A stretch of DNA of 64,000 nt from Candidatus Helarchaeota archaeon (GTDB lineage Archaea > Asgardarchaeota > Lokiarchaeia > Helarchaeales > RDOG01), in contig JAHPZH010000001.1 in the NCBI GenBank assembly GCA_019058315.1, positions 71,938 to 135,937 of the forward strand, read 5' to 3'. Shown here one piece after another: positions 1-64,000 of this stretch; the first letter of the stretch is position 1; every line of letters starts with the position of its first letter. The position numbers and the translations under genes were made by a program. Under the pieces are notes generated by a model. It was not told the DNA's origin, searched no databases, and worked only from the letters and a program-made list of their open reading frames with translations.

Positions 1-1
1 T

Positions 2-163
2 GTTCAGAAAATCAAAGATGCGGGCTATCGAGATAAAGTAAAAATTATGGTTGGTGGAGGAACTGTTGATGAACAAGTAAAAATTTATTCGGAAGCTGAT
101 GCATTTGGGGATAGTGCCGTTGATGCAGTAAATTTTGCCAAAAAATGGATGGGTGTTAATTAA
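2..163 (+). CDS. 3' end of a corrinoid (cobalamin)-binding protein gene, truncated by the window edge
   Basis: Frame 2 is open from the window edge to TAA at 161-163. The translation VQKIKDAGYRDKVKIMVGGGTVDEQVKIYSEADAFGDSAVDAVNFAKKWMGVN resembles the C-terminal end of B12-binding domains of methyltransferase corrinoid proteins. The next gene starts 3 nt later. Confidence 0.5.
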   Translation, partial: VQKIKDAGYRDKVKIMVGGGTVDEQVKIYSEADAFGDSAVDAVNFAKKWMGVN

Positions 164-165
164 TA

Positions 166-1452
166 ATGGCAGAAAAATCACCCAGAAAGTTATTTAAAGA
201 ACGTAAAAAAAGGATTTTCGAAGCTATTGCTCTTAAAGAACCGGATAGAGTTCCGATTAGTCCGATGTCAACATATTGGCCTATGTTATATAAAGGAATG
301 ACACATAAGGAAGCGATGTATGATCTTGAACGCTCATCCCAAGCTATAGTAGATACTGCACTAGAATTTCAATGGGACACTGCTCCAAGCGTTATTGTTA
401 TGTACCCGGTCCGTGCATTCGATATTCTGGACTCTAAATTATGGAAGTGGCCAGGTGCTAAAAACCCAGATCAAAGGGTATCAGATAATTCACCATACCA
501 GTTTTGCGAAGGAGAATACATGAAAGCTGATGAATATAAGGAATATTTTGAAGATCCAACTAGCTATATCATAAGAAAGGTAATTCCTAGACATTACGCG
601 GCACTTTCAGGATTTAAGAGATTTCCTTCAAGAAATGATATGGTTAATGGTTATATGGTAATGTTAGGAGCTCCACTTACCTTTAATTCACCCGAATTTA
701 AAGCTTCTAGCCAAGCATTAGAAGATGCATTAAAGGAAGTTCAAATCTGGTTTCAAAAAGGGATTGAATCTATGATGAAACTTCAAAGATTAGGATTTCC
801 ACCCATTTTTGCGGGAATAGCACAAGCACCTTTTGATGTTGTTAGCGAATTTCTACGAGGTATGAGAGGTAGCATGCTTGACATGTACAGAAGACCCGAA
901 GATTTATTGAAATTAGTCGATTCTATTATTAAACCTATGATAGAAGGTGCATTGAAATTGGCAGTATTACCTGAAGCCCCGCTTGTATTCATACCCCTTC
1001 ATCGCGGAGCCGATGGCTTTATGAATGATAAACAATATTCAAAATTCTATTGGCCGAGTTTAAAAGAACTTATGGTAGGATTAATAAAAGCTGGAAAGAT
1101 CCCGATGCCATTTTTTGAAGGAAAATATAATACCCGTTTAAACTATATAGAAGAATTTGGAAAAGAATATCCTGGAAAAATGGTTGCATGGTTTGACCAG
1201 ACTGATATTTTCAAAGCTAAGGAAATATTTGGAGATAAAATTTGTATTCGAGGAAATGTCCCAGGATCTTTAGTGGTAACTGGAACTCCACACCAAGTTG
1301 AAGAATATGTAAAGAAATGTATTGAAATCGTTGGTGAGAGTGGTGGTTATATACTAGATGGTGGAGTTAGTGGAATTCCAGATGAATCTAAACCTGAAAA
1401 TGTAAAAGCAATGACTGATGCATGCATGAAATATGGAATTTATAAAAAATAA
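166..1452 (+). CDS. URO-D fold methyltransferase (MtaA/CmuA-like corrinoid-dependent methyltransferase family)
   Basis: 428-aa ORF. The N-terminus (KERKKRIFEAIALKEPDRVPISP) and overall pattern resemble uroporphyrinogen-decarboxylase-family methyltransferases. It lies immediately downstream of the corrinoid-protein fragment. Confidence 0.55.
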   Translation: MAEKSPRKLFKERKKRIFEAIALKEPDRVPISPMSTYWPMLYKGMTHKEAMYDLERSSQAIVDTALEFQWDTAPSVIVMYPVRAFDILDSKLWKWPGAKNPDQRVSDNSPYQFCEGEYMKADEYKEYFEDPTSYIIRKVIPRHYAALSGFKRFPSRNDMVNGYMVMLGAPLTFNSPEFKASSQALEDALKEVQIWFQKGIESMMKLQRLGFPPIFAGIAQAPFDVVSEFLRGMRGSMLDMYRRPEDLLKLVDSIIKPMIEGALKLAVLPEAPLVFIPLHRGADGFMNDKQYSKFYWPSLKELMVGLIKAGKIPMPFFEGKYNTRLNYIEEFGKEYPGKMVAWFDQTDIFKAKEIFGDKICIRGNVPGSLVVTGTPHQVEEYVKKCIEIVGESGGYILDGGVSGIPDESKPENVKAMTDACMKYGIYKK

Positions 1453-1505
1453 TTATTTAAATTTATAAATAATTATTACTTATCAATTTTAACGAAGGGA
1501 TTTAA

Positions 1506-1997
1506 ATGAGCGATAAACCCAATCATAGGGTGAAAGGTTACCCATTTTATATACCTAAACCTGTTATAAAAAAAGATGAAAAAGAAATAGGACCTTATGA
1601 GATATTGGAAAGAAAATTTAGCCAAATTTATTCTTACATCAAAGAATGGGATACAAAAAAGCTCGAAGAACTTATACTTTATTTAATTAGGCGAATAAAA
1701 AAAATGGTAATAAAGAAAGAATTAAGTATGGAGGAGAAAGATGATGATCCTTTCGTAAGAAATTCTGATATTCCAATTTTCATTAAAGGATGGGAAGTAG
1801 AGGAGCTCGAAGAACTCATATCATTTATAATAAAGAGAATGGAAAAAACAATTAAAGATGGATATAAAAAAATAATTTCAATATATGTTAATAAAATCAA
1901 AGAAATGAAGAAAGCTGAAATGGAAAAATTGAAGGATGCTGAACGAACTCCAATAAACGATTCTTCTATTCGTTATGGTGTTTACAAACAAGATTAG
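1506..1997 (+). CDS. hypothetical Lys/Glu-rich helical protein with an internal duplication
   Basis: 163-aa ORF with a duplicated segment (EWDTKKLEELILYLIRRIKKMV / GWEVEELEELISFIIKRMEKTI). It ends 11 nt before the GTPase gene. No family recognised. Confidence 0.5.
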   Translation: MSDKPNHRVKGYPFYIPKPVIKKDEKEIGPYEILERKFSQIYSYIKEWDTKKLEELILYLIRRIKKMVIKKELSMEEKDDDPFVRNSDIPIFIKGWEVEELEELISFIIKRMEKTIKDGYKKIISIYVNKIKEMKKAEMEKLKDAERTPINDSSIRYGVYKQD

Positions 1998-2008
1998 TTC
2001 GGAGTTTA

Positions 2009-2956
2009 TTGACTTTGAGTGAAAAAAAATTTAATATTTCTTTTTTAGGATTATATAATGCGGGGAAATCGTCTTTTTTACGTTCATTAAATAATACACC
2101 AAAAAATCAACAAATAGTTGGTAAGACTAGAGGTCCAAATAAAATGGAAATTGAAATTTTGGGTTTTAAATTATATTTATTCGATTTTGGGGGCTTTAAA
2201 GAGCATAGAAATAATTTTCTAGAAAAAAAAGGCAATTATATCAACACTGATTTAATTTTTTATATCGTTGATACTCAAGATAACCACACATTCGGCGATT
2301 CTGTCGAATTTTTTGGCAAAATGCTTCAAGAATTAGAAAAAAATGAAGCCAAGCCAAAAATTGTCGTGTGCCTTCATAAATGTGACCCAGAATTACTTTC
2401 AGATAAGTTTTCATTTATTTATGAAAACTTAAAATTCTTAAACAGCTTATTTAGGAACAGAAGTAAGGGATGGGAAATAACTTATTTGCAGACATCAATT
2501 TATAATTACTCGAGTCTAGTCCGAGCTTATATTAAAGGATTAATAAAAATATTTGTAGATCCTCCAATTATAATGAATACTATCTTTAAAGAATTTATGG
2601 ATAAAACTGATTTCGATGGTATATGCCTTTTTGATCAAGATGGTTTAATTCTATTTGAATTGTATAATCAGACACCATATGCTAGAAAAATCATTGAAGT
2701 AATTGGTTTAAATATGGCACAAATGTCTGAAAAATTAATATCTTATAACGTTGGATTCCCTAATTCGATTCAGGTAGATATGAAGGGACAAACCTTTTTT
2801 AGAAATTTTGAATTAGAGAATGGAAATCGATATTATTTAACAATTTATTCCCGAGATATTGAAAATTTTGAAAAAATTAATAATTCTTTGCCATATTTTA
2901 CCGATACTATTTCAAATGCTATGGAAGATATATTAATTATGATTTCAGATAGGTGA
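2009..2956 (+). CDS. Rag/Gtr-like small GTPase with a C-terminal roadblock-like domain
   Basis: TTG start. G1 is GLYNAGKS, G3 is DFGG, G4 is HKCD (the HKxD variant typical of RagA/Gtr1 rather than NKxD), and G5 is QTSIYN (compare TSIWD in Rag/Gtr1). The C-terminal ~130 aa (FDGICLFDQDGLILFEL...YYLTIYSRD) has an alternating beta/alpha pattern like the Rag roadblock domain. Confidence 0.7.
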   Translation: MTLSEKKFNISFLGLYNAGKSSFLRSLNNTPKNQQIVGKTRGPNKMEIEILGFKLYLFDFGGFKEHRNNFLEKKGNYINTDLIFYIVDTQDNHTFGDSVEFFGKMLQELEKNEAKPKIVVCLHKCDPELLSDKFSFIYENLKFLNSLFRNRSKGWEITYLQTSIYNYSSLVRAYIKGLIKIFVDPPIIMNTIFKEFMDKTDFDGICLFDQDGLILFELYNQTPYARKIIEVIGLNMAQMSEKLISYNVGFPNSIQVDMKGQTFFRNFELENGNRYYLTIYSRDIENFEKINNSLPYFTDTISNAMEDILIMISDR

Positions 2957-2962
2957 TATGAT

Positions 2963-3574
2963 TTGGCAGATGTTCCATTAGAAAGATGTCCAAAATGTGA
3001 TAAAAAACTGATATATCTCAAAGTGAAGCGAAAAAACGATAAGGCAGAGGTAGAAGCTATCTGTCTAGAAGGTCATAAGAAATCCTTTACCACGCCGTTA
3101 GCGAAAAAACCAGCATGGGTTCGTCTCATGGCTCAAAGAATTCTATCCTGTGCTGTTTGTGGAGGGCGTGCAGTTCCAGATAGAGATACAATGAAAAAAG
3201 AAAAATATAAAGATAAATTTAAGGTTAGATGTAGAACGGGTTGTAATGATAAATATGAAAGGGAAGTAGCAAAAGGATTGGCTGATGCTATAAGGAGAAT
3301 GATAGCTAAATCAAGAAAAATGGGTGTAAAACCATTTCAAAAACCTTTTCCCAAACCTGGTGTAAAACCTTATCCGCGAAGAGGTGGTAGATATCCTCGT
3401 CGAAAACCAAGTGGTATGCAGCCAAAACCTAGAATTAAATTAATTGTACCTGAAGAATGTCCAAAATGCGATGCACCTTTAAAGAAGGAACAAATAGAAC
3501 AACTAAGAAAAAATGAAGTTGTTGAGTGTAAATATTGTGGTAGTGCAATCCAAGCTGAAAGAGAAGAAATTTAA
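2963..3574 (+). CDS. multi-zinc-ribbon protein with a Pro/Lys/Arg-rich linker (paralog of 4637-5074)
   Basis: TTG start 6 nt after the GTPase stop. CxxC pairs: CPKCD...CAVCGG...CPKCD...CKYCG. The linker is KPFQKPFPKPGVKPYPRRGGRYPRRKPSGMQPKPR. It aligns by eye with ORF 4637-5074 along its zinc-ribbon parts. Confidence 0.6.
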   Translation: MADVPLERCPKCDKKLIYLKVKRKNDKAEVEAICLEGHKKSFTTPLAKKPAWVRLMAQRILSCAVCGGRAVPDRDTMKKEKYKDKFKVRCRTGCNDKYEREVAKGLADAIRRMIAKSRKMGVKPFQKPFPKPGVKPYPRRGGRYPRRKPSGMQPKPRIKLIVPEECPKCDAPLKKEQIEQLRKNEVVECKYCGSAIQAEREEI

Positions 3575-3652
3575 AAATTACTCAATTTGGTAAATATTTT
3601 ATTCATCTTTTCTATTAAAATAACGGAATTAAATTTTAAATAGTGATGTCAA

Positions 3653-4150
3653 ATGGAGAACGTAGATAGAGTAAAATTATTTAAATTAATATTTTGCATT
3701 ATAATTTGCCAATTAGCCGGTATTATTGGTTCATTTGCTACTGCACCCGCTATTTCGAACTGGTATCAATTCTTAAATAAGCCAATTTTCACACCCCCTT
3801 CATGGTTATTTGCACCAGTCTGGATCTCACTATATATTTTAATGGGAATTGCTACATATATAGTTTGGAATAAAGGTTTAGATGAGTTAAATAATAAAAT
3901 AGGTTTACTTTTTTTCTCAATCCAATTGGGATTTAATACTATATGGTCAATTATCTTTTTTGGATTTAAATCAATTATCGGTGGTCTTATAGTAATTTTT
4001 GTTCTTGATATATCGGTTATAGTAACTATCATATTTTATTTCAAGGTTTCTAAAACTGCAGGAACACTTTTAATTCCTTATATTATTTGGTTATCAATAG
4101 CTACAGCCCTAAATTATTCTTTATTACTTTTGAATCCCTTGCTTTCTTAA
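3653..4150 (+). CDS. tspO: TspO/MBR family tryptophan-rich sensory protein
   Basis: 165 aa with five hydrophobic segments. Family-typical motifs: NWYQFLNKPIFTPPSWLFAPVWISLYILMGIA and LLIPYIIWLSIATALNY. Confidence 0.85.
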   Translation: MENVDRVKLFKLIFCIIICQLAGIIGSFATAPAISNWYQFLNKPIFTPPSWLFAPVWISLYILMGIATYIVWNKGLDELNNKIGLLFFSIQLGFNTIWSIIFFGFKSIIGGLIVIFVLDISVIVTIIFYFKVSKTAGTLLIPYIIWLSIATALNYSLLLLNPLLS

Positions 4151-4189
4151 TTTTTAAAATAAACACAATAGAATTAACAATTTTTTTTT

Positions 4190-4519
4190 CTATTTTCTCT
4201 TTTTAATTGTAATTGAGGGCCATTCTATCCGTTCCTCCCGACATTTAGGACATTTAGATGGGATTTTTAAAGATTTAATTGTCTGCTGAAATATGAAACC
4301 GCACGCTATACAACGTGGAGGGTAAATGGTTAGAGTAACACCCTTATTTTTCAAAGTCATAGCAATACTTTTAATATCGTGAATTAAGGTTTTCTTATTA
4401 GAATATTCCATTTCTCTTAAGCTTGTTTTCAAATCGATAACTGCCCCTTCATTCATTAATAGATTAATCAACCTTTCCTTTCTTGTATTCCAAGTTTTTT
4501 TATCTTCTAAATCAGCCAT
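4190..4519 (-). CDS. small HTH plus C-terminal zinc-ribbon regulator-like protein
   Basis: 109 aa. The N-terminal helical region is followed by CIACG...CPKCR. The architecture resembles archaeal HTH-Zn-ribbon predicted regulators. Confidence 0.45.
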   Translation of the reverse strand: MADLEDKKTWNTRKERLINLLMNEGAVIDLKTSLREMEYSNKKTLIHDIKSIAMTLKNKGVTLTIYPPRCIACGFIFQQTIKSLKIPSKCPKCREERIEWPSITIKKRK

Positions 4520-4636
4520 TTGCGATTTTTATCCTTTTATAATGTGATGATATGTTAGATTAAATTTAAACAGCTATATATGGTAAATTAATATTATTAA
4601 TTGTTTAGAACAGTTTATTTAAATCTGTGATTTGAT

Positions 4637-5074
4637 TTGTTCGATCCTCCTTTAGAAATTTGTCCAAAATGCAATGAAAAATTAGTATATATTAGGAGTA
4701 GACAGAAAAAAGATGAAATAGATGTCGATGCAATTTGTCTTAATGGACATAAGACAACTTTCACTATATCGAACAAAAAAAGAACAGCTCATAAAGATTT
4801 AATAAGGGAAAGGATTTTTTCTTGTGCAATTTGTGGAGGACCGGCTTTTCCAGACTATAAAGGTTCTTTTAAGAAAGAGTTTAATAAGACTAGTTTTAAG
4901 GTTAAATGTAAATCTGGATGTAACGATAATTATTTAAGGGAATATGAGAAGGAATTACCCAAAGAATGCCCTAGATGTGGTACTCCATTAACAGAAGAAA
5001 AGCTTGAAAAACTGAGAACTCAAGCAATACTTGATTGTTCGAAATGTGGTTTATGGGCAATGTTCTCCTATTAA
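4637..5074 (+). CDS. multi-zinc-ribbon protein (paralog of 2963-3574, lacks the P/K/R linker)
   Basis: TTG start. CPKCN...CAICGG...CPRCG...CSKCG. It is collinear with 2963-3574 (PLE-CPKC--KL-Y...AICL-GHK--FT...SCA-CGG...FKV-C--GCND-Y-RE). Confidence 0.6.
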   Translation: MFDPPLEICPKCNEKLVYIRSRQKKDEIDVDAICLNGHKTTFTISNKKRTAHKDLIRERIFSCAICGGPAFPDYKGSFKKEFNKTSFKVKCKSGCNDNYLREYEKELPKECPRCGTPLTEEKLEKLRTQAILDCSKCGLWAMFSY

Positions 5075-5176
5075 CCTATTTCGATTATAACTTAGTTTTT
5101 TTTATAAAAATTAGAAAGTTAGTCATTATTAAGTAGATAATTGAAATTGCATTATTAATAACAAAAAGTGATATGA

Positions 5177-6028
5177 ATGCCAAAGGATATGAATGGAAAA
5201 ATCTGCCTTATTACGGGTGCTAATTCAGGAATAGGAAAAGTCACAGCTCTAGAATTAGCTAAATTAGGTGCAAAAGTTGTTATGTTTTGTCGTAATTCAA
5301 AAAGAGGAGAAGATGCATTAGCTGAAATTAAACAAAAATCTGGAAATGCTTCTGTAGATTTAATGATTGCTGATCTTGCATCTCTAGATTCAGTTCGTCG
5401 TTTTGCAGCCGATTTTAAGGCAAAATACAATAAATTACATGTATTAATTAACAATGCCGGAATTCATTATCCCGAACGTAAATTGACTATTGATGGATAT
5501 GAAGCAATGTTTGCTGTAAATCATTTAGGCCATTTTTTATTGACTTTGTTGTTACTTGATATGATAAAAGCCAGTGCTCCTGCTAGAATCATTAATGTAA
5601 GTTCTGAAGCTCATGTCTTTAGTAAAATAGACTTTGATGACTTGAATCTGGATAAAAAATTCAATGAATTTCAAGCATATGGTCGATCAAAATTAGCAAA
5701 TATCTATTTTACATACGAACTGGCTGAGAGGCTAGCAGGAACAGGAGTTACAGTTAATTGTCTTCATCCTGGCATGGTGAAAACAAATTTCCAAAGATAC
5801 TCAAAAATGGTTCAAGATGCTATCAAGAAAGCCCCTCCCGGTCTACTGATAAGTCCTGAAGAAGGAGCTAAGACTACAATATACTTGGCAACATCAACAG
5901 AAGTCGAAAATGTTACCGGAAGATATTTTGAAAATTTAAAGGCTAAAAAATCGTCAAGAAGGTCTTATGAGAGAGAGATACAAAAAAAATTATGGGAAAT
6001 TAGTGAAAAACTTACTGGTTTGGCATAG
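5177..6028 (+). CDS. short-chain dehydrogenase/reductase (SDR), retinol-dehydrogenase-like
   Basis: TGANSGIGK cofactor motif, NNAG, and catalytic YGRSK (YxxxK). Confidence 0.85.
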   Translation: MPKDMNGKICLITGANSGIGKVTALELAKLGAKVVMFCRNSKRGEDALAEIKQKSGNASVDLMIADLASLDSVRRFAADFKAKYNKLHVLINNAGIHYPERKLTIDGYEAMFAVNHLGHFLLTLLLLDMIKASAPARIINVSSEAHVFSKIDFDDLNLDKKFNEFQAYGRSKLANIYFTYELAERLAGTGVTVNCLHPGMVKTNFQRYSKMVQDAIKKAPPGLLISPEEGAKTTIYLATSTEVENVTGRYFENLKAKKSSRRSYEREIQKKLWEISEKLTGLA

Positions 6029-6122
6029 TTAAGATAATTGAATCTCTTTTAATCTTCCTTAAATTAAAAAAATCGATAAGTACAATAGAAACTATTTTTA
6101 TTATTTTTTAGGAGTTTAGATA

Positions 6123-7025
6123 ATGGGTGCTGTACGAAAAATTAAACACATTTCGAAAAGTATTCCAACCATTGAAGGTGCAGGAGTTCATTTAAAGCGA
6201 GCTTTTGGTTTTAATGAAAGTCCTTCCTTGGATCCATTTTTATTGTTAGATGATTTTCACTCTGATAATCCTAAATACTATTTAGCGGGATTCCCATGGC
6301 ATCCTCATCGAGGCATTGAGACGATTACTTATATGCTCCATGGTGAAGTTGAACATGGAGATAGTTTAGGTAATGGTGGTGTCATTAGGTCTGGAGATGT
6401 TCAGTGGATGACTGCGGGATCTGGAATCATTCATCAAGAGATGCCCAAGTCAAATCATAAAGATAGTTTGTTATGGGGTTTTCAATTATGGGCAAATCTT
6501 CCTGCCTCACAAAAGATGATGGATCCCCGCTATCGAGATGTTAAAAGAGAGCAAATTCCAGAAGTTAATTTGAATAATGATGTGAAGGTGAGAATCATAT
6601 GTGGAGAAATTAATGGAACGAAAGGACCTGTCAAGGATATTGTTATTGATCCAGAGTATTTAGATATAACAATTCAACCAAATTCAGAATTTATACATCC
6701 AGTTAAGATTGGGCATACTATCTTCGCTTATGTTATTGAAGGAAAAGGATATTTTGATCAAAATCAAAATAAATTAATTGATGCAGAAAATCTGGTTATA
6801 TTCGAAAATGGTGATGAAGTAAGAATTAAAACTATTGATGATAATGTTCGTTTTTTATTAATTTCGGGCAAACCTATTGGTGAACCAGTCGCTTGGTATG
6901 GACCTATTGTTATGAATACACAAGAAGAGCTAAGAATAGCCTTTGAGGAATATCGTAATGGATCATTTATTAAACATAAAAAGAGTATTTTTCAGACTGA
7001 AGGAGCTTCTTATTATAAAAAATAA
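6123..7025 (+). CDS. pirin family bicupin protein
   Basis: GFPWHPHRGIETITYMLHGEVEHGDSLGN metal-binding cupin motif. The 300-aa length is typical of pirins. Confidence 0.85.
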   Translation: MGAVRKIKHISKSIPTIEGAGVHLKRAFGFNESPSLDPFLLLDDFHSDNPKYYLAGFPWHPHRGIETITYMLHGEVEHGDSLGNGGVIRSGDVQWMTAGSGIIHQEMPKSNHKDSLLWGFQLWANLPASQKMMDPRYRDVKREQIPEVNLNNDVKVRIICGEINGTKGPVKDIVIDPEYLDITIQPNSEFIHPVKIGHTIFAYVIEGKGYFDQNQNKLIDAENLVIFENGDEVRIKTIDDNVRFLLISGKPIGEPVAWYGPIVMNTQEELRIAFEEYRNGSFIKHKKSIFQTEGASYYKK

Positions 7026-7065
7026 GTGAAAAAATAAAACTAAAAGCCTTACTTTTTATTTTTTA

Positions 7066-7782
7066 TTAATCTTTAAAATAAGGGCAATTATTTTTCAAAC
7101 ATTCTTTATTTAATTCATTAAATTCGCATTTATGTTCTTTATTTATATCTAAAACCACATCAAAGTTCTCTTTTAAGAATTCAACAGCTTCTTTTATCGC
7201 TAAAAAAGAATCCCTTTTACAGCATCTTGGGCCTCCATGCTCTGCTATTGTTTGTAAACTTTTAGTAGTCATCATAATACTTTGCTTCCATTCTTTAACT
7301 TTCAAAGGTGTTGAACCTGTTATTAAACTAATAAATATGCCTGTTCCAATCCCTGCTCCACAAGCGCCCCAAAAGCCGCAAAAACCACCCAAGACTTGTT
7401 TAGCTCTTCTGCTTGCCTCAACTATCTTTTTTTTCTTCTCTTCGTAATCCCCTCTCTTATTATAGTACGCTGCGAGAAGAACTGCGGGAACCATAAAATG
7501 ATGCTCTGGACCATGCATCTTTACTTGTGGGTTTCTCATTAAGATACATGCCATTTCTAGGGGGTCTTCCAGTTTAGTATTAAAACAGAATTCTTTAATT
7601 AAATCATAGGCTGATAAACTATGGCAATGATCACAAATATAATGTCCATTTACACATTTAGTGTTTGATTCATATATATTTTTGCAATAAGAACATTCCA
7701 TTTCTTCAGATTCATTAAGATATGTTAATACGTCTCCACAAACAAGACAATTTACTTTATGATTTGTAATTTCTTCTTCCAT
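7066..7782 (-). CDS. cysteine-rich protein with an N-terminal zinc ribbon (function unknown)
   Basis: 238 aa. CLVCGD...CSYC...CVNGHYICDHCH at the N-terminus, a glycine-rich GGFCGFWGACGAGIGTG segment, and more Cys residues at the C-terminus. Confidence 0.5.
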   Translation of the reverse strand: MEEEITNHKVNCLVCGDVLTYLNESEEMECSYCKNIYESNTKCVNGHYICDHCHSLSAYDLIKEFCFNTKLEDPLEMACILMRNPQVKMHGPEHHFMVPAVLLAAYYNKRGDYEEKKKKIVEASRRAKQVLGGFCGFWGACGAGIGTGIFISLITGSTPLKVKEWKQSIMMTTKSLQTIAEHGGPRCCKRDSFLAIKEAVEFLKENFDVVLDINKEHKCEFNELNKECLKNNCPYFKD

Positions 7783-7825
7783 TATTCACCACTAAATTAC
7801 GTAATAATCAAAAAAAAAAGATAGG

Positions 7826-8398
7826 TTATTTAATAAGGAATGTAAACGCTTGAGGAGCGTATGCTATAATTCCTCCTAAAATAAATCCAAGAATTGCCGG
7901 TCCTGCGTCTTTAAATGCAATTGACAAAGAATGAAGTATTAATATAAGTGACCAAATAGTAAAAACTGCTGTTACAATGCCTACTGGGATTGCCATTTCA
8001 GGAATTATCCCTAAAAGTGAAAAAGCGTTTACAATTACTAATGGAAAATTTGAGTATCCAGTTGCTCTAAAAGTATGCAAAATAGAATTTGCTTCTCCAC
8101 CAACTGCATTACCTATCAAGTAAGTGAAAATCCACCATAGAATCGGGGTTGTTACTCGAAAAATTGCTTCTAATGCGATTCTTAAAGTGCTGTAAATCCC
8201 AAAGAATACAGGAGCCCATATAGCATAAGTTTTATCTGAAACTAACAAGTAACTTAAGACACCTAAGCCAATTGATAATATAAAATATATAGCTGCCATT
8301 AAAGTTGATCCTTCGTCATCTATGATTTGTTCAAGATTCTCTTTTTTATTACGCATAAAATTTTTTAATTTATTCAATTCCTCACTCATCAAAATCAC
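7826..8398 (-). CDS. multi-pass membrane protein (possibly Yip1-domain-like)
   Basis: 190 aa. A short polar N-terminus is followed by about five hydrophobic helices. The family assignment is tentative. Confidence 0.4.
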   Translation of the reverse strand: MILMSEELNKLKNFMRNKKENLEQIIDDEGSTLMAAIYFILSIGLGVLSYLLVSDKTYAIWAPVFFGIYSTLRIALEAIFRVTTPILWWIFTYLIGNAVGGEANSILHTFRATGYSNFPLVIVNAFSLLGIIPEMAIPVGIVTAVFTIWSLILILHSLSIAFKDAGPAILGFILGGIIAYAPQAFTFLIK

Positions 8399-8970
8399 TT
8401 TATTTAGTAGATTATTTTTTCAAATATTTTTATCTTATAAAAGCATTTCTTTAATCTAAATAAAATATTACATTTCCTAAAAATATTGGATTAATCCTAT
8501 CTTTTATCGAATATTTGCATTAAATAATTATTAAATTAAAAATAATTACTTTTTTAGTAACATATAAAAAAAATAAATAAAAAATTAATTGGTATATTAG
8601 TAAAGAAATAAATTAACTCTTCTTTTAAAAAGTAGGGAATTGTTTATTTAATTCAATATTCATTTTTCGAATAATATTATTTGCTTCCAAAATTTCTAAA
8701 TCTAATACTGTTGTCTTATTTGAAGTTTTTGAAATTCCTTTTGTAATAGTGCTAGAAATTTGACATTCGATACAACCATTAAAACCATTTTCAAAAAATT
8801 TCATATATTCTGTAATAATGTTTTCTCCTGTAAATAAAGAAATTATATTTGAATTTTGATTTAAAACATATAAATATTCAGTTCCTTTGTATTCGAGTGC
8901 GACAATCTTACTATTATTTCTTTTTAAATTATGTAAAATCTTAATTGTTTCTCGCCCTTAAAAATGAATC

Positions 8971-9318
8971 TTAAAAGGTTATCGTTTTTTCATTATATGC
9001 GACTGCTTCGACAATCTCATGCATTCCAACAATTTTACAACCTTCTGCTAAGTCTTCTTGTATAACTCCTCTAGCCTGGCAACAAACCCCGCATACTATT
9101 ACTTTAAGACCTTCGGATATCGCGTTTTCTAAATATTCAAGATGATTTGGATATTCTGCAGGATTTTGAGCTTTCTTAGCAACGAAAATACCGTCTTGAA
9201 GCAAAACCATAGTTACATCATGACCATCCACAATTGCGGTTAATGCAAATCTAAGAGCAGTATAGGGTTTTTCGCGTCCATATGGGGATTCGTAATTGAT
9301 CACACACATTTTGACCAT
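8971..9318 (-). CDS. DsrE/DsrF-like sulfur-relay family protein
   Basis: 115 aa. The pattern (KPYTALRFALTA...VTMVLLQDGIF...VIVCGVCCQARG) is typical of the DsrE/TusD fold with a conserved Cys. Confidence 0.65.
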   Translation of the reverse strand: MVKMCVINYESPYGREKPYTALRFALTAIVDGHDVTMVLLQDGIFVAKKAQNPAEYPNHLEYLENAISEGLKVIVCGVCCQARGVIQEDLAEGCKIVGMHEIVEAVAYNEKTITF

Positions 9319-9411
9319 TTTTTAACACCTTAAAAAATGAAAGAAAGTGAAAATTTAAAAATATCAGAAAAAATTATTATATATATAAGAAAAAGTTATG
9401 AAGTCGTTAAA

Positions 9412-10317
9412 ATGAAGTTAAATTTAGATTTCTTAAAGACTTTTACTAAAATAGCAGAAATTGGTAGCTTTTCCAAAACAGCAGCTAAATTAGGTATTAC
9501 TCAAAGTGCGATTAGCCAACAAATGGATAGTTTAGAAACTTTTTTTGGTGCTAAGTTATTTAACAGAACTATTAAAGGTGTTGAACTAACAGAAGAAGGA
9601 AAAATTTTGTTGAAAAAAAGTAAAATTATTCTAGATAATATTGAATTGGCGAAAAATGAGATTGTAAAATCACTTAAAGAAATCAAAGGTACATTAAGAA
9701 TTTCTGCCAGTACAATTCCAGGACAGCATCTTCTACCTAAATATATTACGAAATTTAAAGAATTAAATCCAAATGTGAATTTTAAAATTGAAGTTAATGA
9801 TTCTGCAATAAGTTTATCAAAATTATTAGAGGATCAAGCGGATCTTGCCGCTGTTGGGAGCTTAATGGGATATGATATTAATAAATTCGATACAATAACA
9901 TTAACAGAAGAAGAATTATGTTTTGTAGTTTCAAAAAATCACCCACTTGCAAAAAAAGATACTTTATCTGCCGAGGATATTAAAAATCAAACGTTTATTT
10001 TAAGAGAATCGACCTCTGGCACAAGAAAAGAAAGTGAAAAGCTTTTAAAAGATCTTGGAATTTCTCTTGATGATTTAAATATTTCGTTTGAATTAACAAC
10101 AACTGAATCTATATTGACCGCAGTTTCAGAGGGGACTGGTATAAGTCTAATTTCTTCTATTGCAGCATCGAAATCAGAAGCTGCAGGATTAATTAAATGT
10201 CTAAGTTTACCAGAAAAAGTTACATCTAAAAGAAAATTATATTTAGTTAAATTAAAAGGAGAAAAATTTGAGAAATACTTAATTAATTCATTCTGGAAAT
10301 TTGTAAAAGAGTTTTAA
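9412..10317 (+). CDS. LysR-family transcriptional regulator
   Basis: MKLNLDFLKTFTKIAEIGSFSKTAAKLGITQSAISQQMDSLE is a canonical LysR N-terminal HTH, followed by a substrate-binding domain. The ORF is open from 9337, but the ATG at 9412 matches family N-termini. It is divergent from the DsrE-like gene. Confidence 0.8.
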   Translation: MKLNLDFLKTFTKIAEIGSFSKTAAKLGITQSAISQQMDSLETFFGAKLFNRTIKGVELTEEGKILLKKSKIILDNIELAKNEIVKSLKEIKGTLRISASTIPGQHLLPKYITKFKELNPNVNFKIEVNDSAISLSKLLEDQADLAAVGSLMGYDINKFDTITLTEEELCFVVSKNHPLAKKDTLSAEDIKNQTFILRESTSGTRKESEKLLKDLGISLDDLNISFELTTTESILTAVSEGTGISLISSIAASKSEAAGLIKCLSLPEKVTSKRKLYLVKLKGEKFEKYLINSFWKFVKEF

Positions 10318-10319
10318 AG

Positions 10320-11411
10320 TTATTTTATATATTTCATTATCTCTTCTTCGTCTAAATCAAAGCTAAGCCCCGGTCCATCTGGAATTTTAACATAACCCTC
10401 TGAATCTAACTGATAGGAACCCGCTTTACTAAAAAGTATGAAATCTGGATAAAATCCATATTCAAAATATGGGCAATTTGGAAGACTTCCAATTATTTGT
10501 AGATTGGCTGCTTGAACTAACCCTGTTCCAAATACATGAGGTATACACAGTTTTCCATATGCTTCAGCAAGACTCCCAATTTTTTTTACGATTGATATTC
10601 CTCCCGACCTTGTTGCATCGGGTTGGATAATGTCATATGCTCCTTTTTGTAATAATGTTTGAAATTCATGAACTCCAAAATTATTTTCTCCTCCTGCTAT
10701 AGAAATGTCCACTTGAGACCTTAATTCGGTTAAGTTATCAATTTCATCACTAAAGACCGGTTCTTCTAACCATTTAAAATGATCATGACTTTCTAATATT
10801 CGAGCTAATTTTAGGGTAGTTTTTAAGTCATAACCCGAGTTTACATCAACCATAACTTCTAATTCACTTGGAGAAAAGTTATCAGTTAATGCATTTATAA
10901 CCACTTTGTCTTTATCTAAACCTTGTCCAAGTCTTATTTTAATAGCTTTAAAATTTCGTTCATCTAATGCAGTTTTTGTCATTTTTACTGTCTCATCAGG
11001 CTTCATCCAATAGGGCATGGAAGCATAAGCCTTTATTTTTCTTTGATATGTTCCAATTATTTGATGAACTGGTTTTCCTAAATCCTTACCTATAATATCC
11101 CATAATGCACAATTAACTAAAGAAATACCTATTGGATTTCCAATCAAGATTCGATAAGTATAATTGATTAAATCTTGAGTTATCGCCTCAATATCATAAG
11201 GATCACGTTTTAGAATTAATTTTTTCCATCGTCGAATGAAAATTGCACAAGCTTCATCTGAATTCACAAAATGTCCAGCTGCAACTCCTTCTATACCTTC
11301 ATCAGTTTTTAATCTTAATAAAGTACCTGTGATTTTGAATTTAGGCATTGCACCTATTTTAATTTTTACTGGTAATTCAAACCAATTTGACTCAATTTCT
11401 TTAATCTGCAT
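10320..11411 (-). CDS. enolase-superfamily enzyme (mandelate racemase/muconate lactonizing enzyme family)
   Basis: 363 aa with a capping domain and barrel. Metal ligand contexts are DVNSGY, LEEP and IAGGE, plus D..QPD. Confidence 0.8.
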   Translation of the reverse strand: MQIKEIESNWFELPVKIKIGAMPKFKITGTLLRLKTDEGIEGVAAGHFVNSDEACAIFIRRWKKLILKRDPYDIEAITQDLINYTYRILIGNPIGISLVNCALWDIIGKDLGKPVHQIIGTYQRKIKAYASMPYWMKPDETVKMTKTALDERNFKAIKIRLGQGLDKDKVVINALTDNFSPSELEVMVDVNSGYDLKTTLKLARILESHDHFKWLEEPVFSDEIDNLTELRSQVDISIAGGENNFGVHEFQTLLQKGAYDIIQPDATRSGGISIVKKIGSLAEAYGKLCIPHVFGTGLVQAANLQIIGSLPNCPYFEYGFYPDFILFSKAGSYQLDSEGYVKIPDGPGLSFDLDEEEIMKYIK

Positions 11412-11503
11412 AATATCACTTTTAAATATCTAAAAAATTCCTATTCAAATGAAATTAGTAATTTCTAATTGATAATTTAATAAAAAAAAGAAAAATTTGA
11501 GTT

Positions 11504-12673
11504 TTAACTTTTTTTCTCTTCTATTGCCTCTTTCTTTGCTTGATGTTTTCCGAGCTGATAAATTGTGTATGCCAAAGTAGCCATTAAATATAAGGAAACA
11601 CCATAAGGATGGTCCACACCAGGAATGAAATGGATAAATTTCATTAGAACAAAAATGGCGAAGATTCCTGTTGCAAATAACATCAATAAAAAGCCAATAC
11701 CGTCAATCAGATAATAATGTAATTGTGTTAACCCTGTGAATGTCCCGGCTATATCAAATATTGGCCATGCTAGTAATCGTATAAAAAACTTAGCAATATT
11801 TAATTTATTTAACTCCATGTATTTATCTTCCGGATGTTTTTTAAGTCTCCAAAGATGGAATACTCCCCAACCTGCGAATAAAGGGATAAAAGCCATTACA
11901 AGTATATAAATATTCTTTCTAATAACATAATTAGTTTCCATCATATCTATTGTGCTTAGACCTGCAGATCCATTTACAGGAGTATAAAACCATCCAGTAA
12001 ATAAAAGTCCACAAGTTACATCATGATACATTTTTCCCAATACATGTGATCCAGTTTCATTAAAAGCATAATAATTCCAAGAAAATTCAGGTCCTGCGAA
12101 TTCATGGTAATATACCTCTACTAGACCGAGACCTATAAAGTCTCCCTCTAAACCAGTATAGTCTGGAGAAAAAATCATGCCTCCTAATTCATCACCAAGC
12201 ATCATTTGAACTGTAGATCGTGCAGAAGGTGGGTCAAAATAAAATATTAATGGTGGTTTTATTTCTTCATTCTCAAGATCAAGTATTACTCCAGTATCTG
12301 TTGAAACGGTATATATTGTAATATTTGTATAACCTGTAACAACTGCCGCTATACCTATTGGTCCTGCCCCTGCTGTGTAAATTTCAACTATTGTTAAAGA
12401 AAAATCATTTCCATTTAATTGTGCCGCAAGTGGACCGGTCACAAGATATTTTGCAGTATAAGGGTTTTCATAGAAATCATCATATACTAAATATTCTCCT
12501 GCCAAAGATGCAATCGCTACACCAGCTACAACACAAATCATGCCGATTGCCAGTATTAGTAAATCTTGTCTCAATGTTTTGTTATTATGGATAGTTTTTA
12601 ATGTTTCCATAATAAATACCCCATAAAAATACCTTTGAAAAAATTTTTTCAAATTATATAAATTGTAATTCAT
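11504..12673 (-). CDS. hypothetical membrane protein
   Basis: 389 aa. An N-terminal anchor helix, a ~220-aa non-hydrophobic domain, then about four C-terminal helices. The start may be the internal METLKT. Confidence 0.5.
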   Translation of the reverse strand: MNYNLYNLKKFFQRYFYGVFIMETLKTIHNNKTLRQDLLILAIGMICVVAGVAIASLAGEYLVYDDFYENPYTAKYLVTGPLAAQLNGNDFSLTIVEIYTAGAGPIGIAAVVTGYTNITIYTVSTDTGVILDLENEEIKPPLIFYFDPPSARSTVQMMLGDELGGMIFSPDYTGLEGDFIGLGLVEVYYHEFAGPEFSWNYYAFNETGSHVLGKMYHDVTCGLLFTGWFYTPVNGSAGLSTIDMMETNYVIRKNIYILVMAFIPLFAGWGVFHLWRLKKHPEDKYMELNKLNIAKFFIRLLAWPIFDIAGTFTGLTQLHYYLIDGIGFLLMLFATGIFAIFVLMKFIHFIPGVDHPYGVSLYLMATLAYTIYQLGKHQAKKEAIEEKKS

Positions 12674-12699
12674 TCTGTTTAAAAATTAATAGTTATTAC

Positions 12700-13022
12700 T
12701 TGGAGGAATCAACAATAAAAGTTAAAGAATTAGGTGTAGCGTATTATGGAAATGTCTATCTAGACCACGCACGCCAAGATTTTAAAGAAATGCAAGAGCA
12801 TGGGTGCAATTGTGGTTATTAGCCTTTTTAATTCCTGCGAATAGAGAGGACGAATTGAAAGAAGCAACTAAAATTATGGCCAAGACTAATGTTGATAGTA
12901 TTTTTGCATGGTGTTATAGAGGTGGGCTTGGAACCTTAATAAAATCAGATAATCCAGAATTAGTTTGGAAGATAGTTGGAGAGGTTTTTAATAAGATAAA
13001 AGAAAATGTTAATAAATTTTAA
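12700..13022 (+). pseudogene. possible degraded gene: two short out-of-frame ORFs
   Basis: A TTG-initiated 40-codon ORF (12700-12822, ...VAYYGNVYLDHARQDFKEMQEHGCNCGY*) overlaps a GTG-initiated 72-codon ORF in another frame (12804-13022). Together they look like the N- and C-terminal remnants of one larger gene. Confidence 0.25.
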
Positions 13023-13047
13023 AATAAAAAAATAAAGAAATTAAGTT

Positions 13048-16000
13048 TTAATCTGATTTATCAGTTTTATCTTTCAATGGAAGGTGTGAATTAGGTCCTT
13101 TTTTACTCATCTTACCTTTAGGCTCTTTTTTAATCTTCTTGGTTTCACTTTTTGTTCCTCTTTTAGTTATCATTATTCCCGCAATTAGAGAAGCTGCAGC
13201 TACAACCCCTAATATTACCAAACCAATTGGCGACATTAATGATTTTAAAATATTATCGTCTGTTGATGTCCCCGGTAAAGGCAAAATAAACTCTTCTGGT
13301 CCAGGTTCTGGTGCAATAACTACATATTGATAAGGTCCCGCGGTATAATCGTTATCGTATGTATCATTAACCCAGATCGAGTAAGCTATTCGTGTCCCAA
13401 TAGGAGAAACCGGAATAGTAAAGTTCCAATAACCATCTAGAATAGTCCCCGATAGTAGATCCATTGTATAATAAGTCGGGGTTCCAGTGTGATTTGAATT
13501 AATTAAAACCGTATCTACTCCCAGATTATCAGTAATATGAACAGTGATATTAACTACTTCTAGCTGATTAGGAGTAGTTGGGTCTCTTGAAACTGATATT
13601 ATATTGGGATCTTCAGAGTCGCTGACTGTATATTGGTATGGTCCATCAGAGTCTTGATTATTAGTTGTATCATTTACCCAGATCGAATAAGTTATTGTAA
13701 TTCCTGCGGAATAAACCGGTATAGTAAAGTTCCAATAACCATCTAGAATAGTCCCCGATAGTAGATTCAATGTATAATTGGTTTGTGTTCCAGTATGATT
13801 TGAATTAAATAAAACCGTATCTACACCTAGATTATCAGTAATGTGAACAGTGATATTAACTGTATCTAGCTGATTAGGACTGGTGGGATCTCTTGAAACC
13901 AGAAGTATATTGGGATCTTCGGAATCACTAATTGTATATTGGTATGGTCCATCGGTGTCTTGGTTGTTAGTTGTATCATTTACCCAGATCGAATAATTTA
14001 TTGTAATTCCTGCAGGATAAGCTGGTATAGTATAGTTCCAATAACCATCTTGAGCCGTCCCTGAGAGTGGGTCCATGGTATAATTTGTTTGCGTTCCATT
14101 ATGATTTGAATTAATTAAAACCGTATCTACACCTAGATTATCAGTAATGTGGACAGTGATATTAACTGTATCTAGCTGATTAGGGCTGGTGGGATCTCTT
14201 GAAACTAGAAGTATATTGGGATCTTCAGAATCACTAATTGTATATTGGTATAATCCATCGGTGTCTTGGTTGTTAGTTGTATCATTAACCCAAATCGAAT
14301 AATTTATTGTAATCCCTGCAGGGTAAGCTGGTATAGTATAATTCCAATAACCATCTTGAGCAGTCCCTGAAAGTGGGTCCATGGTATAATTTGTTGGCGT
14401 TCCAGTATAATTTGTATTAATTAAAACCGTATCTACTGCCATGTTATCAGTAATATGTACGGTAATATTTACTATATCCGACTGATTAGGGGTAATAGGA
14501 TCTCGTGAAACTAAAATTATATTTGGATCTTCCGCATCACTAATTATATATTGATATGGTCCATCAGTTGCATTATTATTGCTAGTATCATTGACCCAGA
14601 TCGAGTACATTATTGTGGTTCCAGCGGGATAAGATGGAATAGTATAGTTCCAATAACCATCTCGAGTAGTACCAGATAGGTGATCCATTGTATAATTAAT
14701 TGGTGTTCCAGTATGATTTGAATTAATTAAAACGATATCTACTCCTCTGTTCTCAGTAATATGCACAGTTACACTTACTGTATCCAAATTACTAGGGTTA
14801 GTTGGATTCCTTGAAGTTAGTATTATATTTGGATCTATCTTATCAATAGGCCACTCAAAGCAAGAATACATTATTTCTGCATCTATTCCCCATTCACCGT
14901 CCGTATTATCATACCATACTACTGATATGTTTCCTTTATTGTCTGTAGCTATTTGAGGATTGAGGCTACCACCATCATTCCAAAGTGTATAATCTTCTGA
15001 AACTACTGACACATTAGACCAACCAGACGTAGAGGTATAATTTATATAAAAAATTTCATCATCAATTCCCCATTCACCATCTGTCATATCATACCAAACT
15101 ACGTATAAAGTTCCACTATTATCCGCTGCTATGTCAGGTGCTAAACTCAAATCAGTATTCCAATGTGTATAATCATCTGAAACTACCGTTGCATTAGACC
15201 ATCCAGAGGAGGTATAATTTGTATACATTACTTCTCTATCAGTTCCCCATTCACCATTTGTCGAATCTTCCCAAACAACATGAATACTACCATTAATATC
15301 CGTATCGATACTGGGATATTCGCTACCACCAGTATTCCACCCGAATAAATCTGAAATCGCAGTAACATTCGACCAACCTGCTCCTGTATTATTTACATAC
15401 AAAATTTCATTATCAGAACCCCATTCACCATTTGTTTGATCCCACCAAACAACATGTTGGTATCCATTATTATCAACAGCAATTTGAGGGTTATTACTTC
15501 CACCATCATTCCATCCAGTATAATCGTCTGAAATTACAGTTGCATTAGACCAACCTGAAGCAGTATAATTTACATACATTACTTCCAAATCCGTCCCCCA
15601 TTCACCAGCCGTAAGATCCTGCCAGACCACATGAATAGTCCCAGTATTTTCATCTATAGCGATGCTTGGAGCACCACTAACACCATCATTCCATCCGTAA
15701 ATATCTGAAATAACAGTTACATTAGACCAGCCAGCCCCTGTATTATTAACATACATTACTTCATAATCAGTACCCCATTCCCCATCTGTCCCATCCCACC
15801 AGACAACGTGTAAATTTCCATTGTTGTCTATTGCGATGCTTGGATCACTACTAGGACCATCATTCCAGTTAGTGTAATCGTCTGAAATTACAGTTGCATT
15901 GGACCAGCCAGTAGCAGTTAAATTTGCATACATTATTTCTCTGTCAGTTCCCCATTCGCCATTTGTATCATCATGCCAGACTACATGTACTACTCCATTA

Positions 16001-17478
16001 TTATCCATAGCTATATCAGGATTATAACTATGATCATCATTCCATCCCATATAAAATGGATGATCTGAAACTGCGGTTACATTCGACCAACCTGATCCTT
16101 TGTAAACATGTAATATATCTGTATCGGTTACTCCACCTCCCCATATACCGGCTGTATTATCATCCCAGACAACATGAACATTTCCAGTATTATTGTCTAT
16201 TGTTATACTTGGATTATTACTAGAACCATCATTCCATCCAGTCTGATTATCAGAAATTACTGTTGCATTAGACCATCCTGAAGCTGTATAATTTGTATAC
16301 ATTATCTCCTGATCAGTTCCCCATTCACCATCTGTATCATCTGCCCATACCACATGTAAAATGTCATTATTATCTATTGCAATATCACCAGCAACACTGG
16401 CTCCGTCATTCCATCCTGTTATATCATCCGAAATCACTGTAGCATTAGACCAACCTGATACGGTAAAGTTAACATAAAATATTTCCCAATCTGCTATTGT
16501 CTGGTCTTCCCAAATCACATGTATCACAGAATTATTATCAGTTACAATCTTGGGATATAAACTTTCTAAATCATTCCATCCATATACATCTGAAATTACT
16601 ATAGTATTGGATACACCAGATGCAGAATAATTTGCATACATGATCTCAGGATCTGATAAACCTCCACCCCAAGCTCCTGTCGTCCAATCATGCCAAACCA
16701 CATGCACTATTCCATTTTTATCAACAGCGATATCAGGATATTCACTATGACCATCATTCCAATTTGTAATATCATCTGAGATTAAAGTTACATTAGTCCA
16801 ACCAGTTCCTGTATTATTAACATACATTATTTCTTCATCAGTTCCCCATTCACCATCTGTATCTTCGGTCCAGACTACATGTATATTTCCATTAGTATCA
16901 GTTGCAATACTAGGTGCATAACTACCACCATTATTCCATCCAGTAATATCATCTGATATTACTGTTGCGTTAGACCAACCAGAAGCCGTATAGTTAGCAT
17001 ACATGATTTCTCTATCAGTTCCCCATTCCCCATTTGTGTCATCATCCCAAACTACATGGATATTTCCATCATTATCTGTAGCTATTCGAGGATTAACACT
17101 CCAACCATCGTTCCAACCGAAAAGATCCGAAATTACTGTTATATTGGACCAGCCAGAAGATGTAAAGTTTGCATACATTATTTCTCTGTCAGTTCCCCAT
17201 TCGCCATCTGTATCATCAGTCCAAACTACGTGAATATTTCCATCTTTATCAACAACTATATCAGAGTCCCAACTAAGATCCCTGTTCCAGTACATGGTCC
17301 TTTTAGTGTCTGTGATAACTGTAGCATTTGACCAATTAGAATCATTCAAATTCATAGTATTTAAATTAAAACCATTGTTGTTAACTATTGGAAACGGTAC
17401 ATTTATAGTAAGTCTATGTGGAATTGTACTTAATATTGTAAGTAACAGAAATTGAGATAAAATTAGACTTAAGATCAA
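13048..17478 (-). CDS. giant (1476 aa) repeat-rich surface protein with a signal peptide, TM anchor and basic tail
   Basis: Hydrophobic N-terminus, 14 propeller-like repeats, 5 beta-sandwich-like 102-aa modules, a TM segment (GLVILGVVAAASLIAGIMI) and a Lys-rich tail. NxS/T sequons are very frequent. Confidence 0.85.
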   Translation of the reverse strand: MILSLILSQFLLLTILSTIPHRLTINVPFPIVNNNGFNLNTMNLNDSNWSNATVITDTKRTMYWNRDLSWDSDIVVDKDGNIHVVWTDDTDGEWGTDREIMYANFTSSGWSNITVISDLFGWNDGWSVNPRIATDNDGNIHVVWDDDTNGEWGTDREIMYANYTASGWSNATVISDDITGWNNGGSYAPSIATDTNGNIHVVWTEDTDGEWGTDEEIMYVNNTGTGWTNVTLISDDITNWNDGHSEYPDIAVDKNGIVHVVWHDWTTGAWGGGLSDPEIMYANYSASGVSNTIVISDVYGWNDLESLYPKIVTDNNSVIHVIWEDQTIADWEIFYVNFTVSGWSNATVISDDITGWNDGASVAGDIAIDNNDILHVVWADDTDGEWGTDQEIMYTNYTASGWSNATVISDNQTGWNDGSSNNPSITIDNNTGNVHVVWDDNTAGIWGGGVTDTDILHVYKGSGWSNVTAVSDHPFYMGWNDDHSYNPDIAMDNNGVVHVVWHDDTNGEWGTDREIMYANLTATGWSNATVISDDYTNWNDGPSSDPSIAIDNNGNLHVVWWDGTDGEWGTDYEVMYVNNTGAGWSNVTVISDIYGWNDGVSGAPSIAIDENTGTIHVVWQDLTAGEWGTDLEVMYVNYTASGWSNATVISDDYTGWNDGGSNNPQIAVDNNGYQHVVWWDQTNGEWGSDNEILYVNNTGAGWSNVTAISDLFGWNTGGSEYPSIDTDINGSIHVVWEDSTNGEWGTDREVMYTNYTSSGWSNATVVSDDYTHWNTDLSLAPDIAADNSGTLYVVWYDMTDGEWGIDDEIFYINYTSTSGWSNVSVVSEDYTLWNDGGSLNPQIATDNKGNISVVWYDNTDGEWGIDAEIMYSCFEWPIDKIDPNIILTSRNPTNPSNLDTVSVTVHITENRGVDIVLINSNHTGTPINYTMDHLSGTTRDGYWNYTIPSYPAGTTIMYSIWVNDTSNNNATDGPYQYIISDAEDPNIILVSRDPITPNQSDIVNITVHITDNMAVDTVLINTNYTGTPTNYTMDPLSGTAQDGYWNYTIPAYPAGITINYSIWVNDTTNNQDTDGLYQYTISDSEDPNILLVSRDPTSPNQLDTVNITVHITDNLGVDTVLINSNHNGTQTNYTMDPLSGTAQDGYWNYTIPAYPAGITINYSIWVNDTTNNQDTDGPYQYTISDSEDPNILLVSRDPTSPNQLDTVNITVHITDNLGVDTVLFNSNHTGTQTNYTLNLLSGTILDGYWNFTIPVYSAGITITYSIWVNDTTNNQDSDGPYQYTVSDSEDPNIISVSRDPTTPNQLEVVNITVHITDNLGVDTVLINSNHTGTPTYYTMDLLSGTILDGYWNFTIPVSPIGTRIAYSIWVNDTYDNDYTAGPYQYVVIAPEPGPEEFILPLPGTSTDDNILKSLMSPIGLVILGVVAAASLIAGIMITKRGTKSETKKIKKEPKGKMSKKGPNSHLPLKDKTDKSD
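13314..14843 (-). repeat. five tandem ~306-bp (102-aa) coding repeats
   Basis: The unit DPNI--VSRDP--PNQ-D-VNITVHITDN-GVDTVLINSNH-GT-TNYTMD-LSGT--DGYWNYTIP-YPAGITI-YSIWVNDT-NN recurs five times. DNA blocks such as gatcttc-gaatcactaattgtatattggtatggtccatc recur about every 306 nt. The middle copies are near-identical. Confidence 0.85.
14850..17337 (-). repeat. fourteen tandem ~60-66-aa coding repeats (beta-propeller-blade-like)
   Basis: The unit GWSN-TVISDD-TGWNDG-S--P-IA-DNNGN-HVVW-D-TDGEWGTD-EIMY-NYT- recurs. I counted 14 HVVW-type cores. Confidence 0.8.
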
Positions 17479-18080
17479 TCTTTTTTTGGTTTTTTTAATC
17501 TTAAAAATCTCCTAATATGTCTATATGTCTAAAAATCCGTTGATTTTGGATATAAAATAATAGAATTTTTTAATAACTTAGTTTTTAAATTTTATAATAT
17601 CCTAGAAAAAGTTAAAATATTTAAAGGTATTCATCTATTATCCTCACTCTTGTAATCTATAAGGTTGATAAGCTCATTTTTACATTAAATAAGGTTGTTA
17701 AGTAATTAACTTACCACAATAAGAATTTTCAATCATAATAATTAATGGTTTAAAATGAATTGATAGGATATAAAAACAGGTTATAGATTTCAAGTAATTT
17801 GTAGAGAAAAAAATAAATTATAAAAATTGGGTTCTAATGTCATTTATCGGATCTATCTGTCCATGGGAAAGTTGATTGAGGTCCTTCCTTGCTTATCTCG
17901 TCTTTATGCTAGCCGTCTTGATTAGTCCCTGTGAGTAAAGTCATTTTCATTGAATATTAACCTTAAGAATTGGTTAATTTATTTTCAAATCGGATATTTT
18001 GAAGAAAAAATTATTAAAAAAACATTTATTTTAAGACAAATTACGTATATTATCACTGATAAAATTGAGAGATTATTGGA

Positions 18081-19445
18081 TTGGAATCAAATTGGAAATA
18101 TTTTAGAACTGTTTTTTTCTTAATTATTGTAAGTTGGTCAATTACTGCACTATTGGGACCAATGGTTAGGGAAATTGCTGTTGATCTACGTGTGGAAAGC
18201 GAGGCACAAATCGGTTTTATAACTTCAATCTTCCTTATTATTGCTAGTTTATTATCTTTCGTATGGGCTTTCCTAGAAGATCGATACTCAAGAAAATCTC
18301 TATTAATTTCTGCTGGTTCGTTGAATTTTATTGCAATATTATTAATTAGTTTAACAAATACATATTTTGATTTATTTTTATTTCATGTGGTTGCAGCCAT
18401 AGGGTATGCCGCAATCTTTCCAATCGGATGTAGCATGACTATGGATTATATCATTCCAGAGGAGCGTGCTAAAGCATTTTCGCTTCTTAGTATAGCAAGA
18501 ACTATAGGAATTGGGTTATCTTATATTTTATCAGGAATATTAGTGGATGTAAGTTGGAAGCTACCCTTCCTAATTATTTCAATTTTAGGTTTTGTAAATA
18601 TTATTTTTCTCTTTAAAATAAAGGATCCGAAAAAGGGGAGTAGAGAAAAAGCATTATCCCATATTCTATCAGAAAGACTGATATATAATTATCATATTAA
18701 TAGAGAAGATATCAAGGTACTTGTTAAAAATAAAGCATCATTATTAATTTTTCTATTCAATTTCTTTCTAGTTTTAGCATCCGGAAGTATATATTATTAT
18801 TTAATTACAATGCTAAAATCTGATCATAATTTTTCTTCCATCGCTGCTACTCTATTTGTGGTAGCGACTTATAGTGATGGAATGGTCGGGAACTTGCTTT
18901 GGGGGAAAAGAGCCGATAAAAAGTTTACTGAGAGACTCGAAGGAAAAGCGCATGTTTTATTAGAATCATTAATTTTAGGTCCACCTTTTCTAATTATTGC
19001 TTATTCATTAGTTTTTTCAGTTGATCAAATTGAATTGGTTATTATTTTCGCAATTATAATTGCTATTGGAGTATTTCTTGTATCAGGTTTAATTTCCATC
19101 TCGAATTCAATATTAGGAGATAACAATCCCCCAGAGTTAAGAGCAACAGCCTTTTCGATGAATAATTTCTCACAAACTATTGGGCGAAGTATTGGAATCG
19201 TACTAATAGGTTTGTTCTTCAATATGTTCGGAGGAACTGTTTATTTGGGATTTGGAAATTTTGTCAATCTATTTGGAGAGGGTTATCGATGGGGTTTTAT
19301 TATTATGAGTTTATTGTACTTTCTTGGTTTTATTTTTATTATTCCATTGAAGAAAATCTTACCAGATGAAATAAATAAATTAAATAATATATTAAAAGAA
19401 CGAGCAAAAAAAATAGATAAAAAATCTAAATCAAATAACAAGTAA
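18081..19445 (+). CDS. MFS transporter
   Basis: 454 aa with about 12 hydrophobic helices. MFS motif-A-like FLEDRYSRKSLL lies after TM2. TTG start. Confidence 0.8.
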   Translation: MESNWKYFRTVFFLIIVSWSITALLGPMVREIAVDLRVESEAQIGFITSIFLIIASLLSFVWAFLEDRYSRKSLLISAGSLNFIAILLISLTNTYFDLFLFHVVAAIGYAAIFPIGCSMTMDYIIPEERAKAFSLLSIARTIGIGLSYILSGILVDVSWKLPFLIISILGFVNIIFLFKIKDPKKGSREKALSHILSERLIYNYHINREDIKVLVKNKASLLIFLFNFFLVLASGSIYYYLITMLKSDHNFSSIAATLFVVATYSDGMVGNLLWGKRADKKFTERLEGKAHVLLESLILGPPFLIIAYSLVFSVDQIELVIIFAIIIAIGVFLVSGLISISNSILGDNNPPELRATAFSMNNFSQTIGRSIGIVLIGLFFNMFGGTVYLGFGNFVNLFGEGYRWGFIIMSLLYFLGFIFIIPLKKILPDEINKLNNILKERAKKIDKKSKSNNK

Positions 19446-19619
19446 AATTCCCATTTTTCCTATTCTTTAAAATAAATATTGAAATTTTTTCTTTAACTAT
19501 TTTTAATGTCTTTAATTTATATTTAAATAACCAATTCCTTAAAAACAACCTTTAAATATTAGTTTATAGTAATTTAATAACGTTTGAAAAAAATCAAACG
19601 ACATTTTTTTAATTAATAG

Positions 19620-22085
19620 TTGATGAAAAAATGGATAAAAAAAGAGGAAAAGCAAATGAAAATTAAAAATTATTTATTTTTTACTATTATTCTAATTTCT
19701 TGTGTAGCACTTTCAAGTACACTACTCGATTCCCAAGTAACAATTCCAATTGAGACTATTTCAACGATTAAAAAGCAAAATAAATTATTGGATATAAATG
19801 CGATACTTGATAATATTACAGGAGAATGTAATGCAAGAATTTCTAATCTCTATCATTATGAGAATACCACATTTTCCCAATTCAATAATACAGATAATTT
19901 TACTGTAACTTATCCAGCAAATGGATCTTATCCGACAATAGATTTTGGTAATTTGACTCTTTCAAAATTATCCTTATTAACTATAGCAATGACTGATACT
20001 TTTGTGGAGAAACCAGTAGCTAATAACAGTTCAAGGGCAAAAAATGGAACTGAATTTTATAATGCATATCAACTTGCCCAAAATTTTTCTATTAATGAAA
20101 CATCTCAAGTAAGCAATTTCCATTTATATGTAAAATATCGAAATCTTGGAGCAGTCCTTCCTGGTATAGCTGGAATTGTGTTTGCTAATATTTATAGAGA
20201 AGAAGATTTTAATGGAACTGATTTTGAAGGTGACCCAGTAAATACATATGAGTTATACGGAGGTCTAGCCGATGGTGGAGGGGCGTGGCTCGAAGGTTGG
20301 CTACCAATCGAATTCAACAGTCTATTAGTAAAAGGTAATTATTTTCTAGTAACCTATGTTCAAAGTTTGAGTATAATTCTTAGCCCTAATAATAACAGTT
20401 GGCAAATTCAAAATTATTCAATCCCCTTTCAAGATAAAGGAGTAAGTATGTTTCAAAATGGTACTGGACATTGGAATAATATTTCGGAAGATGGGAATGC
20501 AGATTTTTTACTAACATTAGAAATTGCTCCATATATTGATCCGAGAAAATGGAATTTAACTTGTTATGTAGATAATCAAAAACTAGATCTTATTCATTAT
20601 GAAGAGCCAAATCCCCGTTTTCTAAAATTTCCTTGGACAAGTTACGTCGATTATTATCTTCCTTCTATTCCAAACCAAGATATTAATGTGACTTTTACAA
20701 CAAACCAAACTTTAGGTTGGGTAGTAGTTGGTGCTACATATAGATATATAAATTCTGTAGAAGCTAATGGAACTTTTATAGCTAATTTGAAAAGCCGTAA
20801 GTGGGTTATAAATTATACTTCAGTAAATTCGACTGCTGAAGTATTTCCAATATTTACTTTCCCCTCTGATTGGACAATCAACAAATTCTATAATAGATTT
20901 TATCAGGAAATTATAGAATATGGGATTATGTATTCGAGTATTTATAATGAAACACTTAATGGTCTTTATTATCCTGAAACAGGGGATGGGGAGACAACAT
21001 TTAACTTTTCGGCAATATTTACTTCCCATAATTATGTAAGTAGTATTAACCCCCAGCTCCGTTCTGGAGTTAACTTTAAGAACCAATTCAATTTTAAAGA
21101 AGGAGATACAATAAGATTACAAGCTATAATACAAGATTCTATAGAAAATCCCGCCTCGGGTGGAAATTGCAGTTTTTATATATTTAATCCCTCAAATAAT
21201 TCAATATATTTTGAAAATACAACTGCAATTAATGGTATAGCCAACTCGAATAATATATCAACTTCTGGTTGGGATATAGGCGATTATGTTATTGTAACTA
21301 CATGGACAAATGGGTCTGAAATAGGCTTTAGCTCATTTACATTTTCACTACAAGAGGAAAAAGTACCTTTAATTCCACCCCTTTTCGCAACACCAGAACC
21401 TATATGGTTGTATATTATTACTACTGCTTTAGTTGTGTCAATGGTAATGGTGGGAGGTCTAATAGTAAGACGTAAATTACAAGAGAGAAATTGGGAAAAA
21501 TCTCTTCTACACTTATTCATAATGGCAAAGGATGGGAGATCGATGTATAATTATCCATTTGGGCTTGTAACTAAAGATCCAACTTTAATTTCTGGTATGC
21601 TAACCGCTATGACAAGTTTTGTGAAAGAAACTGTCGGAAGTAAAAAACAATTAAGAACAATTGATCAACAAGATAAAAAAGTTATACTTGGGCATGGGGC
21701 TGTATCCACCGTAGCTGTGTTTGCTGAAAAGGATATATCTATTATCCATAATAAAACTGATGAGTTTCTAGAAGCATTTGAAAGAACGTATGGCTTCAAG
21801 ATAGAACACTGGGATGGATCAACTGAGGTGTTTAAAGGAGTAAATAAATTAGTGGAGAAATATTTTCCAGTTTCTGTTGAATCCAAAATTATCCAAGGCG
21901 TAAGTAGAGAGTTACTTGAATTGAAAGAACGTATAATGTCTACTAATGATCCTAATGAAATTCTTTCTTTACTACAAGAATTCGCAAGCTTAGCTGAAAG
22001 ATACCAAGATGTCATAAGAGAACATTTTAATAAAGAATATGGAGAAATTTTAAAAATTGCTAATAAAAAAATTCAAAATCAGTAA
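19620..22085 (+). CDS. single-pass receptor-like glycoprotein with a longin/roadblock-like cytoplasmic domain (paralog A)
   Basis: 821 aa. N-terminal anchor, a ~570-aa sequon-rich ectodomain, TM (IWLYIITTALVVSMVMVGGLIV), then a ~200-aa cytoplasmic domain (LLHLFIMAKDGRSMYNYPFG...DPTLISGMLTAMTSFVKE...) with a bb-a-bbb-a pattern. Confidence 0.75.
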   Translation: MMKKWIKKEEKQMKIKNYLFFTIILISCVALSSTLLDSQVTIPIETISTIKKQNKLLDINAILDNITGECNARISNLYHYENTTFSQFNNTDNFTVTYPANGSYPTIDFGNLTLSKLSLLTIAMTDTFVEKPVANNSSRAKNGTEFYNAYQLAQNFSINETSQVSNFHLYVKYRNLGAVLPGIAGIVFANIYREEDFNGTDFEGDPVNTYELYGGLADGGGAWLEGWLPIEFNSLLVKGNYFLVTYVQSLSIILSPNNNSWQIQNYSIPFQDKGVSMFQNGTGHWNNISEDGNADFLLTLEIAPYIDPRKWNLTCYVDNQKLDLIHYEEPNPRFLKFPWTSYVDYYLPSIPNQDINVTFTTNQTLGWVVVGATYRYINSVEANGTFIANLKSRKWVINYTSVNSTAEVFPIFTFPSDWTINKFYNRFYQEIIEYGIMYSSIYNETLNGLYYPETGDGETTFNFSAIFTSHNYVSSINPQLRSGVNFKNQFNFKEGDTIRLQAIIQDSIENPASGGNCSFYIFNPSNNSIYFENTTAINGIANSNNISTSGWDIGDYVIVTTWTNGSEIGFSSFTFSLQEEKVPLIPPLFATPEPIWLYIITTALVVSMVMVGGLIVRRKLQERNWEKSLLHLFIMAKDGRSMYNYPFGLVTKDPTLISGMLTAMTSFVKETVGSKKQLRTIDQQDKKVILGHGAVSTVAVFAEKDISIIHNKTDEFLEAFERTYGFKIEHWDGSTEVFKGVNKLVEKYFPVSVESKIIQGVSRELLELKERIMSTNDPNEILSLLQEFASLAERYQDVIREHFNKEYGEILKIANKKIQNQ

Positions 22086-22115
22086 TGTTCCATATTTCTT
22101 TATGGGGTAAAAATT

Positions 22116-24515
22116 ATGAGAAGAAAAAAAACCGTTTTTTGCTTTATATTATCAATATTTTTTGTTATTTGTTTCAATTCATTATTGATTTCACAAACTA
22201 TTGACTTATCTAAATTTGTTCGAATATCTGATAACCCTAATCAATTTTTAAAAATTAGCGCAATTCTCAATAACATTACAGGCAATTGCACTTCAGAAAT
22301 CTATAATTTACATGGTTTTGAAAATAATTCAATAGAAGGGTTCAACAATCCTATGAATTATACAAAAATGGTACCAGCTAATATAACGTTACCTAATTTT
22401 AACCATAGTTTAACTACTTCAAAATTTGAGTTTACTATAACCGCTATGACAGATCCTTTTACAACTTATAGCATAGCAAACGATACCTCAAATGCCATGA
22501 ATGCAACTGATGAAAATAATGCATACATGCTTGCTCAAAACTTTTCTATAGTTGAGCCTTCTCATATTGATTATATCTATCTATATCTAAATTATACAAG
22601 TTGGCTCCCTATAATTTGGGCTGGAATTGTAACTGTGTATATTTATAAAAGTGATCTGATTACCCCTGTTAATGAATATGGTATGTCAATTTTCTTACCA
22701 AATAGTGGAGGTTTTGGAAATTGGACCGCAGAATGGTTCAATGTTAGATTTAACAATATCTTACCAATAGGAAACTATTATTTAGTAATGTATACATCAA
22801 GTACAAGTATTAGGGCACCAAATAATAATAGCTGGCAAATTCAAAATTATACAAACCCAGATGATGATAAAGGGGCAACCTTAACAAAATATGGCAATGG
22901 TTCATGGATCCCAATTGAAAATGATGGTCATGCGGATTTCTTATTAATGATGAATAAATCTACATATGTTAGTCCTTATGATGTTAATCTATCTATTTAT
23001 GTTAATAATGATAAATTAAATTTAAATCATTATTATGAAGAAAATCCAACCTTTCTCAGATTTCCTTGGATAAGTAATGGGATATACTACATCCCTGCTG
23101 TTCCTACTAGTGATATCAACATAACAATTACGGTTGATCAAATTTTAGGATGGGGAGCAGTTATTACTACTACTAGATATGTCAAATTCTTACCAGCAGC
23201 CGGGAATTTTACAGCTTCGTTGGATAGTAGAAAGTGGTCTGTAAATTACACATCAATAAATTCTACTACTGCATTCCTTCCAGTATTTATCTTTCCTATA
23301 GACTGGTCTATTGATAAATTTTATAATAGATTTGGTCAGGAAGTAATAGAATATGGGATAATGTACTCGAAAGTTTATAATAAAACTTATAACGGTATTT
23401 ATTATCCAGAAACTGGAGATGGCGAAACTACATATAATTTTAGTGCCGAATTCACTTCTCTCAATTATGTAAGTAATATATTTCCTCAAATTTATAATGG
23501 AACTGGTTTCCAGACTCAATTCAGTTTTTATAAAGGAGATACAATAAGATTCCAAGCAAATATTCAAGATTCAGAAGGTAATTCGGCTATAAATGGAAAT
23601 TGTACATTTTATCTTTATAATCCCTCAAATAATCTAGAATATTCAGAAAATATTACGGTCGTGAATGGTATTGCTAATTCAGATAATCTAACTAATTTAC
23701 CTAGAGGCGAATATTTAATAATTGTAACTTGGACAAATGGCTCTCAAGTTGGTTTTAATTCATTCACATTTACAATTTCAACAGAAAAAGAATTTTATCC
23801 CTTTATCCCCCCTGCTCAACCAGAACCGATATGGTTATATATTATAACTACAGCTTTAATAGTTCTAACCGTCATGATTGGAGGTCTGATAGCTAGACGT
23901 AAATTACAAGAAAGGAACTGGGAAAAATCCTTACTGCATTTATTTATAATGAATAAAGATGGTCGAGCAATGTATGATTATCCTTTTGGGATAGAGCAAA
24001 AAGATCCAACTCTAATATCTGGTATGCTTACAGCTTTAACAAGTTTTATAAAAGAAACTGTTGGGAGTAAAAAGCAATTGAAAACGATTGATCAAGAAGA
24101 TAAAAAAGTTATACTTGGACATGGAACTTATAGCACTGTTGCAGTTTTTGCAGAAAAAGATCTACCTGTTATACATGAAAAGGCTGCTGAATTCTTAAAA
24201 ATATTTGAAGATTCTTTTTCATCGAAAATAAAACAATGGGATGGTTCAACCTCAATTTTTAAAGGAGTCAGTAGTATAGTTGAGAAATATTTTCCGATTT
24301 CGGCAGAAGCTAAAATTATTCAAGGCGTTGGGAAAGAACTATTATTATTAAAAGAAAGTATTAATTCGACTTCTGATCCACAAGAAGTAATTTCGTTATT
24401 ACAAAAAGTTACTGGATTAGCCGAAAGATATCAAGAAATTATAAGAGAACATTTTAATAAAGAATACGGCGAAATTTTAAAGATAGCAAATCAAAAAGTA
24501 ATCAAATTAGTCTAA
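22116..24515 (+). CDS. single-pass receptor-like glycoprotein with a longin/roadblock-like cytoplasmic domain (paralog B)
   Basis: 799 aa, collinear with 19620-22085. The ectodomain is moderately conserved. The TM and cytoplasmic domain are highly conserved (RRKLQERNWEKSLLHLFIM-KDGR-MY-YPFG...EHFNKEYGEILKIAN). Confidence 0.75.
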   Translation: MRRKKTVFCFILSIFFVICFNSLLISQTIDLSKFVRISDNPNQFLKISAILNNITGNCTSEIYNLHGFENNSIEGFNNPMNYTKMVPANITLPNFNHSLTTSKFEFTITAMTDPFTTYSIANDTSNAMNATDENNAYMLAQNFSIVEPSHIDYIYLYLNYTSWLPIIWAGIVTVYIYKSDLITPVNEYGMSIFLPNSGGFGNWTAEWFNVRFNNILPIGNYYLVMYTSSTSIRAPNNNSWQIQNYTNPDDDKGATLTKYGNGSWIPIENDGHADFLLMMNKSTYVSPYDVNLSIYVNNDKLNLNHYYEENPTFLRFPWISNGIYYIPAVPTSDINITITVDQILGWGAVITTTRYVKFLPAAGNFTASLDSRKWSVNYTSINSTTAFLPVFIFPIDWSIDKFYNRFGQEVIEYGIMYSKVYNKTYNGIYYPETGDGETTYNFSAEFTSLNYVSNIFPQIYNGTGFQTQFSFYKGDTIRFQANIQDSEGNSAINGNCTFYLYNPSNNLEYSENITVVNGIANSDNLTNLPRGEYLIIVTWTNGSQVGFNSFTFTISTEKEFYPFIPPAQPEPIWLYIITTALIVLTVMIGGLIARRKLQERNWEKSLLHLFIMNKDGRAMYDYPFGIEQKDPTLISGMLTALTSFIKETVGSKKQLKTIDQEDKKVILGHGTYSTVAVFAEKDLPVIHEKAAEFLKIFEDSFSSKIKQWDGSTSIFKGVSSIVEKYFPISAEAKIIQGVGKELLLLKESINSTSDPQEVISLLQKVTGLAERYQEIIREHFNKEYGEILKIANQKVIKLV

Positions 24516-24601
24516 ATTCATTCTGTATGAATCTCAAAGTAATAGATTTAAGAATACATTTTTTTAGCAAAAATATATCAAGATTAATTTATATTTTTTA
24601 A

Positions 24602-25099
24602 ATGAAGAACTGGAATAAATTATTAATCATTAAGTGGAGTAGAAATAAGATGGAAGAACTTTTTAAATCTATGGAAAAAAGGATATCTAACTTAAAGAAG
24701 TTAAGTGAATTAATGGTACAAATGAAGGATATTTCTCAATTAATTAAAGGCGACATTCAAAAACTTGATGATTTCAAGGATATGATAAAAGTTAACGAGT
24801 TAGACGAATGGTCTTTTAGTTTAATAAAGAATTTGCAGGAAATTGAAAAAACACAAGCTATTGAAATAGGAAAAGCCGACTTAAAACTAAGTGATTATAA
24901 TTTTCTTAATTGGGAAAATGTGCGTAAAGGACTTTCCGAAAGGGGTGTAAAAGTGATTAAGGATGAACAAGTAAAGCACTTTTTTAATAATGCAATGGTC
25001 ATTGCAATGCAATATTTCACATCCAAGGAAAAAGCAAGAGATAAAGCCAAAAAATTAGTTAAAGAAAGCCGAAAACAAATTAAAAAAAGAAAAAAATAA
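24602..25099 (+). CDS. hypothetical coiled-coil protein
   Basis: 165-aa Lys/Glu-rich ORF with no recognisable motifs. Coding status rests on ORF length alone in AT-rich DNA. Confidence 0.4.
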   Translation: MKNWNKLLIIKWSRNKMEELFKSMEKRISNLKKLSELMVQMKDISQLIKGDIQKLDDFKDMIKVNELDEWSFSLIKNLQEIEKTQAIEIGKADLKLSDYNFLNWENVRKGLSERGVKVIKDEQVKHFFNNAMVIAMQYFTSKEKARDKAKKLVKESRKQIKKRKK

Positions 25100-25271
25100 T
25101 CCAGAAGATTTTTTAGCCAAAAAATTAATTGCAAATAAAAAAATCTAAATTTTTTTATTTTTTCTGAAGTATTTTTTCATTTCATCAATTTTTCTCAATT
25201 TTGCAAAAATCTAAAAAATAATTTTAGAAATTATTAAATGAAATTCAAATTTATTTACATGGAAGCTTAAA

Positions 25272-27026
25272 ATGTCGACTAATCAAGAGAATGCAGTTGA
25301 AGTAACGGATTTATTGAAATATTATAATCTTTCGTCTGGTGAAAGATTAACAGCATTAGATTCTATATCTTTTAATTTAAAAACTTCCGAAATCGTAGGT
25401 ATAATAGGTAAATCTGGCGGAGGTAAAACTACCTTACTTAGAATATTAAGAGGGGTTGAACCTTTTAATGGAGGAAAATTCATTCTTCGTGATAAAAATG
25501 GTGAAATTATTTTAACTCCTGATTCACCTGAAAGTCTCTTCCGTGAAGCAAAAAAGAAGACAGTTATACATTTACAACGTTCCTTTGGTCTATGGGCCAC
25601 AACTGCTTTAGATAATGTAATGAGAAGATTAAATGCTCTAAAGACTGACGATGAAACTGCTCCATTACCAGAAGATTATACAAGTGAATATCAAGAGCTG
25701 AAGGAGAAAGCCCTTGAAATTTTAGATGCAGTAAAATTAAAACATAAAGCGGATCAAGTTGCTCCTGTTATGAGTGGTGGGGAAAAACAACGTCTAGTGT
25801 TAGCTCGACAATTAGCAATTGCAGGTTCCGAAAGAAATATGGGGAAAATATTGCTTCTGGATGAACCTGTTACTATGTCTGACCCATTAACTAAACAAAT
25901 TTCATTAGATTATATAAAGGAATTAAGAAACAAGTATAATCTTTCTATTCTTGTAGCCAGTCACCACCCCCAGTTATTGGAGTACTTAAGTGATAGAATA
26001 ATATGGTTAGAAAAGGGTAAAATTATCAAGATAGGAGATCCAAAGGAAATTGTCAAAGGATTTTTAGATAAAATGCCTGATCCAATTCCTTTAGAACCTC
26101 TTAAATCAAAAAAACCGATAATATCAGTTAAAAATGTTTCTAGGAAATTTTATACGCCTGAAGTGTTAAAGTTAGAGTTCGATATGTCAAACATAAATTT
26201 TGAAGTTTTTGACAGTGAAATTCTGGGTATAATAGGTCCTTCTGGAATTGGAAAAACAGTATTATTAGAATTACTTTCTGGAGTAACTTTACCAAAAGAT
26301 GGCGAAGTACTTTACAATATTATTGGTAAAAACGTCAATATCGGTGTGTTAGGAGAAGAAGCAATGATGTCAAGACGTAATATAAGTTATGTTAGACAAG
26401 AACTTTCGCTTACTCATAATGCAATAGTTAAAGATTTAGCTGCTGCTACATTAGGTCTTAAGGGAGAAAGAGCACTCTATAATGCCAGAAAAAAAGCGAA
26501 AGAACTTAATATTCGTGAAGAGATAATTGATGTTCTTCACCGGTTAAGTGATCTTCCCGATTCTGAGGTGAATATAAGATTGGAAAAACTTGGTTTAGAT
26601 AAAAGTATAATTCATGATTTGTTTCCAATACCTCCATGGTCAGCTATTTCAGACATAGTAATACCTATTTTTAACGAATTTGATCTCCCTTCAAAAATAT
26701 TAGAACGTAAAACGCAAGAACTTTCTGGCGGTGAAAGTATAAGAGTTGCAATTGCATTAGCTCTGCTCTCCAGCCCAAAGGTAATTATTTTAGATGAACC
26801 ATTTGGTGATTTAGATCCTAATACATTACGAAATTTAGCAAATATGATAAAAAGAGTAAATAAAATGGATGTAACCATAATAATTGTTTCTCATCATACA
26901 GAATTTCTTAAAGAAGTCACACATCGTGTTATTTATATGAAGGAAGGAAAGCTTCTTAAAATTGGAGACCCTGATGAAATTACTAAGGAATTTTTAAAGG
27001 ATAGTAGTGCAGAATTCATGTATTAA
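25272..27026 (+). CDS. tandem-NBD ABC-type ATPase without a permease domain (AtwA/component-A2-like or ABC-F-like)
   Basis: Two ABC cassettes. Cassette 1: GKSGGGKTT / MSGGEKQR / LLLDEP. Cassette 2: GPSGIGKTV / LSGGESIR / IILDEP. No hydrophobic segments. Confidence 0.8.
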   Translation: MSTNQENAVEVTDLLKYYNLSSGERLTALDSISFNLKTSEIVGIIGKSGGGKTTLLRILRGVEPFNGGKFILRDKNGEIILTPDSPESLFREAKKKTVIHLQRSFGLWATTALDNVMRRLNALKTDDETAPLPEDYTSEYQELKEKALEILDAVKLKHKADQVAPVMSGGEKQRLVLARQLAIAGSERNMGKILLLDEPVTMSDPLTKQISLDYIKELRNKYNLSILVASHHPQLLEYLSDRIIWLEKGKIIKIGDPKEIVKGFLDKMPDPIPLEPLKSKKPIISVKNVSRKFYTPEVLKLEFDMSNINFEVFDSEILGIIGPSGIGKTVLLELLSGVTLPKDGEVLYNIIGKNVNIGVLGEEAMMSRRNISYVRQELSLTHNAIVKDLAAATLGLKGERALYNARKKAKELNIREEIIDVLHRLSDLPDSEVNIRLEKLGLDKSIIHDLFPIPPWSAISDIVIPIFNEFDLPSKILERKTQELSGGESIRVAIALALLSSPKVIILDEPFGDLDPNTLRNLANMIKRVNKMDVTIIIVSHHTEFLKEVTHRVIYMKEGKLLKIGDPDEITKEFLKDSSAEFMY

Positions 27027-27037
27027 GAGGGAAAATA

Positions 27038-28309
27038 ATGTCGAAGCTTACTCCAGAACAACAAAAAAAATATGATAAAGCTCTAAAATTATATGCCAAA
27101 GCAGAGAAAATGATTGCAAAACAGAAATTTGATAAAGCAAAAGATAACTTCAAAAAAGCGATTAATGAATTCTATTCAATGCAGGCATATGCACAAGCCC
27201 AGAAAATTATTAATAAATTTGTAGAATCCGCTTTAATAGAAAAAGAATATCAAGAAGCCGCTGTTGCCTTGTATCAAGCTGCAAATATCGCCTTAATTGA
27301 AAATAAGGTCAAAAAAGCACTAGAAAATTATAAATCATCAATTAATTTTTTTATAGAACAATCAGGATTTAGCAAGAAAAATGAAGATATAAAATATAAC
27401 GCTTTATGCCTTTCTCCTCTTTGTGAAGCCGCATTAGGTAAATTTGAGTATGCAATTGATTATTTTAAAACAAACCTTAATCAAATTCCTCGCCGATTTA
27501 GAATCAAACTCCCAATTGTTGATTTTTGCACTTCAATTTTTAATACGCTTATTACTAAAAAGATTGAAAATCTAAATAATTCTAAAACAATTTTAAAAGA
27601 TTTAAAGTTACTAGAAGGCGAAACAATATTACTCGAAAATCTCATAAGTATTGCTGAACTTTATGTAAAAACTAAAATCGAATCTCGTCTAAATAAAGAA
27701 AAAATAGAAGCAGGGGATAGTTTTTCTTTAAATATTTCATTAAACTCGCCTGAAAATATAGAAATTCTTAAATATTATTTGGATTATGACACACAACGAT
27801 TAGAATTAACTAATGTACCAAAAATTTCTGAGAATAAACCTATTGAATTTATATTCGATGCTAAAGTTCAAGGGAAGGCAAAATTTGGACCTCTTTTATT
27901 AACATGTAAGGCAAAAGAAATAGAGTTTCCTTTTAAATATCAAAGCATTTTAAACATATTACCAGGGAGACCAAGACTTCAAATAGATGCTCAAAGTGAG
28001 ATAAATATATTCGAGGGTGATGCCTTTGATTTTGATTTCGAAATAACAAATAGAGGTAAAGGAGAGGCTATTAATTTAGCTGTAACACTTGAGGTTCCCG
28101 AAGAAATTATGATCATAGCAGGCACTAAAGAAAAAAAACTTTATTCCCTAAATTCTCAAGAAAATTATATTTTCACATTTCCTCTACAAGCCATAAAGAG
28201 CGGAGCTTATGAAGGAAAAATCCTTATTAGTTTTGAAATTCCTCGAGGTATTTCTAGTAAGCCGGAAGAGATAGAGGAAGTAAAAACAATTAATTTTAAA
28301 GTTACTTAA
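27038..28309 (+). CDS. hypothetical protein: helical-repeat N-terminus plus two beta-sandwich (CARDB/NEW3-like) C-terminal domains
   Basis: 423 aa. The start is 11 nt after the ABC ATPase stop. The C-terminal pattern FEITNRGKGEAINLAVTLEVPEEI is typical of CARDB-like domains. No signal peptide seen. Confidence 0.5.
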   Translation: MSKLTPEQQKKYDKALKLYAKAEKMIAKQKFDKAKDNFKKAINEFYSMQAYAQAQKIINKFVESALIEKEYQEAAVALYQAANIALIENKVKKALENYKSSINFFIEQSGFSKKNEDIKYNALCLSPLCEAALGKFEYAIDYFKTNLNQIPRRFRIKLPIVDFCTSIFNTLITKKIENLNNSKTILKDLKLLEGETILLENLISIAELYVKTKIESRLNKEKIEAGDSFSLNISLNSPENIEILKYYLDYDTQRLELTNVPKISENKPIEFIFDAKVQGKAKFGPLLLTCKAKEIEFPFKYQSILNILPGRPRLQIDAQSEINIFEGDAFDFDFEITNRGKGEAINLAVTLEVPEEIMIIAGTKEKKLYSLNSQENYIFTFPLQAIKSGAYEGKILISFEIPRGISSKPEEIEEVKTINFKVT

Positions 28310-28370
28310 TAAAAAATAATATTATTATCATAATTTATTTTTAAAAATAACTCAATAATTTGTTTATAAG

Positions 28371-28910
28371 TTATAAAGCGAGCCCGAATTCATAAGCGTT
28401 TTTTAATTCTTTTTGATTATTTTTAATCTCTCCCCTCTCATAAGCAGATGCTAGTATCTTACCTGCAAATTCCATCCCCAAATAATCAAAAGACATTTTA
28501 AACATCTCAATTAATGGTCCACAAGCTTTTGGTCCTTCTTCTGATGGGGAAACAATAACTCCTTTTTTATTCTTTAATTTCTTAGTTTCAATAAACGGTC
28601 GCATTCTATCAATTAAAAGCTTCATCTGTCCAGTTGGGCCGTACCAATATATTGGAGTCCCAAAGATTATTAGATCGGCATTTTCCATCTTCGAATAAAT
28701 TTCATGCATCATATCTTCTATAGTACAAATGAATAATCCTCTTTTACAATTACGACAATCGATACATGGAAGAATTTCATAATCATATAAGTAAATTTTT
28801 TCACTTATATGTCCATTCTCTTTAGCCCCCTCTAATATTTTTTCAACTAATATATCCGTATTGCTCCCTTTCCTAGGGCTTCCAATTAAAGCTAAAATCT
28901 TCATAGTCAA
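28371..28910 (-). CDS. flavodoxin-fold NAD(P)H-dependent FMN reductase / iron-sulfur flavoprotein (Isf-like)
   Basis: MKILALIGSPRKGSNT N-terminus, a Cys cluster LPCIDCRNCKRGLFIC, and GTPIYWYGPTG. Confidence 0.75.
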   Translation of the reverse strand: MTMKILALIGSPRKGSNTDILVEKILEGAKENGHISEKIYLYDYEILPCIDCRNCKRGLFICTIEDMMHEIYSKMENADLIIFGTPIYWYGPTGQMKLLIDRMRPFIETKKLKNKKGVIVSPSEEGPKACGPLIEMFKMSFDYLGMEFAGKILASAYERGEIKNNQKELKNAYEFGLAL

Positions 28911-28935
28911 TCATTAAAATAGAGGGAAAATTTAA

Positions 28936-29628
28936 TCATACCTTTAAATCAAAAAACAAGTCAATTCCATATTTATCATAAAGCTCATCAATCAGGTAAA
29001 TCAATGGGTTTAAATGACTTTTATAACGATCCCAAACAAGATGAGTTGTTTTTTCTCTTCTTTGTGCAAAATGTAAGAATCCCTCGCTATCAAAACATGG
29101 ATCTTTTGGTCGGGGCGTTACTTGAATCGTAGGAGGAACATCTGGATATTCTGCATTGAATAAAATTTTCGAAACTCTTACCACACCATCTCTCCATTTA
29201 GATGATACATAAATACCCTTTTCCGGGCGTTTTTTATCTATGTATTTCCATTCACTACCGTTTATTTCCACTATGTATTTTAGATGGGTTTTAAACAACT
29301 CAGTTCCACTTTTAATTTTACTAGAAATACTCCCACCTATGGGTTCCGGAATCCAGTATATCTTATCTGTGTCTTGTGCTATTTCCCCTATCGTGTTGCG
29401 AAGAGATATTGGTACTTTTCGACCTTGTGTAATATAGTAAAGTTTTATTGTTAGCATGTTAATTCCGACGTTTCTAACATTGCCATATCCTAAATTTAAA
29501 ACGTCTAAGATTCGATCATTATATTTCCATAATAATCTACTGGCAACATCCCTGATAATCTCATCTTCTTGAGATTCAACATAATCTGTGGTCCCAATAA
29601 GTGGATTAACCCAAGTTATTTCTTTCAA
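28936..29628 (-). CDS. two-domain protein: N-terminal ~99-aa domain ending in Gly-Gly, fused to a UBC/E2-like (or RWD-like) domain
   Basis: 230 aa. The C-terminal ILFNAEYPDVPPTIQVTPRPKDPCFDSEGFLHF resembles the E2 core (YPxxPP...HPN...C) and has a conserved Cys178. The N-domain ends ...YWIPEPIGG(98-99). It is a paralog of the 30585-31295 pair. Confidence 0.5.
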   Translation of the reverse strand: MKEITWVNPLIGTTDYVESQEDEIIRDVASRLLWKYNDRILDVLNLGYGNVRNVGINMLTIKLYYITQGRKVPISLRNTIGEIAQDTDKIYWIPEPIGGSISSKIKSGTELFKTHLKYIVEINGSEWKYIDKKRPEKGIYVSSKWRDGVVRVSKILFNAEYPDVPPTIQVTPRPKDPCFDSEGFLHFAQRREKTTHLVWDRYKSHLNPLIYLIDELYDKYGIDLFFDLKV

Positions 29629-29700
29629 TGTGTTTCCGTCTTTAATTTATTATCAATTATTTAGAAATTAAAATTAATATTTATAAATTAGGTTTTTAAT

Positions 29701-30468
29701 TTGATGAAAAGATTTTTCTTTGGTCCTGTTCTTTCTCGTAGATTGGGTTTTTCTTTAGGGATTGATATATTACCCGATAAAAAGACTTGTACTTTTGACT
29801 GTCTTTACTGTGAAATAGGAAAAACTCGACGAGTTACCTCCCCAAAAACCCGTTCTCCTTTCCTAATAGAAAATAAAAAGAATTTTGAATTACAATTAAG
29901 AAATATCTTATCTCAAGATATATTAATCGATACATTAACATTTGCAGGATATTCGGGTGAGGCAACATTAAATAGTGAATTAAATACATTTTTAAACATT
30001 ACAAAATCTGTAAGATCTGACCTGCATAAAGAAAATATCCCAATATCCATTTTGACTAATTCCTCAACAATTAATTTTCCTGAAATTAGAAAAATATTAA
30101 TGAATTTTGATAATATAGTTGCGAAATTAGATGTTGGAAATCAAGCTTCTTTTATGAAGGTGAATCGTCCACATTTTTTAGTTCCACAAATTTCTGATAT
30201 TATAAATGGTTTAAAGCAATTAAGGGAGGAGCTTGATAAGAATCGACTCGTTATTCAGACTCTTTTGTTTAGTGAAAATAATGATAGAAAAAACATTGAT
30301 TCATTAATTGAAGCTTACAATATTATCAATCCAAATAAAATTCAACTTTACTCGATTGCCCGTCCACCCGCATATGCCGTAAAAAAAATAGATGGGCTTC
30401 AATTGGAACAGATAAAAAAGAATATGCAAGATGTATTAAAAACCAATATTAAAATTGAAACTTATTAA
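29701..30468 (+). CDS. radical SAM protein (small stand-alone type, function unknown)
   Basis: FGPVLSRRLGFSLGIDILPDKKTCTFDCLYCEIG contains CxxxCxxC. 255 aa. TTG at 29701 or ATG at 29704. Confidence 0.75.
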   Translation: MMKRFFFGPVLSRRLGFSLGIDILPDKKTCTFDCLYCEIGKTRRVTSPKTRSPFLIENKKNFELQLRNILSQDILIDTLTFAGYSGEATLNSELNTFLNITKSVRSDLHKENIPISILTNSSTINFPEIRKILMNFDNIVAKLDVGNQASFMKVNRPHFLVPQISDIINGLKQLREELDKNRLVIQTLLFSENNDRKNIDSLIEAYNIINPNKIQLYSIARPPAYAVKKIDGLQLEQIKKNMQDVLKTNIKIETY

Positions 30469-30584
30469 AAAGATATTTGTAGTATTGATTTTAAAATTTC
30501 ATTAAACAAGAAAAACCAGAAAAATAAAAAAACATAATTTCTTTTATCCATTAATAAATTAACTTATATTATGGTGCAAAATAG

Positions 30585-30893
30585 ATGCCAGAAATGACAT
30601 ATGTCTGCCCGCAAATAGGTAGTACAGATTATTTAGATTATGAAGAAGATACGACCTTCGAAGATCAAATAAATGAACTAAAAGAGAAATATTTACGAGA
30701 TATTCTTGATTACGTTCAGCAATTTCGAAATATACGTCAAAATATAGGATTAGATCAAATTACTGTAAAGATACACTATATTGATGCTGAAGGTATCAAA
30801 CAAACAATTGGACTTAAAACTTACGTTAAGGCAATGGCTGAACGTCATATTGATAAGATATATTGGGAACCCGAACCCATTGGAGGGCATTAA
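30585..30893 (+). CDS. stand-alone homolog of the N-terminal domain of 28936-29628, ending ...PEPIGGH
   Basis: 102 aa, collinear with residues 1-99 of the fused paralog. The Gly-Gly at residues 100-101 is followed by one His and TAA (30891-30893). Confidence 0.55.
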   Translation: MPEMTYVCPQIGSTDYLDYEEDTTFEDQINELKEKYLRDILDYVQQFRNIRQNIGLDQITVKIHYIDAEGIKQTIGLKTYVKAMAERHIDKIYWEPEPIGGH

Positions 30894-30932
30894 ACCAAAC
30901 TTTTAATATAAGGGTATATCTAGAGGAAAAAA

Positions 30933-31295
30933 ATGCAGCAAACTTCTAAACAAATCTTTGCAAGTCATATTTACGATTTGACAGTTCGACCCGGTTATTA
31001 TCGCTCTACATGGAAACTAATTAATAAAAAAATACCCTTAAAAGGAGCTTTCGGTCATTTTATGGGCAAGGATTTTCGAGTAATTGTAATAAAAATCTTA
31101 TTTAATTCAAAATATCCCGAAAATCCTCCAAAAATTATTAGCACTCCTCCTATCCGCGATGTTTGTTGGGATAATAAGGGTGTGTTACATTGGGCTAGAT
31201 ACGGGGGAGAGTTTGTATGGAGTAAATATAAAGATCACTCCAATCCATTAATTTATGTCGCAGATGAAATTACTGAAAAATATAAAACCATGTAA
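30933..31295 (+). CDS. stand-alone UBC/E2-like (RWD-like) domain protein
   Basis: 120 aa. ILFNSKYPENPPKIISTPPIRDVCWDNKGVLHW aligns with the C-terminal domain of 28936-29628, including the Cys. It has its own GAGG motif about 8 nt upstream of the ATG. Confidence 0.55.
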   Translation: MQQTSKQIFASHIYDLTVRPGYYRSTWKLINKKIPLKGAFGHFMGKDFRVIVIKILFNSKYPENPPKIISTPPIRDVCWDNKGVLHWARYGGEFVWSKYKDHSNPLIYVADEITEKYKTM

Positions 31296-31319
31296 AAAAA
31301 AAATTGATTTTTAGATCTA

Positions 31320-32912
31320 TTACTTTTTAATTATTATTGCCACTAACACTAGAATTACTATCGCCATAGCACCAATTATTATCAAGAGAATAAGAGGATC
31401 AATTGGAAAACCCGCACCTGTCGGTATAGGTATAAAATTATCCATAGGTTCTGTAGACACTAATGAAACTTTTTGTGCATATATATCATAATCACTTAAG
31501 CTTCTATTATCCTGCCACGTTATGATAGCAACTCCAGAACTAACGTAAATAATCTCATGATTTTCTTGCAAACCATATTCTGTACATACTGGCAGACCCT
31601 TACCAACATATTGCAAAATACCATTTTTATCGAGCATTTGTGCATAGATTGATCCATTAGCATCTTCTTCTTTATCTATCCAAGAGATAAATGAATTTCC
31701 TGAGGAGTCGCAGCAAATCCTAGACTGTTGTTGATCACTGGGTGAAGTACAAACAGGGGTACCATTATTTCTCCATAATGTGGTGCCTATTGGGTTAATT
31801 TTTTGAGTATAGATATCCTCCTCATAAATATTTCGTAAATCCTGCCATGTAATAATTGCATTTCCCTCACTATCACAGCAAATTTTTGGATAGAATTGGC
31901 TATATTCTGCTGTACAAATTGGTGTGCCATTGAGAGTCCAATAAACAGTACCAGTTGAGTCGATTTTTTGTGCATATATATCTGTATATGTACCGTTTCT
32001 ATTATCCACCCAAGTGATAATTGCATTACCAGAACTATCACAGCAAATATCAGGCCAATATTGACTGTCAGTTGCATTACAAATTACAGTACCATTGTCT
32101 TGCAATTGTGAATGACCTGTAGAATTAATAAATTGACAATAGATATCGTTATCTGATGTTGTCATATTTCTATAGTCTTGCCAAGTAATAATTGCGTTTC
32201 CTGCACCATAAACACTAATTTTTGGAAATGTTTGGATGTTTATAGCATTGCAAATTATTTTTCCGTTAGTTGTCCATTGGACAACTCCACTCGAATTAAT
32301 TCTCTGGGCATGGATATTAGATGTTGCAAATTCATCATTTATCCATGTAAGAATCGCACCGCCTAAATTATCGCTGCAAATTTCTATCCTTGATTCATCA
32401 TTAGGCAAACCAGTAATTTGCACACCGTTGGCAGTCCATTGCGTAATCCCGTTTGCGTCCACTCTTTGAGCTTTAATATTTTGAGTATCTTCCCATGCGA
32501 TGATTGCCCCCCCAGAACCATCAGAACATATCTGGGGAAGAGTTTGAGAACCAGGAGAGTTACAAATTAATGTGCCGTTAACATCCCATAATGGATTCCC
32601 ATTTGAATCGATTCTTTGAACATAAATACTAGAAATGTCTCTGGAATCCGCCCAAGTAATAATTGCACCACCAGTTCCATCACTGCATATTTCAGGATTA
32701 TATTGGTCTTGTGGCGTTTGTACACATACAGGTGTACCATTAGCTGCCCATTGCGTACTTAAACCATTAGCCTTGAGTTTAGATTTCTCATCAATTTTTA
32801 AAAGTAAGACATTTTGATTGCTAAACCCTGTATATGAATTTATAGCTAAAATGGAAAACATCAAGATTGGGATTAAAATTAAAAACCTTTTCTTCATTTT
32901 TAACAAATCCAA
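31320..32912 (-). CDS. secreted 8-repeat (propeller-like) protein with a C-terminal TM/KK sorting-signal-like tail
   Basis: Signal-like N-terminus. Eight repeats of NGT-IC-----Q--P-IC-D--G-AIITW-D-R----IY-Q-I---G. The C-terminus is ...TGAGFPIDPLILLIIIGAMAIVILVLVAIIIKK (motif, TM, short basic end). Confidence 0.7.
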   Translation of the reverse strand: MDLLKMKKRFLILIPILMFSILAINSYTGFSNQNVLLLKIDEKSKLKANGLSTQWAANGTPVCVQTPQDQYNPEICSDGTGGAIITWADSRDISSIYVQRIDSNGNPLWDVNGTLICNSPGSQTLPQICSDGSGGAIIAWEDTQNIKAQRVDANGITQWTANGVQITGLPNDESRIEICSDNLGGAILTWINDEFATSNIHAQRINSSGVVQWTTNGKIICNAINIQTFPKISVYGAGNAIITWQDYRNMTTSDNDIYCQFINSTGHSQLQDNGTVICNATDSQYWPDICCDSSGNAIITWVDNRNGTYTDIYAQKIDSTGTVYWTLNGTPICTAEYSQFYPKICCDSEGNAIITWQDLRNIYEEDIYTQKINPIGTTLWRNNGTPVCTSPSDQQQSRICCDSSGNSFISWIDKEEDANGSIYAQMLDKNGILQYVGKGLPVCTEYGLQENHEIIYVSSGVAIITWQDNRSLSDYDIYAQKVSLVSTEPMDNFIPIPTGAGFPIDPLILLIIIGAMAIVILVLVAIIIKK

Positions 32913-33012
32913 TTTTTATTAAAATATATCAAATATACTGAGGTTATAACATATAAATTGGAGTAATAGTTCATAGAGAAATAGAATAATTAAGTTAGAA
33001 AGTCGTGTAGAA

Positions 33013-34086
33013 ATGCGAGTAATTATAGATTCGTCGGTAATTGAATCATGTAAGCAAACAATTCAAGAATGTTATGGTGAAAAAGCGTTTAAAGAAGTAG
33101 GGGGGTATATTTTAGGAATGTTTGACGGCGAAAATTTCCAAGTTAAATCCCTTTATCTTGATAAATATGCTGAATCGACTTCTATCAGAATTAAACTAAG
33201 CGTTGATGCATTCCATGAAGTTGAGGAAATACTTTCCCAATCTCCTGAAATGATGTATATTGGGACATGGCATGTTCATCCTGGGACAGATAAACCCGCA
33301 TACTCAAATGTTGATGTTTCAACTCTATTTTTAGAACGGGTAATTATAGACACAGATAATCCTGAAAGTTTGAAATGCCCAAAGATTCATATAATTTTTA
33401 ATAATTCTCTAACTGAATATAGTTGTTATACTATGGATATATTTTTTAATTTTTTATGCGAACCTCTTGATTCATCTGTTGCCAAAAATTTAGTTGAAGC
33501 TGAATTGCTTGAAATTGGGCTAGATGCCCTTACGGAATCTAAAACCTTGCTAAAACTAGAAACTCTTGAAAGTTATATCAATTTACAAAAAAATATCGAA
33601 GAAGTGTATAATAATCTCGATTTAATTTCTGACCAAATCAATTTTGCACTTGACTTTTTTAATGAACTTGAATGGTATAATAAAGTTGAAAATAAAATCG
33701 AAAAAATAATTAAGAATGAGATTAAAAATGGAGAAAGAATTGGAGTAATCTCTTCTGAAAACGAGAAAAAAATCGAAAGCTTGAAATATAGACCTAAGAA
33801 TATAAAAAATTCATATACAGATGGATCTTTAGTAGGTTTTTGGGTATTATTTCCATACGAAAGTATCAGCGATATGTTTTTGAAAATTTTTTATGCTAAT
33901 TTCTTCAAAAAAATTGAGACTGAACCTGGAGATGTCTTCTTATTCTTCCTAGTTCAAAAAATTAAGGAAGAAATCATGATTAAACCGTTTTTTTTAAATT
34001 TCACATCATTTGAAGGAATATCATATATAGAATTAGAAATGACTTTGATTGAGGATGACAATGAAAATAATGTTTCAGAATCCTGA
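33013..34086 (+). CDS. JAB/MPN+ (JAMM) metalloprotease with a long helical C-terminal extension
   Basis: E28 (KEVGGYILG) plus H87-x-H89-x8-S98-x2-D101 (WHVHPGTDKPAYSNVD) is the JAMM motif. About 230 extra C-terminal residues. Confidence 0.8.
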   Translation: MRVIIDSSVIESCKQTIQECYGEKAFKEVGGYILGMFDGENFQVKSLYLDKYAESTSIRIKLSVDAFHEVEEILSQSPEMMYIGTWHVHPGTDKPAYSNVDVSTLFLERVIIDTDNPESLKCPKIHIIFNNSLTEYSCYTMDIFFNFLCEPLDSSVAKNLVEAELLEIGLDALTESKTLLKLETLESYINLQKNIEEVYNNLDLISDQINFALDFFNELEWYNKVENKIEKIIKNEIKNGERIGVISSENEKKIESLKYRPKNIKNSYTDGSLVGFWVLFPYESISDMFLKIFYANFFKKIETEPGDVFLFFLVQKIKEEIMIKPFFLNFTSFEGISYIELEMTLIEDDNENNVSES

Positions 34087-35140
34087 TACGGGTGAAACAA
34101 TATATATCGAGGATGAGGAGCTTCTTATCAGAGATATTGCCAATAAAATAATGAAAGAATACAATCTAGAAAAACCACCAATCTTCTTCACCCTTATGAA
34201 AGAAGACCCAGTATCAGAAACTTATCTAGAAGAAGATGATAAATTAAAAACAATTAATGAAGAAAAATTGGATGTAAAGACACCAATATGGTGGCGATCG
34301 TCAGAAATTGATCTAGATTTAATTTATAAACTTCGAACAGAACGCTATGATAGATCGGGTTATGAGCTAGAAAAAATCGGAAAAACCAAGGTATTAATTG
34401 CAGGTGTGGGATTATTAGGAGCGGATATTGCGTTTGATTGCGCAGTTTTAGGAATAAAGGACCTTACAATAATTGATTATGGGTCTGTAGATTGGTTTAA
34501 TATCTATCGACAAAGTCTCTATTCCAAAAAAGATGTATTTAAATCGAAAGTTGAAGTGGCAAAAGAAAATCTCGAGGATATGGGGGGTGTAAATGTTAAA
34601 TCATTAAAAATTGAGATTCCAAGTTTTATTTATCTGCCAGAAGATAAAAGTATAATACAAAATTCCATTTTAAAAATTGAGCCTGAAGTTAAAAAATGTG
34701 ATATAATAATTACTGCTCTTGATACATTCAGCGCTAGAATGATAATGCAAACTTTAGCTTTAGCAAATGATAAAATCCTTATTAATACGGCGGCTGGTCT
34801 AGTAGGTGGGGTAGTTCAATTAGTGAGAATTAAGCAAAATGATCCTTGCTTGGCATGTGGTATTTATTTTGATAGAAATCAAGATGTGGGTGCGTGCACT
34901 TTGGCATCGTTTGGTACTCCTAAAATCATATCTGGAATTACAATGGAAATTTTGACAAATCTGATTGAAGAAAGAGAAATCAAATATAACCATTTTAAAT
35001 ATATTCCCCAAACTTACCAAATAGAACAAAGTAATTTTATAAAAGGCAAAGAGTTCTGTGATTTTTGCGATAGGGAGAAAGGAATTATATTTAAATATAA
35101 AAATGGAGAAAAAAAAGCCCTAATTGATTGGTTATATTGA
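34049..35140 (+). CDS. E1-like (ThiF/MoeB/UBA family) adenylyltransferase with an N-terminal beta-grasp-like domain
   Basis: Nucleotide-binding VLIAGVGLLGADIA, IDYGSVDWFNIYRQ, Zn-type CLACG and CDFCD pairs, and candidate catalytic Cys GACTLASFG. The N-terminal ~80 aa (KIMFQNPDTGETIYIEDEELLIRDIANKIMKEYNL...) has a bb-a-bb pattern. It overlaps the JAB gene by 38 nt (26 nt if it starts at 34061). Confidence 0.75.
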   Translation: MRMTMKIMFQNPDTGETIYIEDEELLIRDIANKIMKEYNLEKPPIFFTLMKEDPVSETYLEEDDKLKTINEEKLDVKTPIWWRSSEIDLDLIYKLRTERYDRSGYELEKIGKTKVLIAGVGLLGADIAFDCAVLGIKDLTIIDYGSVDWFNIYRQSLYSKKDVFKSKVEVAKENLEDMGGVNVKSLKIEIPSFIYLPEDKSIIQNSILKIEPEVKKCDIIITALDTFSARMIMQTLALANDKILINTAAGLVGGVVQLVRIKQNDPCLACGIYFDRNQDVGACTLASFGTPKIISGITMEILTNLIEEREIKYNHFKYIPQTYQIEQSNFIKGKEFCDFCDREKGIIFKYKNGEKKALIDWLY

Positions 35141-35277
35141 TTTATATGAAAATTTATTTATTTAAAGATAAATAATAACATTTTTTAATATAATTTTTAA
35201 TGTAAAAGCACGCATTAATTTATTATTGTCATACTAAATTAGTTTCAAGATTTCAAATAAATAGGAGAAAAATTAAG

Positions 35278-36123
35278 ATGGTTGAAATTACATTAACCCC
35301 TAAAAAAGATGCATTCTCTTCAAAAATTCCTCTTGAAGCAGAAATTATTACAACAGATAATCTCGCTGGAAAATCTATTGAGGAAATAAAAAAACTGCCA
35401 GTATGGAAAGGAAATCGTGAAAAAAATCTAGGAGAATTTTTCGATGTAAAAGGAGGAAAAGCAGATGCTCCAGCAGATATAAAAATAATCATCGATGGTG
35501 ATATTCCGATGGTAAAAGGGATTGGAACAAAGATGACTGCTGGTGAAATAGTTGTCAAAGGTAAAGCAGGAATGCACACAGCAGATCTATTAAATGGTGG
35601 AAAAATCACAGTGGAAGGAGACGTAGATGACTTCTGCGGCTCTGAGATGAAAAAGGGAGAATTTATTGTGAATGGAAATGCAGGAAATTACTTTATCGCA
35701 GCAGCTAGGGGTAATTGGCAAGGTATGACTGGTGGAAAAGTTGTAGTTAATGGCAGTGTTGGTTCTGAAATGGCTGCTTGGGTTCGTGGTAAGACGACCC
35801 GGATAGAAATCAATGGAAATGTTAAAGGTTTTGCGGCTGTTCATATGCACGGAGGATTGCTTATCATAAATGGAGATGTTTTAGATAGATTAGGAGCTGA
35901 AATGGCAAGGGGAATTATTATAGTTAATGGAAAATTGGAATCTATTCTACCATCATTTAAATATTCAGGGGAAGTGCAAGAGATAGAAGTGAATGAAACT
36001 GAAAAAATTACTGGAAAGTATTTACAATTCAATGGTGATTACGCCCAATTAGGTGTAAAATCAAAATATTTTGGTAGAATTTTCCTCGCTGCGGATAAGA
36101 ATAAACATTTAATTCCAAAATAA
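35278..36123 (+). CDS. FwdC/FmdC-like GXGXG beta-helix protein (formylmethanofuran dehydrogenase subunit C / GltB C-terminal domain family)
   Basis: MVEITLTPKK...PLEAEIITTDNLAGKSIEEIKKLPVWKGNREKNLGEFFDVKG matches FwdC N-termini and is followed by repeated G-x-G turns. No other fwd genes are adjacent. Confidence 0.65.
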   Translation: MVEITLTPKKDAFSSKIPLEAEIITTDNLAGKSIEEIKKLPVWKGNREKNLGEFFDVKGGKADAPADIKIIIDGDIPMVKGIGTKMTAGEIVVKGKAGMHTADLLNGGKITVEGDVDDFCGSEMKKGEFIVNGNAGNYFIAAARGNWQGMTGGKVVVNGSVGSEMAAWVRGKTTRIEINGNVKGFAAVHMHGGLLIINGDVLDRLGAEMARGIIIVNGKLESILPSFKYSGEVQEIEVNETEKITGKYLQFNGDYAQLGVKSKYFGRIFLAADKNKHLIPK

Positions 36124-36208
36124 TTTGCTTTTTTTATAAAATATTATAAATAAAATTAACTTAATTATAGTTTAAATATTCTAATTAATTAAAACGGTAG
36201 TTAATTTT

Positions 36209-37375
36209 ATGCCAAAACCTGAAAATTGGATACTTATAAAGGTCCACGCTAATACAAAATTAGATATTCCAAAGACAAAAATTCCACATCATAAAACTTG
36301 CGGGTTTCTTTCAAGAAGATTAAAAAATTTGTTAATGGATTCATTTGCATATGCATTTATTTCAGCAATAAATGAACCATATTTTAAAGTAGCAATAGGA
36401 AAATCTGATGAAGCTTTTGAAAAAAGGTTTTTAAATGTAATCAAGCGAACCTTTTTGAAAGAGCTAGTATTAGAGGTCTTTAGAAAGGGTGGTTTGGGAT
36501 ATGGTAAAAAAGGATACTTAGAACCACTTCCTTATTCAAAGCCCTACTGGGAGTATGACTTCGTAAATGCTAAAAGATTCGATGTTGATGGTAATCTAAA
36601 GGGTTTTATTGATGTAAAAGTTATTTATATTAATTACTCTTCTGAAAAAAACGTTACAATTGAAGAATTAGACACCACAAAAATAAAAAGATCGAAAAAA
36701 GCTTCAAAAGATGCTCCAGATATATCGCATCCTTTAGGAATATTGCTTGAAGCACCATGGCGTCATTATTATAAACTAATTGAACAAACTAAAAGAAAGA
36801 ATGGTGACAAATTAGAGGTTCCATTCGAAATTCTATTCGTTTTAGCACCTTGGTTTGATCAAACAGTTGAAGGTGAAATTTTAGATTTATTAGAAGAATA
36901 TGTGCACCTTGATCATTCTAAAAAATCATTACCTATTCCTTCACAAGTACCTAAATTAATCGAGAGATATTTCCCTCTTGTTGAAGAAAGACCAGCGAGT
37001 TCCGATTGGATTTTGGAAAACTGGAATAAAATTTATGATGTTATTGGTTATGAGGCCGAGAGATCTATTAAAGATTTAGAAGGATTTTGGTTATGGGTTT
37101 TGGGTGTTGTCGACAAAGGAAAAGCAAAAAAATTCGTGAATGTATACTACGATGATCAAATAATGATGAACATTGAAGGAAAAGATACTGCGATCTGGAG
37201 CTCTGTGGTTCCCCCACCATATCCGCGAATTTATTCTTCTTATCTTAAAAAGAAAGAAGCTGGAGAAGACGTATCTCCTCCTGATATCGATCCGGATCAT
37301 CCAGATTATAATTTGAATAACCATGCAATCGATGTTTTTTCAGATGATGTAAAACCAATAACAGATTATATTTAG
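36209..37375 (+). CDS. hypothetical protein
   Basis: 388-aa ORF with no recognisable motif. Confidence 0.5.
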   Translation: MPKPENWILIKVHANTKLDIPKTKIPHHKTCGFLSRRLKNLLMDSFAYAFISAINEPYFKVAIGKSDEAFEKRFLNVIKRTFLKELVLEVFRKGGLGYGKKGYLEPLPYSKPYWEYDFVNAKRFDVDGNLKGFIDVKVIYINYSSEKNVTIEELDTTKIKRSKKASKDAPDISHPLGILLEAPWRHYYKLIEQTKRKNGDKLEVPFEILFVLAPWFDQTVEGEILDLLEEYVHLDHSKKSLPIPSQVPKLIERYFPLVEERPASSDWILENWNKIYDVIGYEAERSIKDLEGFWLWVLGVVDKGKAKKFVNVYYDDQIMMNIEGKDTAIWSSVVPPPYPRIYSSYLKKKEAGEDVSPPDIDPDHPDYNLNNHAIDVFSDDVKPITDYI

Positions 37376-37407
37376 ATTTTACATTCTTTTTTATTTTTTT
37401 AATTGAT

Positions 37408-38421
37408 TTAACATAGCTTATATGCTGAAATTACAACTTCTAGAGCTTTTTTACCATCTATAGCATTTGCAACTGGTTCTTTATTTTCTAAAATACATTC
37501 AACAAAATGGTCTGTCATTTTTTTCTTAACATTTTCCATAAACATATCTGGTTTTAGTGACTGAACTAATTCATTTCTTTTTAATTTCTTTGGAAAAAAT
37601 TCGATTTTGGGTTCAGATTTATAATTCAATGCTTGTAAACTTATTATACCATTGAATCCATGGACCTCGATAATATTAGATGGAAGATCACACCAACTTG
37701 TTTCAAGCTCGCATATAATACCGCTCTTAAATTTAAAAACTACACTTGCGACATCTTCCCAAGTCATTTCTTTACAGAAAGTTCCCATAGAGGCTCCTGT
37801 CAGCTCTGAGATATCACCAAACAACCATATTAATGTATCAATATGATGAATTCCTAAATCCAATAAGACTCCTCCCCCAGCTTTTACTTTATCAAAGAAC
37901 CATCTATCTTTACTGCTTGCTCTCCAAGAAGTATAAGGTCCTTTATGAGAAAATCTTGCCCTTACAAATGAAATTTCTCCCAGAACTTCTTTATCAATAA
38001 TTTCTTTTAAAATTTGATATGCAGTCCAAAACCTCTGATGAGCTGCATACATAAATATTATTTTTGCCTTATTTACAGCAGCTATTATCTTATTTGCATC
38101 TTCAAGATTTGTGGTTAATGGCTTTTCACAAAAAACATGTTTCCTTGCTTCTGCTGCAGCTATAGCCATTTCAGCATGTAAGTAATTTGGCGTACAAATA
38201 ACAACAGCATCAATATCTTCCTTTTCAAACATTGTATTATAGTCTGTATAATATGATGTCATTTCAAACTTTTTAGCAAATTTTTCTGCATGTTCTTTAG
38301 TACGTGATGTCACACTAACTAGTTCAACATTTGGATTCTGATTAAAAAGTCCAGTATTTTCGTAAGCAACTGCACCGGCCCCTAAAATTCCAAAACGAAT
38401 CTTTTTCAAAATAAATATCAC
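37408..38421 (-). CDS. Gfo/Idh/MocA family NAD(P)-dependent oxidoreductase
   Basis: IRFGILGAGAVA Rossmann start, a HVFCEKP motif, and a C-terminal alpha/beta domain of typical length. Confidence 0.8.
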   Translation of the reverse strand: MIFILKKIRFGILGAGAVAYENTGLFNQNPNVELVSVTSRTKEHAEKFAKKFEMTSYYTDYNTMFEKEDIDAVVICTPNYLHAEMAIAAAEARKHVFCEKPLTTNLEDANKIIAAVNKAKIIFMYAAHQRFWTAYQILKEIIDKEVLGEISFVRARFSHKGPYTSWRASSKDRWFFDKVKAGGGVLLDLGIHHIDTLIWLFGDISELTGASMGTFCKEMTWEDVASVVFKFKSGIICELETSWCDLPSNIIEVHGFNGIISLQALNYKSEPKIEFFPKKLKRNELVQSLKPDMFMENVKKKMTDHFVECILENKEPVANAIDGKKALEVVISAYKLC

Positions 38422-38560
38422 CGATTATTAAATTAAATTAGATCATTTCAACAAATTCAGTAAAATTTTACATTAATTAATGTTAAATAAGACTAATCTA
38501 TACTAATTTAATTCTAAGTATATTATAATTCCCAAATTATCAAAGTTTTAAGGCGTTAAT

Positions 38561-40063
38561 TTGAAAAGTTATGACGTAATTATCATTCATCCACCAAGAG
38601 TAATGGAACCAGATTATGGTAAGCACACAAAATTTGTTCGAAGTACATATATTTTTATTCCAATGGGTGTTTTTGCAATTGCTGACTTTCTTGAGAGGGA
38701 AGGGTTTGGAGTTAAAATTATTAATTATCCTTTAGAGCAATATTTAAACCGGAAATGGTCTTTGGCTGAGTTTCTTAAAAAAATTAATTTTAAGGTATGT
38801 GGAATAGATTTACATTGGATCCACAACGCACATGGAGTCATTGAAACTGCAAAGATTGTGAAAGAGGTAAATCCTAATGCTAAAGTGGTTTTCGGAGGTT
38901 TTAGCGCTTCTTATTATCATGATCAATTATTGAAATACTATAAAAATATTGATGCAGTAATTAGAGGAGAAGGTGAAATTCCTCTTTTGAATTACGTTCG
39001 TAATACTAATAAAAATCATGATTTAGATTCTGTGGCTAATTTATCTTATCGAAATGCCTCTAATCACATCAAAATTAATCCTATTTCTTATGTAGCAAAA
39101 TCATTGAATGAATTCAATTTTACTAATGTAAATCTCTTAGAGAATGCAAAAAAATATTTCGAGTATAGTAGAAGAATTATGGGAATTTCTCTTAATCTAC
39201 CCATAGCTAGAGGATGTCCCTTCAATTGTCCTTGTTGTGCAGGAGGGCAAAGGGCTCAACAAAAATTATCGGGACGGGATAAGGTAATTTTCAGAAACCC
39301 AGAAAAAGTAATAGAAGATATCCACAATATCTTGGATAAATATAACATCCCTAGCGTTTTTTTTGGACATGGTACCTATCCCACAAATTTGAAATATTGG
39401 AAAAATCTTTTTAAATTGATTCGTAAGGAAAAGTTCGATATTAGCGGTGATTTGGAAATATGGAGGCTGCCATATCCCAAAGATATGTGGGAATTGTTTT
39501 ATAAGACCTTCACTCGTAGACATTCATCGATTAGTATTTCTCCTCGAACTATGTCTACAAATGTACATAATAAGGTTGCAAAAATCTGTGATCCTACTTT
39601 TCAATTTCCTAAAAATCAAATTCAAGATTTAATAAAAAATGCAAATTTATTCAGAATGACTCTAAGAATATGGTTAACAATAGGTTATCCATTTCAAACC
39701 CGTAGAGATGTTCTTAAAGATTATTTATTTACAATAAAATGTCTCATAAAATATGGAAGTTCCAATTTCAAACCAATTACTATTATGAGTGAACCATATT
39801 ATATTTTTCCTGGTTCACCTGCTCATGAGGATCCCAAAAGTTTTGGAATCAAATTAGATTATAATTCCTTTCCACAAATAGTTGATGCATTTAAAAGAAT
39901 AAAAGTAACATATACAAATAGAGTTTTAAACTATGAAACTAAGTATTTTTCGAAAACCACAAATCTTATAATAAATGATCTATTATTTTTAACTGCTGCA
40001 CCCATGTTTTTAACGAGAGGTGCGAAATATCCCAAAGAAAAAGATGTAACTATTTTTAAGTAA
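38561..40063 (+). CDS. B12-binding-domain radical SAM enzyme (class B)
   Basis: TTG start. The N-terminal Rossmann-like YDVIIIHPP...GVFAIADFLEREGFGVKIIN is typical of the class B cobalamin domain. The CxxxCxxC is ARGCPFNCPCC. Confidence 0.7.
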   Translation: MKSYDVIIIHPPRVMEPDYGKHTKFVRSTYIFIPMGVFAIADFLEREGFGVKIINYPLEQYLNRKWSLAEFLKKINFKVCGIDLHWIHNAHGVIETAKIVKEVNPNAKVVFGGFSASYYHDQLLKYYKNIDAVIRGEGEIPLLNYVRNTNKNHDLDSVANLSYRNASNHIKINPISYVAKSLNEFNFTNVNLLENAKKYFEYSRRIMGISLNLPIARGCPFNCPCCAGGQRAQQKLSGRDKVIFRNPEKVIEDIHNILDKYNIPSVFFGHGTYPTNLKYWKNLFKLIRKEKFDISGDLEIWRLPYPKDMWELFYKTFTRRHSSISISPRTMSTNVHNKVAKICDPTFQFPKNQIQDLIKNANLFRMTLRIWLTIGYPFQTRRDVLKDYLFTIKCLIKYGSSNFKPITIMSEPYYIFPGSPAHEDPKSFGIKLDYNSFPQIVDAFKRIKVTYTNRVLNYETKYFSKTTNLIINDLLFLTAAPMFLTRGAKYPKEKDVTIFK

Positions 40064-40202
40064 AATTTTTTCGTCAATTTTAATCTTTTTTGAATGATTA
40101 ACGATTTTATTGATAAGTTTTTTAATAATTTCAATTCATTTTAGAAATTTTTATATATTATTTGCTTGATTGTAATTAAAGTAAAAATTTTGGAGATAAC
40201 TC

Positions 40203-40778
40203 TTGAAAGACAATAGCTTTTCTAAATTATTTGTATTAAGCTTCATAATATTTATTTTTAGTTCTTTAATGCTCCCAATTATCAAATATTTTATTGATAT
40301 CATCGCTGAAATGTTATTTGTATTCCAATATAAATTCTTTTATCAATTTCATATCAACTTTAATTTATTATTATTCGAAGAAATTCTTCCCTATTTGATT
40401 TTAGCTTGGTTAATTAGTGAAATGTTCATTTGTCCTTGTATAATTAAAGCAAGACTCTCCAAGAGATTCAAAAATTTTATTTTAAGTTATATAATGAAGA
40501 AAAAATTTGACCATTTCGAATTTAATTCAATAAAATATGAAAATAAAAGGAAGCAATCCAAAGAGAAGAAAACTAGTGATGAAATATATGTTCATTTTAC
40601 TCCTAAATTAGGAAAAAATGAATCCCATTTTAATCAAGAGAGAATAAAATATAATAATAATCCTCCTGATTATAATATTTCAAATTTTTTAAGAAAATTT
40701 TCAAATATCTTTAATATTTTTTTATTATTTTTTTCAAATTTTTTTTCAAACCTATGTTCACTATGGAGGGGGAAATAA
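40203..40778 (+). CDS. hypothetical membrane protein (low complexity; coding status uncertain)
   Basis: 191-aa TTG-initiated ORF, Phe/Ile/Asn-rich, with 2-3 hydrophobic segments. It could be an AT-rich artefact. Confidence 0.3.
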   Translation: MKDNSFSKLFVLSFIIFIFSSLMLPIIKYFIDIIAEMLFVFQYKFFYQFHINFNLLLFEEILPYLILAWLISEMFICPCIIKARLSKRFKNFILSYIMKKKFDHFEFNSIKYENKRKQSKEKKTSDEIYVHFTPKLGKNESHFNQERIKYNNNPPDYNISNFLRKFSNIFNIFLLFFSNFFSNLCSLWRGK

Positions 40779-40901
40779 TCGTTTGAACTCATTTTTTAAC
40801 TATACTTTAAATGGAAATAATTTCTATTTTTTGGTTTCTTTACTATTAAACTTTCAAATATCTATTTATTTTAAAAAATTAACAAAAGAAGGTGAGAAAA
40901 A

Positions 40902-42305
40902 TTGGATTGGAAACCCGAAATAAATGAATTATATGAAAAAGTAACAAGTCAAGTACCAGAAGCATTTCGAGATGCTGTAAAACCAATGCTTAGGCAAGCT
41001 GCAGAGAAAGCTGCGATACTCCGTAATTCTGCCTATGTAAGCGAAGATGATTTACTGTCATCTCTATTTGATATTACACCAGAGGCATTTAAACCAACGG
41101 TTGTATCAGATTTGGAAAATTTAGGAATTGCTACAGGAAAATATATTGAACTATCAGAGATAAGAAAAGACTATTCACGCACTTGGGATGAGATTAGTGG
41201 AGCATTTCTACCAGGGGTGTATCATTTTACTATGTTTTTAACTGATAGATGTAATCAGAAATGTATGCATTGTGCTGCTGAAAATCCTATACATCGTCCC
41301 GAACTCTCAACTGAACAATGGATTCAAATTATAGAAAATGTTGAACAGACCCTTAGAAAACGTGGTAGAAGGGGTTGCTATATATGGTTTGGTGGTGATC
41401 CAACTTTACGTAAAGATTTGAAAGATCTTATAAAATACTGTGGGGAAAAAGGTTATTACCAAGCAGTTTCAACTAATGGAATGCTATTTACAGAAGAACT
41501 TGCAAAACTTTGTGCAGAAGTTAAAATGTCACATGTTTTTATTAGCTTTGATAGTGTTTATCCTGAAAGAGCTGCAAAGATAAGAGGAGTTCCAAAAGCT
41601 TACGAGGCAGCAGAAAAAGCTATTAAATTAGCACTGAAATATGGCCATTTTGTAATTTGTACAGCAACAGTACAAAAAACCAATTTTGACGAACTTGATG
41701 AAATAAAACAACTCATGGAGAGTTGGGGTGTAATCCCTTATTTCAGAGCCGTTATAAAACAGAGAAGTGCTGCAGTAAACTGGGATGAGATTGGACTAAG
41801 TCATGAGGAATATAAAAAGTTCTATGAATTTAAATATAAACATGTTGTTGAGGCTATTAGAAAAGGTGAGGGTTCATCTCTCAATAAATTCTATACTTAT
41901 GATATGGTTCCTTTTATGGAATGTCCAATAAATATAAAAGAACTTACTGCACTTGAATGGGGAGTTGGTTGTCAAGCATGTCGGTCAGTTTCGGGTATAG
42001 ATATAAATGGAGATTTTTTTCCATGTGATTATCCTTCAGAATTAACTCTTGGAAACGTATTAAAACAACCCTTCGATGAAATAATGGAATCTCAGCTTTT
42101 TAAGGATATAAGAGATAGAAAAAGAATCGGCAAATGCGCATCATGTCACCATCTCGAATTGTGTGGAGGAGGTTGTCGAGTACATGCAGAATGTGAGACT
42201 GGAGATTTTTTTGAATCATTTCCGTATTGTTGGCATGAAATGGATCATAAACATGAAGAAATTGCTGAAGTTCCTAAAGAAAAAGAGATACCCGCAAGTA
42301 AATAA
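40902..42305 (+). CDS. radical SAM/SPASM enzyme with an N-terminal PCP_red-like module (paralog 1; NirJ/AhbC/AhbD-like core)
   Basis: TTG start preceded by GGTGAG. CxxxCxxC is DRCNQKCMHC. The C-terminal auxiliary-cluster Cys pattern is GVGCQAC...FPCDY...GKCASCHHLELCGGGCRVHAEC. The N-terminal 80 aa is shared with three neighbouring proteins. Confidence 0.8.
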   Translation: MDWKPEINELYEKVTSQVPEAFRDAVKPMLRQAAEKAAILRNSAYVSEDDLLSSLFDITPEAFKPTVVSDLENLGIATGKYIELSEIRKDYSRTWDEISGAFLPGVYHFTMFLTDRCNQKCMHCAAENPIHRPELSTEQWIQIIENVEQTLRKRGRRGCYIWFGGDPTLRKDLKDLIKYCGEKGYYQAVSTNGMLFTEELAKLCAEVKMSHVFISFDSVYPERAAKIRGVPKAYEAAEKAIKLALKYGHFVICTATVQKTNFDELDEIKQLMESWGVIPYFRAVIKQRSAAVNWDEIGLSHEEYKKFYEFKYKHVVEAIRKGEGSSLNKFYTYDMVPFMECPINIKELTALEWGVGCQACRSVSGIDINGDFFPCDYPSELTLGNVLKQPFDEIMESQLFKDIRDRKRIGKCASCHHLELCGGGCRVHAECETGDFFESFPYCWHEMDHKHEEIAEVPKEKEIPASK

Positions 42306-42329
42306 TTTAAATGAATATGGTGTAAATTC

Positions 42330-43742
42330 ATGGAATGGGAAGAAGAAACCAAAGATTTATACAAAAAAATAACTGAAAATATTCCTGAAGGCTTTCGGAA
42401 CTCAGTAAAACCCTTAATTTACGAAGCAGCAGAGAAAAGATGCGTAGAACGTAATGGATCCTATGTTAACGAAGCAGATTTAATAACTGCAATTTTTGAT
42501 ATAACTCCAGAAGCATTTAAAGCTATGATGACTGATGATCTAAAATCCTTGGGGATTAACGTTGAAAGATACATTGAACTTAAAGATATTAGAGATCGAT
42601 ATAGACTTTCATGGCAAAAGCTAGAAGATGCTTTTCATCCGGGAAATGTACACTTTGCAATGTATATTACAGAAAAGTGTAATCAAAAATGTTTGCATTG
42701 TGCCGCAGATGAAAAAGTTGAACGCCCTGAGTTAACAACAGAACAATGGTGTGAAATAATAGAGAATATTGAGACAGGATTGAGAAAAAATGGTCGACGT
42801 GCTTGTTTTATATGGTTTGGAGGAGAGCCCACATTGCGGGAAGACATCCATGATATCATGAAGTTCTGTGGTGATAAAGGTTACTATCATGCAATAATAA
42901 CCAATGGTGTGAGGTTTGCAGAAGAATTTGCTAAATCTTGCTCTGATAATGGAATGAGCCACGTTTTTGTGAGTTTCGACAGTGCAGATCCTATAAAAAA
43001 CGATAAAATACGCGGAATGCCCGGTGGAAAAACCTTAGAATCGGCAAAGAAAGCAATCGATAATTGCTTGAAGTATGGTTTATTCGTTTGCTCATCAATA
43101 ACCGTAATGAAACATAATATTGATGAACTTGAAGATCTAAAAGCAATATCCGAGAGTTGGGGTTCACAACCATATTTTAGAGCAGTGGTTAAACAAAATA
43201 GAGCTGCTGATTATTGGGATGAAATTGGTTTAAGTCAAGAGGACTATAAAAAATTATATGAATTTAAGTATAAACATGCCATAGAAGCTATAAGGGATGG
43301 AAAGGCAGGAACTCTACCAGCATACGAAATATATGAAATGACACCCTTTATGGAATGTCCTAAGGACGACAAGGAAATGACTGGAATTGAGTGGGGTGTT
43401 GGATGTCTCGCTTGCAGAACTATGATGGGCATTGGGGTTGATGGAACTATATATCCTTGTGGTTATCCTACTAAACTGACACTAGGTAATGCATTGAAAG
43501 ATAAATTTGAAGATGTTCTTAATACACAAATTTATAAAGATATTCGAGATAGGAAGCGCACTGGTAAATGTGGAGAATGTCACCACCTTAAATATTGCGG
43601 TGGAGGATGTAGAGTGCATACAGAATGCGAAACTGGGGACTTCTTCGCTTCTTTCCCTTACTGCTGGCATGAAATGGATCATGAACATGAAAAACTAGAA
43701 GGTTTTGTTAAGGAAAAAGAATTAGAAATTATAAAGAAATAA
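42330..43742 (+). CDS. radical SAM/SPASM enzyme with an N-terminal PCP_red-like module (paralog 2)
   Basis: EKCNQKCLHC, GVGCLAC...YPCGY...GKCGECHHLKYCGGGCRVHTEC. Roughly 55-65% identical by eye to 40902-42305 over its full length. Confidence 0.8.
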   Translation: MEWEEETKDLYKKITENIPEGFRNSVKPLIYEAAEKRCVERNGSYVNEADLITAIFDITPEAFKAMMTDDLKSLGINVERYIELKDIRDRYRLSWQKLEDAFHPGNVHFAMYITEKCNQKCLHCAADEKVERPELTTEQWCEIIENIETGLRKNGRRACFIWFGGEPTLREDIHDIMKFCGDKGYYHAIITNGVRFAEEFAKSCSDNGMSHVFVSFDSADPIKNDKIRGMPGGKTLESAKKAIDNCLKYGLFVCSSITVMKHNIDELEDLKAISESWGSQPYFRAVVKQNRAADYWDEIGLSQEDYKKLYEFKYKHAIEAIRDGKAGTLPAYEIYEMTPFMECPKDDKEMTGIEWGVGCLACRTMMGIGVDGTIYPCGYPTKLTLGNALKDKFEDVLNTQIYKDIRDRKRTGKCGECHHLKYCGGGCRVHTECETGDFFASFPYCWHEMDHEHEKLEGFVKEKELEIIKK

Positions 43743-43752
43743 AAATCAAAAA

Positions 43753-44166
43753 ATGGAGTTGATGAAAATTATAAACACGAAAGAAGAATGGGAATCTTAT
43801 TTAGATAAATTCATAGAGGGTTATAATATTTTACCTGAGTTACCTGCAATAATTCAATCCATAGCCCCATTGGTTTTTAATTATGTAATAACTGATCGCC
43901 CAGAAATGAGCTATTGGTTTTTAATAGAAAAAGACAAAATAAGTTGGGGATTGGGGCAATATTCTGGAACTAATCATCCAACTATCATCCATAAGACTGA
44001 TTTTGAGACCATGAAAAAGGTTAATTCAGGTGAGACTGATCCTATTCAAGCAACAATGTTGGGGACTTATAATGTCGATGGTGATGTTTCTAAACTCATG
44101 GCATGTGCATCCTTACTTCCGCTTGGAGTAAAAGCACATGCTTATGCTCTAGAAAAAATAAAATAA
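43753..44166 (+). CDS. SCP2 (sterol/lipid carrier) domain protein, UbiT-like architecture
   Basis: 137 aa. The C-terminal pattern DPIQATMLGTYNVDGDVSKLMACASLLPL resembles the SCP2 signature (A---G-l-i-GD---l--l--l). Confidence 0.55.
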   Translation: MELMKIINTKEEWESYLDKFIEGYNILPELPAIIQSIAPLVFNYVITDRPEMSYWFLIEKDKISWGLGQYSGTNHPTIIHKTDFETMKKVNSGETDPIQATMLGTYNVDGDVSKLMACASLLPLGVKAHAYALEKIK

Positions 44167-44178
44167 TGGAGTAATAAA

Positions 44179-45387
44179 ATGAATTTTAAATATAATACAG
44201 ATATAGAAAAGATGCATTATGATATTATAAAGGCTGCTAAACTCGCTGATGCTCCATACAATGAAGATATAATTCAAAGAATTCTTAAAGCTTATAAGGA
44301 TTTTTTTAGAGGTTCGGTTGTTACCTTTGTAACTTCAACTAAGCCAAAGAACAAACGCACTCTGTCAATCCGTTATGTGGAAATAGATGTTAAACATGAT
44401 CCTTATGAAATTGCGATATCTAATAATCTACTTAAACAAGAAAAACATTTAATCCACCATTTATTAACCGAAATTAAAAGTAATTATCCCATTATGGGGT
44501 ATGGAGTGGATGCTGACGTAAATTATGGTGTAACGAAAATTTGGAGTTTCTTTCAAATTCCACAACCCTTAGAAAAAGCATTTAAAACACCTGCAGTTCC
44601 TGAAAGTATCCAGAAATTTACAGATTATTTTAAAAAATATGACCTTGATGTTTTTCATCTATTTGCTTTAGATTTCCGTAATAAAACTGCTAATGTATAT
44701 TTTATGGTGAAGGATCCAAAAGCAAACCCAGCTGATAAGGTTGCGAACATGATTTCAGACTTAGGTTTAAAAGTTCCATCACAAGAGATACTTGAACATT
44801 GCTCCAAAGCATTAACAATTTATCTTACATTTGCGTGGGAATCCTCCATGGTTGATAGAATATGTTTCGGAACTGCCGTTGATGATCCTAGCTTGATCCC
44901 AACACATTTAGACCCATTATTAAAAAAGTATTCACAAAATGCACCATTTCAATCAAAAAATCGCCTATTTATTTACAGTATAACACCATCACGTTCAGGT
45001 GACTATATCAAAATCGAAAATGATTATATGGGGGAGATGATTAATTTAATGAAATCTGGAATTCAAGCTGAAGTTTGGATGGATGACTTAAAAAAACAAA
45101 GAGAAAATGTTCAGCCAAAAACTGTTGAACTAAGTGGGGTTAAGTGGGTAGATGGAGTTTCAATATTATTTGAAAAAATTACAGATGATATTCCCGAGAC
45201 GTTCCGTTCATTTGTAAAACCTATGCTGCTTGAAACTGCCGAAAAAAAAAGTCAAATTAGAAATGGAAATGGAATTACTGAATCGGATCTTATAACTGCA
45301 CTATTAGAAATAACACCAGAACCATTCAAACCTGACGCAATTAATAATTTGAAAAAATTAGGAGTAGATATGCAAAAATATATTTAA
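44179..45387 (+). CDS. ABBA-fold aromatic prenyltransferase (NphB/CloQ family) fused to a C-terminal PCP_red-like module
   Basis: By-eye alignment to remembered NphB blocks: GSVVTFVTSTKP-KNKRTLSIRY vs GGSVVVFSMASGRHSTELDFSI; YGVDADVNYGVTKIWSFF vs FAIDGEVTGGFKKTYAFF; LFALDFRNKTANVYF vs MTSMDYKKRQVNLYF; VDRICFGTAVDDPSLIP vs IDRLCFAVISNDPTLVP. No TM segments. The last 80 aa form the shared module. Confidence 0.65.
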   Translation: MNFKYNTDIEKMHYDIIKAAKLADAPYNEDIIQRILKAYKDFFRGSVVTFVTSTKPKNKRTLSIRYVEIDVKHDPYEIAISNNLLKQEKHLIHHLLTEIKSNYPIMGYGVDADVNYGVTKIWSFFQIPQPLEKAFKTPAVPESIQKFTDYFKKYDLDVFHLFALDFRNKTANVYFMVKDPKANPADKVANMISDLGLKVPSQEILEHCSKALTIYLTFAWESSMVDRICFGTAVDDPSLIPTHLDPLLKKYSQNAPFQSKNRLFIYSITPSRSGDYIKIENDYMGEMINLMKSGIQAEVWMDDLKKQRENVQPKTVELSGVKWVDGVSILFEKITDDIPETFRSFVKPMLLETAEKKSQIRNGNGITESDLITALLEITPEPFKPDAINNLKKLGVDMQKYI

Positions 45388-45426
45388 TTCTTAATTTTTT
45401 GATCACAAAATAAAAATTAAAAGGAA

Positions 45427-46836
45427 GTGATTGCAATTCAATTTACTGTAGCAACAAATTGGGATTTTAAACTAATAGATGAATTAGCTAAATACCCTGT
45501 GAAAGATATTTATGGAGTTGCAAAATTTTCGATAGTTGGTCATGGTAGACCCTCATTTTTATTAAATGAAGTTTCAGAAGAAGAAATTGCGGAGTATATT
45601 CGAAAAATTCATGAGAAAAAAATGAAATTTTCTTATTTATTAAATGCACCTTGTATGAATAACATGGAATATGATGCTGAATATCATAAAAAGCTGTTAA
45701 ATTACATTCAATGGATTTGTGATATTGGATCAGATAATGTAATAGTTACAACACCTTTTTTAATCAGTCTTATTAAAGAACAATTTCCAAAATTGAAAAT
45801 TCGGGTTTCAACTATAGCCCACGTTAATAGTGTGAATCGAGCAAAATTCTATGAAGCATTGGGTGCAGAAGAAATCACTCCTGATGTAATGATTAATCGC
45901 GATTTTAAGACTTTGATAAAAATTAAAAAAGCAGTGAAATGTGACATTGTTCTGCTTTTAACTGATGGTTGTTTATATCAATGTCCCTTTAGATATTATC
46001 ATTATAATATCCTTGGGCATTCTTCCCAATCTTCCCACATACTTGGAGGTAATTATGTAGATTTTTGCATATTAAATTGTAGTGCTATTAAATTCTCTAA
46101 TCCTACCGAAGTAATTAAAGCAAGATGGGTTCGCCCTGAAGATTTATCCCATTATGAAGCTATCGGGATTGATAAATTTAAAATTGCTGGACGCCGTATG
46201 CCTACTAAATGGATTCTTCGAGCAGTGAAAGCATTTTCTTCTCGAAAATATAATGGGAATCTTATAGATATAATCCAAGGTTTTTCTATGTCCGTTGGGG
46301 TTGAGAAAGATCCAAATGCTAAATTTATCGACACGATTGATAAAGAGCCTAAAGCAAAACTTATAATTGATAATACTAAATTGGATGGTTTTATTGATTT
46401 TTTTAAAAAACAAGATTGTATATCAATGTGTGATGACTGCAAATATTGTGAAAATTGGGCAAAAAAAGCTGTAATTCTTGATAAAGAGCAAGCTCCTAGG
46501 TATGTCGAATCATTAGAAGGTTATATTAAAGATATCACTACGAGCCGAGAATTTGGTATTGAATCGGTTAAACCAGAAAAGAAGAAGAAAAAAGGCTTAG
46601 AATGGAATCCTGAAACTGAAAAAATTTTTGAGGATTTAATTCAACTATCTCCCCAACAATTCCAATCAATGGCAAAGATGGTTATTTCTTCAATGTCAGA
46701 AGAAAATGCAAAAAAAAGAGATTCTAAGGTAGTAGAAAACCAAGATATTGTAAAAGCATTTATTGCTGGAACTCCTGAACCTTTTCAAGCAGATATGAGA
46801 GAAGGACTTAAAAAATATGGTCTATTAAACGAATGA
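45427..46836 (+). CDS. peptidase-U32-family protein (UbiU/UbiV/RlhA superfamily) fused to a C-terminal PCP_red-like module
   Basis: GTG start. The N-terminal FTVATNWDFKLIDEL...YGV...GHGRP and FSYLLNAPCMNN...NRDF...LLLTDGCLYQCPF pattern matches a U32 subfamily, with Cys ligand candidates. The last 77 aa form the shared module. Confidence 0.65.
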   Translation: MIAIQFTVATNWDFKLIDELAKYPVKDIYGVAKFSIVGHGRPSFLLNEVSEEEIAEYIRKIHEKKMKFSYLLNAPCMNNMEYDAEYHKKLLNYIQWICDIGSDNVIVTTPFLISLIKEQFPKLKIRVSTIAHVNSVNRAKFYEALGAEEITPDVMINRDFKTLIKIKKAVKCDIVLLLTDGCLYQCPFRYYHYNILGHSSQSSHILGGNYVDFCILNCSAIKFSNPTEVIKARWVRPEDLSHYEAIGIDKFKIAGRRMPTKWILRAVKAFSSRKYNGNLIDIIQGFSMSVGVEKDPNAKFIDTIDKEPKAKLIIDNTKLDGFIDFFKKQDCISMCDDCKYCENWAKKAVILDKEQAPRYVESLEGYIKDITTSREFGIESVKPEKKKKKGLEWNPETEKIFEDLIQLSPQQFQSMAKMVISSMSEENAKKRDSKVVENQDIVKAFIAGTPEPFQADMREGLKKYGLLNE

Positions 46837-46877
46837 TAGAAAGGTAATTTTTAATTTTTTTTTATAGTGACGTATAA

Positions 46878-47501
46878 TTGAAAACTGTTATAATAACCTC
46901 ACCACACCCCGATGATGCTGTATTAGGTTGTGGTGGAACAATCATCAAATCCATCCAAGAAAATACACAAGTTTATGTCATTTATCTAACAGATGGAAGG
47001 GCTTGTTATACTTATCTTAAAATTAAATCCAATTTAACTCCATCAGATGTTGCAGCAGGAAGAAAGAAAGAAGCAATAGAAAGTTGTAGAATTTTAGGAG
47101 TTCCAGAATCAAATCTAAAATTTCTTGAAATTTGGGATAGAGAACTTGGGAAACCAAAAAATTTTAAAAAAGCACTAGCTGCTGTAAAAGAATTAGTGAG
47201 AAAAACTAATCCTTATAGAATCTTTGGTCCAGTTTTTAAAAATAGACATATTGATCATCAAGCAACCCATGATATTATATTAGAAGTTCTTAAAGATTGT
47301 CCTGATATTGAATTTTATATGTACGGTCTTCAGAAATCTATTGGAAAATCAGATTTAAAAATTGATATAACTAGTGTTAGAGAACAAAGAGCAAAAGCTA
47401 TGTTTATTCACGAAATTGAGCTTGTTTATGAAAGAGATATTTATAAAATTTTAGCAAAACAAACAAAGGAAAGATTTAGATTATATAGAAGAAGTAATTA
47501 A
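46878..47501 (+). CDS. PIG-L/LmbE family N-acetylglucosaminyl deacetylase
   Basis: TTG start. SPHPDDAVLGCGGT zinc-binding motif plus a downstream HIDHQATH. Confidence 0.75.
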   Translation: MKTVIITSPHPDDAVLGCGGTIIKSIQENTQVYVIYLTDGRACYTYLKIKSNLTPSDVAAGRKKEAIESCRILGVPESNLKFLEIWDRELGKPKNFKKALAAVKELVRKTNPYRIFGPVFKNRHIDHQATHDIILEVLKDCPDIEFYMYGLQKSIGKSDLKIDITSVREQRAKAMFIHEIELVYERDIYKILAKQTKERFRLYRRSN

Positions 47502-47707
47502 CAATTTTTTATAAAAATATTTTAAAAATTTAATATAACTATCCATTTTTTATTATTTCTTATCTTATGTTTATTTTTTTTTAATGATGGATAAAAAATT
47601 AAATTAAAAAAAATCTAAATTATTAAAAAGATAATAAATTTCAAATAATTAATATAGATTCCTTATCAATAAATCAAGTAATAGAATGAATTATTTGAGG
47701 ATTTAAA

Positions 47708-48238
47708 TTGAAAAGGTCTTCTTGGCAAGGATTATTCATCTTATTTAACCTTTGTGGGATTATTCTTGCAATTTCTGGTATATTACTTGCCACGCTTGCC
47801 TTAAATGATTTCATAATTTTGGCTAATAATAGCTATATTTTTAGATTTTTTTGGGGATTCATAGAAATTTGGCTTAATTTTCTATTTTTTATTACTAGTA
47901 TTGTCCCCTTATCTCTGGATATAGTCGCGATAATTTTAAGTATTGAGGCAGCAATTTCCGTTATCAGCCTAATTCTCTTACTTGATTTTTCTCAGGTTCA
48001 AGGGTGGCGATTTAGGTTCTTAATTTTTAGTGGTATTTTTAATGTAGTACTTATTTGTATTGGATTAGGTCTATTTGATGCTACATTAATTAACGCAAAA
48101 GTGAATTGGCTACTAGGAACATTCTTCTTTACTCCTTTAACCTCCTTAGGCGGTTCAATCCCTATTTTAATAGGAGTAGCACTTATGGGTGTCAATGTAT
48201 ATATATTTTTTAGTATGAGAAAAGACAAAAATTATTAA
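47708..48238 (+). CDS. hypothetical multi-pass membrane protein
   Basis: 176 aa, TTG start, five hydrophobic helices, no motif recognised. Confidence 0.45.
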   Translation: MKRSSWQGLFILFNLCGIILAISGILLATLALNDFIILANNSYIFRFFWGFIEIWLNFLFFITSIVPLSLDIVAIILSIEAAISVISLILLLDFSQVQGWRFRFLIFSGIFNVVLICIGLGLFDATLINAKVNWLLGTFFFTPLTSLGGSIPILIGVALMGVNVYIFFSMRKDKNY

Positions 48239-48252
48239 AAATAAAGAGTTTT

Positions 48253-48945
48253 TTAAAGAACCGCGTTTCCAATTAAGTTTCCAATCTCAAAATTTTTCTG
48301 AATTTCATGTCCAATCTTTTTATACTTTTCTATTTTCGATTCTGGAACTTTTAAAATTCGTAAAAATGGCTCAATTTCATTTATTTTTGCGAAATATATT
48401 AAATCATTATTTTCTCTTACTTCCTTTATTAAATCTATTTCCTGTAGATTAAAAAGAAAATCTTGGACTATTTGAGATTTTAATTTAGACTTTTTTGCTA
48501 ATATGTTCAAATTGATACCAGGCTCTAATAAAATATATTCCAAAATCCTAAAAATCTTGTCATCTCTAAGTAAAAGAATATTATTATCTAATTCTGAATT
48601 TATTTTGAAATCAAAATAAGTTATTTTATTTTTAAATCTCCTACTTCTTATATATTCAAATTTCTCAAGCATCCTTAAGTGCCAAGCTGTCTGATGAGGC
48701 GATAACTCTAGATTTCTTTGAATATCTCTTAAATGAGCGCCTGGGCTGTTGAAAACGTATTCATAAATTTTGTTCCTTGTATTGTTATTTAAGACGGAAT
48801 CTTTTGTTATTTTAGAATCTTCAAATAAAACTTTTTTTGAAAATAATCCGTAAATCGCTTGATTAATTTCAACATTCGAATATTTTAAGTTTAAAACGGA
48901 AATAGTGTATAATTTTTCAACATTTAAAGGACTTACTTTAACCAT
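48253..48945 (-). CDS. double winged-helix (ArsR/TrmB-like) protein, copy 1; the true N-terminus may lie upstream
   Basis: Two wHTH-like units (IYEYVFNSPGAHLRDIQRNLELSPHQTAWHLRMLEKFEYI and ILEYILLEPGINLNILAKKSKLKSQIVQDFLFNLQEIDLI). It is a paralog of 52831-53580 and lies directly downstream of a giant surface protein gene. Confidence 0.65.
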   Translation of the reverse strand: MVKVSPLNVEKLYTISVLNLKYSNVEINQAIYGLFSKKVLFEDSKITKDSVLNNNTRNKIYEYVFNSPGAHLRDIQRNLELSPHQTAWHLRMLEKFEYIRSRRFKNKITYFDFKINSELDNNILLLRDDKIFRILEYILLEPGINLNILAKKSKLKSQIVQDFLFNLQEIDLIKEVRENNDLIYFAKINEIEPFLRILKVPESKIEKYKKIGHEIQKNFEIGNLIGNAVL

Positions 48946-49044
48946 TTTTTTTGCTAATTCTAATATTGACCTCTCAATGGGTAAGAGATTTAATGTTTTA
49001 ATATAAATTCACCCTAAATATATTCCTTTTAAAATAAAAAAAAA

Positions 49045-52000
49045 TTATTTGATATTCTCAAGATATCTTAGAAATTCCTCTCTTTCTTTTGGAGATAAAC
49101 TAGCTAATTCCTTTAGAATTGTTGCTTTTTCAGCGTTATCCGGAATGTTTAATTTTAAAATTCTTATTACTTCATCTTCAGATAAGAAGGAAATGTCTCG
49201 CTTTAAATCAGTTAAATATTTTTCCTTTTTGAGTCTATTTAATAAGAATTCTAAATTAGCAGAGCTATCTTTTTTATGTTCCATTCGAGGAGCTAAAGAA
49301 TCTATTTTTTTCTTCTTCTTTGCTAATTTCTGCTTCGATATTTTTTGCTGAGTTGAGGTTTGTCTTTTTCTTATTACAATAACACCCACAGTGCCAGCTG
49401 AGGCTCCTACTATTCCAATTATTATAATTATAATAGTTATTGTATTATTAGGTGGTGGTATCCAAGGAATCCTAAAAGGACCTTTTATTTTTATTTTTAT
49501 AATTAATGATTCACCTGTATTATTTGCCTCATCAACTGGAATTATTTCGTACGTATATTTTTTCTTTGAAGCGTTGAGATCCATATAATACGTTAAAGAT
49601 GTTATTCCCAAATATTCTCCGTCTCTTCGAATAATATAATTTACAGAATTATTATCTGCCGATGGAAACCATGAAATTGTGATATTACCTGATTGGATTA
49701 TAACGCTTTTATATGTTGGTTTTGTGGGAGGAGTATCATCGAATGTTAAAATTATTGTCGTTATATTTTGATTCCCGAATGTATCATTAGCTCTTATCCA
49801 AAATTGAACTACTTGATCACTATTGAAACTTGATAAATCAATATCGAAAGAACCAACAAATGAATTTGTCCAAGTTAACTGTGTAACATTTGCCCTCCAT
49901 TCCACAGTTGAAATATCTAGATTATCATCAGTAATAGTCAGATATATAAAGGCTGGCTTATTTAAGACTGTTTCATTCTGAGGAGAATCTAAGACAATTG
50001 AAGGGTTAATACTATCTGTATCCCATGTTGCAATATCCAAAACCCTCGCCGATTCACCAGTTATTGTATGTGTGTCATTATAGATAACCATAACAGTATC
50101 TCCAACTTGAACCAAGATTATATCTGAAGGATCGTTACTTGAACTCGTACTAAATGTGAAATTCCCTGTAAATATGCCAGTAGTTGGTCCAGTCTCACCT
50201 AACTGAACTATTATGCCAGAATTATCACTAGAACTATTTACATTGACATCAACATAATCATTTCCACCCGTTGTATCTAGATCTGAATCTATTACTGTTA
50301 TCATAGCAACTGTTCCTGTTCCGTAATATGCAGTTGAATCCAAAGTTATGGATCCTGTTACTGTTTCGATCCAGGTTGCTGTATCTACCATTTGTGCTGA
50401 AGCACCAGTAACATCATATAAGTCATTATAAATCACCATAATTATGTCCCCATCTTGAGCACGAATAATATCCAAAAGATCACTACTAAAGTTACTGCTG
50501 AATGTGAAATTTCCCATAAATATACCTGTCGTTGAACCAATTTCAGTTAATTGAACATATATTCCACCCACGTCACTTGAACTATTAACAAGCACTGTTG
50601 CATTATCAGGCGAAGCCGATATGTCTAGATCTGAATCATTTAACATTATATTCGCAACAGCATCTGTTCCATAGTAAGTTGCTGAATCTAAATTTACGAT
50701 ACCAGTAACTGTCTCAATCCAAATGGCTGTATCATTTAAGCTATCATGAATTACCATGATAGTATCACCATCTTGAGCCCAAATAATATCTAAAGGATCG
50801 TTGCTTGAAGTAGTGCTAAATGTAAAAGTTCCGCTAAATATAGCTGAATTGACTGCTGTTTCAAATAATTGAACCATTATACCTGGATTATCACTTGTGC
50901 TATTTACAGTTACGTTTACATTTTCAATAATTGTAGAATTCAAATTATAACTACTATCAATAACCGTTATAGTTGCTATTGCTGCTGTTCCATAGTAGTA
51001 TGTTGAATCAAGATCTAAAGTTATAGTCACTGTATCTATCCAGATTGCAGTATCTTTTGGTTGTGCGAAAGCTCCAGTAATTGTATGTGAATCATTATAC
51101 ATTGACATAATAGTATCACCATCTTGAGCCCAGATTATATCTGCAGCATCATTACTTGAGGTATTGTTGAATGTAAAACTTCCAATAAAAATGCCTGTAG
51201 TAGCTCCAGTTTCATCTAAACGAACAACAATTCCAGTAGGATCGGAGGTACTATTTACATTCACATCTACATAATCCATTGCTCCCGTTACATCCAGATC
51301 TGAGTCGACAACTGTTATAGTAGCTATAGCCCCAGATCCAACATAAGTAGGAGAATCTAGATCTATGGTTCCTGTAACTGTTGCAATCCAAATTGCACTA
51401 TCTAATGTTTGGGCTGGCATACCTGTTACAGTGTGAGAATCATTATACCTCGTAGTTATTATATCACCATCTAGAGCTAAAATTATATCTAAAGGGTCAT
51501 TACTTGCGGTAGTGCTAAATGTGAAAGTCCCCATAAATACTCCTGTTGTTGGACCTGTTTCAATTAATTGGACATTTATACCAACAATATCGCTTGTACT
51601 GTAAACATCTACGCCTACGCTATCAGGCGCCCCCGTTATATCTAGATCCGAGTCGCTTACTGCAATAACAGCAATTGCTGCTGTTCCATAATATTGAACC
51701 TCATCTAAAATTATGGTTCCAGTCACCGTCTCAACCCAAGTCGCGGTATCTGTAACATTATCATGAATAGCCATAATAGTGTCTCCGTCTTGAGCCCAGA
51801 TTATATCCGCAGGATCGTTGCTTACTATAGTACTAAATGTAAAAAAGCCTGTAAAATAACTTGTATTAACTCCAGTTTCAGTTAATTGAACAGAAATACC
51901 CGTGATATCAGTTGAACTATTAACACTAACATTTACGATATCAAGAATTGTAGGATTTAAATTATAACTAGTATCAAAAACCGTTATATTAGCGATTGCC

Positions 52001-52527
52001 GAGACTCCATAATAAGTAGTAGCATCTAATTCTATAGTTTTACTTGCTGATTCTAACCATGTTGCACTATCGCTTAGACTAACATTGTCATGTGCAACAA
52101 TAGTATCACCATTTTGAACTAGAATAATACCCAATGTATAATTACTTTCAACTGTGCTAAATGTAAAATTCCCTATGAATATACTAGTATTATATCCAGT
52201 TTCTATTAAATCAATTATGATACCAATAGAATCACTAGAACTATTTACGAATATCCACGCAGTATCATTGGCTCCCTCATCAAAATTATATAATTCCTCA
52301 TTTAGGGTTATGGTAGCAACTGCACTCGTTCCATAATAAACTTCAGCATCTAAATTAAGTGTTCCCCTAATTTCCATGGTATAACTATCATTTTCATAAG
52401 GCATAGAAAGTATTGAACTATTTAAATTACTTGAAGAGATCAAATTTGCAAAACTTATGAAAAATATTACTGTTATTGTAAAAGTCAAAGCTATCTTAAG
52501 TCTTTTATTTTTCATTTTACTCACCAA
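49045..52527 (-). CDS. giant (1160 aa) repeat surface protein with an Fn3-like domain, a TM segment and a conserved cytoplasmic tail
   Basis: Signal/anchor N-terminus, seven ~105-115-aa repeats, a membrane-proximal region shared with 53637-56432, TM (IIIIIIGIVGASAGTVGVIVI), and a ~130-aa cytoplasmic tail. Confidence 0.85.
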   Translation of the reverse strand: MVSKMKNKRLKIALTFTITVIFFISFANLISSSNLNSSILSMPYENDSYTMEIRGTLNLDAEVYYGTSAVATITLNEELYNFDEGANDTAWIFVNSSSDSIGIIIDLIETGYNTSIFIGNFTFSTVESNYTLGIILVQNGDTIVAHDNVSLSDSATWLESASKTIELDATTYYGVSAIANITVFDTSYNLNPTILDIVNVSVNSSTDITGISVQLTETGVNTSYFTGFFTFSTIVSNDPADIIWAQDGDTIMAIHDNVTDTATWVETVTGTIILDEVQYYGTAAIAVIAVSDSDLDITGAPDSVGVDVYSTSDIVGINVQLIETGPTTGVFMGTFTFSTTASNDPLDIILALDGDIITTRYNDSHTVTGMPAQTLDSAIWIATVTGTIDLDSPTYVGSGAIATITVVDSDLDVTGAMDYVDVNVNSTSDPTGIVVRLDETGATTGIFIGSFTFNNTSSNDAADIIWAQDGDTIMSMYNDSHTITGAFAQPKDTAIWIDTVTITLDLDSTYYYGTAAIATITVIDSSYNLNSTIIENVNVTVNSTSDNPGIMVQLFETAVNSAIFSGTFTFSTTSSNDPLDIIWAQDGDTIMVIHDSLNDTAIWIETVTGIVNLDSATYYGTDAVANIMLNDSDLDISASPDNATVLVNSSSDVGGIYVQLTEIGSTTGIFMGNFTFSSNFSSDLLDIIRAQDGDIIMVIYNDLYDVTGASAQMVDTATWIETVTGSITLDSTAYYGTGTVAMITVIDSDLDTTGGNDYVDVNVNSSSDNSGIIVQLGETGPTTGIFTGNFTFSTSSSNDPSDIILVQVGDTVMVIYNDTHTITGESARVLDIATWDTDSINPSIVLDSPQNETVLNKPAFIYLTITDDNLDISTVEWRANVTQLTWTNSFVGSFDIDLSSFNSDQVVQFWIRANDTFGNQNITTIILTFDDTPPTKPTYKSVIIQSGNITISWFPSADNNSVNYIIRRDGEYLGITSLTYYMDLNASKKKYTYEIIPVDEANNTGESLIIKIKIKGPFRIPWIPPPNNTITIIIIIIGIVGASAGTVGVIVIRKRQTSTQQKISKQKLAKKKKKIDSLAPRMEHKKDSSANLEFLLNRLKKEKYLTDLKRDISFLSEDEVIRILKLNIPDNAEKATILKELASLSPKEREEFLRYLENIK
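50037..52380 (-). repeat. seven tandem ~105-115-aa coding repeats (beta-sandwich-like)
   Basis: The unit A-W-ETVTG-I-LDS--YYGT-AIA-ITV-DSDLD-TG--D-V-VNVNS-SD--GI-VQL-ETG-TTGIF-G-FTFST--SND--DII-AQDGDTIM--YND recurs seven times. Confidence 0.8.
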
Positions 52528-52577
52528 AACGAAGATAAGTCATTATCCTATCTTATTACTAATTTCCGATTTTTTCT

Positions 52578-52600
52578 CTTATAAATGCGTTTGGTTCAAT
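52578..52600 (-). promoter_or_regulatory. putative TATA-box promoter with a conserved upstream block (copy 1)
   Basis: The minus strand reads ATTGAACCAAACGCATTTATAAG about 52-74 nt upstream of the 52527 start. About 19 of 23 positions match the element at 56508-56530, against an otherwise unalignable AT-rich spacer. Confidence 0.35.
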
Positions 52601-52830
52601 ATTTCTTTTAAGGAAATAGTATATCTAATTTAAATAATGGTGTTTAAGCCAATTATGGACATAATCTATAAAAAAATGTTTAAATTAACTATTTTAAATT
52701 AAAATTACATAAATATTAAATTAATCAAATTATTTAATTTCATTTAAAAATGAAAATTCATCAAATTTTAATTGAAATTAAAAAATATCTAGTTTTGGAT
52801 ATTAAAAAAAATGAACAATGAAAATACTTA

Positions 52831-53580
52831 TTATTTAGTAATTAATCCCCAATCTCCCTTTGAAATTATGTTATTGTTATTTATACATTTTAGAGTTTCT
52901 ATTTCTCTGTACTTTTTTATTTTTACTTCTGGAACTTTTAATATTTTTAATATTGGCTCAATTTTTTCCATTTTTCCAAAATATCTTAGAGTATCTTTTT
53001 CTAATGCTCCAAATACTAAATCTAGCGATTGTAGATTAAAAGTAATATTCTCAACAACTTCCGCCTTTATTTTAGCGTTCTTTGCTAATGTATTTAAATC
53101 AATACCAGGCTCTAATAAAATATTTTTTAAAACTCTCAAAAAACTTACATCCCTAAGCATAAAAATGGATTTAAATAATTCAGGATTAATTTTAAAATTA
53201 AAATAGGTTATTTTATTGCTAATTTTATTTTTTCTAATAAAACCAAATTCTTCAAGCATTTCTAAATGCCAAATAGTTTGATGAATTGATAAATCCAGAG
53301 TTCTTTGAATTTCTCTAAAATGAGAGCCAGGGTTACTGGAAATATATTCAAAAATTTTATTCCTTATTTGATTTTTGAGGGCTGTATCTTTTGTAATTTT
53401 AGATCCTTTAACTAATATTCTTTTTGAAAATAGTTGGTAAATGGCTTGACTAATTTCACTATTATCATATCTTAAATTCAAAATTGATATAGTATATAAT
53501 CTTTCAATATTTATTGGACCTATTTTCAATAATTTTTTAGCCAATTTTAAAACTGATCTCTCGATTGGTGAAAGGTTCAA
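52831..53580 (-). CDS. double winged-helix (ArsR/TrmB-like) protein, copy 2
   Basis: 249 aa, collinear with 48253-48945 (IFEYISSNPGSHFREIQRTLDLSIHQTIWHLEMLEEFGFI; LKNILLEPGIDLNTLAKNAKIKAEVV). It lies directly downstream of the giant gene 53637-56432. Confidence 0.65.
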   Translation of the reverse strand: MNLSPIERSVLKLAKKLLKIGPINIERLYTISILNLRYDNSEISQAIYQLFSKRILVKGSKITKDTALKNQIRNKIFEYISSNPGSHFREIQRTLDLSIHQTIWHLEMLEEFGFIRKNKISNKITYFNFKINPELFKSIFMLRDVSFLRVLKNILLEPGIDLNTLAKNAKIKAEVVENITFNLQSLDLVFGALEKDTLRYFGKMEKIEPILKILKVPEVKIKKYREIETLKCINNNNIISKGDWGLITK

Positions 53581-53636
53581 TTGGCTTATTTTATATTCAC
53601 CTCAAAATTAATTACGTTTAAAAATTAAAAAAATTT

Positions 53637-56432
53637 TCAATTATCTTGAAAATTTTCGAGTGCTTCTATTAATTTTCTTCTTTTTTTTGGATTTAAATTT
53701 GCTAATTCCTCTAATATTAGTGTTATATCTGAAAAATTAAAAATATTTAATTGTAAAATTCTTTTTAATTCGTCATTAGATACTACAGTAATTTCTTGCT
53801 TGAAATTATCTAAATAATTTTCTTCTTTAAGATTTTTAAATAAACTATTAAGAGCAGCAACATTATCCGTCCCAAATTTTGTTCGAGGAATTAATAAACT
53901 CATTCCTTTCTTTCCTTTTTTTCTTTTATCCAACTTTAACTTTTTTCCTTTTGTTGGAATGATATTTCGTCTTTTTCGTATTATTAAAACACTTGAACCA
54001 CAAACAGCGCTTCCTACTATCCCTAAGATTATTATTATGATAATTTTACCATTGTCTGGAGGAGGAAACAGAAATGGGGGGAGCTTAATTGGACCAATAA
54101 TTCTGAATTTAATTATTAGTGCCTCACCTGTATTATTTGCTTCATCGACTGGAATTATTTCATATTTATATTTTCCATGGCTTAAATTCTCAAGTTCTCT
54201 ATAATAATTTAAAGTTGTATTTCCCAAGTATAGACCATTTCTCCAAATTTGGTAAAATACAACATTATTATCTGAAGAGGCAGTCCATGAGAGAGTAATA
54301 TTACCTTGCTGAATTGTTATTGCTGGATTCGTAGGTTTAGTTGGAGAAGTATCATCAAATGTTAAAATAATAGTTATTGAACTCTGAGTTCCGACTATAT
54401 CACTTGCTCTTATCCAAAATTGAATTACTTGGTCACTTGTAAAACTTGATAAACCAATATCATAAGAACCAATAAAAGAATTAGTCCAGCTGGTTTGGGT
54501 TACATTTGCTTTCCATTCTACAGAAGAAGAGTTCAAATTATCATCAGTTATAGTCAGATTAATATAAGCAGGTTTATTTATTACTGTTGCGTTCATAGGT
54601 GAGTTCAAGATAATTGAAGGTGCTGTATTATTAATTGCAGAAATAATACCTACATTAAGCAACAAATCTGTTTTATATCTTCTATATTCAAGTTTTGCTC
54701 TTTCAAGATCTGAAACATTATCAAACATATCATAAATAAATCTAAAATTATAAGGTTCCGTAGCTAGTAGATCCCCTTCACTAGCCGTGATGCCACCACC
54801 ACACACTCCCAGTTCAGTATAAGATGATATGTCATTATAATACATATAAGGTGTAGTTCCAAATGAAGAAAGAGGATCAACAAATTCTTTTCTTGGTAAA
54901 TAAGCCCAAAATCCTCCATGTGTCTGCGAAGCAACCATAACATAATCTGGAAGTCCCTCATTAGAAGCAGGCGGAACTTGACCTGGATCTAATGTCGGGT
55001 TTCCTCCGTTTTGTAAATCATCATCTGTGTCACTACCATTAAAATATAGATATTTTTCATTACTAATTGTATAATTGGGATTGGCATCTCCAGGAGTATA
55101 TCCAGGATAACCTCCGGGATTACCACCAAGAACTGCAGAAAAATCGTCTCTTATGGAAGAATTAATTCTGATAGTCTCTAAATAAAGACATATAGGGTCA
55201 TAAGTGACACTAAGACCTACTTCGGGAAGATCTATTTCTATTTTGGTTTCACTTGTTTGTTCCATATTATTATAAAAATGATTCTCCAGCGTAGCGTGAA
55301 TGTATACATCTACATCTACCGAAAAAACGGTCAAACCAACATGTATATATGTCTGTTTCAATAAAATAACACGGATAGGACCATTCTTAATTGCCAATCG
55401 GTCGCCTTCTGTATCCCAACCAACCCAACCTCGGGTATTTGAAGGATCTGGCGAAGATAGTTGAATAGCTTCTTCATTTGGATTATCTATTCCACATGCT
55501 GTACCATTGTAATATATTCCAGACCAATTGCCATGTGTCATCAAATCCAAATGAAATGTTCCAAAAATGGGAATATTAATCTGAACTGACCCAAAGCTTT
55601 TCGAACCTTCTTCTAATATATCCATTCCATCAGAACTTGGAGATAATATTCTTAATAAATTCCGAATATCTGGATCATAAGCATCAAAACTTGTTTGATA
55701 AGTTTGAGTAGTTATAGTCAAATTGGATGGATCCCAATTCACATAACTTTCATATAGGGGTATCCCTTGGCCGGTTTCATTATTATAATAAATATACATA
55801 AATGATTGCCCTCCATCAACAGGATCGGTTATGTTAATATTTATTCTATAAGGAAAATTCGATTCATTCCACCAAACTGTAGATGGAACCCATTTCCCAT
55901 TTTCTGCATAAAAACAAATTTCATCATCATAATCTATAGCATATGGTATTTGAAGTCCAGTATCTCTACCATATGGATCAGTCGGTTCATAATTATTTGA
56001 ACCATTTTGAGAAACATAAGTATAAGAATAATTAAGTATAGGTCCATTTTGCCATGTTAAAATCCACCCCTTCTCATCTATTTGAAATGGAACTTCAATC
56101 CATTGATTTGAAGTATTATAGTATAAAATTCGAATGTGACTTTCATTCAAACCTTCTAAAGCATTAAATATATACGGACTTTCAATCATTTGTATTATTA
56201 TAGGATAACCAACCCTTGTTAAATTAGGATTATTTGCATCATTAGTAGTTAAATCAAGAATTTCTTCTTTAGGAATATTGATTTCGTTAGCCATATTATT
56301 ATAATTAATAGGAGGTATAGTAATATTATAATTATAGAGAGAGATAATATTAGCAGTAGTAAACAAAAATATTGCTGCAACCGTTAAAATTAGGGAAATT
56401 TTAAATTTTTTATTTTTCAAATTCTTCACCAT
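53637..56432 (-). CDS. large (931 aa) surface protein with a unique N-terminal domain and the shared Fn3-like/TM/cytoplasmic-tail region
   Basis: Anchor N-terminus and a ~600-aa non-repetitive sequon-rich domain. From SIILNSPMNATVINKPAY onward it is collinear with the C-terminal ~320 aa of 49045-52527, including the TM and tail. Confidence 0.85.
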   Translation of the reverse strand: MVKNLKNKKFKISLILTVAAIFLFTTANIISLYNYNITIPPINYNNMANEINIPKEEILDLTTNDANNPNLTRVGYPIIIQMIESPYIFNALEGLNESHIRILYYNTSNQWIEVPFQIDEKGWILTWQNGPILNYSYTYVSQNGSNNYEPTDPYGRDTGLQIPYAIDYDDEICFYAENGKWVPSTVWWNESNFPYRININITDPVDGGQSFMYIYYNNETGQGIPLYESYVNWDPSNLTITTQTYQTSFDAYDPDIRNLLRILSPSSDGMDILEEGSKSFGSVQINIPIFGTFHLDLMTHGNWSGIYYNGTACGIDNPNEEAIQLSSPDPSNTRGWVGWDTEGDRLAIKNGPIRVILLKQTYIHVGLTVFSVDVDVYIHATLENHFYNNMEQTSETKIEIDLPEVGLSVTYDPICLYLETIRINSSIRDDFSAVLGGNPGGYPGYTPGDANPNYTISNEKYLYFNGSDTDDDLQNGGNPTLDPGQVPPASNEGLPDYVMVASQTHGGFWAYLPRKEFVDPLSSFGTTPYMYYNDISSYTELGVCGGGITASEGDLLATEPYNFRFIYDMFDNVSDLERAKLEYRRYKTDLLLNVGIISAINNTAPSIILNSPMNATVINKPAYINLTITDDNLNSSSVEWKANVTQTSWTNSFIGSYDIGLSSFTSDQVIQFWIRASDIVGTQSSITIILTFDDTSPTKPTNPAITIQQGNITLSWTASSDNNVVFYQIWRNGLYLGNTTLNYYRELENLSHGKYKYEIIPVDEANNTGEALIIKFRIIGPIKLPPFLFPPPDNGKIIIIIILGIVGSAVCGSSVLIIRKRRNIIPTKGKKLKLDKRKKGKKGMSLLIPRTKFGTDNVAALNSLFKNLKEENYLDNFKQEITVVSNDELKRILQLNIFNFSDITLILEELANLNPKKRRKLIEALENFQDN

Positions 56433-56507
56433 TATTGAATTCTTATATTTTAAATGGCAAAAATATAAAATCCAGCATCTTATTTGATATAAAAATTTAA
56501 TTTATTC

Positions 56508-56530
56508 TTTATAAATGGGTCTGGAACAAT
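56508..56530 (-). promoter_or_regulatory. putative TATA-box promoter with a conserved upstream block (copy 2)
   Basis: The minus strand reads ATTGTTCCAGACCCATTTATAAAG about 76-98 nt upstream of the 56432 start. It matches 52578-52600. Confidence 0.35.
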
Positions 56531-56643
56531 CTAAAATTAAAAATTCAATAGCTTTACATCTATTGATTATGTTTAGAAAGTGGAAAAAGAATAAAAATTG
56601 AAATCAGTTAAAATTTTTTCCTTAATTAGAAAATAAAAATGTT

Positions 56644-57300
56644 TTAGATATTCTTAAAATAAAATTTTGAATTATTTAATAGTTCGAGAACTTCATTTTC
56701 ATTTAAATCATACCAATGTTTATATGCCGAAGCTACTGCAAAATATCTTGTCCTTCTTATGTCAGGACAAATTAAATCATCTATTAAAGGACCGACTTTA
56801 TCAACTGAACTTCCAGAAGCAGTAGGAACGGCAACAATAATTTTACTAATTGACCTTTTTTTAATTGAATTAATTGCTGCTATCATAGTAAAACCAGAAG
56901 CAAGACCATCATCAACCAAAATCACATCCTTATCCGTAAGATCCAAAAATTTCTCGTCTGATTTATATAAAGAAATTCTATCTTTAATTTCCTTCATTGT
57001 CTTTTCAGCTTGCTTTTTAATTTGGTCTTCAGTTAGTCCTAAAGCCATTACTAAACCTTTATTTAAAATAATTTCTCCATCTCTTGTAATTGACCCAAAA
57101 CCAGCTTCTGTATTCCACGGAATTTTGATTTTTCTAATAATGAGAATATCAAATGGTATTTTTAATATATCCGATATTTCCTTGGCAACAGGAACTCCAC
57201 CATTTGGGATTGCTAGGATTACTGCATTTTTTAAATACAGTTCGTCTTTAAGTTTTTCAGCTAAAACCCTTCCAGCATGAAACCTAGTTTCATAAATCAT
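56644..57300 (-). CDS. phosphoribosyltransferase (type I PRTase) family protein
   Basis: PRPP-binding loop VILVDDGLASGFTMIAA. 218 aa. Confidence 0.8.
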   Translation of the reverse strand: MIYETRFHAGRVLAEKLKDELYLKNAVILAIPNGGVPVAKEISDILKIPFDILIIRKIKIPWNTEAGFGSITRDGEIILNKGLVMALGLTEDQIKKQAEKTMKEIKDRISLYKSDEKFLDLTDKDVILVDDGLASGFTMIAAINSIKKRSISKIIVAVPTASGSSVDKVGPLIDDLICPDIRRTRYFAVASAYKHWYDLNENEVLELLNNSKFYFKNI

Positions 57301-57342
57301 TTGCTTTTAATCACCGAATTAAAAAATTGCTTATTGGACCTT

Positions 57343-58206
57343 TTAAAAAGGATCATATTTAGCAAAGAGAAATGGTATCATCTTCTCTTCGTCCAATTCT
57401 TTGAACTCCAAATCAAGAGATATTGAAGTATCGGCTTTTAAGTAAAAAGCACCAATGATTTCCGACGGTTTTAAAAGACATATGGGATCAAATGGTGATT
57501 CATGGAATCCCAACTTTACATTGTCCATTGACCGGAACGAATGAGTTTTATTTACCTTTGCCCACAGCTTCATTAGGCGTGGTTTATAAGCATAGTATGG
57601 TCCGTCATGACCAAGAAGAGGCCCCATAACTTGATGAAGGTGGTAAGTTGGTTTCTCTAATAATTCGGTAAGTATTCTTGAGTCAAGTTCTTTAGGCTCA
57701 ATCTCTCCCTCTGCTTCAACAAGAGTAATCCCCCTTCGAATGGTTTTACAGGAAAATTTATTCCCATCTTTTTTGTATTCGAATTGACCTACCTTTTTCT
57801 GGGTTCCTATCATCTCGCGTCCCGCCATAGCACCAATATCAGACTCAATAAAGATTGCTATTGGATAAAATCCTACTGTCCCATTGAAGTCCGCGAAGGC
57901 TCCAGTGATATTCTCATAATAACCCATATTTAACCCATCATTACCTTTACCATCGTTTAGATTTAGCTGCTGTACGAATAAATTAAGCAAAGGCATTGCG
58001 GTCATAGTCTTTAAAGGTGGGGGAAGAAATTTCTGGATTATATCGATATCTTTTATTTTAAAAAGATACGCATAGTATTCAGCGTTAAATAATTCCCAGC
58101 GTAATCTTTTTGCCATAGCCTTACTTTCATCTGGATCAAGACCATAAAGAGGTTTTATTTCATATTTTGTTGGATTGGGGTTTGTTTTAAGTATCTCATA
58201 CTTCAT
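57343..58206 (-). CDS. acetoacetate decarboxylase (ADC) family protein
   Basis: By-eye collinearity with clostridial Adc: NAEYYAYLFK...FLPPPLK vs NREYFNIVYR...VVPEPLE, and AGREMIGTQKKVG vs VGRELSAYPKKLG (catalytic Lys context). Confidence 0.6.
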   Translation of the reverse strand: MKYEILKTNPNPTKYEIKPLYGLDPDESKAMAKRLRWELFNAEYYAYLFKIKDIDIIQKFLPPPLKTMTAMPLLNLFVQQLNLNDGKGNDGLNMGYYENITGAFADFNGTVGFYPIAIFIESDIGAMAGREMIGTQKKVGQFEYKKDGNKFSCKTIRRGITLVEAEGEIEPKELDSRILTELLEKPTYHLHQVMGPLLGHDGPYYAYKPRLMKLWAKVNKTHSFRSMDNVKLGFHESPFDPICLLKPSEIIGAFYLKADTSISLDLEFKELDEEKMIPFLFAKYDPF

Positions 58207-58421
58207 ACTGCTCTCCTTCTCAATATTTTTTAATTTGTTTTATTTAATGAAATAAAATATAATTTCACTTTTTGTTTTTTGAAATTGATACTTTTATACT
58301 ACATATAAAAATTTCTTATGAAAAATTAAAAAGAAATATAGTAAATAAAAAGTTACAAACAAAAAAATAAAACTTATCTTATTTTTATAACATATAATAT
58401 AAAAAGAAGAGGTATGCATTT

Positions 58422-60665
58422 ATGGAAAATAAAGAACTAAGTCCAAATGAGGATGAAATAAAATTTATTCGAACAACATCCACCTTTGATTGTGGAGGAC
58501 GTTGTCCGATAAAACTTCATGTTAAAAATGACAAAATTCTCCGTGTTGAAGGAGATGATTATGAAATAGAGGATGAACAGCTTCGAGCCTGCTTGAGATG
58601 CCGTGCATTTCGCAAATATGTTCATCATCCAGAACGTTTAAAATATCCTCTTAAGAGGGTAGGACCTAAGGGAGAAGGGAAATTTGAACAGATTTCATGG
58701 GATGAAGCTTATGAAATAATTGCTAATAAGCTAAAGCATGTAATTGAAAAATACGGAAACTCCAGCGTTTTCCTAGCTAGTGGTGGAGGTTTTTTGGGTT
58801 CCTTTCATGATGGTACTTTTGCAATGATGAGATTATTTAACCACCTTGGCGGTTTTGCCACCCATTATGGAAATGTCTCATCTGAGGGTGCCGTTTGGGC
58901 GTGTTTAGCACAATATAATTCGGTTTTTGTAGGTCATAGTCGTGAAGATCTATTAAATTCAAAGCTTATTATACTGTGGGGATGGGATCCAGCAAGAATG
59001 ATATCTGGGACTAATACTATGTACCATGTAATAAAAGCCAAGGAAGCTGGGGCGAAAGTTATTTGTATAGATCCAAAATACACCGATTCCGCTGTTGTAT
59101 TAGCTAATCAATGGATTCCGATTTACCCAGGTACTGATGCAGCGATGATGGTTGCAATAGCTAATGTTATGATTAAAGAGGGACTTCATGATCAAGCATT
59201 CCTTGATAAATATACTGTTGGATTCGATAAATTCAAAGATTATGTAATGGGAAAAGAGGATGAGGTAGAAAAAACACCTGAATGGGCTGAAAAAATCACT
59301 GGGGTGGATGCTTCGATAATAGAGCAACTGGCTCGGGAGTATGCAACTACTAAACCAGCTGCCCTAATGGATTGCCAAGGTCCAGCACGCAGTGCTATTG
59401 GTGAACAATATAATCGATGTGCCATGACTTTATGTGCAATGACTGGAAATGTAGGACGCCCTGGAGGAAGTGCTGGGGGAGGTTTAATGGGTATTCGCCC
59501 TGGTCATATGTTTTATGGTATGAGAATACCGCCTGGTAAGAATCCAGCAGAAGCAGGTGGACCAAAGGTAAGCAGATCCCTTAATTTAAAACTTCGCCTG
59601 GTTAAACGCGTTCATATTAATAAAATGTTTGATGCCATTGCTAAGGGTAAAGCTGGAGGCTATCCGTTTGATGTTAAGTTTGCTTGGTTTGTCAATAATA
59701 ATTTTTTAAACCAACTTGGTAATACGAATAAATCTGCTGAGGCATTGAAGAAACTCGATTTTATGGTTGTTGCGGAGCTATTCTTAACACCCACAGCTAG
59801 ATATGCAGATATTGTACTACCAGTAACCAGTGCTGCGGAAAAAAATGATTTAACTCGACCTTGGCCTTCTGGACCTTATTTTACATATGTAAACAAAGCC
59901 ATTGAACCATTGGGTGAGTGTAAATCAGATTTGACAATCGCTGAAGAATTAGCTGAAAAACTCGGAATAGATAACTTTGAAAAATATGAGGAAGAAAAAA
60001 CTCTTAAGAATTTTATTAAAGCGAGACCCGATACAGGTAGAGCGATGCCAAAACGTAAAGATCGGGAAAAATACAAAGAAACAGCTGTTCATAGACTCAA
60101 GTTATCTGAGCCTATCGTCGCATTCAAGGAACAAATTGAAGACCTCGAAAATCATCCTTTCGATACTCCTTCTGGAAAGATTGAAATATTTTCTCAGAAA
60201 GCAGCTGATATAAAAAATCCACTTTGTCCTCCGATTCCAAAATACATTAGCACATGGGAAGATAGAAATGATCCGCTATTTGAAAAATATCCTTTACAAC
60301 TTTTATCTCCCCATCCCAGAAATAGGGTTCATTCCGAGTTATATAAAGTTAAATGGTTAGCAGAAGTTGAACCTCATGTTGCTTGGATTAATCCAGTCGA
60401 TGCTGAACCTAGAGGAATTAAAGATGGGGATGAAATTTATGTATTTAATGATAGAGGGAAGATCCTAATAAAAGCATGGCTTACTGAACGTATAATTCCT
60501 GGTGTTATAAGTATATCCGAAGGTGCTTGGTACGCCCCTGATGATAATGGCATTGATAGGGGTGGATGTGTAAATACTTTAACTAAAGATGCATATTCAG
60601 CTGGTGGGGCCTCAGCTTTAAAAACATGTCTTGTTCAAATAAGCAAAGTTCAAGGAGGAAAATAA
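58422..60665 (+). CDS. molybdopterin (bis-MGD) oxidoreductase catalytic subunit, DmsA/YnfE-like, no Tat signal
   Basis: N-terminal FS0-type region TSTFDCGGRCPIKLHVKNDKILRVEGDD...LRACLRCRAFRKYVH, like DmsA (CGSRCPLRMHV...RACLRGRS). 747 aa. No twin-arginine leader. Confidence 0.8.
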   Translation: MENKELSPNEDEIKFIRTTSTFDCGGRCPIKLHVKNDKILRVEGDDYEIEDEQLRACLRCRAFRKYVHHPERLKYPLKRVGPKGEGKFEQISWDEAYEIIANKLKHVIEKYGNSSVFLASGGGFLGSFHDGTFAMMRLFNHLGGFATHYGNVSSEGAVWACLAQYNSVFVGHSREDLLNSKLIILWGWDPARMISGTNTMYHVIKAKEAGAKVICIDPKYTDSAVVLANQWIPIYPGTDAAMMVAIANVMIKEGLHDQAFLDKYTVGFDKFKDYVMGKEDEVEKTPEWAEKITGVDASIIEQLAREYATTKPAALMDCQGPARSAIGEQYNRCAMTLCAMTGNVGRPGGSAGGGLMGIRPGHMFYGMRIPPGKNPAEAGGPKVSRSLNLKLRLVKRVHINKMFDAIAKGKAGGYPFDVKFAWFVNNNFLNQLGNTNKSAEALKKLDFMVVAELFLTPTARYADIVLPVTSAAEKNDLTRPWPSGPYFTYVNKAIEPLGECKSDLTIAEELAEKLGIDNFEKYEEEKTLKNFIKARPDTGRAMPKRKDREKYKETAVHRLKLSEPIVAFKEQIEDLENHPFDTPSGKIEIFSQKAADIKNPLCPPIPKYISTWEDRNDPLFEKYPLQLLSPHPRNRVHSELYKVKWLAEVEPHVAWINPVDAEPRGIKDGDEIYVFNDRGKILIKAWLTERIIPGVISISEGAWYAPDDNGIDRGGCVNTLTKDAYSAGGASALKTCLVQISKVQGGK

Positions 60666-60667
60666 AA

Positions 60668-61228
60668 ATGCAACTTGGTATTTATTTTAATCAAACTCGG
60701 TGTACTGGTTGTAATGCTTGTCGAATCGCCTGTAAAGACTGGAATGACATTGAAGCTGGACCGGAGAACTGGATGAAAGTATTATATCATGAAGAGGGAA
60801 AACTTCCTAATATTTATGTCTGCTACATGATTAGACCTTGTTTTCACTGCATTGATCCTGTCTGTATTCCTGCATGTCCTATTAATGCAATAACAAAAAG
60901 AAAAGAAGATGGTATCGTAATCGTAGATAGTGATAAATGTATTGGTAAGGATGAGTGTGGCAATAAATGTTTAAAAGCATGTCCATATGATGCTCCACAA
61001 TTTGGAGCTGAAAAAAACTCAAAGATGAGAAAATGTACGTTTTGTATAGATCGAATAAAGGATAACAAGAAACCAGAATGTATTGATGCTTGCCCAACCA
61101 GAGCGCTCGATTCCGGACCTTTAAATGAATTAAAAACAAAGTATGGCAATATTAATGAAACTATAGGATTTAAATATTCAGAAAGATGCAAACCAGCTAT
61201 TATTTTTAAGCCCAAAATCAAGAAATGA
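60668..61228 (+). CDS. 4Fe-4S ferredoxin-type electron-transfer subunit (DmsB-like)
   Basis: MQLGIYFNQTRCTGCNACRIACKDWN plus further CxxCxxCxxxCP groups. GGAGG lies about 10 nt upstream of the ATG at 60668. The ORF is open from 60626 but overlaps the upstream gene. Confidence 0.8.
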   Translation: MQLGIYFNQTRCTGCNACRIACKDWNDIEAGPENWMKVLYHEEGKLPNIYVCYMIRPCFHCIDPVCIPACPINAITKRKEDGIVIVDSDKCIGKDECGNKCLKACPYDAPQFGAEKNSKMRKCTFCIDRIKDNKKPECIDACPTRALDSGPLNELKTKYGNINETIGFKYSERCKPAIIFKPKIKK

Positions 61229-61323
61229 AGAGCGAAATATCTGGTTAGATTTATACTAAGTCTTTTAATATAGTATTATTATTAAAAAGATTGTAATATT
61301 CCATCAAAAATATGTGATATATA

Positions 61324-62082
61324 ATGAGCTTTGAAAAAAATATTGAGCTCGCAGCTAAATGGATAGCAAAATCCAAACACTTTGTTGCATTTACTGGTGC
61401 TGGAATTAGTACAGAATCGGGATTGCCAGACTTTAGAGGACCTGATGGTGTCTGGACCAGAAGAGATAAGGGGCTACCACCACCAAAAACTACAAAACCT
61501 TGGCATATGGTGGAACCTAACAGCGGCCATCTAGCACTTGTAGAGCTCCAAAATATGGGCATTTTAAAGTTCTTGATTTCCCAAAATGTAGATAACTTGC
61601 ACATAAAATCCGGAATTAAACCTGATTTAATTGCAGAATTACATGGAAATACCACATTAATGGTTTGTTTAGAATGTGGAAAAAAGGATACTCTTGAAGC
61701 CTTTGGCTGGGATAAAAAAATTTGGGGTTCGGGATATAGAACTTCTCCAACCAGTCCTGGACAACCTAAATGCAATGTCTGTAAAGGAAGAATAATCTCA
61801 AGTATTGTAAACTTTGGTGATTCGTTACCTGAAAAAGATTTGACCCTTGGATTCTATCATGCCAAGCAATCCGATGTTTTTTTCGTTATCGGAAGTAGTT
61901 TAGTCGTTACACCTGCAGCTAACATGCCACAAGTTGCATTACAATCTGGAGCAAAATTAATATTGCTAAATAAGGGAGAAACACCATTTGATAATGCTGC
62001 ACATATTAGGTTCTGGGAAAAAATAGGTGATGTTCTGCCAGAGATTGTAAAAAAAGTGAAAAAAATAAAAGAAACTAATTAA
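61324..62082 (+). CDS. Sir2-family NAD-dependent protein deacylase (sirtuin)
   Basis: FTGAGISTESGLPDFRGPDGVW, QNVDNLH, and the zinc ribbon CLECG...CNVCKG. Confidence 0.85.
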   Translation: MSFEKNIELAAKWIAKSKHFVAFTGAGISTESGLPDFRGPDGVWTRRDKGLPPPKTTKPWHMVEPNSGHLALVELQNMGILKFLISQNVDNLHIKSGIKPDLIAELHGNTTLMVCLECGKKDTLEAFGWDKKIWGSGYRTSPTSPGQPKCNVCKGRIISSIVNFGDSLPEKDLTLGFYHAKQSDVFFVIGSSLVVTPAANMPQVALQSGAKLILLNKGETPFDNAAHIRFWEKIGDVLPEIVKKVKKIKETN

Positions 62083-62172
62083 ATTTCTTGATTAAAATAT
62101 TTAATTTTCGTCTAATTTAATTGATTACAATTAAAATAAAAAAAAAAATAGTTTTTAAAATTTATTAAAGAA

Positions 62173-63786
62173 CTATATCAACTCTGAAAGCATCTGAATT
62201 AAAAGACTTATGTCATTTTGGACATTCTCAATTCTATTCTGTAAATCATTAGCCACATCATCATCGATAGATCCAAGCTTATCAGCAATTTTTATAATTT
62301 TACTAAGAATGTTCAGTCTTATCTTTATTAAATATACATTTATTTTTGCTTTGAGGATTTTATCATTTAGATATGCATCTATTGCGTCATTAATATTGTC
62401 TAATGCTTTGTCAGTTAATTTATTTAAAATACATTTTACACATCCTTGGGTTTCGGTCTCGATGATTTCGTCTATATCCGTTAGTTGTTGTAATATATCG
62501 TTCATCAGCTCTAATATTGGGTCTGGAACTTCTAATTGGCAGTATTTATAATAAAGTCCATATGTTCCGTCCCGATTATCCACCCAAATAATATAAATCC
62601 TATTATTATATGTTGCGACGACCGCTGGCCATGCTGAAACACCCGTGGCGTTAGTAAGTTGAATTCTTTCACTCCAACCATTTTGATCCTTAACTTTATA
62701 GTATATTTCAGCATCTCCTGTTATTGCATCAGAATAAGCTAGATGTACCTTATTATCAGGACCAACTGCAATGTTTCGGTAAAGGGGAGCATAACCATAA
62801 GGACCCCAATCTACTATATCAATGAGTTCTATTTCGCTCCAAATATCATTTTCTATATCATAGGATCTATAATTAAGATCAGTTGAACCTCCTGAAGAAT
62901 TATACCATTCAATATGAACTATGTTATCCGATCCTATTGCCATAGCTGCTTCAGGCCTATGTGCTTGAATTGTTACTGGAAATTCATCAGACCATTCTAT
63001 ACCATCATATGAAATATGATATAATGTCTCAAGCGAACCTAACCGCCCATCAGTATACACTATATGAAGATTTCCTATCTGATCTATTTCAAATTCGTAA
63101 ATACAAGAATCTCCAGAACCATTAGTTACCCGATAATCTTGACTCCAAGTAGTCCCATCAAAAAATTTGTAATATACTTCTGAATCTTCATTTTGAGGAT
63201 CGTCTCTTTTATCTGGCCAAACCACATGAATTCTATTATCAATTCCAATTTCAATATATGGATACCATTCTCCGGCTGAAGAATTAGTAATTTGTTCCAC
63301 TCCGCTCCAGATATTCCCATCGAAAGAATTATAATAGACATTACTACTTTCCCCTACAGCTTCCATCCAAACAATATGTACTTTATCATCAGGTCCAATA
63401 GCTATTGCGGAGTAGACAGAAATATCCGAACTATTAGAGACTTGATAATAGTTAGTCCAAGAATTTCCGTTAAAACAAGCATAATAGATTTCATAATTTC
63501 CAATTTTATCATCATTCCAAACAACATGTATATTATTATTAGAATCAACTGCAGCATAATGATAAGGATGAGATGCTGATAAATTAATAAATTTAGTATC
63601 TTCGCTCCAAGAATTAGATGCCATCGAAATTTCTGAATCAGGATTGGGTATATTAGAATTTTGGTTTATGTTTGTGGATAATATGTCTAAAAGAAGTACT
63701 TGACTATTATTTGAGTTAATAAAACTCAGTCCAACAGTTCCTAAGAGCAATATAGTAAAAACTATTCCAAATATCGTTTTTTTCAT
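62173..63786 (-). CDS. secreted seven-repeat (propeller-like) protein with a C-terminal helical domain
   Basis: Signal peptide. Seven repeats of the -HVVW-D---G--EIYY-----G--WS type, related to the repeats in 13048-17478. The C-terminal ~120 aa is helical. Confidence 0.75.
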   Translation of the reverse strand: MKKTIFGIVFTILLLGTVGLSFINSNNSQVLLLDILSTNINQNSNIPNPDSEISMASNSWSEDTKFINLSASHPYHYAAVDSNNNIHVVWNDDKIGNYEIYYACFNGNSWTNYYQVSNSSDISVYSAIAIGPDDKVHIVWMEAVGESSNVYYNSFDGNIWSGVEQITNSSAGEWYPYIEIGIDNRIHVVWPDKRDDPQNEDSEVYYKFFDGTTWSQDYRVTNGSGDSCIYEFEIDQIGNLHIVYTDGRLGSLETLYHISYDGIEWSDEFPVTIQAHRPEAAMAIGSDNIVHIEWYNSSGGSTDLNYRSYDIENDIWSEIELIDIVDWGPYGYAPLYRNIAVGPDNKVHLAYSDAITGDAEIYYKVKDQNGWSERIQLTNATGVSAWPAVVATYNNRIYIIWVDNRDGTYGLYYKYCQLEVPDPILELMNDILQQLTDIDEIIETETQGCVKCILNKLTDKALDNINDAIDAYLNDKILKAKINVYLIKIRLNILSKIIKIADKLGSIDDDVANDLQNRIENVQNDISLLIQMLSELI

Positions 63787-64000
63787 TTTTATCCCATCAT
63801 TATTAATTTATTGAATCCTCTAATTTTAGAGTGAATATTAATTTTTTTCGCAATATAAAAAGATTTCTTTATGAATCTTACTAAAAATAAATAATTAACT
63901 TGTGATTTATCAAATATAAAACATTAAAAATTGCGAAATTTATGAAATATTAAATTATAAAGCCAATATCTTTTATCTCATTGATTTATATTATAGAAGT

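Follow-up and report, generated by a model that had tools for sequence, protein, structure and literature searches.

A four-helix module shared by radical SAM, prenyltransferase and U32 enzymes of an Asgard archaeal gene cluster: a possible pathway-specific adaptor

One important question raised by this locus is why several enzymes of a single gene cluster carry the same small domain, and what that domain may do for them. The stretch analysed here (the window) consists of 64,000 nt from an Asgard archaeon, and a preliminary description of it had placed a 77–80-aa module on four consecutive, otherwise unrelated enzymes. The genes and module copies concerned are the following.

38561..40063, + strand: B12-binding radical-SAM (rSAM) enzyme (TIGR04190-like; PF02310 and PF04055), module-less, first gene of the cluster
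40203..40778, + strand: hydrophobic ORF of 191 aa, located where related loci encode a conserved ~240-aa multi-TM protein
40902..42305, + strand: radical SAM/SPASM enzyme 1, 467 aa (PF04055, 76 bits; PF13186, 40 bits)
40908..41147, + strand: module copy 1, N-terminal, aa 3–82 of rSAM-SPASM 1
42330..43742, + strand: radical SAM/SPASM enzyme 2, 470 aa (PF04055 and PF13186)
42336..42575, + strand: module copy 2, N-terminal, aa 3–82 of rSAM-SPASM 2
43753..44166, + strand: stand-alone SCP2 lipid-binding protein, 137 aa, module-less (PF02036, 22.3 bits; cutoff 21.3)
44179..45387, + strand: ABBA aromatic prenyltransferase (PT), 402 aa (PF11468, 215 bits)
45145..45384, + strand: module copy 3, C-terminal, aa 323–402 of the prenyltransferase
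45427..46836, + strand: U32-family protein, 469 aa (PF01136, 48.5 bits)
46603..46833, + strand: module copy 4, C-terminal, aa 393–469 of the U32 protein, after a K-rich linker
46878..47501, + strand: PIG-L family de-N-acetylase (PF02585, 92 bits), directly downstream of the U32 gene

Exactly four copies of the module were obtained in a profile search of the window. When each copy was left out in turn, the profile made from the other three found it in the six-frame window with E values of 1.9e-27, 8.8e-30, 8.5e-27 and 5.4e-12, and the best non-module segment reached E ~1; all four positions first proposed were thus recovered (4/4, E ≤5.4e-12). The gap-free alignment of the copies spans 80 columns, 13 of them invariant. 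In pairwise BLASTP the prenyltransferase module showed 48% identity to the rSAM2 module (E 1e-28) and 28% to the U32 module (E 1e-12), and no match was found between the U32 and rSAM1 modules; the U32 copy is the most divergent of the four. The preliminary description had made its claim depend on a significant alignment, which these data provide, and on the module not being a ubiquitous low-complexity helix. With 271 matches at E≤1e-3 among 1.84 billion cluster representatives (a few dozen of the 150 matches listed being TPR-repeat false positives), the module is nothing of the kind. Two of the original terms had to be narrowed. The four carriers belong to one cluster, but they are not strictly consecutive, since the module-less SCP2 gene (43753–44166) lies between the genes for rSAM2 and the prenyltransferase; and "otherwise unrelated" does not apply to the two rSAM-SPASM enzymes, which are paralogues with 58% identity over 465 aa.

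The AlphaFold2 model of the module (pLDDT 93.3, pTM 0.81) contains four helices, at residues 3–14, 18–38, 46–56 and 59–71, and depicts an autonomous, compact domain. By profile comparison this domain belongs to the DUF2621 (PF11084)/PCP_red (PF08369) superfamily. The isolated U32 module scored 28.3 bits with DUF2621, above the gathering cutoff of 27.7 bits, and the other three copies scored 23.2 (the rSAM1 copy), 24.4 and 15.5 bits, all below it. DUF2621 also matched 58 of 82 module-family members at E<0.01 (best 1.3e-11), and some public U32 homologues bear a precomputed PF11084 annotation. The alignment covers positions ~56–137 of the 139 in the model, the N-terminal ~55 positions being missing from the module, which we take for a divergent DUF2621 member or a sister family. 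As DUF2621 has no assigned function, this match provides a fold family and not a mechanism.

The preliminary description had noted a resemblance to PCP_red, the domain at the C-terminus of BchB/ChlB. With the PF08369 HMM, whose cutoff is 32.5 bits, one window copy (copy 1) reached 15.5 bits (E 0.018) and the remaining three gave no match; 20 of the 82 family members matched at E<0.01 (best 5e-7). The similarity to the 45-aa model lies in the module's first half (W...P.F.R...AE..A..R....V.E.D). The whole module is twice as long as the model, and its hosts are rSAM-SPASM, ABBA PT and U32 proteins, none of them a nitrogenase-like BchB/ChlB protein. Neither BchB nor ChlB chains were retrieved in PDB profile and fold searches with the module. 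Since DUF2621 is the better match, the kinship holds at the superfamily level only, and PCP_red proper was rejected. No conserved Cys or His is present in the module, hence it probably binds no cofactor. A histone fold of the H2B/NF-YB type was also discarded: histone-fold chains headed the Foldseek matches of the model, with E values of 0.27–0.8 and rmsd of 7–9 Å, PDB profile matches had E values of 0.012 or worse, hhalign with HMfB gave a probability of 1.8%, and a natural tandem pair of modules, described below, shows no confident packing in its model.

With regard to the host enzymes, CxxxCxxC motifs (CNQKCMHC and CNQKCLHC) are found in the two rSAM-SPASM translations, which together with the domain matches identify both as radical SAM/SPASM proteins. 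Neither matched an equivalog model at its cutoff; for enzyme 1 the nearest NCBIfam models were AhbD, AhbC and NirJ, all far under cutoff. The prenyltransferase covers positions 2–284 of the 287 in PTase_Orf2 (PF11468), and this full-length match assigns it to the ABBA type (NphB/CloQ); its PDB relatives AmbP3, AmbP1, EpzP, NphB and CloQ (E 1e-49 to 1e-18) align to aa 6–291 only. In the U32 protein, whose sole PDB relative is 5D88 and whose homologues are publicly named 'U32 family peptidase' or 'collagenase-like PrtC', four cysteines, C182, C186, C214 and C218, are shared with close relatives (C186 and C218 by 9/9 aligned sequences) and a second Cys cluster is present at 331–341; it is probably an Fe-S enzyme. 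U32 proteins hold Fe-S clusters (PMC6747719). The SCP2 gene is the second gene upstream of that for the U32 protein; in most Asgard loci its orthologues (59–67% identity) adjoin the U32 gene. The B12-rSAM enzyme scored 249 bits with TIGR04190, under the model cutoff. Its orthologues (57–70% identity) are encoded ahead of the rSAM genes in most of the Asgard loci, and no B12-rSAM enzyme of the cluster bears the module. The PIG-L gene was not found beside the cluster in related loci, and its membership is uncertain. No literature on the gene cluster was found.

The distribution of the module supported its link to one conserved gene cluster, as had been supposed. Out of 37 Asgard loci, 27 contain at least two module carriers (two to five genes each) and 18 contain at least four; no carriers were found in 25 loci holding module-less U32 genes, all but one of them bacterial. 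The 232 module instances collected fall on a narrow and recurring set of hosts; they include 64 at the C-terminus of U32 proteins, 54 at the N-terminus of rSAM proteins, 36 N-terminal and 3 C-terminal in prenyltransferases, 10 in long U32 proteins, 1 in an SCP2 protein, 56 short or stand-alone forms and 7 others. The module is found at either terminus (N-terminal in rSAM, C-terminal in U32, both within the prenyltransferase family), and the C-terminal module of the window prenyltransferase is unusual, because nearly all its relatives carry it N-terminally. The survey of domain architectures also agreed with a separate, portable domain. Module-less homologues exist for all three enzyme classes, such as Dehalococcoidia U32 proteins (~45% identity) and a Pseudobacteroides PT (48% identity), and some rSAM-SPASM proteins have a C-terminal SCP2 domain in the module's place; to judge from these sequences, the module would be dispensable for the catalytic folds of its hosts.

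The copies are not one interchangeable tag. Identity between modules is 47–61% within a host class versus 21–43% between classes, so that their sequences cluster by host enzyme class, and their conserved surfaces are specific for the class. Roles particular to each enzyme would account for this no less well than a single partner common to all. An accessory domain intrinsic to each enzyme, which would pack on, stabilise or regulate its own host (by Fe-S shielding or homo-oligomerisation) and have no common partner, would explain the strictness of the clustering, the clearly long-standing fusions, the class-specific residues and the existence of lone carriers in loci such as L030, L031 and L033; the shared presence would then be due to common ancestry and domain shuffling in a co-inherited cluster. 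However, the three host folds are unrelated, the ABBA prenyltransferase lacks an Fe-S cluster, the terminus flips within one enzyme family, module-less homologues work, and stand-alone and tandem modules occur. We consider this explanation unlikely.

The explanation that we favour, tentatively, is that the module is a tethered adaptor linking each enzyme to a shared partner, which may be an SCP2-bound lipid intermediate or an assembly. The U32 and SCP2 carriers are joined to the module by K-rich linkers, and in the model of a natural tandem the linker between two independently folded modules is disordered. Rosetta-stone evidence connecting the module with SCP2 comes from protein P0048, an SCP2-linker-module fusion, and from proteins P0130 and P0042, which are U32-module-SCP2x2-3(-module) fusions. 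Other carriers are a class I methyltransferase, a PNPOx-like flavoprotein, an HpaB-like protein and a NuoE-like 2Fe-2S protein with two modules, which appear from their sequences to be accessory enzymes of a pathway. The flexible tethers predicted, the SCP2 fusions and the two-module protein make docking or substrate presentation plausible. The adaptor would couple the rSAM/SPASM enzymes, the ABBA prenyltransferase and the U32 Fe-S enzyme of an O2-independent pathway to a common partner, most likely the SCP2 carrier loaded with a hydrophobic prenylated aromatic intermediate, or alternatively a multi-enzyme assembly around that carrier. In either case a greasy intermediate could be handed from enzyme to enzyme and stay inside the complex. 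The existence and autonomy of the domain, the confidence of its fold, its narrow set of hosts and its conservation in the cluster are observed here, whereas we infer which partner it binds, that it serves a hand-off, and what kind of compound is made. That the module keeps recurring on these enzyme types in many Asgard genomes suggests a pathway-specific adaptor of an oxygen-independent route to prenylated aromatic lipids.

Several results count against the adaptor. Self-association, one of the checks proposed in the preliminary description, found no support in the single AlphaFold2 model of a natural tandem pair: two well-folded beads were separated by a disordered linker, no confident module-module packing was seen, and pTM was 0.49. 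The B12-rSAM enzymes lack the module, and bacterial locus L038 has six carriers, with no SCP2 found among its ORFs by BLAST with the window SCP2 or by Pfam. Finally, the N-terminal PT modules have linkers of ~6 aa, which suggests that there the module is fixed on the enzyme.

Such short linkers are as expected for a fixed lid. The module might be a substrate-recognition or lid domain, which binds the common prenyl tail or aromatic head or caps open-barrel active sites. The rSAM, ABBA and U32 folds are all open barrels, and each class of enzyme that would have to act on the shared hydrophobic intermediate carries the module. The class-specific surfaces could have co-evolved with the host active site, and the superfamily-level homology to PCP_red offers a possible parallel, as in DPOR the homologous C-terminal part of BchB contributes to enclosing protochlorophyllide. 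Against this, a compact four-helix domain of 80 aa has little space in which lipid could be bound, and with SCP2 the cluster already has a lipid-binding protein of its own. K-rich tethers as long and disordered as those of the U32 and SCP2 carriers are unusual for a lid, and neither the sequence search nor the fold search of the PDB brought up a BchB/ChlB chain. This function is possible, although we regard it as doubtful.

Carriers with Fe-S clusters raise the question of whether the module is a docking site for a ferredoxin or flavodoxin serving as shared electron donor or acceptor for the Fe-S enzymes of the cluster. The rSAM and U32 enzymes require redox partners, and besides the NuoE-like protein with its two modules, the Cys-rich protein P0148 bears one. 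But the prenyltransferase, methyltransferase and SCP2 carriers do no redox chemistry, and the B12-rSAM enzymes need reduction and yet lack the module, which leaves this role very improbable.

The closest conceptual parallel to a recognition domain is the PqqD-like RRE, which allows many RiPP enzymes to recognise one leader peptide. There too a small domain is shared by many unrelated tailoring enzymes that serve one pathway; it often forms the N-terminus of rSAM-SPASM proteins and also exists on its own, as the module does. B12-rSAM methylases and prenyltransferases are found in RiPP pathways, and a conserved ORF occurs between the B12-rSAM and rSAM genes. A RiPP-like system was accordingly considered, in which the module would be a new, all-helical element that recognises a peptide or protein substrate, and this substrate might be the conserved membrane protein; it is the least probable of the readings considered here. 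An RRE is a winged helix with a three-stranded beta-sheet, whereas the module is predicted to be all-alpha, with beta content limited to single-residue bridges, and no sequence relationship was detected between them; the module as a PqqD-like RRE was thus excluded. No precursor peptide gene was found in the window cluster. The ~240-aa protein occupies the same gap in 21 related loci; because it is a multi-TM protein, conserved in its hydrophobic N-terminal ~110 aa and poorly conserved in its C-terminal half, it is not precursor-like. The 191-aa window ORF, without Pfam matches, aligns to it loosely, with weak homology. Moreover, SCP2, the SCP2 fusions and the DAHP synthase encoded in L038 indicate a lipidic and aromatic substrate of small size, and the prenyltransferase is closest to small-molecule ABBA enzymes.

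Returning to the adaptor, the gene content points to a prenylated aromatic lipid as product; for the tetrapyrrole-like substrate that had been suggested as one option, no specific support was obtained. The cluster resembles the logic of the O2-independent UbiT/UbiU/UbiV system, which hydroxylates a prenylated (benzo)quinone precursor, with an aromatic prenyltransferase and radical-SAM enzymes in addition. To our knowledge, no Ubi protein carries the module. In both systems an SCP2 protein (here PF02036, 22.3 bits) is encoded with a U32-family protein and U32-SCP2 fusions occur; the shared anaerobic chemistry on a prenylated aromatic is, for this cluster, what the genes suggest. In E. coli, SCP2 proteins (UbiJ and, as proposed, UbiT) serve both to bind intermediates of ubiquinone and to organise several enzymes into a complex, and UbiT-UbiU fusions exist (PMC6747719). 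The differences are also clear. The Cys spacing of the window U32 protein, C-x3-C-x27-C-x3-C, departs from the published Fe-S motif CX6CX15CX3/4C (PMC6747719); the protein did not match the UbiU and UbiV NCBIfam models, and its 32.8 bits with the TrhP model (cutoff 534) denote a distant relation. The Ubi prenyltransferase is UbiA, unlike the soluble ABBA type of the window, and the rSAM-SPASM and B12-rSAM enzymes are additions relative to the Ubi system. UbiU and UbiV form a U32 pair (heterodimer), whereas the window cluster has one U32 gene; in nine related loci an extra module-less U32 protein of 384 aa adjoins a ~687-aa U32 protein.

A co-directional run of genes occupies 38.5–47.5 kb of the window, and the module is carried by four of its members.

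Genes of the co-directional run in the window (assigned by Pfam, apart from the hydrophobic ORF)
38561–40063, B12-binding radical-SAM enzyme (B12-rSAM)
40203–40778, hydrophobic ORF
40902–42305, radical-SAM/SPASM enzyme rSAM1, N-terminal module
42330–43742, radical-SAM/SPASM enzyme rSAM2, N-terminal module
43753–44166, SCP2 protein, without module
44179–45387, PTase_Orf2 (ABBA) aromatic prenyltransferase (PT), C-terminal module
45427–46836, U32-family protein, C-terminal module
46878–47501, PIG-L deacetylase

The four copies were found where the preliminary description had placed them (40908–41147, 42336–42575, 45145–45384 and 46603–46833), and they form a gap-free alignment of 80 columns in which 13 residues are invariant. 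By BLASTP, identity between the PT and rSAM2 copies is 48% (E 1e-28), and the U32 copy stands apart, with 28% identity to the PT copy (E 1e-12) and no match to the rSAM1 copy. When leave-one-out profiles were searched against the whole window translated in six frames, every omitted copy was recovered with E between 5e-12 and 1e-30, the next best segment having E ~1; the similarity therefore holds under proper scoring, and the window contains exactly four copies. The carriers had been described as four consecutive, otherwise unrelated enzymes. All four are present, but their order is broken by the SCP2 gene, which lacks the module, and rSAM1 and rSAM2 are paralogues (58% identical).

An AlphaFold2 model built from an 82-sequence alignment predicted a compact, confident domain (pLDDT 93.3, pTM 0.81) with helices at residues 3–14, 18–38, 46–56 and 59–71. 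The residues conserved family-wide are W1, P17, F20/R21, A32/E33, R39, D48, T57/P58, F61, L69 and G73; no conserved Cys or His was found in the family, which makes a metal or Fe-S site improbable. The best Pfam match was DUF2621 (PF11084, model positions ~56–137), for which the isolated U32 copy scored narrowly above the cutoff of 27.7 bits (28.3 bits) and the other three window copies remained under it (15–24 bits). PCP_red (PF08369), the likeness named in the preliminary description, matched one window copy only (15.5 bits). Within the family, DUF2621 was matched by 58 of the 82 members (best 1.3e-11) and PCP_red by 20 (best 5e-7). The PCP_red likeness thus reflects a genuine but distant superfamily relationship, and on these scores the module is better named DUF2621. 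No solved structure in the PDB was significantly similar to the module, by sequence or by fold, and BchB/ChlB structures were not found in profile or Foldseek searches of the PDB. A histone fold, suggested by weak matches to CHRAC-14 and H2B and by weak top fold matches that were all histone-fold chains, was rejected: hhalign against HMfB gave 1.8%, the rmsd was 7–9 Å, and the tandem module pair described below showed no handshake-like packing.

The survey of domain architectures proposed in the preliminary description revealed a narrow host range. When 1.84 billion cluster representatives were searched by profile without filters, only 271 matched the module at E<=1e-3. Of the 150 matches listed from these, a few dozen were TPR-repeat false positives; the long multi-stretch matches were TPR proteins matching 'PEAF.PDLA' and were discarded. 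The true matches among those listed were sorted against the catalytic cores of the window. Among them, the module is N-terminal on rSAM-SPASM enzymes, C-terminal on U32 proteins and on one SCP2 protein, and mostly N-terminal on ABBA PTs, being C-terminal on a few that include the PT of the window. The swapping of termini noted earlier is seen within the PT family itself (36 N-terminal versus 3 C-terminal among all 232 collected instances of the module). The listed matches also comprised many module proteins of 80–117 aa, possibly stand-alone and in some cases contig fragments, long fusions of the type U32-module-SCP2-SCP2(-SCP2-module), and rarer hosts: a class I methyltransferase, a PNPOx-like flavoprotein, an HpaB-like protein, a LuxC-like/rSAM fusion and a NuoE-like 2Fe-2S protein with two modules.

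A four-sequence U32 alignment, scanned against GTDB species genomes, gave 65 loci. The closest belong to MAGs of Promethearchaeota (Loki), Thor-, Hod-, Hermod- and Helarchaeota, with U32 identities of 55–86%, which assigns the window to an Asgard archaeon. Their recurring gene order is B12-rSAM, a ~240-aa membrane protein, two module-bearing rSAM genes and an optional second B12-rSAM, followed by module-bearing PT, SCP2 and module-bearing U32. At least two module-bearing genes are present in 27 of the 37 Asgard-type loci, and at least four in 18. No relatives were found in a genome scan with the PT alone as query, and an exact-protein look-up of the window PT gave no record. Twenty-four of the bacterial loci, from Dehalococcoidia, other Chloroflexota and Omnitrophota, encode U32 homologues (36–49% identity) with neither the module nor any other gene of the cluster. 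A bacterial version of the cluster was found in a Pseudobacteroides MAG (locus L038, 2439–21191), with six module-bearing enzymes (three U32 and three rSAM-SPASM) and one PT lacking the module. Its neighbours are a UbiG/UbiE-like methyltransferase (below the cutoff), two HemN-like rSAM enzymes, a B12-rSAM, a HEAT-repeat protein, a NUDIX hydrolase and a DAHP synthase; SCP2 was not detected in this locus. This suggests horizontal spread and an aromatic precursor from the shikimate pathway.

Several further features were observed in the related loci.

Genes accompanying the cluster in related loci (L numbers denote loci of the genome scan)
L001 7274–8017, L002 2922–3632, 19 further loci and window 40203–40778, ~240-aa membrane protein
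L016 6763–7914 and 7910–9970, and eight other loci (e.g. L006, L014, L021, L023, L028), extra U32 pair
L001 3021–5421, L003 5971–8361, L033 3481–8264, L016 12797–16509 and others, LuxE/GT2/CDP-alcohol phosphatidyltransferase trio

The ~240-aa protein lies between the B12-rSAM and the first rSAM-SPASM genes in 21 Asgard loci and has no Pfam match. Its N-terminal ~110 aa are hydrophobic and conserved (motif SGNSFF.P..P...WFLP...Q.I..S.G.LID), and its C-terminal half is N/K/Y-rich and poorly conserved; the window copy is short and aligns only loosely. This protein could be a membrane anchor or a pathway partner. Its candidacy as a RiPP precursor was rejected, conservation being limited to the hydrophobic N-terminal part; that the module is itself a RiPP-like recognition element is scarcely plausible. 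In nine Asgard loci, two extra U32 paralogues precede the module-bearing U32, one of 384 aa that lacks the module and no longer matches PF01136, the other of ~687 aa with a divergent module in its interior and a further ~180 uncharacterised residues behind it; together the two may represent a UbiU/UbiV-like pair. Next to the cluster in 11–12 loci, about one third of the Asgard ones, are genes for a LuxE acyl-protein synthetase, a GT2 glycosyltransferase and a CDP-alcohol phosphatidyltransferase; the transferase genes of L033 run in the same direction as its membrane ORF and U32 gene. These three genes are absent from the window. Their position makes a tie to membrane-lipid head-group chemistry possible and hints at a link of the cluster with head-group synthesis. 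In a bacterial MAG labelled Candidatus Deferrimicrobium, a 5.9-kb contig bears a U32 plus module gene (L024, 477–1919) 70% identical to the Asgard proteins, reflecting either binning contamination or recent transfer.

An SCP2 protein paired with a U32 Fe-S protein is the hallmark of O2-independent UbiT/UbiU/UbiV hydroxylation, in which the SCP2 protein is proposed to hold hydrophobic intermediates and to organise the complex; UbiT-UbiU fusions also occur (PMC6747719). The window cluster likewise pairs an SCP2 gene with a U32 gene, but its U32 protein, which has conserved C182, C186, C214 and C218 and a second Cys cluster, is only remotely akin to characterised U32 enzymes. The public names of these proteins are 'U32 family peptidase' and 'collagenase-like PrtC family protease', some with a PF11084 match; the protease name is probably misleading for this key enzyme. 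The solved structures closest to the window PT are AmbP3, AmbP1, EpzP, NphB and CloQ (E 1e-49 to 1e-18), and by sequence it is classed as a bona fide small-molecule ABBA enzyme. The PT, the SCP2 and U32 pair, both kinds of radical-SAM enzyme (rSAM-SPASM and B12-rSAM), and the L038 genes for a methyltransferase and the shikimate pathway together make a prenylated, hydroxylated and methylated aromatic lipid, formed by an anaerobic route, the most economical reading of the product.

Close homologues without the module exist in every catalytic family. On some Asgard rSAM-SPASM proteins of ~500–530 aa, the N-terminal module is absent and an SCP2 domain is present at the C-terminus.

rSAM-SPASM proteins with a C-terminal SCP2 domain
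L022, 15385–16971 and 17003–18511
L023, 3477–4988
L028, 3477–5018

On this enzyme family, SCP2 and the module therefore look like alternatives to each other as accessory domains. Lysine-rich linkers are found on the U32 and SCP2 proteins, and the Asgard U32 protein P0162 (locus L026) carries two tandem modules, which arose by duplication of linker plus module. AlphaFold2 modelled both copies confidently (block pLDDT mostly 85–98), with a disordered 15-residue linker (pLDDT 36), a pTM of 0.49 and no confident module–module contact, as beads on a string. A 64-aa ORF just after a B12-rSAM gene of L003 (12878–13072), a U32-type module minus helix 1, is probably the remnant of a similarly duplicated unit.

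The module was originally proposed to serve in docking or substrate presentation. We favour, with slightly less than even confidence, a tethered adaptor that joins each soluble enzyme to a shared partner, which would be an SCP2 carrier loaded with intermediate or a complex around it. This is argued for by the flexible tethers and the indifference to the carrying terminus, by the SCP2 fusions and those rSAM enzymes on which SCP2 takes the place of the module, by the precedent of the Ubi metabolon, and by a restricted, pathway-wide host range in which non-redox enzymes stand beside a ferredoxin-like protein. A docking site for a redox partner is very unlikely. Module sequences group by host class (47–61% identity within versus 21–43% between classes) and each class has its own conserved positions, indicating that the fusions are old and that the module has co-evolved with its enzyme; to judge from the alignments, the modules are not interchangeable tags. 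Two other explanations are kept alive by this class-specific conservation, by the shortness of the linkers where a PT carries its module N-terminally, by the failure to detect SCP2 in L038 and by the negative tandem model. One, a substrate-recognition or lid domain comparable in concept to a RiPP recognition element, is possible but rather unlikely; the other, a purely enzyme-intrinsic accessory domain, is improbable. Combined with the adaptor reading, the cluster raises the doubtful idea that Loki-, Thor-, Hod-, Hermod- and Helarchaeal Asgard archaea make a novel prenylated, hydroxylated and methylated aromatic lipid O2-independently, with soluble enzymes organised by the module as a new docking domain that plugs each into an SCP2-centred hand-off complex. 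Such a lipid could be a quinone-like membrane redox carrier. To our knowledge, the membrane electron carriers and specialised lipids of Asgard archaea are poorly known.

Searches of the literature for a role of PF08369, PF11084 or DUF2621, or for an Asgard U32/SCP2/prenyltransferase/quinone cluster, found nothing on the domain or the cluster. The domain family and the SCP2 plus U32 logic are already known; the presence of one DUF-type domain on nearly all enzymes of a conserved anaerobic Asgard cluster is new. Should the module prove to be a recruitment domain, it would provide a simple, genetically visible marker for anaerobic lipid/quinone-type biosynthetic clusters as a class, and an experimentally tractable, 80-aa soluble handle on the transfer of hydrophobic intermediates between soluble enzymes.

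Elsewhere in the window, several large ORFs of 357–821 aa had no Pfam match, at E<=1e-4 for those within 19620–24515, 27038–28309 and 31320–34086 and at E<=1e-2 for 36209–37375. A ThiF-family protein (34049–35140) adjoins a GXGXG-motif protein (35278–36123; PF01493) resembling formylmethanofuran dehydrogenase subunit C or the glutamate synthase C-terminal domain. Two paralogous HTH proteins, 57% identical and composed of an HVO_0163-like N-terminal HTH and a winged helix (48253–48945 and 52834–53601, both on the minus strand), flank a 1160-aa repeat-rich protein (49045–52527, minus strand) that is probably secreted or located at the surface.
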